DNA from: Eledone cirrhosa | Taxonomy: Eukaryota | Length of the DNA stretch: 64,000 nucleotides | Assembly: GCA_964016885.1 (NCBI GenBank) | Contig: OZ024743.1 | Span: 59,892,001-59,956,000 of the forward strand | Reading direction: 5' to 3' | Part shown: positions 1 through 64,000 of the stretch, piece after piece | Layout of the letters: the number at the start of each line of letters is the position of its first letter | Numbering within the stretch: the stretch's first letter is position 1 | The notes under the pieces: generated by a model | What the model was told of the DNA's origin: nothing | What the model saw: the letters and a program-made list of their open reading frames with translations, nothing else | The model's database searches: none | Position numbers and translations under genes: made by a program

Positions 1-1158
1 CCGCTTGGATCAGGAGCTCCAACCCAGATCCGGACCAGTTCCCCTGCTTTTCTTTTGGTATTTCGATTAGTTTGGTGTTGGCATCGATGCCGGCGAGGAC
101 GGCAGCCATTAGCCAGTGAATTTCGATGGCCGATGGAACGTGGGTGACCCTGATCTTTACGAGTCTCTGGTCACAATAGCTTGGGACGACTGTCACGTCA
201 TCGCTTATTAGTGGGGCCATGGAGTGCTCTCTGGCCTCCTGTGGTGTTCCAAAGAACACGTCCACGGTTCCATATTTCTGTCCACGTTCGATGTTGGATT
301 TTTTTGCCCACACATGACCAAAAGCTTTTTTGGATTTGGGACTTGGATGCCCGTTCCACTCGGCGCGATTTTATGTTAATCGTCCGATAAAACACGGTGC
401 ATAGGCGCCTATGCTCTATTTTATTATGTGGCGCCGGGGTGGGGGTGGGGGTGACCTTGTACCCATCTTTCTTTTCCATTCTCTTAGCTTCATCTAATTC
501 CTCCTGAGTTTCCCAGATTGTTTCGCATATTTTGGCTCCTTTGGCAACAAGGTGTTCTTATCCGCATTGTTGTTGTTGCTGTTGTTGTTATTGTTATTTT
601 TGTTATTGTTATTTTTAGTTTCAGTTGCGGTGGTAGTGGCGTCAGTGGTGTTCGGTGTGGCTGTGTCGATTTTGGGTGAATCCATTTCGATGTCACAAGA
701 TATTAATTTTTTTTTTCTTATGTTTCTGTTATCGCTGTGGTGATGGCGGGGGTGGCGGCTTCAACACCTGCAGTCATTGGTAATTGCGGGAAATAAATGT
801 CTGCATGAGACAAATTTAAATTATTGCTACTGCTTATATTTTTAGTGTTGGCAAACGTAGTAATATTTACAATGGTGGTGTTGGTGTGAGGTGTTAGTTT
901 GTGAGGAAGGCTCTCAGCTACTTGGTGTAGCTGTGAGTCGTCCATGATTTGTTCAAAGAAATGTTTTGTTTGATAATTATAAAAGTTTAAATTTTGGGCT
1001 CAAAGCCCCAATATTTTTGAGTGTCCTTTTCAGAAATCAATGTATGTGCACCTAGAAACAATTAACAACAAAATTCTTCCATAAATGGTAATTTTAAACA
1101 AATGAAAACATCAAACCTTTGCTGAGTTCACGATGATACGATTTCCTAGATAGGTCGG
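1..1158 (-). mobile_element. Tx1-clade non-LTR retrotransposon copy B (5' leader and frameshifted ORF1; continues left of the window)
   Basis: Colinear with 5952-7116. ORF pieces 718..945, 494..685 and 198..479 match the ORF1 N-terminus (ESLPHK.TPHT, HRRLCTV.YRTIN.KSRRVERAS) in different frames. The 5' end abuts (AAT)n at 1159. Confidence 0.9.
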
Positions 1159-1159
1159 C

Positions 1160-1200
<41 letters not shown>
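1159..1200. repeat. (AAT)14 tract separating the two Tx1 copies (tail/target site)
   Basis: Perfect AAT repeat between the 3' end of copy A and the 5' end of copy B. Confidence 0.95.
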
Positions 1201-1202
<2 letters not shown>

Positions 1203-1467
1203 TTTTCTTTATTAACCACAAGGGTTCACATAAAGTAGACATTAAGGACAGTACAGGACAATACAGGAGGGTACAAATGGGCATTTCTGCGTGTAAAAGA
1301 ACAGAGGTTGAAATAAAATGACAAAGAAAAAAAAAAAAAAAAAAAAAAAAAAAATTCCCCAATAGGGGGGAGACTTCCAAGGGACATTTGTGGAGAAAGC
1401 CCATTAAAAGACCACAGTGGCCCTGACCACCAGGGCAAGTGCCCTCTCCCAGTTTTCCACCTTTAAT

Positions 1468-4400
1468 TTACAGACACATACTCAGAGAAGGCCCATTCAT
1501 TCGGGCCATACTTGCTTCTCTCACCCATCTTTCAACAAAATGCTGGGAAGAGAGCACTTCCCTCTCTACCCTGATTTTCCTTTTCAAATGAAATTTGAAA
1601 AAGTTAATCAGGGCATCACCGAAGAGGTAAGTGCTCGTCTTCAGCCCTTTCAAACGTGTGCACCATACTATCTCTTTCGCCATGGCCACCAGACAGATAA
1701 AAACTGCCTGCCCTTCCAGGCTAAAGGAAGGGGGCGGGGCAATCCTCACGATGGACTCAGCTGATAGCCGGATCCGTCCTACACGTGACAGCAGGTGTTC
1801 GACATAAACCCACAAGTCAGCAATGCTCGGACACTGGACGAGTGCGTGCAGGACGGTTTCGTCGCCCTGCGCGCATCTCGGACAAGCCCGGCTGACGGCA
1901 CCTCCATGCCTGTAGAGTTTATCCCGAACTGGCAAAGCTCCTCGGTAGCACTGCCAGGCCAGGGATTTCTGGAAGTTGTCCATAGGCCCCGGCCCGAAAG
2001 TCCTTCCGAAGAGATTGGCTAGTTGATTTTCGTCGACGCCTAGAGTTTCTCCAAGTACGTCGTCGCTCTTCCTCTCCACTAATCCCCTATAGAACGCCAA
2101 GGTGGAGTTTCCACCGATCACATTGCCCGATTGGTCGAGGGCTGTGAGCGCCTGAAGACATTCCAGTCTCCAAGCGCTCCCTCTCGGTCTTCGCTTGACC
2201 CAGGACTGCAGCTCCGTCAAGGAGACGAGCTGGGGAAAAACGTGTCTTGCAAACGGCGACCACACCTGATCACCGTCGAGGAAGAGGTGGAGATATCGTA
2301 GCCTGAGCGCGGGTCTGCGCATCATCAGCCACGGCATGCCCAGCCCTCCACGTAGCGGGTGTTGACAGCAGATGGACCGCCTGACCATCGGAGCGCGTCC
2401 CTTCCACAAGAAGCGAAAGAGCAAACGCTCCAGCGCAGTCAGGCGGGGCTTAGGACAAGGTACGACGGTCAGGCGGTAGTAGATGACGGATGCGATGTAC
2501 GCATTCGCCACCTCCGCTCGACCTTTCAGGGATAGCTTCCTCTCGGCCCATTTCTGGGTGAGAGAAGCCACCCTGCTCGTCACCTCGTCCCAGTTTTTGT
2601 CTGTCTGGAGGTCTGGACCGAACCAGACCCCTAGCAATTTAACCGGTCCGTCCGTCCAGCGCCCGACGACGCTGTTGGACGGCATGGACCTGCCTCTCCA
2701 GGTGCCGAGCTGCAGACCCACTGACTTTTCCTGGTTGATCATTGCTCCTGTCACCGCTTCGTATTCTCTTAGTGTAGTGCCGATCGCCTCGATATGTTTG
2801 GCGTTCGACACCACTACGGTGACATCGTCGGTATATGCTGACACGGATCTTCCGCATCCTAGTTCGCGCGGGACCCCCCTCAACGTCTCCAGTTTGTGCA
2901 GTAATGGCTCGAGAGTCAATACGTACAATAGGGACGAGAGGGGACATCCTTGGCGGACCGAGCGCATGATGTTGAACGGTTCCGAAAGGTGACCGTTCAC
3001 TCTCACTACAGAGCAGATGTCGCTGTGCATGGCAGCGATCCAGCCTCTGAAGACGGGCGCAAAGCCAGCCGCCCTCAGGACTGCCGCTAGGTAACGATGG
3101 TCGACCCTATCGAAGGCTTTCGACTGATCTAAATTGATCAAAGACCCACCCGTGCCAGGTTCCCTAGCTACCCTCTCTACGATGTATCGCATGAGGTGGA
3201 GGTTGTCGTGGATAGATCTGTCGGGAATGGCGCATGTCTGTGCCTCTCCCACCAGACCACCAACGACAAGCGCCAACCTCTTTGCTAGCACCTTGGCCAA
3301 AATCTTGAACTCTGTGTTTAGCAGAGTTATGGGCCTAAAATTATCTATGTTATCCCCCTTGTTCGGATCCTTTCTCAGCAGCGCCACCGCTCCTCGGCTC
3401 ACAGAGCTGGGAATTCTCCCGTTCTGTTGCCAGTTGCAGTAGACGTCCGCCAAGAGGCCTCCGAACAAGTTTGGCATTTGTACGTAAAGTTCATAGGGCA
3501 GACCATCCAAACCAGGCGATTTACCCCTTGTGCAACTAGTCATTGCATCCCGTACTTCAGCGGTTGTTATCGGCTTTTCGCAACACTCCGCCTCAGTGGC
3601 CGAAAGCCGCGGCAGTCCGTCGAGGTAGACACTAAAGTCCATCCCTCGATCCGGCCCGCCACTGCCCCCGAACAGTTGAGCGAAGTGTCGCTGAAAAGCT
3701 TCACACATTTGCCCGGGATCGAGTAGCATGCGCCCGTCGTGGTCCACCAAAGACCGGATCGTGGCTTTGTTGCCACGACGCGCCTCCGCCACTCGGGCCC
3801 ATTGAACGGCTTTCGTCCCCTCGTGTCTGAGAGCACGCACCCTAGCTCTGACAACGCAGCCTTCGTGCTTTGCATTGAAGAATTGGTCAAGGGCCAATTT
3901 CGCCGCAAGTACGTCGGTCGCGATGCCTTTGCTAAGCGCCTCATCTAATTTTCTAACTAATTCTCCCTCTGCTCTATTTTTCTCTATTGCTAAAGTCTTA
4001 CTAAACCTAATGGACTCTATTCTAATTGCTCTTTTCAGAGCAAACCACCACTTGTTGTTGACAATGGCCCCCGTCAACGCCCGCTTAACTAGTTCGCTAA
4101 TCCGGTCTCTGTAGGCCTTGCGCGCTGGTAAGGACGCGTTTAGCTTCCAGTAGCCGGGTCCTCGTCTATGAAGCCTATCTAAGTCAAGCACACAGATCAC
4201 GAATTTGTGGTCCGTGTAGCTGACTATCTTGAATTGTGGACAGCCTATGCTAGACCTATCTATTTCCCTACAAAATACTCTATCTAGATATGATCTGGAT
4301 GACCCTATGCGATTTGTCCAAGTCCACATTGGTACATTCGGGAAATCCATTCGGTACCTGTCAGACAGTTCAAAACGTCTGAGCAGGTTGGTGAGACTCT

Positions 4401-4887
4401 TGCACCCTCCTTCCCTATCCACTAATCCCACACAATCCCAGCGTGCATCTAAGATCCCGTTCCAGTCGCCCACTAACACTAAAGAGCGGGACGTTCCAAG
4501 AAAGGTCTCCAGACGCCGGAAGAAATCAGGTCGCCCTGCTCCTGTCGGGGAATAGACGGCCACTAACCTGAAAGCTTGCCCGTCTCCGCTGGTCACGTCC
4601 AGCACCACCAACTTACCTTCTGGGTCCAGGAAGATGGCCCGTATGGCAAGATCCAAACCTCTCCGAAAAAGCACAGCAACTCCTCCCCCCGATCCCGGAC
4701 GGCTGGGAGATGCGTACACATCGTAGCCGCCGAAGATCGGTGCGAAAGCCTGTGCTTCGGAGATTCTGGTCTCGCTGATGGCCACTACATCTATGTTTAG
4801 TGACCTGAGGTCGTTGAGCAGGTGGCCCTGCTTCCATGACGACCCCAAGCCACGCGCATTTATGCTGCCTATTCTGAGTGAGGTCAT
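1468..4887 (-). CDS. Tx1/L1-type ORF2: APE endonuclease, reverse transcriptase and C-terminal zinc finger (1139 aa)
   Basis: APE motifs SINARG, ISET, AVYSP, VGDWN, YLDRVF, TDHK. GPGYWKLN linker typical of L1/Tx1. RT motifs KSPGLDG, FRPITLLN, DQSKAFD, RQGCPLS, YTDD. C-terminal CPRC...ETVLHALVQC. Confidence 0.95.
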   Translation of the reverse strand: MTSLRIGSINARGLGSSWKQGHLLNDLRSLNIDVVAISETRISEAQAFAPIFGGYDVYASPSRPGSGGGVAVLFRRGLDLAIRAIFLDPEGKLVVLDVTSGDGQAFRLVAVYSPTGAGRPDFFRRLETFLGTSRSLVLVGDWNGILDARWDCVGLVDREGGCKSLTNLLRRFELSDRYRMDFPNVPMWTWTNRIGSSRSYLDRVFCREIDRSSIGCPQFKIVSYTDHKFVICVLDLDRLHRRGPGYWKLNASLPARKAYRDRISELVKRALTGAIVNNKWWFALKRAIRIESIRFSKTLAIEKNRAEGELVRKLDEALSKGIATDVLAAKLALDQFFNAKHEGCVVRARVRALRHEGTKAVQWARVAEARRGNKATIRSLVDHDGRMLLDPGQMCEAFQRHFAQLFGGSGGPDRGMDFSVYLDGLPRLSATEAECCEKPITTAEVRDAMTSCTRGKSPGLDGLPYELYVQMPNLFGGLLADVYCNWQQNGRIPSSVSRGAVALLRKDPNKGDNIDNFRPITLLNTEFKILAKVLAKRLALVVGGLVGEAQTCAIPDRSIHDNLHLMRYIVERVAREPGTGGSLINLDQSKAFDRVDHRYLAAVLRAAGFAPVFRGWIAAMHSDICSVVRVNGHLSEPFNIMRSVRQGCPLSSLLYVLTLEPLLHKLETLRGVPRELGCGRSVSAYTDDVTVVVSNAKHIEAIGTTLREYEAVTGAMINQEKSVGLQLGTWRGRSMPSNSVVGRWTDGPVKLLGVWFGPDLQTDKNWDEVTSRVASLTQKWAERKLSLKGRAEVANAYIASVIYYRLTVVPCPKPRLTALERLLFRFLWKGRAPMVRRSICCQHPLRGGLGMPWLMMRRPALRLRYLHLFLDGDQVWSPFARHVFPQLVSLTELQSWVKRRPRGSAWRLECLQALTALDQSGNVIGGNSTLAFYRGLVERKSDDVLGETLGVDENQLANLFGRTFGPGPMDNFQKSLAWQCYRGALPVRDKLYRHGGAVSRACPRCAQGDETVLHALVQCPSIADLWVYVEHLLSRVGRIRLSAESIVRIAPPPSFSLEGQAVFICLVAMAKEIVWCTRLKGLKTSTYLFGDALINFFKFHLKRKIRVEREVLSSQHFVERWVREASMARMNGPSLSMCL

Positions 4888-4921
4888 GTTGAAAAGGAGT
4901 GGAAAAGATGGGAAAGACCAC

Positions 4922-6907
4922 TTACCTTACTTCTCGTAGGGGAAGGACGGCTTTTCCATCCTTTTCACTGCTTGTGGCCTCCTCAGGAAGGATGTCCTTA
5001 TAAATCCTCCTGGAGAGTGCTTGTCGGAAGTCTCCGATGTCTTTGGGGAATTTTTGTTTTAGTGTCATGTACGTTTTCTGTGTGATGCAAGTGATTTGTA
5101 TGTGTGGAGGTGGTGTGAATTTTGGGGTTGTTGTGTAGTCTTTTTCTGTGATGCTGGTGTTGTGTTGGATGTAGTGTAATAATTGCTTGTTGTTCAAATT
5201 TAATGCTGTGTAGTGTGTATCGTTTTGGTTGTTTTGTTTTGTTTGCGTTTTTTGTGGGTTTGTTTCTGTTTCGAATTTTGGAGACTTTTGTGGTGTAGGT
5301 GATGGTGGTGATGGAGTTAATGATGGTGATGGTGTTGGTGTTTGGGTTGATGGGGTTGGTGATGCTGGTGTGGATGGTGGCATATCTGTCCTAACTTTTT
5401 TGTTTCTTAGTTTATTTGTTTCCCTCTGTATTTTGTTTTTGGAGGGGGAAGGAAGAGAATTTTTTCTTTTTTGGTTTCTTCTTTTTTTTCCGGATATCGT
5501 TTCCCACTCCTCGTCGTCACAATCTGTCTCCAGTTGTGATAGGCCGGGGAGTGGAAAATCCTCCACAGCCGTTAGTTTTGGTTGTGGTGTGGTGGATGGT
5601 GTAGGCGCTGGTGCTAGTTCTGAAGCGTTGGGTGGTGGTGGTGTTGGTTTTGCTGGTGGTGGTAGTGGTGTTGGTTTTGCTACTGTTGCTGGGGTTGTTG
5701 CTGTTATAGTTGCTTCTGTTGTTGCTGCTACAGTTGTTGCTGGCATCTCTGCTACTGGTGGTGTTGATGGTTGTGTCACTGGGGTGGGTAGGAGAGGTGG
5801 CCTCAACCTTTTAGTCTGAGGGCAGAAATCCCTTAGGTGGGTTCCTTCACCACAAACGACACACCTAGGTCTTCTGCCCTCGACAATTACCGTGAGGTGG
5901 CTGCCGTCAGTGAGGTCTATTACCTCTGGGATCTCCTCAATGCTTTTTTGGTCCGCTTGGATCAGGAGCTCCATCCCAGATCCGGACCAGTTTTCCTGCT
6001 TTTCTTTTGCTATTGTTATTATTTTCGTGTTGGCCTCGATGCCGGCGATGACAGCCGCTATTAGCCAGGGAATTTCGATGGCCGGTGGAACGTGGGTCAC
6101 CCTGATCTTTACGAGTCTCTGGCCACAATAGCTTGGGACGAGTGTGAAGTCGTCACTTTTTAATGGGGCCATTGAGTGTTCTCTAGCCTCCTCTGGTGTT
6201 TCAAAGAACACATCCACGGTTCCATACTTTTGCCCACGTCTGATGTGGGTTTTTCTTGCCCACACATGTCCCAAAGCTTTTTGGATTTGGGACTCGGATG
6301 CCCGTTCCACTCGGCGCGATTTTACATTTATTGTTCTATACGACACGGTGCACAGGCGCCGATGCTCCATTTTATTAGGTGGGGGGGTGAGGCTGACCCT
6401 GTACCCATCTTTCTTTACCATTTGTTTGGCATTTTCTAAATCTTCTTGAGTTACCGTGAACGCTTCGAATTGTTTTGCTACGATGGCGAAACTGAGGGTC
6501 GGTTTTATAATGTCATTGTTGTTGTTGTTGCTATCGTTAATATTAATTTTATTTTCAGTTGTGGTGGTGGTGACGTCAGTCGTCTTTGGTGGGGAAGAGT
6601 CCATTTTGCTTGATTTCATTTCGACGTCACGAGTTAATTTATTTTTTTCTTCTTTTGTTTCTGTTGTCGCGGTGGTGGTGGTGGTGGTGGTTGTCGCGGT
6701 GGTGGTGGTGGTGGAGGGTTTAACACCTGCAGTCATTGGTAATGGCGGGAAATGAATGTCTGCCTGAGTAAAATTTAAAATATTGCTACTGCTTATATTT
6801 TTTTTTGTGTTGGCAAACGTGGTAACATTTACAATGGTGGTGTCGGTGTGAGGTGTTATTTTGTGAGGAAGGCTTTCAGCTGCTTCGTGCAGAGGGGAAT
6901 TAGCCAT
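4922..6907 (-). CDS. Tx1-type ORF1 (nucleic-acid-binding/gag-like, 661 aa)
   Basis: CX2CX4HX4C knuckle (CVVCGEGTHLRDFC), Pro/Thr-rich linker, and basic W-x4-KKRR motif. Ends 34 nt upstream of the ORF2 start. Confidence 0.9.
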   Translation of the reverse strand: MANSPLHEAAESLPHKITPHTDTTIVNVTTFANTKKNISSSNILNFTQADIHFPPLPMTAGVKPSTTTTTATTTTTTTTATTETKEEKNKLTRDVEMKSSKMDSSPPKTTDVTTTTTENKININDSNNNNNDIIKPTLSFAIVAKQFEAFTVTQEDLENAKQMVKKDGYRVSLTPPPNKMEHRRLCTVSYRTINVKSRRVERASESQIQKALGHVWARKTHIRRGQKYGTVDVFFETPEEAREHSMAPLKSDDFTLVPSYCGQRLVKIRVTHVPPAIEIPWLIAAVIAGIEANTKIITIAKEKQENWSGSGMELLIQADQKSIEEIPEVIDLTDGSHLTVIVEGRRPRCVVCGEGTHLRDFCPQTKRLRPPLLPTPVTQPSTPPVAEMPATTVAATTEATITATTPATVAKPTPLPPPAKPTPPPPNASELAPAPTPSTTPQPKLTAVEDFPLPGLSQLETDCDDEEWETISGKKRRNQKRKNSLPSPSKNKIQRETNKLRNKKVRTDMPPSTPASPTPSTQTPTPSPSLTPSPPSPTPQKSPKFETETNPQKTQTKQNNQNDTHYTALNLNNKQLLHYIQHNTSITEKDYTTTPKFTPPPHIQITCITQKTYMTLKQKFPKDIGDFRQALSRRIYKDILPEEATSSEKDGKAVLPLREVR

Positions 6908-7116
6908 TTTTTTTCAAAGAAATTTTTGGATAATAATAAAAGTTAAAATTTTGGGCACAAGGCCCCAGTCTTTTTGGGTGTCCTTTTCGGAAAACAATGT
7001 ATGTGTGCTTATAAACAGTTTACAATAAAATTTTCCATAAATGGCAATTTTTAAACAAACGGAAATAACAAACCTTTGCGGAGCTCACGATAATACGATT
7101 TCCTACGTAGGTCGCC

Positions 7117-7161
<45 letters not shown>
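7117..7161. repeat. (AAT)15 tract shared by the 5' ends of the Tx1 and R4/Dong elements
   Basis: Perfect AAT repeat between two divergently oriented elements. Confidence 0.95.
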
Positions 7162-10100
7162 CAAACACTACATTACAAAGAAACTTATGCTTATTCATTT
7201 TTGGGGTTTTTTCTGCCTGTTTGTTTGTTTGTGTTCGTCTACAGCGTGATAATGCCGCACAAAAGTCACGTGGAGTGACGAAACTACCGGAGACAAGTAA
7301 TTCACCGGTGGTTATGTAACCATACATTCGCCAATCCTCGATAAGAGTGTTTAAATGTCGAACCTAAGCAGTTCGAATAACGGTGAAATGGAGACTAGAA
7401 TGTCATGTGACAGACTCTCACCCAACAGGTGCTCCCTGGCTCAGCAGCAGGGACCTGGCTGTCAACCAAATACTGCTGGTGTCGGAGGAAGAAGAAGAAG
7501 GAAAGGGACCAGAACCAACTAGACGAAAGAATTGAATAGAACTGTTATGCAATGTTACCTGAAGAGTAACCCCAAGAAGAAAGGCTATAGGAAAAGGATG
7601 CATAACATCTGGAACGAGATTGGTCCATTTAAATTAGATGAACAAAAACTGGCCGGGCAGGCTCGGGTAATAAGAACTAATGGGTGGATAAGCGAGCTGG
7701 AACTGGAGGAACTGAGCAGAGAGATTAGCTTGGAGATGGAGGGTGGAGTATGCCAGGCAAACGAGCCAGTGGGAAATGAAGGTGAAGAGGTCGAGAGAAC
7801 GGAGGAACCACCCGAAACAGACAATGATCTGAATGCTGAGATAAATAATACCTGGAACAGAGATACGGCCACTGAGGAGATGAATGCTGACGGGCTAGGA
7901 CAAGATTTGGTAGATATCCTAAACTTAGTGGTAGATGAATTGAACAATGATAGTGGGAGACCTATTAACCTAAGATTTGTAGACAGGAACAAGTTAAAAG
8001 AAACAACAGCTAAGGTAAACAAAGTCATCCCATACCTTGAGGCGAGCAGCCTTCACCAGTGCAACAATATCCTCAAAGCAACAGCAAATACGGTGAGGAA
8101 ACTACTTGGTATAAAAGCGAGAGGAAACAACAGACAAGAAAGAGCAGAGCATTGGTGGAAGAAACGACTGAGTGGTCAAATCAGGGAAATGAGAAATGAC
8201 ATTGGAAAGCTTGAGTCCCTACTGAATGGGACACTAAACAACATAGACACTAAAAATAGACTGGAAATAAAGTACAAAACTAGGAGGAAAAAGCTAAATA
8301 TTATCATAGAGGAACTGAAGCAATGCATTGTAGCAAAGAGTGCAAAAATCAGGCGAAACGAGAACAGAGTCAGTCAGTATAGACAGAATCGTATGTTCGA
8401 CAACAGCCAGAAGATGCTGTTTGAACAGCTTGAAGGGAAAATAAGAGGCAACGACTTGATCCCTGAGGTGGAACAAACTAAAACATTCTGGAGAGGAATA
8501 TGGGAGCAGGATGTTAAACATAATGACCAGGCAGTGTGGATTGAGACAGTACAGAAGGAGATCAGTGAACAGGCACGCCAACAAACTGATTTGAGTATCA
8601 CAGTTGAAACTCTTAAGGGGCAGGCCAAAAAACTAACCAACTGGAAATCACCTAGCCCAGATGGTGTGCAGGGGTATTGGATTAAAAACATAACATCCCT
8701 CCACCCGAAACTGACAACCATGTTCAATGACTGCTTGATGGCAGGTGAGGTACCAGAGTGGTTGACAAAAGGTACCACAGTTCTGATAATGAAAGACCGA
8801 ATCAAGGGTAATGATGTTACCAACTATAGACCTATCACATGTTTGTCCGTAATGTGGAAACTGTTGACAAGCATTATGTCTGAGGAAATCTACCATCACC
8901 TCCACACAAACAACTTGTTACCGGACGAACAGAAAGGATGCCGAAAGAAGTCACGTGGTACAAAGGACAAGTTACTTATTGATAAGATGGTAATGAGGAA
9001 TTGCAAGAGGAGACACACTGGTCATGCCATGGGATGGATAGACTACAAAAAGGCATTTGACATGGTGCCTCATTCTTGGATCACCAACAGCCTGGAGATC
9101 TTCAAGGTGGCAGATAACATCAGGCAGTTGTTGGGCAAAAGTATGAAGTCCTGGGAAACAGAGTTAACATCAACTGGAGAATCCTTGGGAAGCGTGAAGA
9201 TCAAGAGTGGTATCTTCCAGGGAGATTGTCTGTCCCCTCTGTTGTTTGTCCTTGCCCTGATGCACTGACCAGTGTACTGCGAAAAGTGAGAGCAGGATAC
9301 AGGTTGGGAAAGGGAGGCCTTACCATCAATCACCTCCTCTTCATGGACGATCTTAAGCTCTTCGGGAAGAGTGAGAAGGAGTTGGATTTGCTTGTTGACA
9401 ATGTCCGTATTTTCAGCAATGATATATGTATGCAATTTGGTATTAGTAAGTGTGGAGTCATTGAGATAAGGAGGGGTAAGTTGAGCAGAAATAACGGAAT
9501 CCAGATACCAACAGGTGAGATGATTAAAGAAATTGACTCTGAAGAAGGATACAAGTATTTGGGCATTCTGGAGGCTGATGACATCAAGAACCAAAAAAAT
9601 GAAGGAATTGATAAGAACTGAATACTTTCGGAGAGTAAGGAGCGTATTAAAGTCACATCTGAACAGTAGGAATGCCATAGTGCAGTAAATTCCCGAGCTG
9701 TGTCTATTATTAGGTACAGTGCGGGAATTCTGAGATGGTATGTTGCTGAACAAAAAGAAATGGATAGGAAGACTAGGAAGCTATTGACTATCTACAACAT
9801 GTTCCACAAGAGGCATGATGTCGATAGACGCTACTTAAGGAGATCTGAAGGTGGAAGAGGTCTTATCAGCATAGAGGACTGTGTTCAGAGTGAGAAAAAT
9901 AACCTACACAAATACGTGACTGATAGTAAGGAGCCAATGCTCAGAACTGTACTGAAGGAGGGGACAATAGGCCAGGGGATGTCCAAGGAGGAAATAACAT
10001 CAAGGTGAAAGAGCAGCCTTCAGGAAAAATCCCTTCGTAGTACCTTCTTTGAGAAAACTGAACTTAGAGATCCACAGACATGGAACTGGTTGAAAAGAGG

Positions 10101-10684
10101 AGACCTTAAAGACGCTGGAGACATGATGTGATGGGCAGGGTGATCAACTGGCACCTATGCAAAGTAAACAATTTACCACATTCTGAGAAATGGTATGAGC
10201 ATAAGCTAGAGGCGGTGATAGAAAACGATCAGGTGAAGGTGCTGTGGGATTTTAGGATACATACGGACAAGAAACTGGAACACAATAGACCTGACCTGGT
10301 GGTTGTGGACAAAGAAAAAAGAACGTGCCTGATTGTGGATGTGGCCTGCCCATTCCACACGAGAGTGCAAGAGAAGGAGAGGGAGAAAATTAACCGATAC
10401 CAGGACTTAAAGAGGGAGGTAAAAAGGATTTGGAACTGCCATGAAGTCAAAGTGATCCCGATTGTCATAGGCGCACTAGGGACTATCTCAAAAAGTTTCC
10501 AGGGATGGTTAAAGAAAATTGGCCCCTTCACGCTTTTTGGAACGCTTCAAAAGGCATGCTTGCTGGGAACAGCAAAACCCTCCGATACGTACTAAATATC
10601 TGAGGCTGCAGGTAGTGGCTTGATATTCATTTCAACAAACTTTCCAGTTAACTAACATCAATGACTGAGACTCAAAGAGTAATA
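7162..10684 (+). mobile_element. R4/Dong-clade non-LTR retrotransposon, near full-length, decayed
   Basis: Single-ORF layout with an R4-type N-terminus (VMQCY, WWKKRL), RT, and a C-terminal PD..D/E restriction-like endonuclease. Ends in ...GAGTAATA. Confidence 0.85.
7355..10595 (+). pseudogene. R4/Dong RT-RLE polyprotein, disrupted
   Basis: ATG at 7355 is in frame with ORF 7532..9268 across a TAG at 7520. RT motifs WKSPSPDG, YRPITCL, DYKKAFD, GIFQGD, and LFMDD after a frameshift near 9265. Further breaks near 9600, 9686 and 10006. RLE motif NRPDLVVVD...IVDVACP...EKINRY. Confidence 0.88.
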
Positions 10685-11257
10685 CTTGAACACTTCTCTA
10701 TCCAAGATTTTTAATCTCTGTCTAAATGAAAAATTTACCATTATATCTAATTTAGATTCTATAATAAATAGACGCACTGACTTGTTTTCTATCTGCTTGC
10801 ATAAATTCCACAAAACATTCCACAAAGTATACAGCTAATATCCAAATCTTTATCAATTTAGAATCTTTTTCTGAAAGGCACATATATATATATACACTTC
10901 TTTAAAAATATATCCATCTTTCTTCCTTATTTCAAAGGTTTTATTATACATTATACAATACTTGTTACTCATTCTATATCGCTCCTATTTATCACTTCCC
11001 TTTCTTCTCTTTTTCTTTTAATGTCTAACCCCTAATCTGTACCTTTTCTCACTGTTGTCTGACATAGAATCAATTATTACATAATACAATACATTCTTAC
11101 TCTATATCACCTTGTAAAAATCCTTCGTAAACATAAACATTTTTTTTACTTTAGAATATTCATCCTCAATTCATTATTCTTTTCTCCCTTTCATCTAACT
11201 CATTCATGCTCATCTCACGATATATCCTTACTTAAATTATCTGTTGTTCTTTTTAAC

Positions 11258-11421
11258 AATACATATCAACATTTTCTTTCCATCGCACATATTATTAAAC
11301 CCTTAAATATCATTCTTAATACATATTAACTTTTTCTTTCGATCGCACATATTATTAAACCCTTAAATATTATTCTTAATACATATTAACATTTTCTTTT
11401 CATCGCACATATTATTAAACC
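11258..11421. repeat. 60-bp tandem repeat, ~2.7 copies
   Basis: AATACATAT.AAC.TTTTCTTT..ATCGCACATATTATTAAACC recurs at 60-nt spacing. Confidence 0.9.
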
Positions 11422-11896
11422 ACTCAATATACAAACCTTAACTTTACATTATTTTTCTCTTCGTTAATTTTCAAATTCTTTTAATTCATACATTATCTTC
11501 CAACGGTTTTCAACCTCTCTATGTAAAACAATGTATCTTTCTCAGTTATAAAAGCTATCTCTCTCTCTCTCTATCACCCATCTCTCCTCCTATCTCATCC
11601 TTCCTCATTATACTCCTCCCTCTCCACTTTTTACTCTCATCTCCTCCTCTTTTTTCATCCCCCCCCCCCAACCCCCCTCAAAATAAAATATGTTTCCCAA
11701 TATCACACATCAATCTAAAACTATTTCTCATATGTTGATTTAAAGCTGCACTATCCACAAGTGTTTTTTTAACCTTTATATCATGTTTTCCTGTTTTATG
11801 TGATGAAAACACAAATATTGCATGATGATATTTGTTTTTGAAATGTGCATAATAAAATACATGGAACTCTTTTAACCATCTTTTGTTCTTATATAT

Positions 11897-11967
<71 letters not shown>

Positions 11968-12008
11968 CGTGCGAAGCTATTTTGCTGGTTTGAGAGCCTG
12001 ATGAGTCA

Positions 12009-12039
<31 letters not shown>

Positions 12040-12516
12040 GTAAACTTATGTTAAGCATTGCCTTTTATCCTGTCCTCCTCCTCTTTCAAAGTTTTCTATA
12101 TTTTATCAGCCTGTTACCCCCCCCCCCCCCCACACTTATGCAATGTCTCTCTGTTGACCACTCGCCACTGGTCTCTATCGTCTGACGCATTTACTCCATC
12201 ACTGTCTTTTGGCAGCATTTAACTGTTTTCACGGTTGTTCAAGCGATATATTTTATCATATATCTATCTTTCTCCACCCGCCTCCACCTCTACTCACCCC
12301 GCACCCTTCCACCACCTGTTTACCCCCCTTTTAATTTCAGTTTATTTTGATCATGCCTTTATTTTTAAATGTTCTCATTCCTTGTATTTTGATCATGCTT
12401 TATTTTTATTTATTATTTATTATATTTTTGTCTTTATTTGTTAATTTTTCATTCGCACCGTTTCCTTTCGCTATATGTCTCTCCACCACTCCCCTACACA
12501 CCTTTTGAACTCTTAC

Positions 12517-12547
12517 CTGAAGAAGGGCTTATGCCCGAAACGTCGTC
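12517..12547 (+). ncRNA. Minimal hammerhead ribozyme motif (PLE type)
   Basis: CTGAAGA-A-GGGC/TTAT/GCCC-GAAA-CGTC-GTC-like core. Stem I is not evident. Confidence 0.6.
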
Positions 12548-12632
12548 CTCCACCTACCCCCCACTCTCCTGAGCGTGAATCTAATAAACATTTGTCGTAC
12601 TGCCTCTCTGTTCTGTCCCTGTTCAATTTTTT

Positions 12633-12685
<53 letters not shown>

Positions 12686-12741
12686 ATATTATAATGAAAT
12701 AACAGGTGGCTGGATTTGTGTAAATCCTTGAAAGGTTTATT

Positions 12742-12799
12742 ATACTATGATCATTTCAATGACCGGGTTCCGTATGAATCCGGTGATATCATCAGGTAT
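12742..12799 (-). ncRNA. Type I hammerhead ribozyme motif
   Basis: ATAC-CTGATGA-long stem II (ACCGG.TTC/GAA.CCGGT)-GAAA-TGATCA-TA-GTAT. Stem I is ATAC/GTAT and stem III is palindromic. Confidence 0.75.
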
Positions 12800-12931
12800 T
12801 CGAAATATAATAAGTGAATGTAATAGATAAAATCCATGGGGCTGAAAATCAAAGACCCGAGGGCCAGTGCCATCCAGCATCTTCTACCTTTGCCGGTCGC
12901 CCACAAATGACGTGGCTAAAGCTTACAGTGT

Positions 12932-13420
12932 GCTACTACCGGTCAAATAAAGGAAAATAGAAAGGGATAGGAACCTAAGTTAGCGTTAATATCATGCCAC
13001 AAGAAAAAGGAAAGAAAGAAAGAAAGAAGAGAGAAGAAGGGGGAAGGAATAAGAAGAGAAGCCAGGATTAATGTCAGCTATAAGAAGAAAGACAGAAAGA
13101 AAGACGAGAAAAGATCGGTTTTACAGTCAGGCCAGGAATGTCGCGAAAACATTTTTTTTATTCTAAGGGACCCGTATCTTAACTACTACTACCGGTCAAA
13201 TATAGGCAAACAAAAAGGGGAAGGAAGATAAGTCAGCGGGAGGAAGACAGAAAGAATGGAGAAGATAAGGGAGAAAAGGAAGAAGAAGAAAAGTCAGGGT
13301 TGATGGCTACAAGAAGAAAGATAGAAAGAAAGAGGAAGAAAGGTCGATATTAATGACAGACTACAGTCAGGCCAGGAATGGAGCGAATAAAATGTTCAAA
13401 GGGGCCCGTATCTTAGCAGA
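12932..13420. repeat. Diverged ~255-bp tandem duplication in a PLE-like 3' region
   Basis: CTACTACCGGTCAAATA...CAGTCAGGCCAGGAATG...CCCGTATCTTA occurs twice. Confidence 0.75.
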
Positions 13421-14354
13421 GGTAAATATAGTAGGGGTCAGTGTGTTATAATGTGTGAGCAGGAGATTGGAACATTACATTTTTGTTTAGACTTGTAGGA
13501 TGAAGTTAAAAAATTTATATTTAATATTAACATTATAAAATTAAAGAAATTAGAAAATTTAAAGTTAAAGAGTTTAACATTTTTACGGTTGCGAGGTTTA
13601 AGCAAAGAAAGAGTCTATTATGAAGATACTTAAATTTCATTATAGAGTAAAGATTATGTCTTTGTTTAGCCGTCAAACAGCATGCGGCGACTACAAGCTC
13701 GGGCAGCCCATCACTCCGAGTGATATCGCCTAGCGAAAGATATGGAAATCGATTTTTCCGAGCACTCTAGGAATGTATAACAGGCTTCAGTTGCGCCAGC
13801 AGGAAGTCAGTCCGCATCGTTAGGCCATTCTTGTAAAAAACCAGTAATATTCCTTTATCCACGGAGGCGTGATATATCTAATAGTTCGGATTTGATCTGT
13901 AATTTAAAGGTGCTATATGGCGGTTAAAAAACCGGCTGCGCGCCGGGCCCCTGGGACGAATCAAGCCACTCCGAGCAGTTTCATTACCGAAAGAAGGTGA
14001 AATTTATATTTCCAAGCACTCAAGGTAGGCCTATGCGCCAGGGGGGCTGCTCCCGCCGCCAGGAAAACCAACCCAACAGTCCGACAGAAAGTTGGAACGT
14101 TAAAATATTGTTTAAATTTATAGGATGAAGTTGAAAGAATTCAGAATAACATTATAAAGTTAAAGAGTAAGAAGATTGAGAATTGAACAAACAGAAAATT
14201 GAAAATTAAACATTTAAACATTTTTTTTTAAGGTTTTGGGTTGGGGGGTTTAGTTAAAGAGAGTTTTTTATGAAGAAACGTTAATTGTATTATGTAGATC
14301 TACTATAAGTTATCCTAGTGGGATGTAGAGTAAGGGATATAGTCGGCTAATATT

Positions 14355-14803
14355 TATTTTGTTCTCAGGGGGAGACATTCTAGTGTCGTGTGCTAATGGG
14401 TACAAGTGAGCAAAAGTTCCAATAAGAGGAGTAGAAATACATGGATACATAGAAGTGGAATACGTGGAAAAGCACATTAATAAAGCAAAGGTATAAATAT
14501 ATAAATATATAAATAAACCAACAAGAGTGGTGGTGGAGAAAGATGGAAAAAATCAAGACATAGGAGGAACACAATATAGTTCAGGTTGCAGTATTTATGT
14601 TCCCAGGGGGAGACATTCCAGTGAGTAAAAGTCCGAATAAGAGAAGTAAAAGGTACATGGCTGTATAGAAGTAGAATACGTGGAAAAAGCATTAATACAG
14701 CAAAGGTATAAAGATATAAAGATATAAATAAACAAACAAGAGTGGTGGTGGAGTAAATAGAGAGATCAAGACACAGGAGAAATACAATATAGTTCAAGTT
14801 GCA
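14355..14803. repeat. Diverged ~220-240-bp tandem duplication
   Basis: CAGGGGGAGACATTC...AATACGTGGAAAA...ACAAGAGTGGTGGTGGAG...ACAATATAGTTCA occurs twice. Confidence 0.75.
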
Positions 14804-15593
14804 GTCAAATAATGCATATAGATGTGGAAATGGAATCAGTGTGTGTTCGAGTCTGAGAATTCAGTGTGAGTTATACATGCCCTGAAGTATAGGGTAGCGA
14901 ATTTAGTCAATACAGTGCAGTACAATACATGTTAAGGTATAATCCGTAGAATTTGGTCGAAGTCTAAATATTCTGAGAGGGAAGTAGCAATGGGCCAGAT
15001 GGCCGGTAGGCAAAAACACTTGCTTAAACCATTTTGTTTGTTTACCCTAGCGTCCCTCTTATTTACGTGTCCCAACGACTTTTTTTAGCCGTTGCTCGCA
15101 CCAACCTGAGATATATGGCCTTTAATGCGACGAAATGCCTACGACGGTTGGAAGGCCACTGATGAGAACAAACTTTTTCATATGTAACCCATTTGCAGCG
15201 CCGTAGCTCCATTATTATCATATATATATATATATGATAATAAATAAAGACGGTAATATGTATATATCCTGTTTATTATGTTATAAATAGAGGATGTATA
15301 CATATTACCGTCTCTATTCTTTTTTATAATATTGTCACTCTTGTCTGATACCTTCTAATGAATACTCCAAGCTGCACACGTCGGGGAGTGATTAACACTG
15401 TTTACACTAACATAGATCTACTACATGACCAAACACTTGGAATAATATATTTATATATACCTACACGCATATCACATATTTACACATTCTTATATACATT
15501 CATATTAATGTGTAGGTGTGTGTATCCTTTCCTTTGAGAAGTACTTCGAACTTAGTGTATCTTACGGCAATTAGTATGTCCTTAGGACTGTTG

Positions 15594-15870
15594 GGAGGCG
15601 CGTTGCCTTGTAGTAATGGTGTTGAACTTAAGATCATAATGTCGTTGGTTCGAATCCTGGGCTGGGCTGCGTGTTGTGTTCTTGAGCAAAACACTCCATA
15701 TTACCTTGCTACTGTATACTCAGCTGTAAATGAGTACCGGCAATGGCTCGGGTCTAAAGATGTGCTGGACTGATGTCCAGGGGTGAGTCTTGTACTCTCA
15801 GTCACTTCATGTCATGAAACCAGGATAAGCACCGGCCTAACGAACCTTCATGCTTAAGACAGCTTCAGAT
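15594..15870 (+). mobile_element. tRNA-derived SINE (second family)
   Basis: tRNA-like head with B-box GGTTCGAATCC, followed by TTGTGTTCTTGAGCAAAACACT and CTCAGCTGTAAATGAGTACC, which resemble CORE/V-type central domains. Confidence 0.6.
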
Positions 15871-16236
15871 TAGATCATGAATGTCGGGACATATTTCCAA
15901 AACTTACCATTTGGTTTACTACATGTAAATCTGCTTCTTTCAAACTTCAGCTCTCGCCTATTTAGTTTAATTATTCAGTTTAATTTAGGTAAATCCAGAC
16001 CCTTTCATCTACAATTTTCAAGCCCTTATATCAGCTATGTTCGAAGCCGAATTTGACCGGTGCTAATTCGGGGTAGACCTCGGGGAGTAGACATTACATT
16101 CCTACGTCAAGCATACTAACCATTAGGTCATGCGTCTTCTCTATAAAATACTTGTTTAAATTTGATAATTTAGTCCTTTCGCTTTAAATAGTTAGTTACA
16201 CATATACACTCATATTTACGCCCCACCCTGTCTCTA

Positions 16237-17475
16237 TGGATCATCCAGCGATTTTGGGTGCAGTTACATCCAATCTTGCTAAACCTCTAGCCACAATATT
16301 CAACCTATCATTTGCTACCGGAGTTATTCCTGCCGACTCGAATGTAGCTACAATTTGCCCTATCTTTAAATAAGGCGACAGAGAAGACCCGGGGAACGAC
16401 AGACCCGTGAGCCTCACCTCAATTGTCTGTAAGGACTTGGAATCTCTAATCAAGCGGGAAATGATGGCTCATCTTGCGTCTTTTACTGCCATCTCACCAT
16501 CTCAGCACGGTTTCATCCCGAAACGTTCCTGTATCACAAACCTACTCGTCATAGAAGAATGGGTGACGAGGATAGTGGACGATGGAGATGCGGCCGATAT
16601 TATCTTTCTCGACTTCGCCAAAGCCTTTAACTCTGTCAACCACCGCCTGCTCCTGTATAAGCTCAGCAACTACGGTCTCCATGACTCGATTATAAAGTGG
16701 ATTGGATCATTTCTTGAGGGTCGTACTTGCAGACTTCGGATCAATGGCAGTCTGTCATCGGGGGTGGGTGTAGGCAGTGGCGTTCCCCAGGGCTCTGTTT
16801 TGGGCCCAATTCTCTTCCTTCTATACATCAACGACATGCCGGGCGTGATTGGTGGAAACGTGCTCCTATTTGCAGATGATGTGAAAATGGTAGCCCGAAG
16901 GCTACCATTTGCCAAACTCACTCCAGAAATGTTCAGACCTCTCTATGTCGCCCTCGTGAGACCGCACCTAGAATATGACATCCAAGCATCAAACCCATAT
17001 CTCATCCGGGATATCCATCACTTGGAGAGATTCAACGACTAGCGACTCGGATGGTACTTCATGAGCTGCCCTACGAAAGCCGGCTGCAGAAGTTGAACCT
17101 CTTATTCTTAAAGCGTCGACGGCTAAGAGGTGATCTCATTTTGGCTTACAATCTCTTCAATGGCCATTACGATCTCCCTCAATATCTCCTATTCGCTCCG
17201 GCACTTGAGAGGGGTCTACGTGGATATGACAAAAAGCTATTTCACCGCCGCTTTCGCATAAACAGATGGAAAGCTGCTTTCTCGATCCGCATCTCTGGAT
17301 CCTGGAATCGGTTTCCAGAAGAGGAGTCAGCGCGCCAACCCCGCAACAATTCAAGGCGAAATTGGACCGGTGTTGGAACACTGTGTTTCCGACTGTGTAA
17401 ATGTTGCCCCTCTCCCCTCCTTACATAGCATCTGAAGCATCTATGTTTTCTGCCAAATATATTGTATTGAATTGA
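16237..17475 (+). mobile_element. CR1-clade LINE, 5'-truncated with an internal deletion
   Basis: RPVSLTSIVCK, QHGF, DFAKAF, SGVPQGSVLGP, FADD, LVRPHLEY, RRRLRGDLI. Contains in-frame stops and an (ATTGA)-type tail. Confidence 0.88.
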
Positions 17476-17946
17476 AAAAATCTAACTGATCTATATGTAC
17501 TTCGTCACAAGTAGTTCGGCTTAAATATCGCAATTATTTTTATTTATTTTCTCATTGCCCTCTAATTTCATTCTGTTTTGTTTTGATTACGTTATCGTTC
17601 ATATCTACGCTCTGTACTATGTTTTCGTCTCGGTTGTCGTCTTTCAAAATACTCTAGGTCATTAGAAAATGATCAAAATCTGAAACGCAATTATAGGCGA
17701 CGGAGAGAGTCATGTTAACTTTTTAAATATCTTAATACACTCTCGTCACCTATTCGTACGTCGATTACGTATATCATCGTTTTATTGGATCGTTTGCCTT
17801 TTCGAAGATTATCGTCCTACCCCCTCATTTTCTCTCCCTATCCTACATGTGATACACATTTATATGTTTATATATATATCCATATATATATATATACATA
17901 TATTTACATATACACATATACATGTAATTATATATATATACACGCC

Positions 17947-17993
<47 letters not shown>

Positions 17994-18039
17994 TAAGGAA
18001 ACGATTTGTTTCACACTTTATAGGGGAAAGAGGAAATAA

Positions 18040-18520
18040 AGTTCGACGTGACCGGATTTATTCCTTCTTCAGGAGTATATAAATAGAGAGAGGTTCATAA
18101 AGGATTGATACATAAATTAGGAGGGCCGTATTCTTAGTCGTGCGGTTCAGTAACTTCTCTCGTTATTATAGTGTTAGTATTAGCAGAGGTATCGATGTTT
18201 ACAGGATTCAGAGATTATATGGGATCTAGTATAATTTCCGTGCTAGTTCTTCAAGTATGCACCTGTTCCAAATTATTTTTACGCATCAAGATGTTAAATG
18301 CGTCTCTTCTGATTTGTAAGTTCAGTGTAATGGAGTATGGTGATTTAAGTGTAAAACTGTTGAAGATTTGATGGTATCTGCGTGTGAGTGGGAAGTGTTT
18401 CTTTAAGATGGAGAAGAATTTTGACGGTATATGACCTCTGGTCACGGCGTTATATGGGGCGTTATACCAATAAATATGTCTTTTGTGATTTATGTTTTTA
18501 CCGTGAGATATAGGGTATGT
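18040..18520 (-). mobile_element. Penelope-like fragment (RT-endonuclease linker plus degenerate terminus)
   Basis: IYWYNAPYN...FFSILKKHFP...QIFN matches the FFNPPFN...FFSLLDKNFP linker of the PLE at 61 kb. A CTGAAGA remnant lies near 18073. Confidence 0.65.
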
Positions 18521-18664
18521 TGTTTGGATCTTGTCATTTTCTTGATTAGTGTTGATGTGACTTTTAGTATTTAAAATTTTGTTTTTTCTTTATTGGGGGG
18601 GGGGGGGGGTTATTACGGCTGTTGTTGCGCCTAATAGCTACAAGTTTATTATTTGTTGTCTTGG

Positions 18665-18872
18665 CGCTGGATTAACAGAATCGATAGAGCGTTGGACAAC
18701 ATACTTAGCTCCATAGAGTTATGGACCTTTACGTACTGAGTTCAAAACCCGCCGAAGCTAGCTTTGTCTTTTATCCTTACAGGGTCGAGAATGTAATGCA
18801 CTGGGGTCCACTTAATTGACTTTCCTTTTGCCCAAAAATTGTTGGCTTTGCGCCTAAATCAGAAACCCTTAT
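18665..18872 (+). mobile_element. tRNA-derived SINE, Meta-like domain family (diverged)
   Basis: CTGAGTTCAAA B-box; TTTGTCTTTTATCCTTACAGGGTCGA core; GGCTTTGCGCCTAAA tail. Confidence 0.7.
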
Positions 18873-19450
18873 TTGTTGTTCTCTTATTGTTTGTGGGTGT
18901 GTTTGTTCTAGAATGTACGGAGTTTTCGGGTGTATAGACTGCTGTGTAATTCGTGTTGTTCGTTAATTTAGAGTTGTTAAATTCCTTATTATGCGGTTGT
19001 TTCATGTAGAGGCATTAATTTTGTGAAGTGTTGTTCTAGAAATAGTGTAGATTCTACATACGGTATTACTTTTATAATCGAGATTGTGTCTGATACTATA
19101 TATGTATATAGTAAATTCTACATCAACTTCTAGGTTTAAACGACGAGCAATCAGTTAATCATTTGAACCTAGAGCTCGTAAAATTAATATAATATATAAG
19201 CTGGTAATTATCCTACAGTGACGCTTAAAGTAGTTTTTAGTTCGATTGTATAACTCAATAGGACCAGACAGCTCTTTTGAGTTCCCGGTAATTTCCATTT
19301 AATTGGTTTCCTTACAGTTTCTCACTACTTAAATTGATTTAAAATGCTGGGTTGATTAGAGGCCATAGTAAAACCTATCTGCTCAAGAAGCCAATCGAAA
19401 TTTTGAAACAATCTGAAACCCTCTGTGTTTGCATCTCTCTCTCTCTCTCT

Positions 19451-19500
<50 letters not shown>

Positions 19501-19548
19501 CAATGATATTAAATAAATGGAAACTATATTTATAAAACCATATTTATT

Positions 19549-19601
19549 CTATTATATATATTTCAAGGGTACCAAAACTTTGGTACGCTTTCATCAGATA
19601 A
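19549..19601 (-). ncRNA. Type I hammerhead ribozyme motif
   Basis: CTGATGA-AAG.GTACCAAA/TTTGGTAC.CTT-GAAA-TATATA-TA, followed by AATAAA and (TA)n. Confidence 0.7.
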
Positions 19602-19679
19602 AATAAAAAGTTTACTTCATAAATTTTAACATAACCAAGAAAAGGATAGCCTAACGGTTCAAGTTTTTCTTGAAAACTT

Positions 19680-19750
<71 letters not shown>

Positions 19751-20439
19751 GTGAGGGTGAAATTGAAGTTCTTCTAACTATATAAAAAAAGATCTATCAT
19801 TATTATTGGTTGTTTAGAAAATTCGAAAAAGAATCTCCAGAGCCCGGAAAGCACAGCAATGACACGGGAAGGAAATACGATAAAGGTGATGGTATATATG
19901 ATTAAGGCGAAGGAGAGCATTTATACACATATACACTCACTCACACATACACACACAATATATATATATGTATATCATGAGAGAGAGAGAGATATTTTGG
20001 GATATATAGAAATATATGTAAAATCATGTCCGCGAAGCCGAGCCGTTTTAGCTTGTGTTTAGCAAAATGCTCGATAAACGAGCAACCAAAACCGCTTGGC
20101 GCCCTAATCAGTATTTTACATATCTATATCCATTCTGCCTCTACCCATTCATTGTGTACTCCCATGATTAGTAGTCTCCCCAGTCTCAGCATCGCAGACC
20201 TTATATATATATGTGTGTGTACGTGTGCGTCTGTGCCAGTGAGTGCAATCCTGAGAGCATATGTTTTACCGATTACAGGGAACAATGTCACATTAGGGAT
20301 CATAAGCTTTCATTGTGGTTGGGTCTGTCAATCTGTAGCAAATACAACTTAAATTTCTACTAAAACAATGCATAACTGAACAAATTATTTAGCAGATTTC
20401 GGACCAGTTTTAATATTTGACTTAATATCTTTATAAAAG

Positions 20440-20637
20440 GGCGTTGGATTGGCAGTATCGGTAGAGGGTCGGTCGCCATGCTTTGCAGCATAGAGTTACA
20501 GCCCTTTACGGTCTGAGTTCAAATCGCGTCATGGTTAACTTTGCCTTTCATCCTCACGAGGTCGATAAAATAAAGTAACAGTAATGCACTGAAGTAATTA
20601 CTGGACTTGTGCCAAAAATAAAAGCAATTATTATTAT
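20440..20637 (+). mobile_element. tRNA-derived SINE, Meta-like domain family
   Basis: TGGCAGTATCGG A-box-like, GAGTTCAAATC B-box, TTTGCCTTTCATCC...GGTCGATAAAATAAAGTA core, and (ATT)n tail. Confidence 0.85.
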
Positions 20638-21244
20638 ACAAGGACACAAGATTTTAACTCTCCTTTTGTTTGGCTGTTCTTTTTGTTTAAATTAATATGC
20701 ACGCGCTTGAACATTTCACATTTAGGTATACTATTAATGCTATTATTAATAGAATTGAACGTATTGCACGCTTTGATAAGGTTTTACATTTCATTTATGT
20801 GTACAACTGATTTTCCTTTCGAGATTGTCCACTTACGTTGAGTGCAACATTGTGAAATAAGATGTTATGCTAAGGGACAAAACTTGCAAGCAGTAATCGA
20901 ACTCACGACTTTACCATCATGAACCAAGTACAATAAGACACGTGCCTTCACAAAATATTATGTACGGCTCATATTTCTATAGCCCTCGCTTAGGTTTCTG
21001 TTTAAATATCAAAATAAAAATATGTTTAAGCAAATCAACGTAGTCTCACGAGCAATGTAATATTGACGTATTTTATATCGTTTTTTTTTTAAATTGTGAA
21101 TATTTTATGTATTGCTTTTTTCCCTTTAATAATTAATATTGAAATATTTCCAAAGATTTCTAATTCTCTCTAGTATTAAATTCCATAGATTACTTCTCAA
21201 TAACTACACTGACATCTATGAAGACATAATGAATATTAATCATA

Positions 21245-21375
21245 ATTGATTCTAATTTAGGCACAAGGCAAGCAATTTGAAGGAGAGGAGAAAGTCGATT
21301 AAATTGCCACCAGTGCCTACTGGTACATTATTTTATCGACCTCGTAAGGGTGAAAGGCAAAGCTAACATCGCCGA
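21245..21375 (-). mobile_element. SINE 3' half, Meta-like family
   Basis: Reverse complement shows TTTGCCTTTCACCCTTACGAGGTCGATAAAATAA and CCTTGTGCCTAAA. Confidence 0.75.
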
Positions 21376-22741
21376 ATAATAATGATAATAACTTTTATTA
21401 CCAAGTACATGCTGTGGTTTGTACAAGAACACAATATTACATGGTGGCCTATACATCGGTTTGAACTTACGAAAAAGAAGCCTAAAAGAAAATCTATAGA
21501 GGATTGATCTCCAATAAAATATTCTACCTAGAGTAATACAAATGTTGGACGAAAGTAAACCCGAAAACCGGTGTTTCTCTATCGCATCAAATGCTTCATA
21601 AATAAGCTCTCCTATTTTCTCTCTCACTGGGTAATCAGGAGTATAAAATATGATATAATCATAGTACTGTTTTTCAGACCTCTCATTATTCCCACAGTCA
21701 GCTACTTTTCTTAAATCACACTTTAAAGCAGCATCTCTCTCCCTAAATTAAACTTCATCATGGAATCATTCTTGATCACGTTGATGAATAACTATCGCCA
21801 ACCAAACATATTAATGAAGTCCAGCACACACTTTCTAGCATAAGATCTACTATTTATCGTCATTCCTTTCGTCATTTCTATTTTCAATATATGTTTGTCA
21901 GATTGTTGAATTAGCTCTAAGTTTGACAGCGTATATTTAATAATAATCTCCCAAATCGGCAAGGCATGGAAACTGAAGGTGCGTTACAATATGGATCCCT
22001 TCAACCTGTATGCATCTCGAAAAGGTATGGTTGAGAATCGTTTATGCTTGTAGCACTGACCACGAAGAATTAATGACCGTATGTAGCACTGCCACATAAC
22101 CAGGACATTTAGCTAAGTAGCTCTATATGACTTCCATTTCAGACTATACTAGATGACATTAATGGTAGAACAATCAGAAAGATATAAAATAATTCTTAGA
22201 AAATAGCTAAATCTAACTCATGATTAGTCATTTTGCCTTACCAGTACTAAATCTTAGTTATACTATTCCCAACTGAAGATTAAATGAATTAGTATGACTG
22301 GACATAGTAATATAATGATGCGTGTTGGTAATGTGTGTTAATGAAATATCTACTGGAGAATTATAATAATGTGAAAAACAAATAATGAAAAATTAAATGT
22401 CAATCGCTTCAAAACATGAACACATAGGTATATTGTTTTCTGTTGCCAAGGGAGCCAACAAGTGGAGTTAACAGGCTGCTATGAGCAGAATAATGGGTAA
22501 AAAAGAAAATCTATTTTAAAATAATCTAAAAATTAAACTGAAATTGTGATTACAAAAGGTCATGTAATGTCTTTGGCAAGAAAAAAATACCTTACAAGAC
22601 CAACATATGCCACGATTGAATTTAAAAGATCAAATCGATACAGAATAAATATAACAATAGCGGAAGAGACGTGTAGAAATGAACATCGTAACCGAGTGAT
22701 TTATATTTCATTCAAAATTTCCCGAGAGAGTTTTTTTTATC

Positions 22742-22989
22742 TATCTATCTATATATATATATATACATATTTATATATATCTATATACATATATATATAC
22801 ATATATATATATACATATATATATACACATATATATATACATATATATATATACATATATATATATACATATATATATATACATATATATATATATACAT
22901 ATATATATATACATATATATATATACATATATATATATACAATATATACATATATATATACATATATATATATACACATATATATATAT
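22742..22989. repeat. (TA)n/TACA compound microsatellite
   Basis: Direct inspection. Confidence 0.95.
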
Positions 22990-23076
22990 GACTCCAGTTC
23001 CCCAGTGAGTTAACAACCCAGCAAGGAACTGGGCATATCAGAGTATTGACAATATCATACATCTATACTAATTCAA

Positions 23077-23131
23077 ACTGCCTGAAGAGGTCACAGCCAA
23101 AGATGGCTGTCACTGAAATATATATAGCAGT
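23077..23131 (+). ncRNA. Type I hammerhead ribozyme
   Basis: ACTGC-CTGAAGA-GGT.ACAGCCA/AAGA/TGGCTGT.ACT-GAAA-TATATA-TA-GCAGT. Perfect 5-bp stem I, with AATAAA immediately after. Confidence 0.85.
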
Positions 23132-23275
23132 AATAAACGAAGCTAAATTTTAATCATTTGACTTTTATTTAACTTTATTTTACACTACTCCGGAGTAACC
23201 AAACCAACCTGCGCACTTCGTCGAGTGCTCCAGCCTGCATACTGAGGTGTTGGTATACAACCAACATAAACTCAA

Positions 23276-23363
23276 AATATATATATATACATATATATAT
23301 ATATACATATATATATATACATATATATATATACATATATATATATACATATATATAAATACA

Positions 23364-23395
<32 letters not shown>

Positions 23396-23480
23396 CATAT
23401 ATATATATATACATATATATATATACATATATATATACATATATATATATACATATATATATATATACATATATATATAC

Positions 23481-23511
<31 letters not shown>

Positions 23512-23512
23512 C

Positions 23513-23557
<45 letters not shown>

Positions 23558-23558
23558 C

Positions 23559-23589
<31 letters not shown>

Positions 23590-23602
23590 CATATATATAT
23601 AC

Positions 23603-23699
<97 letters not shown>

Positions 23700-23744
23700 T
23701 ATACATATATATATATATATACATATACATACATATATATATAC

Positions 23745-23781
<37 letters not shown>

Positions 23782-23850
23782 CATATATATATACATATAT
23801 ATACATATATGCATACATATATATATGTATATATATATATATATATATAT
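23276..23850. repeat. ~570-bp (TA)n/TACA compound microsatellite
   Basis: Direct inspection. Source of the spurious YI-repeat ORFs. Confidence 0.95.
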
Positions 23851-23955
23851 TGGAAAATGTGTGAAAGAATGACTTCATTTGTAGTTCTAAATCAAATTGT
23901 TTTACAAGTGACTGAAGTCATTCTTTTTACATTTTTTCATAAATGTATCTCTCTC

Positions 23956-25522
<1,567 letters not shown>

Positions 25523-25726
25523 TGATATTCTCGCTTTGTGAAATATCTGCTGTATTTACATTGAGCTATTTTTCTTACAGGTAATAAGGTGGCATTGAAT
25601 TACTGACTTTTCCTGTTTATAATTATATATAGTATAGAAATATGTATAAATAATATTATTATTATTATATATATATATATAATGTAAAACGAAAAATCAG
25701 TGATGCATCTGAACTCATTTTATTGT

Positions 25727-25814
25727 GTGTTACAATTGTTTCACCGACAGACAGCTCGAGACACGATCATTGTATGGATCTGTCTGATTCTGGACCTGCA
25801 GGTTCGTCGGACAC
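25727..25814 (-). ncRNA. Hammerhead-like motif with CCGACGA core and long stem II
   Basis: GTGT-CCGACGA-ACC...GGT-GAAA-CAATTG-TA-ACAC. Confidence 0.6.
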
Positions 25815-26035
25815 TTGAATAATTTCGAATCAAATTTTCTCACTGGGGTGTAGCGTAAAAAAAAATGTTCCTCGTTTGTCCTGCTGTTGGCTGTTGTTTT
25901 TCGACGTCATCATAAATTCTGGCCAATTGTTGCTGTCACACTGGCCAGCAGCAGCGGCTCCGCCTTACAAACTTCAATGAATCCATGCTGGGTTTGGTAT
26001 TTCACAAGTCCAGTCGCGCACTCACATATACATAT

Positions 26036-26099
<64 letters not shown>

Positions 26100-26100
<1 letters not shown>

Positions 26101-27508
26101 TAATTTAATATATCTACTAACATAAGCGCACAGATGTACGCTAATGCCAGCAAATACACAGGTTATGTCATAGTACCTAGGTGGTTCAATGCAGGAGGAT
26201 GCAGAACAATAATATAAAAGACGTAAAATAAGAAAATTTTAAAAAGAAATTTAAAAAAAATTAACTTACTTATATTTTCACTCCAACTAATTAGTTTCTG
26301 CAATGGGATAAAGACAGTTACGTAATGAACTGTTGAGTATTTCGTTGCGTCATCAGGGCGGTCATTCTCAGCCAAGTCTCCAGACAATGCGCGGACACTG
26401 GGGACTCATATAAAAATAATAATAATTCGGTAAATGGAACAGCTATCGAGGACTGGATTCCATGTACTGAAAATTCTCACTGCCACTGGTCATATGGCCG
26501 ATTCTAAAGAATCAATCACGTGACACAGAGGCTAGTCAGTAGAATGGGATGGTAAGATGACAGACGCCTACTAACACCCCCCAAAAAAATTTTTTAGAAG
26601 TGGTTTTGGCAGGTTTGCTCGACAAATCAGTGATTTGGAGATAAATATAGATAATTTAATATATCTACTAACATAAGCGCACAGATGTACGCTAATGCCA
26701 GCAAATACACAGGTTATGTCATAGTACCTAGGTGGTTCAATGCAGGAGGATGCAGAACAATAATATAAAAGACGTAAAATAAGAAAATTAAAAAAAAAAA
26801 TAAATAAAAAATTAACTTACTTAAATGTTCACTCCAACTAATTAGTTTCTGCAATGGGATAAAGACAGTTACGTAATGAACTGTTGAGAATTTCATTGCG
26901 TCATCGGGGAGGTCATTCTCAGCCAAGTCTCCAGGCAATGCGCGGACACTGGGGACTCATATAAAAATAATAATAATTCGGTAAATGGAACAGCTATCGA
27001 GGACTGGATTCCAGGTACTATGACATAACCTGTGTATTTGCTGGCATTAGCGTACATCTGTGCGCTTATGTTAGTATCTATATTTATCTCCAAATCACTG
27101 ATTTGTCGAGCAAACCTGCCAAAACCACTTCTAAAAAAATTTTTGTGGGGTGTTAGTAGGCGTCTGTCATCTTACCATCCCATTCCTACTGACTAGCCTC
27201 TGTGTTACGTGATTGATTCTTTAGAATCGGCCATATGACCAGTGGCAGTGAGAATTTTCAGTACCTGGAATCCAGTCCTCGATAGCTGTTCCATTTACCG
27301 AATTATTATTATTTTTATATGAGTCCCCAGTGTCCGCGCATTGCCTGGAGACTTGGCTGAGAATGACCTCCCTGATGACGCAATGAAATTCTCAACAGTT
27401 CATTACGTAACTGTCTTTATCCCATTGCAGAAACTAATTAGTTGGAGTGAAAATTTAAGGAAGCAAGTTAATTTTTTTTTATTTTTTTTTTTAGTTTCTT
27501 ATTTTACG

Positions 27509-27513
<5 letters not shown>
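26100..27513. repeat. 551-bp partial tandem repeat plus inverted copy
   Basis: 26100-26650 is repeated at 26651-27019. 27013-27513 is the reverse complement of ~26215-26730. Both ends are flanked by (TA)n. Confidence 0.9.
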
Positions 27514-27582
<69 letters not shown>

Positions 27583-28719
27583 GCTCACTTACACACACAC
27601 GCACCAACCATATAAATAACAACATACGCGTCCACAGTCGCCTGCCTACATGCCCACGTACCTCTACAAAGATACATACATACATACCTATATCTGTCCG
27701 TACTCAAATATGATATACCCACAGAGTCATATAAATCTACACAGTTGGTCGTACAGGGTCATCCATGAAAGGATGCATCATGTTATACACGTGCACACAT
27801 ATAAACAATGTAACCAAATACATACATACATACACATACATGCATGTATATATACACACATATAAATAAATATATAAATATATAATAAGTAAATAAATGT
27901 ATATATATATACACATACATATATATATATACACACACACCCATATATATATATGTACACACACATACATACACATCTATAAAAAAACCTACAATATAAT
28001 AAAATATACATATAACGTCGTACATTAAAAGATTTATCTTGTGCTAAGCCTGCACAAATATAAACAATATAATCATATACATACATCCCTACACATTCAC
28101 GTAACATATACATATATATATATATATATACATACACACACATATACATATTCACATACGCATACATATATACACACATATAAAAAAAATAATAAATATA
28201 TACAATATGTTAAAATATACATATAACGTCACAGAGATATATAAAAAAGAGAGAAGAAAGAATAAGGGACGTGTGTGCGTATGATATAGTACATATGGGG
28301 AGTATGAGATGTACACTTGGGCCTGTATACAGAACAAATAATATGTGTTCTAAAATGGAACACGTGGAGAGTATGTATCCTCGATTGAAAAGATACACAT
28401 GCATGGGGGTGAGTAGCCCGGCCATATTGGAGTATGTTACTGTGGTTGAGGTATGTTGGCTTATGATTGTAAGGTATTTGACTGATAGACCGTGTAATCC
28501 GGGTCAACCTGTCCCGGCTCAGGCGATGTTCTTGCCTAGGGTGACGTAAAGAATCGGGTATGCATATCGGGTTACTTTGGTTTACCACACGGGGCATATA
28601 TTGTAATCAGGGTATGATGTCTGATCCCTTGAACCTGTTTTGTCGCGCTGTTCGGCGCGTGCTCTGCCGCATGCCCTTAGCCTGGGCTCCCCGCTGGATT
28701 CCATGCGGAGAGTGTGCAC

Positions 28720-29072
28720 CTTCTTTGGGGTGTGCACGCCATGATAATTTCCGATTTCAGGTTGACCGCTGCATCCTTCAGTCTGACTATTTCCATGGCC
28801 TCGTATACGCATAGGCTACACTTTCTACTTCCAGGCGAGTATGCATTCGCGTGTCGAAAGATGCTCCAGTCAAGGGTTTACAGGGTGCCTTTGTCTTTCA
28901 AGTCTCACACCAGGTCCGCTAGCCTAGTGGAGTGCCTGTTACTGCGGTCCTTGAAGGAGTTCGTGTGGTTATACAACCGCGATTAAAAGGTCGCGGATCC
29001 TGCGCCGATGTAGGTGCGCTTTATATTGTGGGTGCTAACCACACATTTATATATCAGGCATCCTCCCTGCAT
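28720..29072 (-). pseudogene. Penelope-like GIY-YIG endonuclease fragment
   Basis: Reverse frame reads LIYKCVV...TYIGAG..TF*SRLYNHTNSF...STRLA...DWSI...YSPGSRKCSLCVYE...VNLKSE, with stops. Confidence 0.75.
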
Positions 29073-29123
29073 TATATATATATATTGATATATTATATAA
29101 TATATATATATATATTGATATAT

Positions 29124-29271
<148 letters not shown>

Positions 29272-29299
29272 TATATATATATATATATATATATTAATA

Positions 29300-30125
29300 T
29301 ATTTCGGCGGGTAAGAAAAGCGAGACGAAACGCAAAATCAGAGTTATGCTGGCAAGAGCTCCATAGTTTAAAAAAAAACAGAGCTAAGCATATATGTTAA
29401 AACGCCATACAAAACTGAAAAATTTGACAAGATGGCATTAACCATTTAAGCCAATAAACAAGTCAAGCTAAACAGGTAAAACAAAATAAATGATAAAATC
29501 ATATATATATATATATACATATACACATATATAACCGGCCTGGACCCATTGGAAGTGATCGCAAAATTCAAATGCAAGGTTTCTATGACACCGAAATCAA
29601 TTATACTGTCTGCTTAAAACTATAAGCTTTTTGTATAATGATCGAAGGAATATCACGTTATCAACAGGTATTTCGGTCTGCGCCAACTTACTAGGTGACG
29701 CAGGGCTTTGTAAAAGCAGATGCGTAACTCATAAGGGGAAAACCCCAGATTTTAGCAAATGTATTCAGTACTTATAAATCCTGCAAAAAATTGCATAAAT
29801 AGCAAAAATCGAATAAGTACTCAACCGGGTAGTGTTAAAATAAACTTATACAATTAATTTGTCAATAGAATTATAAACAGGTTAATTGTAAGTCCCGGGA
29901 GATTAATACAAATATAAATTCACTGAGAATCGCATTTCGGCGTGTAGAAAAAGCGAAACGAAACGCCAAATCAGTGTTATGCTGGCAAGCGCTGCATAGT
30001 TAAATACCAGAGCTAAAGATATGTTTTAAACGCCATACAAAACTGAAAAAGTAGTCAAGAAGGCATTAACCTCCTAAGCCACAACACAAGTCAAACTAAA
30101 CAGGTCAAACAAAATAAATGATAAA

Positions 30126-30166
<41 letters not shown>

Positions 30167-30580
30167 ATACTTTTGGAGGGTCATGTTGCCAATAAGAAAC
30201 ACACGCACCAGTTGCTTTCATTTCAGTTTATTGTAAATTAAATTTAGGAATTTAGGAATTTATAAATTTCTGGTTGGCTGGTTGGTTCAAACAACCAGAT
30301 GATTGTTCATATATTGTCCTCTGCTGTTAAGAATAGAATCCGAGTAACTGAAGAGGTCACAGAATGTGTGTCGAAAGAACTTTGACAATATATGAACAAT
30401 CAGCTGGTTGAGGAACCAACCAACCAACCGGAAATTTATAAATTTAATTTATAATAAATTGAAGTGAAATCAACTGGTGCGTGTGTTTCTTATTGGCAAC
30501 ATGACCCTCCCAAAGTATAACAATATCGGTTTCAACACACGTTTTCAGATAAAGAATCTTGCTAAGCAAATTCAGAAACG

Positions 30581-30618
<38 letters not shown>

Positions 30619-30826
30619 GTATATAACCGACCAGAACCCATTGGAATTGATGGTAAAATCCAAATGCAGGATTTCTATAACACCTAAATCAATAATACTT
30701 TCTGCTTAAAACTATAAGCGTTTGGTATAATGATCGAACAAGAAATATCACGTTATCACCAGGTATTTTGCTCTGCGCCAACTTAGTGAATGACGCAGGG
30801 CTTTGTAAAAGAACATGCGTAACTCA
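29300..30826. repeat. ~635-bp tandem duplication, second unit interrupted by a foldback insert
   Basis: ATTTCGGCG.GTA...ATGATAAAATC(TA)n at 29301 and 29934. ATATAACCG...GCGTAACTCATA at 29529 and 30621. Confidence 0.8.
30161..30524. mobile_element. Foldback element with ~150-bp inverted arms and a hammerhead motif in the spacer
   Basis: ATTGTTATACTTT.GGAGGGTCATGTTGCC... / ...GGCAACATGACCCTCC.AAAGTATAACAAT. CTGAAGA-GGTCACA/TGTGTC-GAAA at 30348-30386. Confidence 0.8.
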
Positions 30827-31789
30827 TATATATATATATATATATATACATATTGATATATTATATATACTATATATATAAATATATATATATATAGGAA
30901 CGAGTAGGACCCCGACAGCTGAGCTCAAGCCGTTTCGACGGCTAATTCTATATATATATATATATGATAAAGAACACGAGAGCGTCTACACCATCAACAA
31001 TTTTATATTCTCAACTAATCACATTATGATTATATTTCTCTCTCCCGTTTTCTCCCCCCCCCCCCCCCCCATATTTATAATATTTTTATTTAACAAAATC
31101 TGTTTTTTTACATTGTGTTTTTTCCTTTCTGACACTTGCCTATATTTTTTATATATTCTCTATATATTTATATATATATATATTTTTTTTTAATTCTTAT
31201 TTTCATTTTTATCCTCCTTTATATTTTATTTTATTCTTACTTTTATACCTTATTATAGTGTATTCTTCCCTATGCCTTATTATACATTATTAACTATAAA
31301 TTATTATTATTCTTATTCCATTTCTAATTACCTCATGTACTTTCTCCTCCGTTATATGTATATTATATGCCCTGTGTGTGTGTGTAGCCTCTGCACACCC
31401 TCTGCACCCTAATATCAATGCCACCCCATCTATGGCTCCACTAACCACTCGACTCCCGGGAATGAATATGACCACAGCTAGTAAACAAGGACCCACACCC
31501 CACCCTCCCGCACCTAAATTAGACTTATTGTCCCCTGCTTTTGCACTTTAATTTCTTTACTCTTTGTTCTTGAATGTTTGGTTGGTAGAGTCCATAACAC
31601 CAATCAAACCCCTTTTATAGCTCTGACGAATCCTACGGTTACGTAAGGAAGAATCATTGTAAGCCGATAAAAAATGTTTGTGTTCTTTATCATATATACG
31701 GCTCTGCTCCAAAGCATTGAGCTAATTATTATACTGCCAATACCTTAATGGGACACAGGTATACAATACCTAACTCCTATTAACCTAAG

Positions 31790-31904
<115 letters not shown>

Positions 31905-32006
31905 TTATATATTATATATATATATATATTATATATATATATACATATGTATATATACATATGTATATATAAGCAGTAAATATATATATATATTTATACA
32001 TATAAG

Positions 32007-32659
32007 CAGTAAAGCAACCAGTGAAAGACTTGTTACATCTACATATGTATACGTGTGTGTATTCATATGCACACTAGTATTTCAGTATGCATATGTAGAT
32101 GTACATTTTTAACTTAATTGTTTAAGCGTCAGTCATACAAAAGTGAGTTACAAACGAAACGAAATTTAATTTCGTTTCGTTATTTGTTTTTATCGTCTCC
32201 GCTGAACCGGTGCGTACTCACACTCTATGCAAATTAGTCTGCCCACTACTAATTTTCATAGAAAAAGCATATAACGATATGTGCTTTTACAATTCTCCAG
32301 AAAGGCCGGTAGATAGGTAAATATTGCTGATGAGTTGTAACAACAACGAAACTAGTTCAATATTCCTTGTCTGGCTTTCTAGGGAATAGAGGGAAGGTGT
32401 TTCCTCGAAAACCAGTATGACTCTAAAAACCGGTTTGTCTGTGTGTTTACATACAGAATAGCTGGGTTGCTCACAGTAAAGCAACCAGTGAAAGACTTGT
32501 TACATCTACATATGTATACGTGTGTGTATTCATATGCACACTAGTATTTCAGTATGCATATGTAGATGTACATTTTTAACTTAATTGTTTAAGCGTCAGT
32601 CATACAAAAGTGAGTTACAAACGAAACGAAATTTAATTTCGTTTCGTTATTTGTTTTTA
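32007..32659 (+). mobile_element. Retrozyme-like partial tandem (467-bp unit, ~1.4 copies)
   Basis: 32007-32192 appears identical to 32474-32659. Contains a complete hammerhead and is flanked by (TA)n. Confidence 0.75.
32320..32364 (+). ncRNA. Type I hammerhead ribozyme
   Basis: AATATTG-CTGATGA-GTTGT/AACA/ACAAC-GAAA-CTAG-TT-CAATATT. 7-bp stem I, 5-bp stem II, palindromic stem III, GUU triplet. Confidence 0.9.
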
Positions 32660-32972
32660 TATATATATATATATATATATGTATTTAACTGTAACACGTC
32701 GAACTTTATTATATAAAATCATAACCGTTATCATTTACCTAAAGTATACTGTATCACTAATACCTAATATATATCCATATATACCTCCCTGTATCTTTCT
32801 ATACATAATTTTTAGCTAACTTATAAATTTCTTGATTATTATTCCTTTTGAACTATGAATAATTAATGCATTTACACCCTGTTATATATAGGCATATATT
32901 TAACTTGAGCATGCCTCAATCTATTATTTTATTTTTATTTTCCTTATCATTTACCTAAAATATACTGGCTCA

Positions 32973-33052
<80 letters not shown>

Positions 33053-33766
33053 ATCGTTATTTAAATATTTCTAACAATAAGTACTTCATAAGCTTTACAT
33101 ACCAAATATATTGACATTGATTATCTTCGTTAAAGTTTACATTTAGGAGAATATTCAGCAGTGTAAACTTTCCTTTCGGCTGGCCAGCTAAATCCTTTAA
33201 ATGTTATCCTCATAAAATTCAGAAGTTTAGAAATGTTAACACACTTATAGAATTTACAAAACTAATAAATATAAATAACCAGCAATTTAAAAAAAAACTA
33301 AAATCTTGATTATTCACCCTAAAATAGCATAAATTAAATATTTTCAAACTTTCTGAAAAAAATCTCCTTTGCATATATTAGCCCCTTATCTTTCCCTCTC
33401 TATATATCCTATTCCAGTGGCTCTCATTAACTGTTATAATTCATGAGATGTTTTCCTAGATAAACATAAATTGTGGTATCATACATTTTAAAATCTCTAT
33501 AACTGTTACATTAAGCAACGTTTTTCTTACTCACACAGTCTCTATTGAATTTATTACGTTTTCGCATTTTCTCATTATTAGGGTATAAATGTTAAATTTT
33601 CTCTTAGGTTAATCACTACTTTGATTAAATCTTAACCATTTAACATCTCGGGGTATGTCATGTATCATTATATTTTGTCTGATAAGGACGTCCGAAATAT
33701 GTATAATACCATGTAATTGATCAAAAGAACATCTATTTTATTAATATATGTATTTTAATATATGTA

Positions 33767-33859
<93 letters not shown>

Positions 33860-34046
33860 GTATATATTATATATATATATAGATATTTATCTATGGAATA
33901 GAATGAAACGAAATTTCATTTATCCCTCTTGGTACGGCAGTTACTTAAAGGTAAGTATGTATGTATACGTACATACATATATGTATACATACGTACATAC
34001 ATATATGTATACATACGTACATCAGTATGTATATATATACATACAT

Positions 34047-34112
<66 letters not shown>

Positions 34113-34234
34113 GTATCGGTTTACCGAACACTTATTATAATGCTCGGTTGGTTTGTAAACAAACAAACAGCCCGAATTACGCCGTACAGTGTTTAGGCAA
34201 CCACGTCACCTTTTTGTTCAACACTGACACAGGA

Positions 34235-34277
34235 ACGATGTACTAGTTTCAAGCTTATTAGCTATCGTCAGCATCGT
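34235..34277 (-). ncRNA. Type I hammerhead ribozyme
   Basis: ACGATG-CTGACGA-T-AGCT/AATA/AGCT-T-GAAA-CTAG-TA-CATCGT. Perfect 6-bp stem I. Confidence 0.88.
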
Positions 34278-34678
34278 ATACCTTCCTGCCAGATGGTTAA
34301 ACGTCTGAAAGTATATACTTTCCTTATGCATATTAACGGCTAAGTAGCCTAATTTGCATATCGAGTGAATTTAGTCGACCGGGCGCACCGAAAACAATAA
34401 GTGGAATAGAATGAAACGAAATTCCATTTATCACTCTTAGTACGGCAGTTACTTAAATGTAAGTATGTATGTATGTATACGTACATACATATATGTATAC
34501 AGACGTACAGTAGTATCTATATATATACATACATGCACACATATATATATATGAACGTATCGATTTACCGAACATTTATTATAATACTCGGTTTGTTTAT
34601 AAACAAACAAACAGCCCGAATTACGCCGTACAGTGTTTAGGCAACCTCGTCACCTTTTTGTTCAACACTGACACAGGA

Positions 34679-34721
34679 ACGATATACTAGTTTCAAGCTT
34701 ATTAGCTATCGTCAGCATCGT
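34679..34721 (-). ncRNA. Type I hammerhead ribozyme (second tandem copy)
   Basis: Same as 34235-34277, with a G-U pair at the base of stem I (ACGATG/TATCGT). Confidence 0.85.
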
Positions 34722-34963
34722 ATACCTTCCTGCTAGATGGTTGAATGTCTGAAAGTATATACTTTCATTATGCATATTAACGGCTGAGCAGCCTAATTTG
34801 CATATCGAGTGAGTTTAGTCGGTAGAAGCGCAATTGTAAAATAGGGCATTTAAGCCCATCAAACACCTAGGCCTTCAGGATTTAACACAGCTCATGTTAT
34901 CCTTCTCCTCCTCCACCTCCTTTTCTTGCTCCCCTCCTCATCTTCCACCTCCTCAGCATACTC

Positions 34964-34994
<31 letters not shown>

Positions 34995-35718
34995 CTTCTT
35001 TTTCGCGAGGTTCACAACAGACATATAGCCGTGGAATGTCTTCTTGTGAAAGTACACAATAAAATTAACATTGCAATAAAATACTGATAAAATCATGTAG
35101 AAAATAAAATATAATTAGAAGTATGAAAAAATTAAAAGTAAATAAAAGATTTTAAAAATTGTTACTTGAAAAGAAAATGTTTGTCAACAGAAATGATATT
35201 TAATAAGGATGTTTACTTTTTGAAAAATATGACTTGTCTCTTCAGTACAATCTTTGATATAGCCCACAGGACACTGAGAAAAACTACATCATATATGTTG
35301 GACCTCCGACTGTTCCATACACGAATGGTCCACCTGTGCGTAGAGCAGAATGCGTGTTAGTGAGATTAGCGATGGAACAGCAGAATGGTTAATTAGTTAG
35401 CTTCACTATCGTATGGTTCTAGTGTCATTCATTATAGCTTCGGGCAGTATGAAGTCTTGTGAGTGAAATTGGATAGAGAGAAGCAGTTTTTAATCCGTCA
35501 CAGGGAATGTACTTGTAAATCAACGGGCAAAATTTGTCACAATTTATCACGCAGATTATTCCTGAGATTTACGTATCTGTGTCCGAGGAATGCACAGGCA
35601 CTTGCATGTATATTTATTGAGCAGACTGTTCCGCTTATCGAACAATTCGAACACTCGTTGTCGAAGCTGATAGAAGTTTATTCCAGTCCACTTTAACTCA
35701 TTGATTTCATGGTGCCTA

Positions 35719-36141
35719 CTCTCGGGTCTCAAGTAATCGTTCCTCCAACCACTTATTAATTTTTCAGAGGTTTTCCTGCCCCACCCACGATTATCAAATT
35801 TTGCAAATCTGTCTCCAGCGAATTTGATTTTAATTGGTAGCATTCCTGCGGCATTTAATTTTTTTTATACTTTAAAAAACATTAAATATGGCAAAACGAG
35901 TACATCAATAGAAATCAGCTACATTATAAGATAAATAGGGTTGGTTGTTGGTCTCAATATGTAAACAGAATAACTAATTCTGTTGTTTTTTACATTAACG
36001 GAGACAACCAAGAACCATTATCGGTTGCACCCCCCCCCCCCCCCCCTCCCCTGAACTTATTCCACCTTCGATTTATTTCAACTACTCCGCTTATTCCAAC
36101 ACCACACTTATTCCACCCGCCTATTATTTGGGACCCGAGTG
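35719..36141. mobile_element. MITE with ~19-bp TIRs and TA target duplication (Tc1/mariner-like)
   Basis: TA|CTCTCGGGTCTCAAGTAAT ... ATTATTTGGGACCCGAGTG|TA. Subterminal TTATTCCA repeats at 36057-36120. Confidence 0.7.
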
Positions 36142-37269
36142 TACCTCACCTTTGGGAACCCCAGCAATTAGTTGAATTGGTGTGTTTGTTTTTTGTTCTT
36201 ACATTACTAGTATAGCAAAACTAAGTTAATAGAATGTTATATATATTCCAAATAAATTTCTTCACGATAGAACTAACACAGAATCATTGGGACTTAAGAT
36301 GTATATGGAATCAGATTCTATATGAAATAAAAATAGATTTAGATTTAATATCACTGAGTGTATTTTCAGCCATTATAAGTTCCCAGCTTCCTCAGTATAA
36401 ATGTACGAGAGCCCAGTACCTACATTTCACATTTGCACCGCGAGTTATATATGAAAACAACACACTAACGAGATTTAACACTAAATTGATAGAAAATCTT
36501 AACGAGGTACATTTTTCTGATGGGTTACTAAGTCAATATAACAACACAAGCGTAGAAATGTCATATACATTTATCTGAGACGAATACATAGTGGTTATAA
36601 AATCCTTTTTGATTGCAAATGCATCTCATTGAAAAGGCAAATTATTGAACTTGTGATGGGATATTTTAAGAGGCACTCGATTAATCTTAACCGAATATAA
36701 AATATAAAACGGGGTTTCGTCAGTTACCAGATTTAAAGGAAGCAGTCGGTCAAAACCTGGTTTGTTGTTAGAAGTAACTTTACTCAACACATCTTAAACA
36801 AACATAACCAGATTCTCCCAGTTAACAATAAGAGTGAAGTGAATAACTACCAGTGCAAACAGGGATTAATGATTGTAGTGTCTTAGGAAGAACAATAAAA
36901 AAAGAACAATTTTGAAGAAATGAATACAAATTCAAAACAGTAAAATAGCAAAGTAAAATATGACGCATTTTTACGAAACTGATACCCGAATGTCAATGAT
37001 ACACACGACTCAGCTGTAAATCATTTTTACTACACAAACCACATACAACAAGCTATGCATAATCATAATCATATATTGATACAACTGCCAATGTTCATAC
37101 TTTAGACAACATAAGTATGCCTAAAAGGACACCAGAAACTTCAGGTCATAACATACAAAACCTGATTTACGATACTAACATGGGTTTATGTCTAAAAACC
37201 ATAAACCTGCTCAGGTGTTAATAACATGAAGAGGTGTTGAGATGAAAGAAAGTGTTATTCTTTAAAGTT

Positions 37270-37760
37270 ATGTATTTCTATTTGGTTTGTAGTATCTCCC
37301 ATCACGCTCATCGTTTCTGATTCTGGTCTTTGTGTTGTTTATATTGGTACTGCTACTTTTGTTGGTGTTATTGATGTCGGTGCGATTCCAGGTTTTGCGT
37401 TCCTCTCAACGGTGGATGTTTTGCTTCACCTTACTTGGACTGGTGATGCTGTCTTTGTTGGTATTGTGACTTTGGTGTTGGCAGCATGAAGTCGTGTGGA
37501 CCTATGAGCTTTGATGAAAACAGCTTCACTCCATTCAGTAGGATAATGAAATCAGGGATCTACTCCAGTGTTTTCCGGTTTGATGTGGTGCACAAACTCC
37601 AATTAGATTTTACAGGCTAGGTCTCTCCCCACACCCATGTTCAGTTTGACGTCCAGGCGATGTAATTCTCTTCTAGAAAAACACAGACCAAGATCAACCT
37701 GATGTCTAGCTCATGAACGGCACCCGAAATCCTCGCCATTATCTTTCATCTTCATAAATA
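37270..37760 (-). pseudogene. Old relic of a Tx1-like ORF1
   Basis: Reverse frame KTLE*IPDFIILLNG resembles KSIEEIPEVIDLTDG of ORF1 and is followed by Thr/Pro-rich sequence. Confidence 0.35.
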
Positions 37761-37957
37761 CAAAATTAGATGAAAGTAGTCCTCCCGGCGATAGGGAACT
37801 ATATAACGTTTTATGGCAATACTTTCGATGTTGAAGAACGCGTTTACACCCTAAATTTGCTTTGCTCTTACAACGAATGCAAGGTAGGGCGGTATTTATA
37901 AGGTCTTCTCAATCTAAGCGCTAGCGCTGTTTCTGCTCGTAGAGATATTACTGGCAT

Positions 37958-38278
37958 GTCTTAGTCTTAGATTCTTCCACGCCGTTCGGCGCATAGAGCA
38001 GTATGTACTCGCCAACGGTCACGATCAGCGGCAACTTTTTCGAGACCGTGCCATGTGATGTTGGCTGCCATCAGGTCCTTCCGGAACGTTCGTCGCCTGG
38101 TGATCCTTGGGCAACCCCGCCTCCGTTTACCGCCAGGTGGAGTCCAGTTCATCGCTGTTTTCGAATGCCGTTCATTTGGCAGACGCAGAATATGGCCAGC
38201 CAGACGGCACCGACGCTCCGTGACCACTCTCTGAAGCGTCCATGACTCGGCTCTCCGCAGGATCTCTTCGTTTCGCAA
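37958..38278 (-). mobile_element. RTE-clade LINE 3' end
   Basis: NEEILRR...LAGHILRL...AMNWTPPGGKRRRG.PR...ADRDRWR, with a (CTAAGA)2 tail. Confidence 0.85.
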
Positions 38279-39019
38279 TATTTTATGGTAGTTGTTGAGA
38301 ACACCTCGGATGGGACGGATAATTAGGATGCTTTTATCTATAATTATTGCGAATGTTGTTGCTGTTGTTGCTGCTGTGGCCGCTGTGTTGTTGATGTTGT
38401 TGCTTCTGTCATTGTTATTAATTCTGTTGTTTCTGTCACCGCTATTATTTTTTGTTGTTGCTTTCAGTGATATGTTCTTCTGTTGTAATGATTGTGCCGG
38501 CCGTGGTGCTATTGTTCTGACTGTTATTCAAATAAAATAACATGTCTTCTTGTTTTATGATATAAATATTGTTAATTATTGCTTCTGTTACAGTTGATAG
38601 TGTGGTTGCTGTTGGTAGTGTTAGCTGTAGCTTTATAGTTGCTGTGATTGACGTGGTGGTGGAGATGATACTGTCTTGGGTGGTTGTCTGTAAGACAACA
38701 AATTATACTGTTATTTTGCTTTGTTTGTTGGTGTTTTGTTGTTTTTGCTTTGTTGTCTTGTGTCTTGTAGATAGTGACGTGTACTCCAGTGTATAGTCGG
38801 ATATTGTGTTTTATGGAAGACAGTTTTTAAAATAAAAATATATTGTAATTATGATGATAATTTTGTCATTAAGGGCTGCAATACATCAGAAATTCAAACT
38901 GCTATCTAGAATTACGGTTGGTTTGGCCACAAATTATGATAAAGGATTTTAAAAAATAAGTTTTTTGCAAATATGTAGAAAAGCCACAAAATTATATGGC
39001 GGAACAATTCATTGAGAAT

Positions 39020-40210
39020 AGTTCAGAAACAAAGTCAATGAATGGAAATCCCCTGGCATTGATAACGTCCCAAACCTCTGGTTATCTCCTCTAACTGCTA
39101 CTCATTATAGTTAGGTGGATTGGCAGTATCGGTAGAGGGTCGGACGCCATGCTTTCCAGCATAGTTACGTCCCTTTACGATCTGAGTTCAAATCCCGCCG
39201 AGGTTGACTTTGCCTTTCATCCTTACGGGGTCGATAAAATAAAAGTACCAGTAATGCACTGGGTAATTACTGGCCTTGTGCCTAAAGTAGAAACAATTAT
39301 AATTAGGTAAAATGTTGTAAGGAAATTATGTACAATCCTGTGAAAACCTCTGATTGTTTTGCACACGGTATAATATAAATCTTGCCACATCATATCAGAT
39401 TTTCACCCCAACCTTGACTGTGATAAACTAGAAATTTATGGATGAAAATCATCTTTTCTCTATTCAGCAGAAATATTGTTGTCGTGGGTCTTGCGGGTGC
39501 AAAGACCAACTTCACATTAACTGTATGATTGTGGAAACAGTCAAAGATGGTCTGGAAATCTGAATACTGCTTGGATTGAGTAACAGAAAGCATTAGATAG
39601 TGTTCTCCAATCATGGAGTTTGAAAACTTTGGATGTTCTCAAGATTTCCTCTGTAATACAACATATATATCACTGTACACAGTGATGGAACTAGAAATTC
39701 CAGCAGCATCATTACTGACTGGCATTTTTTGAGGTGAACAGTTTTCTATGTACTTTGCATTACACTCACGCCGCTGTCTTTAACACCCTGCAAAATAAAT
39801 TATGGAAACTGTATAAACAGCCAAACCATGAATCATCCGTTTTATATGATGACTCGAAGTTGTATGAAAAACTGATAATGAATTGGAAGGACTGCTGAAA
39901 ATAGTTAAGATTTTCAGCACTGACGCATGAATGGATTTTAAATTTGAAAACAGCGCAAAAGCAACACCCGAGAAAGTCAGAATGACCAGCGCAAACTCAA
40001 TAGAAATAGATGTGAATACAGTAAATAGGGAACTAGAAAAGGAACAAGCCTTCGGATATCTAAGGATCAATGAAGGCCAAGGTATCATCATGCTAGCATG
40101 AAAGAGAGAATCAGGATGGAATGCTACCGGGAATACGTATTGTCTAGAAAACTGAGCTTAACTCAAGAAATAAATTATCTGCCATAAATGAGCTTGCAAT
40201 CACGGATGTC
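39020..40210 (+). mobile_element. Old R4/Dong-like RT relic, interrupted by a SINE and other sequence
   Basis: WKSPGIDNVPNLWL near 39045, NH.FY.DD.KLY-like near 39830, IVKIFSTD at 39901, and ELNSRNKLSAINELA near 40155. Confidence 0.6.
39113..39304 (+). mobile_element. tRNA-derived SINE, Meta-like domain family
   Basis: Same head, core and TGGCCTTGTGCCTAAAGTAGAAACAATTAT tail as the other copies. Confidence 0.88.
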
Positions 40211-40239
40211 ACCTAGACCTTCTTCTTCTTCTTCTTCTT

Positions 40240-41050
40240 CTCAGAGATCCAGACTACGCAGCACACATGAGTCAGCCAGAGAATACCTTCTGTATATAAG
40301 GCTGCTAAGATCTCGAGTCGGATGTTCTCTTCCACAGGGGCATTCCCACATTTGACCACTTTAACTGATCTTATTACCTCAGCCTCGGAGAGATTAGTCA
40401 CTGTTCCAATATTAATCTCGTGTACATCAGACGATGCTGTTGTGATCGGGTTTAGATCAGAAAATTATTCACTACTCCTCGCGAGAATTCACCTTTTTAA
40501 TGAGACGAGAATCACAGGCGCCTTTTTGATGGTGGATGGTCTTCCAGAACACTTTATTTGCTGATCTCAAGTCAGATTCCAGCTTACCCTTAACGTCTTA
40601 ACATATTTCAACTTACTTTGTATGACTTTATTGACACTGTGCGATTCTTCCTGCCGGCTTGTGCCGCAATTGCAAGAAGGACAACTTATTTCGAGGCGTA
40701 GCTTTGTAAGCCTTCTTCTTTGCTCGGAGGGTATATTTGACCTTTTGCTTAAGCGAAGAGTTACTACTGTTATCCGGCGCCCGACCAAGCTACATTCGAC
40801 TGCAGCATTTAGTAGCCAAAAAAACAAACCACTGCGCTGAACAATCTTCACTCTTTCTCAGCGTCCTTAGTTTGCGCAGCGAGTTCTCTGAATTTGGGTG
40901 CAATGGTATCTGCAAGCCTGGTCCTGACTTTCTTATCCATTAATGCTTCCCATTTTTTTTCCTGTAGTTCACCCTGGACCTTCCAGAATTGTAGATTTGT
41001 GGGCTTCCTTGGCTTTAGTTACTCGCAGATAACTAGATGGGGCTCATTTG
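40240..41050 (-). mobile_element. RTE-clade (Expander/Rex3-like) LINE relic
   Basis: EAEV..SVK.VKCGNAP.E.NIRLEILAAL...GILWLT.VC matches the KAPG.D.I..E.LK region preceding RT. Multiple frameshifts. Confidence 0.55.
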
Positions 41051-41454
41051 ACAGAACAGTCTATTATTTAAACGAACATCCAGCACAGAATCAAATAGAT
41101 CAGGCACAATAGAAAAATCCATTATTGATCTCTGTCCCTGATTACCTTTGTGCCCTTGTTCTAAATGTCCAAATTGAACATTAGGATCGTTTAAAAATGT
41201 GTGCATTTCATTATATTTGATAGTATTTTTGTCTACTAGTGTTATATTTGTTGTTGCTGTGAAGGTGATGTCACTGTTGAATATTTTAGTTGCGAGACAT
41301 TCATTTCATACTTTTCCCGTGTTGTGTTGTTGTTGTTGAAAAATAAACAGCCAGTAATACATTGGGATCGATTTAATCGACTTTCCCCTCCCTCAAAATT
41401 GCTGGGATTATGCCTATAGTAGAAAGCAATATTACTGTTATGATCATAACAATA

Positions 41455-41657
41455 GGGCGGTGGATTGGCAGTATCGGTAGAGGGTCGGACGCCATGCTTT
41501 CCATCATAGAGTTACAACCCTTTATTGTCTGAGTTCAAATCCCGCCGAGGTTAACTTTGCCTTTCATCCTTACGGGGTCGATAAAATAAAGTACCAGTAA
41601 TACACTGCAATAATTGCTGGCCTTGTGCCAAAAGTAGAAAAAATTATTGTTATTATC
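41455..41657 (+). mobile_element. tRNA-derived SINE, Meta-like domain family
   Basis: Full head, core and tail. A 3'-only fragment of the same family lies at ~41340-41435. Confidence 0.88.
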
Positions 41658-44600
41658 ATAACAATAATAAATAAGATGACGATGACGACGACGAAGATAG
41701 TGATGGTAAATGTGACAACAATAATACAAGGCCACAGCAACAACAAGGTAAAGATAGGATAAAAATAAAAATATAACGAAAGGTCCTGTATTTTTTCGCG
41801 TAATAAACATATGCATATATCAAAGAAAACTGTTTATCTAGACACATTACAATGAAACAACAATGTCAATAACTTCTTGTTTTATCATATGAATGTGAAT
41901 ATATCGACTATAAACATCTTCTGTAAGTGTAAATTCTTCTACTACTAATGTATGAATGAAAAGTCGAGTTATGTAAACACATAAAACTGATATAGAATAC
42001 ATCTGATTTGACATTATGTATACCTATACAAATACGAAAATAACCACATTCGACAGTAAACTGTCGTTTATATCTGTAGGTTGAATCATATACAAGCAAA
42101 CTTTGGAGTACAACCATCTACACTAAAAATAAAATTATGCGTATATTAAGGGAACTAGTGGTCATCAAACAAATAGTTGGCGATGAAAAAATATTATAGC
42201 AAATAAAACTATTTTAAAATATCGCTCGCTTAATATACATCAATATTATCTCTAATATCTGACTTAAGATGACAGAAGACTATATAACATGAATACCTCA
42301 AGGGTAGGAAACATTAGATGAGAATTTATGAAAATATAAGTAGATATATTCTAGCTCGAATTCTGTTAATTACTTTACTTACAAAAATGGAGATCTGAAA
42401 GTTAATCCAATATATTTGAAATCAGGAAGAAACACTATACGCGAAAACCCGAATACTCCGAGGTTATATTTGAATTAGATTCAACTTTTGATTAAACAGT
42501 TTAGAAACCAATAAACATCGATAACGTTTCACATACCAGAAAAAGCCTTAATCTATAACGTATGAAAATTTCAACAATTCCTTCGACATTGAAAGGAATC
42601 CTAATAAGTCTGAAGAAGCTATAATTGTTTTTTTAAGTTTTGTCAGAGGAAACTGTAGTGCACCTGTACGCCTCGAAGACTGGTAGCAACAAAGTACGAG
42701 TTTATCCAAGTATACTCTGCTAAAGACACCATGTCGTGGTCTTAAAATTTCAGCTCAGTGCGCAAAGTCTTCGAATAATTACCGTAATACAATTTGTCCT
42801 AAACTTTAAATATGTTCTTAATCTAATTGTCGAATGCAAAACGCTGAAAGGCAATTTTGACTTAAGTAGAATTTGAACACTGACTACAGACTGCTGGAAA
42901 CATTTCACCCAATATTTCTTCTTTTGCTTTAACAACTCTGCAGATTTACCGCCTACAAATTATTGAGGCTAGACAGACAGTAGTAACAACCTCCGAATAA
43001 ATAATATTGAGCAAATTATGCCTCTACATAAAAAAACTTCAAGAGGCGTTCCTCTTCTTAGAAACCAATGTCAGTTACACATAGCATATAACTGTTACAG
43101 ATAGCATATAACTGTTGGATTGAAATAATGAACCAATTTAGTTTCTAAGTTTTTCTAAGAAGATAGAGAAGAATATCTTGATAGTGTATGTACATGTTTC
43201 CAGAAGGTACAAATAGTGAGGAAAACAACATATAAGACGGGAAAGAGCAATGCTGACATTTATAGGCGAAATAAAGTAAAATATTTGAATAATAGATATT
43301 TCGGTAATATAACCTTTCAGACATAAAAGTAGTGAGAGATGCGTTACGTATTACGTGATTGTAGATTTCTAAATAAGTTTGTATTTAATCATAATCAATC
43401 TTTTCAAAGAGACTTCTAGAAACTTTCTACAGATGATTGTATGAAGTAGACATAGTGATAATTATGATCAGTTTTGATATTACAAATAGAGAGATATTGG
43501 AAAGAGATTGAGGATAGCTGTATTTCAAACCAAATTCGACTCATTTTAAATTTTCGTGTAGTTATAGATTATAAATAGAAACATGAACCAAGCACTGTGA
43601 ATCATAAATGATAGTCTGATAAGCGAAGATCTGGAAATATCGTATCTCTAAGAACTCAAACTTAACCAAACATGAAAATAATAAATTGATCATCTATCAC
43701 TGTAATTTGACATCCATACACTCCATAATATCTACTAACCATTATAAAGTCTAGAACAATCAAACACGTATATGCAGATCAAAGAAACATATATTGTTAT
43801 AATGAGTCAATTAGCATTAACAAGTATAACAGAATATCTATGACTAAGTATGAAATAATCGACTGTAGAGCAGATTTTAATTGCCTCCCGTAATTTTACA
43901 TCTTTGGAGCTCTGGAATGAATAGAACGTAATTGAAGAAGAGGTACTATGCCATTATAATTAACATTATAAGTAACAAGTACATAGTTAGAGGAAAATGC
44001 GCAATTCTAGAGAGGAATCTTGTTATACCAATACCATGTATTAAAATATGCTCCATCTAAGCTCAAAAGGTAACAACAAACACCAAGGAGGCATATAGTG
44101 CATTAATCCACCGCTTTGACAGCAATAATTTGCCCTCACACTTAGAAGCATATGATTATGGTATCTTTATGCAAAAGTGTCTGAACGGTTTAGAACATGT
44201 ATGCCCATCATGCTACATAGATTGTGCCTATTTAAGTATCATTCGTTTTAAAAATATCATGACAGTTAAATACTGTACTGGAATATACTTAAAACTTCAT
44301 CTGAAACTGCATTTATCTAAAACAGATTTCAGAATGTGGCAAAGGCAATATTCTGAAATAGATACACATAATTGTCCGTGATGTTATAACTAGATAATGA
44401 TCAGTGAAATAGGAGCAATCACTTAACCACAACTTTTCTGTCATAATTTTCGTGGGCAAAAATTAATAATTTAAATATATTAGAAATAAAAGAAACATCT
44501 TAAAGATTATATTATATTCCATCACATTTACTCTGAGATCGTCCCAGTCAGGTGGAAGTAACCATTGTGAGTCTGGGCTACGTTAACAGTTATATGGTTG

Positions 44601-46308
44601 ATCCGTCCTCTAGTGGTTATGTTATAGTTTCGGTTTCGCTGATCATCATGTGGCATAGTAGTAGGAAATGTACTTGCAATTTTAACTAGTAAGGCATTTT
44701 TTATACTCTATCTGTGTGGCTATAATCTGTCTCGTCGTCTTAGTATAGTGTGTATGCAATATTTCAGAATACAGCAGATATAAGGTTTGATCCTACAGGC
44801 AGTTCTGTCATATTGCGTGTACAAATGCTGAAACAAAATCAGTGAAACAGTGAAAATTGTGACGCTGTAAACAGATTTATATTCCCAAATGTTATATATT
44901 TTCAAGATACACAATTGAAAATGAATAATTTAGAATTTTACTTTACAAGAACTTTAAATGCGATACATAATTTTAATGTATATATCCGTTCGTGACTAAT
45001 GCTATAAAGAGAATATTGTGGTGAGAAGTATTTGATTTTGTTTTCTTCTGGTGTTAGATTGGTTCAATTAAACTTTAATGATTTTTTTCAGAAAGTCGGT
45101 ACAACACAAATTAGAAATCTGAGAGAAAAACCAATAATATGGTAAGGCAGGGATCGGTGTATACATTAGCGTACATTTAAAGAAGTGGACCTATTTTTTA
45201 TAAAACGGAAAATATGAGTTAAATTATTGTTTTGGTTTTGTTGCATACTCACATATTTTTAAGCTGCGTTAAACCGACTCTCCCAAAACTACATTATGAC
45301 CACACATATAATGTTTAGTATAAACTAATCGTAAATAATTTAGAGGGAAGAAATGAATATATTTGAAACATGTTATCATGCTTTAGGAAAATGAGTATAC
45401 TATAATCGAGATGTCTCTTAAATAATGAATACGTTAATTTTCGATAGAAAGCAGCAATCAATTCAACTAGTACAATGAAACGGATGTAATTACGCGTTAG
45501 AACTTGTGTAAAATGATAGGGAAATATTCGCATACGTCTCCTGCTTAATTAAAATCTATGGCCCCCGATACACATCTAAAATACCGCAAACCTTTCTAAG
45601 ATGGGCAATCTAATTGAAATTGCCTGGAATTTTTCATGGTGGAAGCAAGATGATTATTGGTTATGTTTGTTTTGAGAAATAGATTGGTAATGCAAGAGTA
45701 AAGTTTAGAATAAAAACAAAACCAAATAATTTACACCTGAGGATCTGAATTTAAGAAAAAGGGGGAAATTCTCTGTTGAATATTCTGATTTTTAATCTTC
45801 TAATTACAGTTTACATATTACTGGCATACAGGAAAATAACCATAACCGCATATGAAACAAATATGAAACGTTTAAATTGTCTATGGAAGTGATTGTAATA
45901 TGTACGTTTGTAATATGTAGTTTCAAATAAGATAACGTAAAATATTTTGACTGACAATATAAGGATTTTACAGATATAATATAGATAATATCGATATGAA
46001 ATATATGCGTGGTTGTGTGCATATATCTCTCTGTGTTGTGTGCCAGTGTAAGTGTGGATGTGAGTAGGCATATGTCTGTGTGTGTAAAATAAAACTGCAT
46101 ATATATTTATATATATTTATAATTCGCTGATATAAAATTATATATGGACATTTATTGAATTATAATATTAAGAGTGGGGCGATATGTATATATCTTTGAT
46201 AAATAAGATTTTAAATTAGAACCTTCAAAATAAAATTAAAATATTACAATCTATGGCTATGGTGTCTGCAAATATATCAAAATAATGTCTACCAAATACG
46301 CCTTGAAT

Positions 46309-46645
<337 letters not shown>

Positions 46646-47166
46646 AGGTTTTTAATGTCTATCTCTCCTACCCCATCTTGTCTGTGTGTGTTGTGTGTTG
46701 TCTGCTTAGTTTGCGCATGCTTTATATCTGGGTGAGTTTGGGTGTTCATATTTATTTATTTATGTGTTTATTTACCTGTAACTCGTTGGTTGTATGTTCT
46801 ATCTGTGTGTGTCTGAATTGTTTTCGTAGTTTAGTTTTTGTGTGTGTCTGTATGTCTTCATTTTGTCCTTAATTACTAGTTGTGATAAAACAATGTGCCT
46901 CGTCCAGAGTTTACACCTACACTATCTACAACAAATTAAGAAGACTCAACTAACCAAAGGACTAGCTGATATACGCAAACGAACACTCATTCTAAACATT
47001 AAAAAAAAAATTACATAGAATTAAGCAAATAAAAAAATTTGTTTTGAAAGATAATATATATATGATATATATTAATTAATATATATATATATATAACATT
47101 TTCTATACCTTTCATTTAAAAGAACCGAAAAGTGAAGAAATAATGTGTCTGCCAAATTAAGATAAT

Positions 47167-47350
47167 TGTTTCTACGTTAAGCACAAGGCCAGCAATTAAC
47201 CAGTGTATTACTAGTACTTTATTTTATCGACCACGTAAGGATGAAAGACAAAGTCAACCTCGGCGCGATTTGAACTCAGATCGTAAAGGGACGCAACTAT
47301 GCTGGAAAGCATGGCGTCCGACACACCACCGATACTGCCAATCCACCGCC
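47167..47350 (-). mobile_element. tRNA-derived SINE, Meta-like family, with 10-bp TSD
   Basis: TTAAGATAAT at 47157-47166 and 47351-47360. Confidence 0.88.
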
Positions 47351-47965
47351 TTAAGATAATGGCAGCCAACATATATTATAATGGAAGAGATACCAGACGT
47401 GTAATTTTCCCGATAAGATACTAGGGAAATTAGAAAAGTTTAACCCTTTCGTCAGCATTTTCCTAATGATACACACAATGCCTAATATCTCCAAATTATT
47501 TGTAAAATAATGAATTGTTTACAGTGATATAGTTACATAATTTATTTTCTCATTGTTAAGTTGCTGTTTAGAAATATAATTTACCATATTTTTTTTATAT
47601 AGAAATGTGTTGCAATCTTTTTAGATAAAAATTAACTTTTTAAAATAAACAATCCTTTACTCTAAATTATGGGCTGTTTTCAGGAGTTTATGTATCAATG
47701 GTTTTGTAGAGTAGCATATATACATTTTTAAAGCAATCGACTTACACATAAATATCTCTGATAGCTAAAAATATAACTTTCTTATCCACTTCTTTGTAGT
47801 CAAGATGTTCTGTAAACAATATATTACTATAGAAAATCCTCTCAACGAGTGCCAATCCTAAACCCCGATGGCAACACGCCATCTCAAACTTCGCATTCTC
47901 TTCTTCGGCCCCAGTAACAGAAGAACAATGTCTTCCCTAGCTTCATGTCTATGAATAATTAATAA

Positions 47966-48142
47966 TTGTTTCTACTTTAGGCACAAGGCCAGCAATATTC
48001 CAGTGTATTACTGGTACTTTATTTTATCGACCCCGTAAGAAGAAAGGCAAAGTTAACCTCGGCGGGATTTGAACTCAAACCATAAAGGGCCGTAACTCTT
48101 TCCTGCAAAGCATGGCCTCCGACCCTCTACCGATACTGCCAA
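47966..48142 (-). mobile_element. tRNA-derived SINE, Meta-like family, with 15-bp TSD
   Basis: ATGAATAATTAATAA at 47951-47965 and 48143-48157. Confidence 0.88.
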
Positions 48143-50600
48143 ATGAATAATTAATAATAAAGATGTTAATACGATTCAGACAGGATATTTTTACTCATAT
48201 CAACAGGAAGAAAATATATTATATTAGCAACAATCGATGAGATATACCACATATATCGTACATAGTCACTGGTATATCCACTAATATACATGACATATAA
48301 TCACATATAGGGTAGGAGAATCAAAATGCATTACATTAGCAAAATCGTATGAGGGAGACAAATTTACTCCTCAACATGCAAGAAACAGTAGTGAAACATT
48401 CTCTGAACACCTACACCGATCGTCTCATATAGCAACCTCCCTTAAATCTCTCTTATATATATATATATATTTGAAAAAAGGAAAAGAATGACTTCACTTG
48501 TAGTTCTAAACAATTTGATTTAATTTCATAATATTATAATATTATGAGATGGTAGATCTAGAGAGTTCTTTGTTAACTTCGGTGAGAAGATTTTTAAAGA
48601 TTCCTGGTTAACTTTCCTGGAAAACTTTCTCGCATTCGTCGGTGGCGATTGTCAAACTGAGATCAGGTTGTGTTTCGATTTGTGACTCTATATATAAGAG
48701 AGATTTGGATGTGTCTGGGAGTTGGGGTGCGGTGTTAATGAGTGGGGAGTGAAGGAGTGTTGATGAAGATTTAAAGGAATTAAAGCATATACACACACAC
48801 ACACCCACACCCACCTACACACAGACACATACACACACACACATATATATATATATATAATTTGAGGAAGCGGAAAACACATGCCATTCCTTCTATTCTT
48901 TATGTGCTTCAAACTGAACTTTCAGGAGTCTAGATTATCTCTCTTTATTAACACATTACATTATAGTGAACTTAAATATATTTTCTCTTCTATTTCTATT
49001 GTGTGCATCAGAAGAGAATTAGCCACATGAACAGGAGTTAATTAGGAATTAATGGTTAAAATTGTAAATGTCATATTCTCTTCACTATAAACAACATGAT
49101 TCATTGGATTATATTTGGCTATTTTAGTTTATCTATATATACTATCGAATAGGTGATGAAATATATGGCAATTATAGAGACAATTCTTGACATTCTGCAA
49201 TCGGATGTATTTGGAAATCACAGTCGTTTATTTATTTATTTATTTATTTTTCTTCATTCTGTTGACATAGGAAGTTGAGGAAGTGTAGTTTTTATACCTA
49301 AGGTCAGGGCCACGAGAAGTGTCGAAATTAAAACAATGAATCAAAGTTATTCCCAGAAATATGCCGTCTCACAAATGATTGCACCTAATGGAAAATTGTG
49401 GAATTAAACTGGTTAACTGATTAAGTACATCATTTCCTTTTTCAGGGTATTGGGGCTAATTACTACAGTTTTTTTTTTATTCTGAGATTAGGTTAAATAG
49501 AGCTGAGCTAAATGAGATAGACTTATTATTTAGCACAAGATTAACATCCATTGAAGATACCTATGAATAGAGATATTCCAACTGTGACTATCCACTATCT
49601 TTGTCATAATATCTACTTACAACGTTTGCGGGGATATTTTCTTCATTTACTACAACTGTGTATGTACGGATTGACGACAAGTAGAAAATGCGAGAGATGA
49701 AAAGCCATCTTTCCATATCACTCGACCTGAAGTGTGATGCGATTCTGTAGATATACATACATACGTATTTGCATTGAAGCTCGATCATTAAACATCGCTG
49801 GTTACTTTAGAGGTTAAATCAATAGATCAGACAACATTTCCAATTCTAGGTACGATAGAATGTTGTCATTAGCTCGAGAAGAATGTCCCTTGATTCATGT
49901 AGATGCAGGATCCGGCTCTAAACTGAAGCATTTTGTTAAATCAGTTTTCTTTGATTGAAATCGTTACCGAGAAATACGTAATTTCAATGGATTTATGTTC
50001 TATATGTAAATAAGCTATCAAAAAATAACTTGTACACGAAATGTATAAAACTTACAGGTCGTTCCCACGTCAGTATCTCGGAAAGCATCAGCTGGAGTTG
50101 GATGCTAATCTTTATATACAACGCTCTAACACCGGCTACTGTGGTATTTGTAATACGGTAAAAATACACAGAGGGTGACTTATGTATGTTTATCATACAT
50201 AAAAATAATACATTTTGGTCCATACATTATTCTGAAACACGTCATGATAGAGAAATTGCTATTTATCTATATATTACTAAAGTTCTGCGATTGCTTGCTT
50301 GCTTGCTTGTCTGTAATGTAATATACCCAAAAAGGTGCATAATGGGAAAATACTTTGAAAGGAAGTTGACGCTGAAATGCAAATACAAATGGAATAGAAC
50401 GTTTTGCGTAAATTGGTGCACGGGTTCCCGAGATGCGGGGCTTTTCCGGGTAGCTTCATAAACAGAGAGAGAGAAAAATAAAAGAAAGAGATAATGCTTT
50501 AGAGAGAGTAGATTGAAAGAGAGAGATAGAGAGAGTGAGAATGAGACAGGAGGAGAATGGAAAAGTGAGCTGGTGGTGGTGTGCATATATATATAAGTGA

Positions 50601-50656
<56 letters not shown>

Positions 50657-50703
50657 ATATGCGTGTGTGTGTCTATAACTAGTATATATGGAACATAGAC
50701 ACC

Positions 50704-50763
<60 letters not shown>

Positions 50764-52086
50764 CACACAAAAATACATCTATATGTAGAGAATTAGGATT
50801 TAGCTTCAGGCATAGGTGTATACAGACATGTATATAAATGTTGTTGGGCGTTAGCCCCGGTGTTTTTCGCATAGCTACGGCTTTCTAAATGTTTAGCGGT
50901 AAACATACCATGTTTCTTTAGAAATACGAAATTTCGATACATATCTGTATACAGCTATGCCTGAAGCTAAATCCTCATTCGATTCTATAATAAGGTGAGC
51001 CAAATTATGCAGCTTCATAGACAAATGGTATTAATCATCTCCTTCAAACAAACAAGAAAACTATATATTCTCGACTATTTTCAAGTCCAGCAGTCGAAAG
51101 CGTAGGAGGGATCGTCGTGACAAAAACCAGTTAACTCTGAAGTTCGTAAACGATTAACCGCCTTGATCCTGATGGACACCACCAGAGGGCGTAAACCCCG
51201 GCTTTTTGCATAGCTTCAGCTTCCTAAATGTTTACCCCTACACATACCATGTTTCTTTAGAAATACGAAATTTATATACATATCTCTCTCTATATTTATA
51301 TGTATACACCCACCCACATTTATATATTTCCATACAGAGACGTGTATATACATGGGCCTTCCAGTCTCATTTCGCGTTATATAGATGTCTGTGTATATTT
51401 TAATTATTTAAAAATTATTTTTAAGTGAACATGATTTTAAAAAGAATATTTTGATGTGAACGGAGCCAACGACTCACGGGTGGTCTAGTAACATTTAAAT
51501 TCGAATATTTTTAATAATTCTACAAGGAGTGAGATGAAGAGTTCACACTTAGCTTCGTTGCAGTTTGAAATTTATGTGAAGCGGTAACATATCATACTTA
51601 ACATCATATATTGATATTATCATTTCAAACATCAGCCATATCAAATATAAAAAAATGAAGCTATTTCTCTGATGGTTTGGGGAAAATGAGGTAATTATAT
51701 TATGATTAGTACCTAATATGCATCTGGGAAGTTTTAGCCTCAGATCTGGCTTGATTTATAAGGCCTATGAGTGATCAGACCTATGTCTTCTAGGCATCGC
51801 TATCGCATTTGTATATATCTAGTCAACAATAGTTATTTTTTTTCCCACGACAGAAGGTGGTAGAAATTAAGCAGGTGTTAAATCGGTAGAGAGGAGATTT
51901 CATGTCAGAATGAGCAGTATGGGTACAAATACAGCAAGTAATTTTGTTCGACTGTATAGTTATACATTCAACCATTTGACACTGCTTTAGTTTCTAAAAT
52001 ATCTACAAATCACTTCAAAAAAGCTGCAAATATAGGATAATTATTTTTATACGCAGCAAATGGTATGTTATGTTTCAAATGATCTG

Positions 52087-52128
<42 letters not shown>

Positions 52129-52240
52129 GCGCGTGTGTGTGTGTGTGTGTGTGTGTGCGTTTGTGTGTGTGCTTGTGTGTTTATATAAATATATATACAT
52201 ATATACATACTCACATAAATATTAATATATATATATATAC

Positions 52241-52299
<59 letters not shown>

Positions 52300-52498
52300 C
52301 ATATATATATATACACAAACACTCATCTAAATCTACTTTTGAAAAGCAGAAGAACTGCGAAACCGGTAAAGGAACCGAATAAATATATATTTTTTGTAAA
52401 AAAAGAGTCCAGTTGCATTTTCGATTTCATCTTTTTCTTATACTTTCACTCGTGTAGGACACCTATTTTTTTTTTCATTTAAAAAAAACCTCACTTTC

Positions 52499-52650
<152 letters not shown>

Positions 52651-52974
52651 CTTTAGCGTATTTCGTTTTTTAGGCTACGGTGGCTGATGGCTTCACAACC
52701 ACTGTTTTCATTTTATCTGGCCTTTAAAACGCATGTTAATTGCTCTGGTTTCTTCTTAGTCCATTGAGCGCTTGCCGGCATATCTCGAAGATTTAGTTTC
52801 ATTTTGTTTTTGCCACCACCGAAATATGGTCTCACTGAAATTATATTTGAATTAATCTCCCGGGCCTAGCAATTAATTAGTTAATTCAATTCGACAGCTA
52901 ATTCAGAACTAGCTGTCGAAACGGTCGGAGCCCTTCCGTGGGCTCCTGACTCTTTTCATATATATATTTATATA

Positions 52975-55900
52975 CTAGCAGAGGTACCCGGCATTGCACG
53001 GTATAATTCTCAATGGAGTAGTCGTTCAAATGAACCGAAAGAGTTCGCGACTATAGAAGTAACAATTTATAGGTGTTGACCCTAAAGCTGGCCTTTGAAC
53101 GTTCACTGCAAAGGCAAATATGTTATGTCGTTCCCCACTCGAGAGCACCCAATATGTAGTTGCACGGTTCTTCTAAATTAAGCCCTCCGACCGTCAACGT
53201 CTGACCCTGTGAATTGTTAATCGACATGGCGAATCTGAGTCGGAGAGGGAATTGCAGCCTTCTAAATGTGAAAGGAATGTCTTACCGGATGGAATGAGAG
53301 GTAACCTTGGTATGAAGACAGTATCCCCCTTACCACATCCTGTAATTATTGTTGCCTCAATAACATGAGGCATCGCCTTTTGGATGACCAGACGCGTGCC
53401 ATTGGAAAGCCTTCGGGGTTCCAAATTTCTGAGGAGCATGATAGGGGCACCTTTCTTTAGTCGCAATAAGGGTGGTGGCAATCCGGGAGGGTCTAGGGAG
53501 TTAAGAAATGTTGTGGGGTAATTAACAACTTCGTCCGGATCAGCCATAGAGTCAAGGGACTTGTAGATGTGCAGGTTTCCAGGCAAGCACAGCATGAGCT
53601 GTTCATTGATGCTTCCAACTATGTGGTTTTTCGAAGCCAATATTGCGCGTTCACACAACCACTCTTGATTTGTGTAGTTCTCCTCAAGATTAGGAAAAAC
53701 AGACGTCCGTAACTCAGCAATTGACTTAACGCATCTGCAAATCCCTATGATCTCCACTGTACCATCTCCGTCGAGTGGGAGTTTGCCATCTGCCAACAAC
53801 AAAATGACAGCAGCAAAACGCGCTGATATCTCATCACCTTGCAGTTGTACACTCATGTTTTTTGTAAGCATCAGCCTTCTTACATAACGCCAAAGTGGGG
53901 AGGCCTTAAGGCATGCACCAACCTCATCAGCCCGTGTACCTTTTGGGATTACAGGCAGAGTCTGTCAGAAGTCCCCAGATAACAGGAAAGTGACATCTTC
54001 CATTGGTTCTTGACAGTCCCTGACGTCTCTGAGTGACCGGTCTAACGCCTCGAAAGCCGCCCTGTGGGCCATTGTGCATTCGTCCAAAACAATTAGTAGG
54101 TAGGGCTTTAAAACCAGTGCTTTTCCGGAAGACTTGCTGATATTGCACGTGGATGTCTCAGATGATGCCACGTTGAGAAGAAGACTGAAAGCAGAATGGG
54201 CCGTCATTCCACCAGGCAGCAAATTGTTGCAATGCCGGAAGAGGCCACGGCCAATGCGATGTTTCCGTGTTGCCACACTGCAGCGAGTAAAAGTTTAATT
54301 ACAAATGTTTTGCCCGTGACTCCAGGTGCGTCCAGGAAGAATATACCCCCTCCCCGATTACTGATTGAATCAACGACAATGTTGTAGGCTTGTTTTTGAT
54401 CCATTAGAAGTTTTGGTTCATTCTCTTCAACATAACTTTTGAGTTTGTCGACATCATATGATGTTACACGTATAATGTCGTTAGGAATGTCAGAAGCCCG
54501 TATTTCTCCAAGACATCTTCGACCATTGAAGCCACTCTGTCTTCAATATCGATCATAGCTCTGTTATATATGGCGTCTGAAAAGCCGACATCAAGTTTTA
54601 AGATTGCAATTGAGCGAGACGACTATATTCGTCTGAGAAATCATCTTTAAACTTTTGCAATATAGAGTTATGATCCCTCCATTCACAGACGTGCAAGAGG
54701 ATAGCAAAAAGTTCTCTTAGACTACGGGATGATTGTGAGATGGCAGCTTCCGTCAAGGTTGCATCCCATTGTGCGTCATCTTCTAAAGGTCCGCGCCTCA
54801 AGCAGGCTTCCCTGTACGTTCCGCAGGCGTATCCATCGACGGTTCTCAGATGAGTGAAGCTAGTCTGCCCTCTTACCTCATGAAACAGAAGTCGCAGGTA
54901 GAAGCATTCGTGTTGGGTAGGGTTGACCGTATAAACTCGCCCAAGGCAATTGTCGAATTTGATGACTGGATGTCCTATCTTCCTTCGTAGCCATTTTGTC
55001 CGTTTTCATGTATGGTAAGACGGTATTTCAGAATACAGCAGAGTTCGAGCGAAGTCATCGTGTTGACAAAGTTTGAAAAAAGCGGTGGGTGTAGTTTCTT
55101 TGGTGAGATCGCTAGCTGAGCAGCTGTTGCATCATTGAAATACACCCGTTGACCGTTTTCAAGGTGAACGGCAAGTTGTTTAATGACGGGGTGTCGTTGG
55201 TACAGTGGGAAGCTAAAAACGCGCTAAAAGGCTTCATTGCTGCTAATGTATCGGCCTGCTTGGTAGTCAGATACCTCGTCTCTATTGTCTTCATGGCGAA
55301 GACCAGAGACGGTAGCATCCGATCCCTTGTTTACGTACTTACAAACGTATTTAACTGACTTCACTGAGTTGCAAAATTCGACGTTTATATGGGCGTTGAA
55401 CGATTTCAAAAGGAGGGGGCAAAATGGCACTATCCGGCTGTTGTCGATTTCGCGTTCATCAACTTTTGCTGTGAACCACCGTCTTCAGATCTCCTGCGCC
55501 TATACAACGGATATCAGTCACCGCCAGTCTGTGTTTCTTGTAAAAATAGCCTGGAATATCGTTTTGTACACTTTCCGTCGTGTATGCACGGGGACTTCAT
55601 ATTCAGTCAAAATTTCCGCAAGGACCGTGAACCATGTTTGATGTGACTATAGAGAAGAGCTCCTTGTCAATCGACAGATCAGGTAGTTCGACAGAAATGA
55701 ATTTGTCTATGTAATTTGAACTGATTTTTGTAACCAACCAAATCAAGATATGGGCATGCGGCAGCACTCGTTTCTGCCATTCAACCGTGTACATATCGCA
55801 CCTGACATGCCCCAAAACCTGTCCTTTCTTTAATAAATCCATTAATTGGGATAATTTCAGGCGAAACACTCTAGCTATGAGATCGTGCCTGAGTCTTTGC

Positions 55901-58033
55901 GCTTGACCGTGGAACAGTTCGTTTGCAATCTCCGTCCACTTGGGATTGCATGTAAACGTTATGAAAATGTGGGGCGCCCATAATGTCGTACGTGGGCCGT
56001 TGCGTCCTGAGTCCTCTCGTCCATGTATCGGAGTCCCCCTGTGAACGTTGAAGGCAAAATACACACTTGCCCTAAATTGCCTGGGGATACTTCGTTGTTA
56101 ATTCCATCGCGTAGAGGTATGTAGCATTCAGATCGAAGTTTCTTTTGATTTAATTTAATGAACGATAATCTCTCGGACTCCATTTTAACGGCCATATCAA
56201 CAGCAAATTGTTGGAAAAGGTCCCGAGAACGGTGTAGATGTTGAATGAATTTTCCCTTACCATAAATCGGAAAGCGTAGAAATCCATGCAGGTGACAGTT
56301 TTCCTAAGATGTGCCTCACCATTGCCTGCCAAATGTTGAGGAATGCCGAAATGGTATCCGTCCTCGCCGTTGACAAATAGTAATGGATACTGGAGTGCAT
56401 CTTAGGACCTGTGTGTCTCATTGATACGCTGCAATGTGCTGTCTCGGTGCTTTAGAATGAGATCTCTCTTGTCCTGTTCACCACAAATAACCGCAACAAT
56501 TTCATTACATGTTGGTGCGTTGAACCGACCAGCGTGTTCTCCAGATGGCCTTCGGTCAGTATGTATGACCACACTAAAGCTTTGGTCGGTAGCTGTTTCC
56601 AAAGCATACTTGAAACTGCGAACATAGCTGTTTTTTACGTGAAGCATTTCATGAAGTTTTATTATGGTTCCAATGTTTAGTTTCGGACGAAATAGAGTTT
56701 CTCATCTCTGCCTGCTCCTGATAGTTTCCAACGAAGTATAACTGTAGAAATTGAGGAACCTTTTCTGCCAGAGGCTGAATAGAACCAATCAAATGGTAGA
56801 TCTGCCCCTGGACCTTGAAAGTTGGCATGAACCCACGTACCGAGCAAGCTTTGCTCCGAAGGATGTCATCTGAAACGCGGAATTGTAGGGGCGGATATTA
56901 CGCAGAAACTTTGATGATTCCTCCGTCGTGTCTGTCAAAAGGAGTTGCAATGTGTCTGGAGGGTCGTGAATAGGAGGTAGTCAACATTTACCGTTTGGAC
57001 AGCACATTCCATCTCCCTCCCCTGGCCACTTTTCTTACGACAAAACTGGCAAGTAGATATCATTTCCCCAATTTTAATATCTGCATGGACGGCGTAGTCG
57101 GAGGAGTGGTCGTAGTTAAAGGCCTTAAACAACGATCGTGAATTGCAAGTCCTAGAAATGCCATGTAACGATGACCGCCGCTGTTCATTTTGCAGAAGTC
57201 GGCCACGTCGTTGCTCTATGGTTTCGGTATTTCGTGCAGCAGCAGTGGCAGTGGCGTCCCTGCTTGGAAATGCAAAGTAAGTACTACTAATGAAAGGATA
57301 CAGGCAAAAATGGCCGAAAAATCACAGCATGATAAACTGGAACCTTATGACCATAATCACATTAACTAAACCACCTTTAAACCTTTAGTGTTCAAACCGG
57401 CCGAAATTATTTCCCATTCATTTGTTGAAACCGCCCCAAACCACCGTAACTCCCACACTTAAATATCGTTCTAAAAATACCGTAATCAAAATATCTTCAA
57501 TTCGAGATTACTGCGAGATTAGGCCCTTACCACGAAAATTAACACTTAATATAGTTAAACAATTTAAAACAACACGTCTTTTTTTAACGTTGAAAGTAGA
57601 ACAGATTTTTTGTTTGTATCAACATGGCTTATGACAGTAGCGATACCGACTTTCAAGTATTTACACACGACGACATTCAAAATGAACAAGAAACAAAAGA
57701 TAATATTAGTGAATTTACTTCAAATGAATCAGATGTTTACATTTCTGAAATTTCATCCGACGATGGTTGTTGTTTTGAAAGTGAAATCGAAGATCGAACG
57801 TAAACTTCAAAAGTTATCAGGTACTAATACAGTGTTAATGTGAACCTCAATAGATAAGTCGAAGGGAGAGGCTTAAGGGGGCTCCCACAATCGATGTACG
57901 GAAAAATAAAAAAGCCTACGACGCGTAATCGAACTTCAGAAACCTATGTATGAAAGTAGGTGCAAATCGGTTGTAAAATGGAGAAATGCATACGGTTACA
58001 CAAACAGACAGACATCTTATTTATGTATATAGA
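52975..58033 (-). mobile_element. Full-length Helitron (~5.06 kb), decayed
   Basis: 5' A|TCTATATACATAAATAAGATGTCTGTCTG at 58033. 3' GC-rich hairpin TACCGTGCAATGCCGGGTA followed by CTAG|T at 52975. A/T target with no TSD. Confidence 0.92.
53110..57270 (-). pseudogene. Helitron Rep/PIF1-helicase, multiply frameshifted
   Basis: HAGRFNAPT, LPSTFTGG.RYM, FITFTCNPKW, VEWQKR.LPHAHILIW (HUH), HINVE...KYVCKYVNKG, Walker A DAPG.TGKT, LIVLDECTM, GDF, GAPIMLLRNL..LSNGTRL, FIPR. Confidence 0.93.
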
Positions 58034-58048
58034 TATAGCATATATGTA

Positions 58049-58193
<145 letters not shown>

Positions 58194-58679
58194 ATTTACA
58201 CAATGAACGTAAAAGTACTATACCCTACCTGTTTACCTGTTTTGCATCAGTTTTAAGCGGAATCTGATGGGCTAATATTTATATGCCAGTATCCGAGTAA
58301 CATGATTCTAATTGCGTAACATTATAGTTGAACATAAATATATGTTTTATTGCTTTGGAGGTAATAACAAACAGAAACATTCGCTACTCACATTCTAAAT
58401 ATGAAAACATTTTTTTTTTATATCGTTGCCGGTGAATACACAAATATCTCAGCCATTAAATAAATGCAGTTATGGTTGTATCGTTTCAAATGCTCTTCAT
58501 AACCACGTAGTTGATGTTTCCAGCCAACTGTCTCCAGTCTTCCACTACAGTTATAGTTTCACAATGATTTTGCGTCGGATTTGAGTATTAAAAGAATTAC
58601 TAAATTTGTCATATATATATTTTATTTTCACTCTACTAATGTATCGAAATACTTTTCTTTTCGTGCGGTTACGCCTCCT

Positions 58680-58775
<96 letters not shown>

Positions 58776-60210
58776 TTATAAGAATCAAAGAACTGTTCAA
58801 AACATTTTTATGCTTACAACTGTTTCCTCCAAACCGAGGTTTGGATACCTCGGAGCAATTTTTTATTGAATGAACACTTATATGACCTCCTTTTCACCCA
58901 AGAGACATACAGATACATATGCAAATATTGTGGGTCAACATTCATTACAGCATTTAGAGTGGCAGTACACACTTAGAGATTACATTCATATTAAAAGATA
59001 CAATCAAAAATACAGGTTAAAATACAACATGAAAATAAGCGGTTATATAGTGCAAAGTTTATATGTGTGGCAAACACGTGCGTCTTGTTTATATAGTGTG
59101 GCAGAGAGGTACGTGTAGTAGAAGCACTTAAGCAGGTAATCAAGAGTGTTAGGTTGGTTGATCTGGTGACGAATTATTTATATGATTGTTATAGTCTGTG
59201 TGTGGAGAAATAATATAAGTATTAAAAATAGTGTAAGCATTAAAAATATTGGAAATGCGTAGCGAAGCGATGATATGGACTTCATGCACTTCGACATTTT
59301 CATAGTCTGGGTAGCGTATTTTTCAGATTATATGCCCCTCACATAATCCACGACTATTCGATATTGGGCGTTTGACAATCCAGTTAGAGAATCGTAGTCT
59401 GATGTTCTTTAGTTCAATACAGGAGGATGTTACGTTTCGAGAATCGACATCGAAATACTACCCGGAAGTGTGGTGTGTCTAAGGGGAGTTTAATGCATGA
59501 GGGGAGGTAACTCCGTGGTTTCTATTACTAACTATTAAAACGTGTCTCAAAATAGACCCTAACTTATAACGTTATGCGCAATTTCTAAAATATTTCTAAA
59601 ATTTAAAGTGTTCTAACTATAAAATAGTCTATTAAGTTCTGCTGAAGATGTTCTTATTATTATGGTGATTAACCCCAATCGTAGAGTGCCACAAATGAAT
59701 ATTATACACGACGAGCGAGGATTCTAAATGAATGATCTCTGAGGTTGCAGTCTACTCAAAGGACCAGGCGCGGTGATTGCAGAATCACTTCAACACACAA
59801 TGATCTCTGGTAAGTTCTGGGTCATCGCTTGCTACATTGGATGTCGAAAGATAATCATCACCAGGGCCGACCAGAGGTCAATCCACAGTCCTCATGACTC
59901 CAATTTTACCATCAAATCATCCATATATGTACAACCCATACGCCACTTGCAATACATTCATTCACTGCACTCAGCGTACCGGTCATACTGCTCATCAGCG
60001 TTACTAGATCAATTGGTTTTTCATTTGTCCAACGATGGTACTTCCTCCGCACAGCACCAACAAGACAATCAATTCAATGCTTAAATTAACTATAGAGTGG
60101 TGTAGTGCTGTTCAAGCGAGTGGATGTTGTCACACCTAAAGTAGAGGTACAAATGGGTATTCCCCCTGTGAAGGGTTCTAGAGGGATGTCGCTGTTTGTG
60201 TTATATTAGA

Positions 60211-61130
60211 TCAGTGAGTGTTGGGTATGTGGTATAAGGTGTGCTCCTGGTGTTTGATGCTAGAGGTGGTGTTTGGTTCAAGTCCGACATTGTTATATAT
60301 TAGGCTTAAAGTTTTGGAAGGAATGTCTGAAGCGGTGCTGGCAAGTTGCAAACACTCAGATTTTTTGTTAAGTAGGTTACGGTTAGAGAAGATAATATTG
60401 TGGGTCTCTAGTATACAGAGGTTACAAAATGTATTAGGTGGTTTGTACGAAGTCGCGCTACCTATCACTTCCCATTTGAGTGTGTAAGGTTTATTTTTAG
60501 TTTTTAGATAGTGTATGTAGCTAGATAGTGAGGTGGAGTTGGCTAGACCGTGCTTTTTGAACGAGTGGATGTGCGAATTATATCTGATTTTGAAGCAGTT
60601 AGAAGTGGAGCCTACATAGGTTTCTGAAGAGTTGCTAGTTGTGACGGTGCATGAGTATATGATATCCTTGGTTCGGCATTTTTTATCTAAAGGGAAGTTT
60701 CTATTAGGTCTACAGTTACAATTATCCTGTGTGTTAGTCTGCTGGTTAAAATGCAGTGCAGAAGTCTGGGTGGTAGCTATAGGATTTTATGGTGTTATTT
60801 CTTATACTAGTGTTATTTCTATTATTACTGCCGTTACTATGGTAGCTTGCTACAGAGGTATTTAGAAGGTTTACCTGATGTTGTGATTTCGTTTGTTGGA
60901 AGTAAGAATTAATTTTACTTTTATTGCTGCTAGCTTTGTGGTATGCTAAGTTAGGCGTCGTAGAGTATGAGATTTTAATAGTGTTTTTGTTTAAAAGGTT
61001 GTGGTACTTGTGTCCTAGAGGGAAGTTTTTATCTAGTAGTGAGAAGAAAGCCCTAGGTATGTTGGTGGAGACATTTAGGTTGAAAGGAGGGTTGAAAAAT
61101 GTATTATTTCTTCTTCTATTTTTGTTTTTA
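60211..61130 (-). pseudogene. PLE linker and GIY-YIG endonuclease (out of frame with RT)
   Basis: FFNPPFNLNVSTNIP...KISYSTTPN, CNCRPNRNFPLDKKC, IIYSC..TYVGST..FKIRYNSH..SF, KWEV, CNLCILE, LLNKKSE. Confidence 0.85.
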
Positions 61131-61213
61131 GTGTCTGGTGTGTTGTTTCTTCCTAAGGTACTACGGTAGTTTCCGTGGTAATGGTTACTTCCGGTGGCAC
61201 GCTCCGCTTTGGT

Positions 61214-62731
61214 TTACGTGTGGTTGCTATTCCTATTATTAGGTTTCCTCGTGGACATGTTGTGCGAGATGATGTTGTAGCTATGCGTTTTCTTAGGTAG
61301 GAACTCAATTTCTATATTATGGCCGGATCTAGCTAATGCTTGATTATAATATTGTGAGTTTTTGCTAAATATGTTTGCGTCATAGGATAGATTAGAGATT
61401 CTATTGGATACCCCCTTAGAGATAGAGTTTAATATTGATCTAGGGTGATTAGACTTGGTATCTACGTAAATGAGTTTTTCGTTAGGCTTATGGAAAGGTG
61501 TATATATTTTTGAGTCTAGGTATAGTGTGGCGTCTAGGAAGTTAACAGTTTTAGTGTTTTTGTCCATGGTGATACTAAGGTTAAAGTTTTTGAATGTCTT
61601 GTGCAATAGTTTTCTAGTTCTTTCTATATTAAATTTTCTATATTCTATAAGTAGAAGTGCATCATCGCGGTACAAACCACCGTTGAGGTAAGGGAGGCCC
61701 TTATGGATTTCATTAAGGAGGTATAGGCCGACCAAATCAGTGATCTGCGCCGAGTCACTAGATCCCATGGTTATGTCGAAGTTGTTGTGCGTATCCTTGC
61801 GCGTCCATAGCTGGTTCTCGAAGGTGATTATGGTTTTACGTGCCGCAAGGATGACATCAATCTGGGTTCTAGTCAGGTCGCTATTGTTCATGGCCATGAT
61901 TATTGCCTTATTTAATAGGATAGGGGAAATAGAGGTGTAGTATGAATTGATATCAAATTGAATACATTTGTTGTCCTTATTATTCTTGATATCTTTGAAC
62001 CATTCAATAACTTCACGCGTATTTCCCCATTGTTTAAGGTGTATCTTGTGTTTAATTTGTGGGATGATTTTATCTAAAATTTTCTTGCTGATAATACCAA
62101 TGTCGGACTTGGAAGGGCAGATAAGTCTTATCGAGGGGTTGCTAATGAAGTCCTCATTATGATCCTTCAGAGAGAATCTAGGGGGGTTTGGGGTGTATGG
62201 TTGTGTATGCCTCTGAAATCCTAGTTTAAACACTATATTATATCCCTCTATATTAATATCCTCTACGTTTTTCAAAGTGGTCTTCTTGTAGCTTTTATGT
62301 AGTTCATTATATATAAACTTTCTATAAGTATTATAATATAGGCTGTATATGTTATTAGTTTTATCTGCGTGTACAATAATTTTATTACTAGTTTTGAATC
62401 CATTAATAGAGGTGTTAAGTTTGTTTAAGAAGGTGTTGCTTCTATTATGGTGTTTATTGTATTTAATGTTCTTAACTAGTTTAACTAGGTCATTTTCAAA
62501 GGAGTTAAGTAGTGCGTTATGAGGGGGTCTTTTAAAGGTTTTAAAGCCGAAGGAGTCAAATTTGTTAGTATTATTAACATTGTTAGATCTGTTTCTATCA
62601 TAATGGAATGTCCTCCATCTCACTCTATTGATAAATGAATTTACACTATTGATCAGCAATTTCTCATATCTATTCTTGGATGGTATTGGTATGTTCTTGG
62701 TTGACATGGGGAGTTGGTCTTTGATTAGCAT
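61214..62731 (-). CDS. PLE reverse transcriptase (N-terminal 505 aa of a frameshifted polyprotein)
   Basis: STKNIPIP, FDINSYYTSI, ITMGSSDSAQITDLVG, GLYRDD, NFLDATL, SNHP. This motif set is most like Naiad/Neptune-type PLEs. Confidence 0.88.
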   Translation of the reverse strand: MLIKDQLPMSTKNIPIPSKNRYEKLLINSVNSFINRVRWRTFHYDRNRSNNVNNTNKFDSFGFKTFKRPPHNALLNSFENDLVKLVKNIKYNKHHNRSNTFLNKLNTSINGFKTSNKIIVHADKTNNIYSLYYNTYRKFIYNELHKSYKKTTLKNVEDINIEGYNIVFKLGFQRHTQPYTPNPPRFSLKDHNEDFISNPSIRLICPSKSDIGIISKKILDKIIPQIKHKIHLKQWGNTREVIEWFKDIKNNKDNKCIQFDINSYYTSISPILLNKAIIMAMNNSDLTRTQIDVILAARKTIITFENQLWTRKDTHNNFDITMGSSDSAQITDLVGLYLLNEIHKGLPYLNGGLYRDDALLLIEYRKFNIERTRKLLHKTFKNFNLSITMDKNTKTVNFLDATLYLDSKIYTPFHKPNEKLIYVDTKSNHPRSILNSISKGVSNRISNLSYDANIFSKNSQYYNQALARSGHNIEIEFLPKKTHSYNIISHNMSTRKPNNRNSNHT

Positions 62732-62983
62732 ATTGGTAATTTATTGTATGTCAGCTCAGCAATATGGAGAGTTAATAGTATTAATTATACTATTTATGGT
62801 TATGTAAATACAAAAACCTTTTGCAGTTATATATATTTTTATACAAACCCTAAATAGTGGTAGGCAGTAATATATTACTACCTTATTACCAGTAAGTTCA
62901 GTAGCTCAATGTAAACATATCAGATGATTTACAGAGCAGTTATATGAATTATAAGAATCAAAGAACTGTTCAAAACATTTTTA

Positions 62984-63031
62984 TGCTTACAACTGTTTCA
63001 TCCAAATCGAGGTTTGGATTTCTTCGGAGCA
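62984..63031 (-). ncRNA. Hammerhead-like motif in the PLE 5' repeat (CCGAAGA core); decayed copy at 58811-58857
   Basis: TGCT-CCGAAGA-A-ATCCAAA/TTTGGAT-GAAA-CAGTTG-TA-AGCA. Confidence 0.7.
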
Positions 63032-64000
63032 ATTTATTATTGAATGAACACTTATATGACCTCCTTTTCACCCAAGAAACATACAGACACATATGCAATG
63101 ACCCAAGAGACATACAGATACATATGCGATGACCCAGAACTTACCAGAGATCATTGTGTGTTGAAGTGATTCTGCAATCACCGCGCCTTGTCTTTGAGTA
63201 GAATGCAACCACAGAGATCATTAATTTAGAATCCTCGCTCGTCATGTATAATATTCATTTGTGGCACTCTACGATGGGGGTTAATCACCATAATAATAAG
63301 AACATCTTCAGCACAACATAATAGACTACTCTATAGTTAGAACACTTAAAATTTTAGAAATATTTTAGAAATTGTGCATAACGTTATACGTTAGGGTCTA
63401 TTTTGAGACACATTTTAATAGTTAATAATAGAAACCACGGAGTTACCTCCCCTCATGCATTAACTCCCCTTAGCCACACACACACTTCCGGGTAGTATTT
63501 CGATGTCGATTCTCGGAACGTAACATCCTCCTGTATTGAACTAAAGAACGTCAGACTACGATTCTCTAACTGGATTGTCAAATGCCCAATATCGAATAGT
63601 CGTGGATTATGTGAGGGCATATAATCTGAAAAATACGCTCCCCAGACTATGAAAATGTCGAAGTGCATGAAGTCCATATCATCGCTTCGCTGCGCATTTC
63701 CAATATTTTTAATGCTTACACTATTTTTAATACTTATATTATTTCTCCACACACAGACTATAACAATCATATAAATAACTCGTCACCAGATCAACCAACC
63801 TAACACTCTTGATTACCTGCTTAAGTGCTTCTACTACACGTAACTCTCTGCCACACTATATAAACAAGACGCACGTGCTTGCCACACATATAACCTTTGC
63901 ACTATATAACCGCTTATTTTCGTGTTGTATTTTAACCTGTATTTTTGATTGTATCTTTTAATATGAATGTAAGCTCTAAGTGTGTACTGCCACTCTAAAT

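Follow-up and report, generated by a model that had tools for sequence, protein, structure and literature searches.

Microsatellites are established targets of Tx1-type LINEs, and the families described include Kibi with (TC)n, Koshi with (TTC)n and crocodilian families with (TTCC)n or (TTTC)n as their sites (PMC4494074, PMC3812793). A family was regarded as microsatellite-specific when more than 20% of its genomic copies were flanked by the target (PMC4494074). Choice of target by the endonuclease has been reported for Tx1L, R1 and TRAS (PMC1919474). The repeat (TAA)n is the target of Dong elements (PMC3812793, PMC7998251), and R4-Dong elements are abundant in octopus (PMC13282606, PMC10294476).

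The 64,000-base stretch of Eledone cirrhosa DNA analysed here (the window) was found to carry an element, copy A, that resembles Kibi, Koshi and the crocodilian families in being a two-ORF Tx1-type LINE with an APE endonuclease and an apparent microsatellite site in fixed orientation. It differs from them in the repeat unit, TTA, in its cephalopod host and in its nearest relatives in the tree, which are not microsatellite-flanked. With Dong, DongAg and DongBg of the R4 clade it shares the microsatellite (TAA)n/(TTA)n, and a Dong-type copy lies on the very run that adjoins copy A. However, Dong has one ORF, a restriction-like endonuclease and TAA on the sense strand, whereas the copy A family has two ORFs, an APE endonuclease and TTA on the sense strand. 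Xenopus Tx1L (YTX2_XENLA) is similar to copy A in ORF2 (29% identity over 919 columns, E 7e-90) and equal in domain order, but it targets the Tx1D transposon, its ORF2 is longer and its endonuclease hairpin has two more residues.

The copy A family is real and probably (TTA)n-targeting; its kind is already known, and the family itself has possibly been named. In a survey by Kojima, a (TTA)n-specific Tx1 family from octopus has reportedly been called 'HIBA', an attribution that may be wrong. No (TTA)n-specific Tx1 family, 'HIBA' included, was found in the literature searched, most subscription papers and Repbase being outside its scope. None is mentioned in passages of PMC8869645, PMC4640811 and PMC9115989, and the supplement of PMC13282606 gives 80 L1-Tx1 families as totals only.

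Organization of the locus

The LINEs and the repeat runs at the start of the window are arranged as follows.

1-1159, minus strand: copy B, truncated at the edge of the window; a diverged second Tx1 subfamily, represented by its 5' UTR and the first half of ORF1
1160-1201, plus strand: pure (AAT)14, equal to (ATT)14 on the minus strand; adjoins the 3' end of copy A and the 5' end of copy B
1202-7116, minus strand: copy A, full-length Tx1-type LINE of 5,915 bases, both ORFs open
1202-1467, minus strand: 3' UTR of copy A, 266 nt, with an internal T tract
1468-4887, minus strand: ORF2 of copy A, ATG at 4887, 1139 aa, open; APE endonuclease, reverse transcriptase and C-terminal CCHC
4922-6907, minus strand: ORF1 of copy A, ATG at 6907, about 661 aa, open
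6908-7116, minus strand: 5' UTR of copy A, 209 nt, first base G
7117-7161, plus strand: pure (AAT)15; adjoins the 5' end of copy A and, as it appears, also that of the Dong-type element on the opposite strand
7162-10679, plus strand: Dong/R4-type LINE, degenerate and facing copy A head to head; presumed ends, no second copy in the window

On the sense strand of copies A and B the repeat reads (ATT)n. The Tx1 junctions lie at 1159/1160, 1201/1202 and 7116/7117, and all three visible ones, which stem from two Tx1 insertion events at one locus, are in pure ATT with identical strand and phase. ATT is present on both sides of copy A and on the sole visible side of copy B, its orientation being fixed, and the 5' ends of both copies fall in the same alignment column, with G as the first base immediately after ...ATT. 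The sequence-only reading had described pure (TTA)n in one orientation at three junctions, which is confirmed, but had placed two of them one base too low, at 1158/1159 and 1200/1201. Its term head-to-tail array fits in that two copies are visible and is otherwise generous, copy B being cut by the window edge with its 3' end unseen.

Both AAT runs of at least 24 bp in the 64-kb window adjoin the LINEs. In the 56,839 bases outside positions 1-7161 no AAT run of this length was found, and the other runs there comprise 27 AT, five AC, three AG and one AAG. Because that sequence holds 27 AT runs and no AAT run, the association with TTA does not simply follow from the repeats present locally, nor does it reflect a general taste for AT-rich repeats.

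Repeats and fragments of other kinds occur elsewhere in the window. A unit of 260-520 bp is present three times at 26087-27518 (two direct, one inverted; 93-96% identity), each with an internal (AAT)4, and a dispersed 190-bp repeat of SINE- or MITE-like appearance extends over 18663-48142 (near 20440, 39114, 41459, 47162 and 47957, weaker at 18663). At 53194-53964 there is part of a PIF1 helicase (Helitron-like) and, apart from it, at 16374-17042 a fragment of an RT. An ORF of 508 aa on the minus strand (61214-62740) had no Pfam match and is presumably Penelope-like, judging by its motifs; within 58768-64000 it is flanked by an inverted repeat (58952-59828 and 63126-64000, 96%) and by a direct repeat (58768-58924 and 62941-63098, 95%).

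Assignment of copy A to the Tx1 clade

By its domains and by similarity copy A is a member of the Tx1 clade (L1 group), in agreement with the sequence-only reading. Pfam analysis of ORF2 disclosed Exo_endo_phos, RVT_1 and zf-RVT and gave no match to RNase H, and the residues of the APE motifs are present (N23, E52, Y125, D154/N156, D215 and D239/H240). In a phmmer search ORF2 scored 314 bits against Xenopus Tx1L versus 179 bits against human L1 ORF2. The nearest named proteins were two of Argonauta hians (68% and 57% identity) and those of a cuttlefish (44-46%), in keeping with an octopod as the likely host. No named Kibi or Koshi protein was among the matches listed in the ORF2 protein searches. 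A FastTree phylogeny was calculated from 83 RT-region rows (86 were offered, three were too short), a set that holds no named L1, Kibi or Koshi and gave a long-branch warning. Copy A and Argonauta form one branch with a support of 100, the octopod branch, whose sister group shows about 41% identity; the 21 rows of both hold together with a support of 100. Copy A was further placed inside a 77-row set together with Tx1L and the U1- and U2-flanked elements, with a support of 96 in this tree without a named L1.

ORF1 of copy A had no Pfam match above the cut-off, zinc knuckle included, though a knuckle CX2CX4HX4C can be seen in the sequence at residues 351-364; its C-terminal half is Pro/Thr-rich. 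Its homology extends to the ORF1 of the array-forming sister family (E 1e-15), which matches zf-CCHC. A weak match to MBD was below the cut-off and was rejected.

The element ends with AATAAA and six further bases, followed directly by (ATT)14 with no poly(A). At position 2832 copy A encodes YTDD where nearly all contigs and reads of the public runs have YADD, and because of such private changes the open frames are no proof of its activity.

Copy B and the independence of the insertions

Copy B is 80.8% identical to copy A over 1235 columns, and its ORF1 is broken by indels of 8, 1 and 1 bases. For the conserved ORF1 residues 175-320 (144 codons) dS between the copies is 0.30 and dN/dS is 0.31 (Fisher p 5e-5), and for all 302 comparable codons dN/dS is 0.53 (Fisher p 8e-4). 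As judged from these ratios, A and B are separate subfamilies that split while under selection, and copy B is probably the older insertion. The 19% divergence, with a dN/dS of 0.31 in conserved ORF1, upholds the earlier view of independent insertions as opposed to a segmental duplication.

The Dong/R4-type neighbour

The element at 7162-10679, which the sequence-only reading had overlooked, is one that we take from its motifs to belong to Dong/R4, and not to another clade with a restriction-like endonuclease, its relatives being unnamed. It has a single ORF, with an ATG at 7355, 193 bases from (AAT)15, and a stop near 10603, and RVT_1 is its sole Pfam domain, no APE being present. A C-terminal piece matches the R2 restriction-like endonuclease region (E 3e-4). 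The ORF is colinear with relatives of 1127-1172 aa at 48-66% identity, the alignment starting from residue ~50, and it is interrupted by frameshifts and a nonsense codon and carries a deletion ahead of the endonuclease. Position 7162 was assigned as the 5' end from the 193-base distance to the ATG. The presumed 3' end is followed by TAATA only (10680), and (AAT)15 is on the 5' side.

As copy A and the Dong-type element meet head to head at 7117-7161, this run is the 3' tail of neither. The case for the 5' run being a target, and not a tail, is thereby stronger.

A sister lineage in repeat-free arrays

A sister Tx1 lineage with 41-42% ORF2 identity was found in public sequence (G001, contigs C3-C19; loci L056-L092 and L095-L105), in a set labelled as a bacterial genome bin whose contigs look like animal host DNA. 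In one record 57 of the 86 ORF2 matches are near-full, and 56 have no stop. The arrays are pure and head to tail, with mostly intact copies of several subfamilies at a period of ~6.4-6.9 kb, and one unit passes into the next a few bases beyond AATAAA, with neither poly(A) nor a repeat tail. A run of (TTA)3 or longer was present in none of 39 sister loci, and none of the five array ends examined abuts a microsatellite, the ends lying in unrelated flanks. An RNA-gene target of these arrays is not indicated, since Rfam detected no RNA genes in nine array-flank stretches. In the one pair of adjoining units compared, identity was 99.6%, and the arrays may have been formed by recombination. Their formation, by self-targeting or by recombination, may be of more interest than the TTA finding itself.

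Probable insertion into a (TTA)n microsatellite

It seems probable that copy B, the Dong-type element and copy A all entered one pre-existing (TTA)n/(TAA)n microsatellite, and the APE endonuclease of the A/B family is predicted, as the likely case, to prefer (TTA)n/(TAA)n. Copy B and the Dong-type element, both broken, would have inserted first, on opposite strands of one run, and the still-open copy A later, between the 5' ends of B and Dong, so as to split the run into 14 + 15 units. The nick by the APE domain would fall on the strand that reads (AAT)n, a TpA step being its probable site. With AATAAA only six bases upstream of the junction, cleavage of the transcript would take place within the repeat beyond it, so that the RNA would end in a few AUU units; annealing of these to the nicked strand would start reverse transcription at that point, which would account for the missing poly(A). 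Any target-site duplication would be concealed within the repeat. Since (TTA)n would remain on both sides after each insertion, the site would still be usable and copies could stack head to tail. The 3' TTA of copy A is more likely host target than intrinsic tail, because the sister lineage has no repeat tail. By chance, 0.0001 to 0.07 such arrangements would be expected per genome if copy numbers of 1,000-20,000 per subfamily are assumed. The earlier proposal of an APE lineage specific for (TTA)n is supported as regards a (TTA)n target at this locus, and three junctions there do not extend it to the whole family. That the element regenerates its target through its tail was also put forward in that reading, and is hypothetical.

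Insertion at the boundary of copies of their own kind, which the sister lineage seems to practise, offers a different, rather unlikely, origin of the pattern. The (TTA)n would then be an RNA-borne 3' tail together with a 5' tag, the tag arising by read-through from the upstream copy, and the Dong-type element would have entered the tag of copy B. This self-targeting is kept alive by the sister clade, which stacks in long tandem arrays without TTA, and by two of the 37 junctions listed (L070 and L073), where a different, apparently 5'-truncated sequence directly follows the 3' end; copy A adjoins the 5' end of a relative. However, the sister has neither tail nor tag, and its arrays, with 99.6% identity in the pair compared as against 81% between A and B, are perhaps the product of recombination. 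The short TAATA after the Dong-type element would agree with entry into a tag close to its outer end, but a host microsatellite explains it equally.

Still less probable is that TTA is a tail and nothing else, with an endonuclease that, much as in L1, loosely favours TpA steps where DNA is rich in AT, and with 5' runs that owe their place to chance or to a local hotspot. Many LINEs have repeat tails, and the endonuclease hairpin of copy A is as long as that of human L1 and two residues shorter than that of Xenopus Tx1L. This hairpin (WTW-SYLD) has 8 residues in the five octopod-branch proteins compared and 10-12 in most sister proteins; it separates the two groups uncleanly, as one sister protein also has 8. 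A tail would leave the run at 7117-7161, which is 3' of neither neighbour, unexplained, and AT dinucleotide runs, though far commoner in the window, adjoin neither copy; the chance expectation, under the assumed copy numbers, is also low. A single insertion, later duplicated in tandem or segmentally and then decayed, would suit the identical 5' junction and the similar run lengths (14 and 15 units), but this is largely refuted already and can hardly be right, because the 19% divergence with dN/dS of 0.31 and 0.53 means that the lineages parted under selection, 80% of the sampled 31-letter words of copy A occur in public runs, pointing to other close copies, and no unique flank was found duplicated.

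Significance of (TTA)n as a probable target

Targeting of (TTA)n by copies A and B involves no new mechanism. If true, it adds TTA to the repeat units among Tx1 targets, and two unrelated endonuclease types converge on one microsatellite in opposite orientations. A further proposal, possible but on present evidence doubtful, is that specificity for (TTA)n arose in an octopod Tx1, sister to repeat-free arrays, without common origin with that of Kibi and Koshi; sharing one microsatellite with Dong on the opposite strand, it would be a so far undescribed case in which an APE and a restriction-like endonuclease converge on the same target. An abundant family of this kind would shape where LINEs pile up in octopods, and (TAA)n markers in these animals could often have flanks in common and suffer from null alleles. 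For the study of switches in APE specificity, a natural domain-swap pair is provided by the octopod branch together with the sister lineage that forms arrays.

Abundance and related elements in public sequence

Four public sequencing runs were aligned to positions 1178-7140, with the junction repeats at both ends outside the comparison. The copy A family is abundant in octopod-like runs, with matches in 61,840 contigs of one run and in 362,140 of the 12.5 million reads of a RAD run, and read depth on copy A declines toward the 5' end. Among the 24 loose ends listed of 7,518, none had a TTA flank, and most were diverged subfamily sequence. A large loose end at 3884 (run X17) coincides with an AATT site, 157 bases away from a GCATGC site, and was read as a RAD library chimera. 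One contig of run X2 reaches 32 letters past 7108 and is uninformative.

A scan of viral sequence gave no match to the copy A family, and a scan of metagenomes gave 55 loci, none close to the octopod branch. Rfam analysis of 12 loci returned two U1 matches only, both in one locus (L093), where a Tx1-type element at 3036-10137 has a complete U1 snRNA gene on one side and on the other a 5'-truncated U1, itself preceded by a short poly(A). A Tx1 insertion associated with U1 is suggested; this record, too, carries a bacterial-bin label. In another locus (L006) what we take to be a U1-like start is found near the 5' end, and in a third (L008) the 3' end has poly(A) followed by what is presumably U2 snRNA sequence, in a Keno-like manner.

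Follow-up and report, generated by a model that had tools for sequence, protein, structure and literature searches.

The window, a 64,000-nucleotide stretch of the Eledone cirrhosa genome, holds at 1202..7116 (minus strand) a full-length non-LTR retrotransposon of the L1 group (Tx1-type) with two open ORFs. It belongs to a young family, whose genomic 5' ends are 100% alike after rounding in 40 of 40 cases among the matches listed. ORF1 (4922..6907, minus strand) encodes 661 aa; a C-x2-C-x4-H-x4-C knuckle can be read in its sequence, and a Pfam search with it gave no match. ORF2 (1468..4887, minus strand; 1139 aa) carries an AP endonuclease, a reverse transcriptase and a zf-RVT domain according to a domain search, and its best solved relative is human L1 ORF2p (E 8.5e-52). 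The N-terminal AP endonuclease, the reverse transcriptase, the C-terminal zinc motif and the nearness to L1 are features of the L1 group and the Tx1 clade. A separate ORF1 with a CCHC knuckle is a feature of the L1 group and the Tx1 clade, and the window element has such an ORF1. Furthermore, insertion is sequence-specific and accompanied by target duplication (see below). The label "Tx1" is applied provisionally, on the layout of ORF2, the CCHC-bearing ORF1 and specific insertion with duplication; protein searches with the window element returned none of the named Tx1 references (Tx1L, Kibi, Koshi, Keno) among their matches.

Read in its own direction, the element ends with a 3' terminal hairpin, AACC-CTTGT-GGTT (1214..1226, minus strand, reading 1226-1214), and a 12-nt spacer, AATAAAGAAAAC (1202..1213, minus strand), which contains a conserved GAAA and closes with the last element base at 1202. 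An (ATT)14 target microsatellite (1160..1201, minus strand) then separates it from the 5' part of the next tandem Tx1 copy (1..1159, minus strand), which runs on into locus L062. At its 5' end lies an (ATT)15 target microsatellite (7117..7161, minus strand), so that (ATT)n flanks the element on both sides; this second run is common to Tx1 and a broken R4/Dong-type LINE of opposite orientation (7162..10680, plus strand), which is not the partner of the SINE described below. The 5' UTR of Tx1 contains another hairpin, GGGC-CTTGT-GCCC (6953..6965, minus strand), resembling that of the SINE. The names R4/Dong, CR1 and RTE for LINEs in this account are ones we presume from protein layout, not from a tree.

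Elsewhere in the window, a broken CR1-type element ending in (ATTGA)n occupies 16269-17480 (plus strand), and a 300-nt unit is found in direct and inverted copies, 94% alike, at 26087-27489. Within 58952-64000, open frames (60211-62740, minus strand; 508 aa) without a Pfam match lie between long inverted repeats, one pair of 386 nt (98%) and one of 272 nt (95%); this unit is possibly a DNA transposon.

The ATT repeat is the insertion target of Tx1

The arrangement in the window recurs throughout the genome. A query from the 5' end of Tx1 that held a single base of the ATT run returned 30 loci (one being the window's own and two resembling a duplicated segment), and in all 30 a stretch of (ATT)n, 18-66 nt long, lies before the full-length 5' end; 18 of these ends sit directly behind another Tx1 end. 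At the other terminus, (ATT)n comes next in all of the 30 best 3' ends, retrieved with a query that included 12 nt of the ATT run. The terminal hairpin is intact in 29 of these 30, which answers the concern that the stem-loop might not be conserved among Tx1 copies, and in at least nine the (ATT)n is followed by the antisense end of an R4-type element.

A boundary-based search for target duplications at the best-match loci met flanks that are mostly microsatellites or other elements. Tx1 ends without a perfect ATT run behind them gave 543 pattern matches, and the first 30 of the 543 were examined; 11 had no 5' end in the locus and 2 were a tandem duplicate, which left 17 usable. Among these 17 truncated copies, which had been selected for ATTA on the 3' side, six have duplications of 13-18 bp that start with ATTAT at the 5' boundary, one has a 19-bp duplication inside a microsatellite, and ten gave no clean duplication, several of the boundaries having been called inside coding sequence.

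The initial annotation had taken the repeat for a (UUA)n tail shared by Tx1 and the SINE, and had likened it to the terminal RNA repeat shared by UnaL2 and its SINE. The first reading fails and the second is not supported: the ATT/TTA repeat is insertion target DNA rather than a terminal tail common to the two elements, because (ATT)n lies on both sides of Tx1 and the supposed tail of the SINE recurs directly upstream of both SINE copies on which the claim was based. At one further locus (L020, minus strand, 3081), a Tx1 copy sits where two microsatellites join: (ATT)n precedes it, and ATT followed by (CTT)n comes behind it.

A SINE inserted at ATTAT sites

A very abundant SINE has several copies in the window. 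A copy of the short type (41455..41642, plus strand; hairpin 41618-41630) was inserted behind the end of an older SINE and is flanked by a 24-bp target duplication (41431-41454 / 41643-41666, 22 of 24 alike). A second (39117..39295, plus strand; hairpin 39271-39283) has a 13-bp duplication (39104-39116 / 39296-39308, 12 of 13 alike). Three more, with approximate ends, are found at 47162..47352 (minus strand) and 47961..48142 (minus strand), with duplications of 10 and 16 bp that start with ATTAT, and at 20445..20630 (plus strand). Box-like motifs are visible in the SINE head, where Pol III A and B boxes were looked for, and neither ARAGORN nor Rfam gave a match. The SINE has no poly(A) and no AATAAA.

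The genome contains at least 150,743 copies with the exact tail, and the total is about 480,000 as extrapolated from 156 matches in a 970-kb sample (97 stretches of 10 kb at round coordinates). Near-identical young copies are among them, and both Tx1 and the SINE have young and older copies. The sample held 107 copies with a tail, 106 of them with both flanks. Duplications of at least 9 bp flank 57 of these 106 random copies, compared with 7-15 in five shuffled pairings. At the 51 sites with a duplication of at least 10 bp starting at the element end, the median length is 15 bp and the upstream duplicate reads A44 T46 T50 A49 T46 (counts of 51), with T or C before it in 42 of 51. Of the 106 copies, 75 have ATTA in the 25 nt of 5' flank next to the element, where the background is 12.5%. 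The SINE therefore ends at GAAACA and the ATTAT behind it is host DNA, the start of the target-site duplication, since the duplications begin with ATTAT at the element end. The duplications of truncated Tx1 copies begin in the same way and are of similar length. Three or more ATT units follow the SINE end in only 20 of 106 copies, and in only 15 of the 51 sites with duplications; around young Tx1 copies the (ATT)n runs are long.

The SINE had been called Meta-like, a label that is not supported: by eye, its central domain bears no likeness to BivaMeta-SINE1 or BivaMD-SINE1 as given in the available part of the supplement to PMC4824008. MetaSINEs are defined by a 66-bp Meta domain directly behind the tRNA head. 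Other SINEs, at 22 metagenome loci, contain the central domain of the present SINE and have different downstream parts, none with such a hairpin. The domain is nearly identical across several unrelated SINE families of host DNA in metagenomes, with other heads and tails (L309-L330).

The terminal hairpin of Tx1 and the SINE

The letters and coordinates that the initial annotation gave for the Tx1 and SINE ends are right. Tx1 ends with AACC-CTTGT-GGTT, 12 nt and (ATT)n, and the SINE with TGGC-CTTGT-GCCW, 12 nt and ATTAT. The proposed equality of loop and spacer length is borne out: both match in register, with 12 nt in each element and GAAA equally far from the loop, and the likeness is above chance when the comparison is anchored at the 3' end. 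In that comparison four natural SINE copies (two of them from L036 and L087) were scored against five Tx1 family ends, giving p <= 0.044 in 20 of 20 cases (z 1.9-5.7), and against six other repeat ends, giving p >= 0.086 in 24 of 24. The match is short (about 14-15 of 20 nt), and an unanchored local alignment of the SINE tail with the last 60 nt of the window Tx1 is not significant (p 0.10 and 0.26). TATC-targeting Tx1 families (see below) match the SINE end slightly better than the window family does. A blind, fuzzy scan of the 970 kb for the SINE-tail motif gave 121 matches (111 SINEs, 6 SINE fragments and 4 Tx1 ends) and no ends besides those of the SINE and Tx1.

The stem varies among Tx1 families around a conserved frame. 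In 79 distinct Tx1 ends the loop is C-N-N-G-T, followed by AATAAA and GAAA, and the stems include AACC/GGTT (27), GGCC/GGCT (11), AGCC/GGCC (10), TGCC/GGCA and others (also GGCC/GGCY). The covariation expected of a paired stem is present: across nine ends 33 of 36 cells are paired, three of four pairs are changed on both sides, and 0 of 500 shuffles score as high, with the qualification that the nine ends were hand-picked and the structure was derived from those same ends. A metagenome scan for Tx1 relatives found none, and covariation is therefore confined to the one species. On the SINE side, the claim that pairing is kept holds for three pairs only: at the outer position, 64 of 123 copies have T-A and 50 have T.T. 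The SINE stem is thus 3 bp long. The copy with its hairpin at 39271 has the T.T pair, and its predicted minimum-energy fold lacks the hairpin. Among 180 SINE tails chosen by the central domain (from 210 matches, 30 of them without a tail), the frequent subfamily variants lie in the spacer and the outer pair, and changes in the hairpin and GAAA are mostly of the decay type. No Tx1 end with the G-C second pair of the SINE was found; the four matches are all SINEs.

The 5' UTR hairpin of the window Tx1 has the same loop as the SINE hairpin and matches it letter for letter over 11 nt; in other Tx1 families its stem is kept and its loop varies. This hairpin, 45-60 nt before the ORF1 start, is kept as a stem in every Tx1 family examined, and the neighbouring copy in the window has it in the 989-1001 region.

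Tandem arrays and mixed loci

Tx1 and the SINE have the same orientation in the arrays that they share. At locus L041 a SINE with a 13-bp duplication lies between two Tx1 copies (contigs of four runs contain both elements and skip the junction), and at L356 a truncated Tx1 and a SINE stand in tandem within one ATT run. In a single chimera (L022:1960-2150 / L116), a Tx1 3' UTR passes at the hairpin into the final 25 nt of the SINE, which can be explained by a template switch or by a homology-guided 5' junction. These mixed loci fit a shared machinery.

SINEs are often arranged in head-to-tail arrays with only the duplicated target between them (L033, L042, L095, L099, L174). The R4/Dong-type element and Tx1 settle in the same ATT/AAT microsatellites, one on each strand, and each is found inserted in the flanks of the other, as in the window (7162-10680) and in mixed arrays at L001, L009, L010, L013, L014, L017, L019, L026 and L027; some R4 5' junctions fall inside Tx1 sequence.

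The Tx1 elements of the sample fall into an (ATT)n group and a (TATC)n group, whose end motif is the same. The (TATC)n group often consists of short tandem 3' fragments of about 400-500 bp (L070, L095, L137, L158, L173, L179, L182, L183). The SINE end is followed by TATTATTA in 32,093 matches (some counted twice) and by TATCTATC in 108, most of the listed ones still starting with ATTAT; these counts make the ATT group of Tx1 the candidate partner. The TATC-targeting lineage does not appear to move the SINE despite having the same hairpin. Because the young window family is stricter in its use of long ATT runs, the SINE may depend on an older Tx1 relative, or its RNA may carry a shorter AUU read-through.

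A model for SINE mobilization

The best account of these observations is that the SINE is copied by the ORF2 protein of an ATT-targeting Tx1 lineage, which would likely recognise the common terminal motif (a 3-4 bp stem, a C-N-N-G-U loop, an A-rich spacer and GAAA); we place the probability of this reading at roughly 0.6. Tx1 likely supplies the copying enzyme because the two elements have in common the hairpin with GAAA, the ATTAT insertion sites and the size of the duplication. The strongest evidence is the common target sequence together with the duplication length. That Tx1 is the partner LINE is likely, and the window family or a relative of it, as the initial annotation proposed, is the best-supported candidate. 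That its enzyme actually reads the terminal hairpin seems probable, with less assurance; stringent recognition is something we infer from conservation and covariation.

According to this model, the endonuclease would nick the bottom strand at ATAAT/R (target Y|ATTAT), and ORF2 would grip the RNA at the hairpin and GAAA, some 12 nt before the RNA end. Read-through of the previous target site would leave a few AUU bases that could then pair with the nicked strand and prime reverse transcription, and second-strand cleavage about 15 bp away would produce the duplication. Each insertion would recreate C|ATTAT behind itself, and so tandem Tx1-Tx1, SINE-SINE and mixed arrays would follow. A broader proposal, to which we give somewhat less than even weight, is that an animal L1-group enzyme has kept stringent recognition, drives the dominant SINE and chooses its targets in part by RNA guidance. 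Read-through bases would pair with the next target, and sister lineages with one hairpin could thereby sort onto (ATT)n or (TATC)n.

Alternative explanations

Other LINEs were surveyed in about 1 Mb (0.03%) of the 3.0-Gb genome. Reverse transcriptase fragments in the sample and the window belong to RTE (15), Tx1 (13), R4-type, CR1 and a few minor groups. An abundant CR1 family with a 3' hairpin of its own deserves attention as a possible mover of the SINE: it is young, has many intact 945-aa frames and ends in ...TTC(ATT)n, and SINE partners usually belong to CR1 or L2 (PMC3747384, Table 1, as far as the accessible text goes). R4/Dong could be proposed on the ground that it has its microsatellite in common with Tx1. 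The CR1 family has duplications in only 2 of 30 truncated copies, ATTA in the 5' flank of 6 of 30 and thus no preference for it, an anchored end score of z <= 1.5 and a different loop; R4 ends in (AAT)n on the opposite strand. These duplication, flank and end-score data largely refute a CR1 or R4 partner, which we regard as very improbable. Two RTE families with (GAT)n or (ATC)n tails were also rejected, as were an RTE/BovB-like family, two CR1 families (one CR1 in the survey ends in (ATTGA)n) and an unclassified (AAT)n-tailed repeat. By anchored end score each of the five Tx1 families tested stands out and none of the six other repeats does, and no better 3' match to the SINE was found in the RTE, CR1 or R4 ends sampled. 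The RTE/BovB-like family, which has a long microsatellite-rich 3' UTR, itself takes Tx1 and SINE insertions (L351-L358).

A rare or extinct LINE outside the sample, with a closer end match and a similar target, would explain why no Tx1 has the exact stem of the SINE; the survey was small, and a Pfam search for reverse transcriptases gave only one CR1 family among the 30 loci examined. This too is improbable, if a little less so than CR1 or R4. All of the motif matches in the 970 kb are SINE or Tx1, the near-identical young SINE copies call for a recently active partner, and the LINE groups found are those recently active in Octopus vulgaris, except Hero and R2, in the portion of PMC13282606 available. 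The more serious challenge accepts Tx1 as the mover and holds that mobilization is relaxed: only the endonuclease preference and the pairing of AUU with the target would matter, and the hairpin would be a relic of origin or serve another role, such as RNA stability or 3' processing (the Tx1 spacer holds AATAAA). The weakness of the 3-bp SINE stem, the shortness of the match and the TATC lineage, which has the hairpin and not the SINE, speak in its favour, as do crocodilian SINEU elements, moved by Tx1 without a common 3' sequence according to the accessible part of PMC4494074. We nevertheless consider it unlikely: the hairpin and GAAA persist in divergent Tx1 families and in SINE subfamilies although the bases next to them vary, the SINE lacks AATAAA, and CR1 copies that end in (ATT)n without this hairpin seldom have the Tx1 signature. 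A variant compatible with a Tx1 partner would derive the SINE hairpin from the 5' UTR hairpin instead of the 3' end. Searched across the whole element, the SINE tail does find its best local match in the hairpin at 6953-6965 (11 of 11 plus flanks), with p 0.017 for the long SINE type; yet the short type gives p 0.20, a stretch of CR1 coding sequence reaches p 0.02 when tested alike, and reports of LINE 5' UTR pieces in SINEs concern RTE and Vingi only in the part of PMC5786205 at hand. Since the 5' UTR loop also varies among Tx1 families, and GAAA and the distance to the end fit only the Tx1 3' end, we find this origin rather doubtful, more so than relaxed mobilization.

Relation to known LINE/SINE pairs

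UnaL2 and UnaSINE belong to the L2 clade system, in which the two elements have a long identical tail and the terminal repeat belongs to the element. The copying of the Eledone SINE by Tx1 would resemble that eel pair, listed as a LINE/SINE pair in PMC3747384, in the common 3' stem-loop near a terminal repeat; it differs in that the LINE is of the L1 group, the motif is short and the repeat is target DNA on both sides. Of what marks a stringent pair, the elements have a common 3' end (about 20 nt, significant only when anchored), a compensatory stem-loop (3-4 bp, in a hand-picked set) and the insertion signature; a terminal repeat carried by the element itself was not found, since the repeat on both sides is target. 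We therefore regard the two as a probable SINE/LINE pair of a known sort with an uncommon partner, an animal L1-group element that targets microsatellites and has a minimal 3' hairpin.

Crocodilian Tx1-Mar LINEs were inferred to move SINEU from a common target preference, with tandem insertions (PMC4494074), much as a Tx1-group LINE and its partner are linked here by target preference and tandem insertion. SINEU has snRNA heads and poly(A) tails, and the available text of that paper gives no LINE matching the 3' half of SINEU-1; the SINE described here is putatively of the tRNA type, has the Tx1 terminal hairpin and lacks poly(A). The L1-clade pairs of monocots (LINE1-1_ZM with ZmSINE2/3) and Chlamydomonas (L1-1_CR with SINEX-3) likewise have a common 3' hairpin with a variable, compensating stem and a conserved loop and flank. 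In those pairs the homology is about 50-80 nt and no microsatellite target is reported in the accessible parts of PMC3472496 and PMC3747384, whereas the present pair is from an animal, with about 20 nt of homology and a sequence-specific target. Endonuclease-bearing LINEs in simple repeats are familiar from microsatellite-targeting Tx1 elements (Kibi, TC; Koshi, TTC; crocodilian, TTCC/TTTC) and from Dong (TAA), which uses the same repeat as Tx1 here from the other strand; (ATT)n and (TATC)n are not among the Tx1 targets named in the portions of PMC3812793 and PMC4494074 consulted.

The putative tRNA-type head and the recurring central domain of the present SINE have their like in the octopus OR1/OR2 CORE-SINEs and in MetaSINEs, and the available text of PMC4824008, PMC4758252 and PMC5804259 gives no partner LINE for OR1/OR2. 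By eye, the central domain of our SINE does not resemble BivaMeta-SINE1. The main octopus SINEs are tRNA-Core and tRNA-Deu according to PMC8967140 (in part), and the SINE partners named in the accessible part of PMC11481361 are CR1, CR1-Zenon, L2 and Nimb, with no mention of Tx1. The literature searched contained no paper that pairs an octopus or mollusc SINE with Tx1; Repbase or Dfam entries may already note the pairing.

SINEs with L1-clade tails account for only 3 of 58 pairs in the part of PMC3747384 available, all of them from plants or algae, and the same text does not settle whether L1 had stringent 3' recognition from its origin. If Tx1 copies the Eledone SINE as proposed, it would be a rare animal case in which an L1-type enzyme chooses its RNA by structure and not by a poly(A) tail. 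An animal Tx1/SINE pair whose hairpin is 13 nt long, whose young ORFs are intact and whose stem varies in nature would offer a small and direct test. The proposal would also identify what drives a SINE of at least 150,743 exact-tail copies. The repeat make-up suggests an octopod host, and in that case Tx1 would explain the expansion of octopus SINEs for which PMC8967140 and PMC13282606, in the parts available, give no partner.

Follow-up and report, generated by a model that had tools for sequence, protein, structure and literature searches.

A TTA-sited Tx1-type LINE of Eledone cirrhosa with a 5' leader whose tail resembles the 3' terminus of related elements

Several described retrotransposon systems resemble the element reported here, and the comparisons below draw on excerpts of the cited papers. 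Microsatellite targets are tabulated for Kibi, Koshi and Dong, with TAA repeats entered for Dong only (PMC3812793). The LINE described here is like Kibi, Koshi and the crocodilian (TTCC)n/(TTTC)n Tx1 elements in having two ORFs, an APE endonuclease with a reverse transcriptase (RT), and a simple repeat at both ends, but its repeat is (TTA)n, and a tail-like 5' UTR module is not described for those elements in the cited excerpts (PMC4494074, PMC3812793). Crocodilian Tx1-Mar carries U1- or U2-derived 5' heads that are shared with SINEU, and target preference links that SINE to its LINE (PMC4494074). The present LINE likewise has seemingly foreign 5' sequence in common with a SINE that is likely mobilised by Tx1; however, Tx1-Mar shares the small-RNA head of its SINE (PMC4494074), whereas the leader here shares the 3' tail. 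The remainder of the leader gave no sign of a small-RNA origin.

A second set of parallels concerns the exchange of element ends. Drosophila HeT-A and TAHRE have 3' promoters and 5' tags: within a head-to-tail array, the downstream element bears sequence taken from the 3' end of the element before it, as would be the case here. HeT-A, however, renews its tag from the neighbour in each cycle, whereas the present leader is fixed (bioRxiv 10.1101/782904, PMC5537684). The HeT-A tag is the family's own 3' end, whereas the body and tail of the present leader match their own 3' UTR at shuffle level. HeT-A is also telomeric, which nothing here indicates for the elements described. The leader would work like a frozen 5' tag and conforms to neither a SINE nor a renewed tag of the HeT-A type. 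Mollusc LP-SINEs similarly testify to module exchange between LINE 5' ends and SINEs, although in the opposite direction, with a LINE 5' end heading the SINE (PMC4758252). Stringent-type SINE/LINE pairs, one monocot L1 lineage among them, have in common a 3' hairpin whose loop is conserved, as seen here, but a second copy of the signal in the LINE 5' UTR is not described for them in the excerpt cited, which also presents hairpin-guided mobilisation as unusual in the L1 group (PMC3747384).

UTR acquisition is frequent in mammalian L1, and the cited excerpt offers no mechanism for conserved 5' pieces (PMC4758252). The present case points to a concrete route by which LINEs may recruit new 5' UTRs, in which repeated insertion in one microsatellite sets a 3' end before a 5' end and the pair is copied as one. 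The most useful by-product is that a shared 3' hairpin and target duplications starting (A)TTAT name the likely partner LINE of a SINE. In Octopus vulgaris, 13 recently active L1-Tx1 families are reported and SINEs make up 11.6% of the genome (PMC13282606). Neither the presence of such a tail in a leader nor a SINE-Tx1 hairpin pairing was found described in the literature searched, which held few subscription papers and Repbase entries.

Host LINE and anatomy of its leader

The window, meaning the whole stretch analysed, comprises 64,000 nt of Eledone cirrhosa DNA (GCA_964016885.1, OZ024743.1, 59,892,001-59,956,000, forward strand), which is AT-rich and abundant in simple repeats. A two-ORF LINE, element A, spans 7116 to 1202 on its minus strand and sits between two AAT tracts (Table 1). 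Copy B, 81% identical, begins at 1159 directly behind element A, and the two form a head-to-tail tandem in one microsatellite. Each of the three element ends present in the window borders (TTA)n on the sense strand, a target preference observed here over two copies, and contigs and reads from other organisms extend into the AAT repeat to 7131.

ORF1 and ORF2, the latter with an APE endonuclease and an RT closest to L1, place the element in the L1/Tx1 group; the nearest solved structure to ORF2 is human L1 ORF2p (E 8.5e-52). The narrower label Tx1 is provisional and follows the original prediction and general features of the element; the rows of the tree discussed below are all nameless. No Pfam family was assigned to ORF1 at cut-off. 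A full scan with ORF1 matched 346 proteins, none of them named, and a word search returned no relative. ORF2 as a query found no relative in genome contigs, and its alignment found none in viral contigs. A broken RT element at 7162-10700 on the plus strand lies back to back with element A, having its start in the (AAT)15 tract that also flanks the latter, and its nearest solved structure is R2; from its motifs and its repeat target, we presume it to be Dong/R4-like.

Table 1. Features of element A, copy B and the local SINE family (positions in the window)
Feature	Position	Strand	Description
(AAT)15 microsatellite	7117..7161	.	(TTA)n on element sense strand; 5' flank of element A
Leader of element A, 187 nt	6930..7116	-	adjoins (TTA)n directly, as in copy B
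Leader body, 135 nt	6982..7116	-	82-86% identical to copy B
Leader tail, ~50 nt	6930..6981	-	C/A tract, hairpin, 13-nt spacer, (TTA)3T
Hairpin GGGC-CTTGT-GCCC	6953..6965	-	sense strand reads 6965-6953
Internal (TTA)3T	6930..6939	-	kept as TTATAATTAT in copy B
22-nt stretch preceding ORF1 ATG	6908..6929	-	
ORF1, 661 aa	4922..6907	-	kin of array Tx1 ORF1, BLASTP E 4e-15 to L114 ORF1
ORF2, 1139 aa	1468..4887	-	APE endonuclease, reverse transcriptase, zf-RVT
3' UTR of element A	1202..1467	-	ends AACC-CTTGT-GGTT (1226-1214), AATAAA, (TTA)n
(AAT)14	1160..1201	.	separates element A 3' end from copy B 5' end
Leader of copy B	973..1159	-	hairpin GGGC-TTTGA-GCCC at 1008-996
Best SINE copy	41456..41649	+	A/B boxes; tail common to leader; target duplications start (A)TTAT
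Further SINE copies	18663, 20440, 39113, 41340	+	same family
Further SINE copies	21377, 47350, 48143	-	same family

The leader consists of a body, in which the internal promoter of the element would likely reside, and a tail similar both to that of the SINE and to the 3' terminus of sister Tx1 elements. As originally predicted, the hairpin lies about 45 nt before ORF1, its end being 46 nt ahead of the ATG at 6907. In leader A, it is followed by the spacer AAAATTTTAACTT at 6952-6940 and then by TTATTATTAT at 6939-6930. The prediction that copy B retains the motif also holds: the stem is intact, two of the five loop letters are changed, and the 13-nt spacer again leads to TTATAATTAT. To judge from its sequence, the internal (TTA)3T is likely a remnant of the microsatellite that once separated two ancestral elements.

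A pattern with a 3-bp stem, a 5-nt loop, 14 nt and TTA matches seven places in the window, four of them in SINE tails, one at the 3' end of the LINE itself and one in each leader, compared with a mean of 0.2 in shuffles and no match with spacers of 12, 13, 15 or 16 nt. This count is biased, as the pattern was derived from these very sequences, and the array-end profile described below provides the independent test. The leader hairpin is no more stable than shuffles (z -0.41 over 29 nt and 0.14 over 66 nt), and the minimum-energy fold of the 66-nt stretch is another helix. Across 15 hand-picked 21-nt stretches, three of the four stem pairs show two-sided changes and stem covariation is 0.317 versus 0.139 in shuffles, values inflated by the choice of mutually related, motif-bearing stretches.

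One alternative holds that the hairpin belongs natively to the 5' UTR as a functional cis-element, such as a second ORF2p/ORF1p site or a translational control, maintained or regained by selection with nothing captured. The intact stem in A and B despite the changed loop speaks for this, as does a loop variant at 6957 in 151 of 749 X19 reads, with no stem position among the 40 variants listed. However, with about 12-18% of leader positions varying, simple arithmetic puts the probability that an 8-nt stem stays unchanged at roughly 0.2-0.4. A second hairpin is present in none of the 13 array 5' UTRs introduced below, and the (TTA)3 remnant in 3'-end register would be left unexplained. On balance, the native-element reading is improbable. 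A 21-codon open frame at the start of both leaders was dropped as a coding candidate, since its differences are mostly amino-acid-changing.

Contigs of three other organisms (X1, X5 and X6) and RAD reads of X19 were aligned to 6720-7131, and the records were filtered. The leader joins ORF1 in the contigs of all three: in X6, individual contigs run across 6829-6975 and 6946-7131 and differ little from the window, and these joins are also covered by pieces from X5 and X1. Loose ends at 6872-6880 show a variant ORF1 start like that of copy B, indicating that subfamilies differ at these positions.

The leader had also been proposed to spawn short non-autonomous copies; on this reading, transcripts ending at the internal TTA would be inserted by the LINE's own proteins. 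The leader end does have the same shape as the SINE and LINE 3' ends, and short hairpin-ended tandem modules exist among the array contigs (L126, below), though unrelated to the leader in sequence. Against such a live source, no free-standing leader was found in the 64-kb window or among the X1, X5 and X6 pieces listed, and contigs running into unlike sequence amount to 0.00 of the 1287 placed for X1 (89 of them only in part) and 0.02 of 43 for X5. Summed contig depth, which is not a copy number, is 46,000-277,000 over the leader bins and not above that at the ORF1 start (28,000-286,000). The contig data argue against an abundant solo leader family, whereas a small one would be compatible with them; a leader that is presently giving rise to copies is highly improbable. 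Leader patterns had no match in metagenome or prokaryote-genome contigs. The X19 RAD reads (3949, with 0.68 running on into unlike sequence) were rejected as evidence of solo copies because their ends pile up at AATT sites (6772-6775, 6898-6901, 6947-6950, 7029-7032 and near 7049). Their loose parts agree at only 0.34-0.39, and such pile-ups are as would be expected from restriction and ligation.

Leader body, leader tail and the local SINE family

Eight stretches of the window belong to one SINE family, which occurs in a long form and in a short form that lacks about 24-30 nt before the tail. The best flanking repeats of seven copies are 10-27 nt long, and in six of the seven they start (A)TTAT no more than 3 nt from the SINE end; for the seventh (20440), the script chose the inner part of a more decayed repeat. 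ATTAT occurs at 0.3% of window positions. It follows that the ATT 'tail' of the SINE is largely duplicated target, and that the SINE lands at the same type of site, and in the same orientation, as the LINE. The letter with which a target duplication begins has been linked to 3' repeats (PMC6007223). Because of these duplications and the shared 3' tail, the SINE is likely, judging from its sequence, to be mobilised by the machinery of a TTA-targeting Tx1-type LINE. The neighbouring LINE at 7162-10700 was set aside as a partner, as no such tail follows its ORF. A SINE-core pattern had no match in genome or viral contigs.

The original description of the leader as a SINE-like module survives only for its last ~50 nt, which are similar to the local SINE; none of the sequences tested aligns to the first 135 nt. 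The reported GGCG start shared with the SINE is not kept in copy B, which starts with GCCG. The reported similarity to the SINE core dissolves on comparison with shuffles: the tail-less leader is at shuffle level in local alignment to the eight SINE stretches (in the best case, 29 of 300 shuffles score as high), as is the leader body in global alignment to four SINE bodies (best, 45 of 300). No significant match to the body was obtained among SINE bodies, its own 3' UTR, the ends of the neighbouring LINE, array UTRs or Rfam. Among 16 comparisons with 3' UTRs, one reached 3/200, which copy B did not repeat.

The leader also differs from the SINE in its promoter features. Scored against the usual A and B box consensus sequences, the best matches have two mismatches each in both leaders, whereas the SINE has one for the A box and none for the B box. 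T4 runs lie at nt 87, 123, 169 and 176 of leader A and at nt 52, 87 and 176 of leader B; the SINE copy has none. Given the two mismatches in the best B-box match and the T4 runs, a Pol III promoter role for the leader appears unlikely. The leader shows none of the boxes, the freedom from T runs or the head and core homology by which a tRNA-derived SINE is recognised, the homology having been judged against the window's single SINE family, but it does show, weakly, a 3' tail in common with SINE tails and with the 3' ends of sister Tx1 elements.

The tail of leader A aligns above shuffles to two of the four SINE tails (1/500 each; 13 and 117/500 for the other two), and that of copy B to one of the four (0/500). 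With a SINE profile, the leader tails are matched at E 2.2 and 5 for the whole window. The leader had further been said to end in the same signal as the LINE's 3' end. This is borne out in shape, as both have a CTTGT loop and TTA 17 nt after it, but sequence similarity is at chance level, with 155/500 (A) and 488/500 (B) shuffles scoring as high.

These data bear on the possible capture of a whole SINE, either an ancestor of the local family or a member of an unseen family sharing its tail, whose head and core would since have eroded beyond recognition. The lengths are similar (187 nt versus ~190-212 nt), TTA follows the loop at 17 nt exactly as in the SINE and unlike in the array elements, and insertion of the SINE at (A)TTAT sites would make SINE-then-LINE tandems expected. 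In addition, the match of four X6 contigs is confined to the 35 nt of 6930-6964, where they show 4-5 differences, and two loose ends at this place read like the pre-tail of the long SINE; by sequence, we take these contigs to be SINE tails, not solo leaders. Against this reading, the leader body stands at shuffle level in both local and global comparison with the one SINE family available, and the leader has T4 runs and lacks a B box. It matches no small-RNA family either, a weak argument as Rfam also misses the head of the SINE itself. Rfam gave nothing at gathering score in the window, with matches to leader and SINE at chance level, and ARAGORN found no tRNA in it. Capture of a whole SINE thus appears unlikely.

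The hairpin at the 3' ends of sister Tx1 arrays

A scan with the ORF2 alignment yielded 45 loci from prokaryote-genome contigs, 43 of which are in one metagenome-assembled genome, G001 (accession prefix CAXXMW01, labelled Arenicella). Its small contigs hold animal-like DNA rich in microsatellites, in which several Tx1-type families form long head-to-tail arrays; the ORF2 of these elements is 40-44% identical to that of the window. In a FastTree phylogeny (28 rows, midpoint root, 19 of the 31 collected proteins used), the window ORF2 falls in one clade with the array elements with a support of 1.0.

The sequence GGC-CT[T/C/A]GT-GCC occurs exactly once in each of 13 ORF2-to-ORF1 spacers, one per ORF1 type seen in G001. 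It lies within the last ~40 nt of the elements, where a C tract precedes it and a second hairpin and AATAAA follow. The spacers are conserved from the ORF2 stop to the hairpin, and the 5' UTRs that follow diverge. In contig C9, truncated units that start in mid-ORF2 begin about 45 nt after the hairpin, and three array ends in G001 run into non-element DNA just behind it; the hairpin thus marks the 3' end of the array elements. In contrast, this stem-loop was found in none of the 39 more distant L1-like loci that had a long ORF followed by at least 150 bases. A scan with the hairpin pattern returned the G001 arrays plus scattered bacterial matches, which were taken as chance. The motif is best read, from these comparisons, as a 3'-terminal signal of this LINE lineage that is common to the SINE. 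The array elements have the second hairpin and AATAAA, and the leader lacks both; the window SINE and leader have no real match in G001.

A profile built from array ends only offers a test that is independent of the window. At E<20, it gave nine matches in the window. Leader A (6978-6951) is among the top five, with an E of 0.55 over the whole window, and the other four are SINE tails; the leader of copy B was not matched. In direct alignment to array ends, the tail of leader A scores above shuffles (2 and 0 of 500). A chance likeness in AT-rich sequence would accord with a hairpin of just 4 bp whose stability is at shuffle level, and with profile E values near 1 for the whole window; moreover, A and B count only once because of their shared ancestry. 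However, the independent profile places the leader in a top five otherwise made up of SINE tails, an E of 0.55 over 128 kb corresponds by arithmetic to about 0.001 per 187-nt strand, and the TTA register matches exactly. Chance is accordingly a very unlikely explanation.

The arrays show further regularities. The second 3' hairpin changes in sequence between families while its pairing is kept. A locus-specific stretch of ~16 nt recurs after AATAAA at array junctions (contigs C3-C19, e.g. L107, L096, L114, L127, L145 and L146), which suggests repeated insertion at one site. At L126:3300-4900 (G001:C5), tandem modules of ~286 and 390 nt both end in the hairpin. In one of them the stem is compensated (GAC/GTC), a B-box-like word is present in the longer, and a 173-nt tandem repeat follows.

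A possible origin of the leader tail

The explanation we favour, and consider somewhat more probable than its negation, is that the leader is the fixed 5' UTR of a TTA-sited L1/Tx1-type LINE and that its tail was absorbed once from the 3' end of an upstream, Tx1-dependent element. The original prediction had a SINE captured as 5' UTR after tandem insertion in the same microsatellite. This fits only the ~50-nt tail, which traces to a 3' terminus of the Tx1 lineage that the SINE shares, and not the body, which does not match the local SINE.

Elements of this lineage insert repeatedly at one site, as in the tandem of A and B and in the G001 arrays, and repeated insertion brings the 3' end of one element immediately ahead of the 5' end of the next. 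The donor, probably either a sister Tx1 that also targets TTA or a short copy relying on such an element, would have had an end like that of the SINE, with one hairpin and TTA 17 nt after the loop, and would have lain upstream of the ancestral copy with a few TTA units between them. A transcript started in the donor may have read through the TTA gap into the downstream LINE and been reverse-transcribed whole, or a template switch during insertion may have led to the same outcome. The new insertion would thereby have received the donor's last ~190 nt, which would have been passed on with the LINE from then on. We infer that the absorbed piece was kept because it supplied a promoter, which would be needed as the LINE lands in a bare microsatellite; its present role would be that of a leader and of an internal promoter for Pol II. 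The hairpin inside it may be either a relic or a second, weak site for ORF2p binding, and nothing here indicates that it primes insertion. Points against capture are that no donor was found, that the 135-nt body matches no 3' UTR tested, that the tail match is short and weak (E 0.55 with the array profile, 2.2 and 5 with the SINE profile), and that the leader shows no measurable constraint, differing between A and B about as much as four-fold degenerate sites of ORF1 do (27/186 versus 19/98 differences, p 0.31).

A stronger version, in which a Tx1 LINE permanently adopted the 3' end of its tandem neighbour as promoter and has a working RT-recognition hairpin at both ends of its RNA, is doubtful. 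If true, it would represent a frozen, non-telomeric tag of the HeT-A kind in the LINE lineage that drives the genome's abundant SINE.

Other elements were observed elsewhere in the window. Helitron fragments with Helitron_like_N and Pif1 2B domains lie at 53194-56064 (minus strand), and an RT fragment at 16407-17428 (plus strand) is presumably CR1-like, judging from its motifs. An ORF of 505 aa without a Pfam match at 61214-62731 (minus strand), inside an 878-nt inverted repeat region (58952-59828 with 63126-64000), is on the same footing assumed to be Penelope-like. A palindromic, MITE-like element of ~370 nt occupies 30159-30526 and has a partial second copy at 46463-46654.
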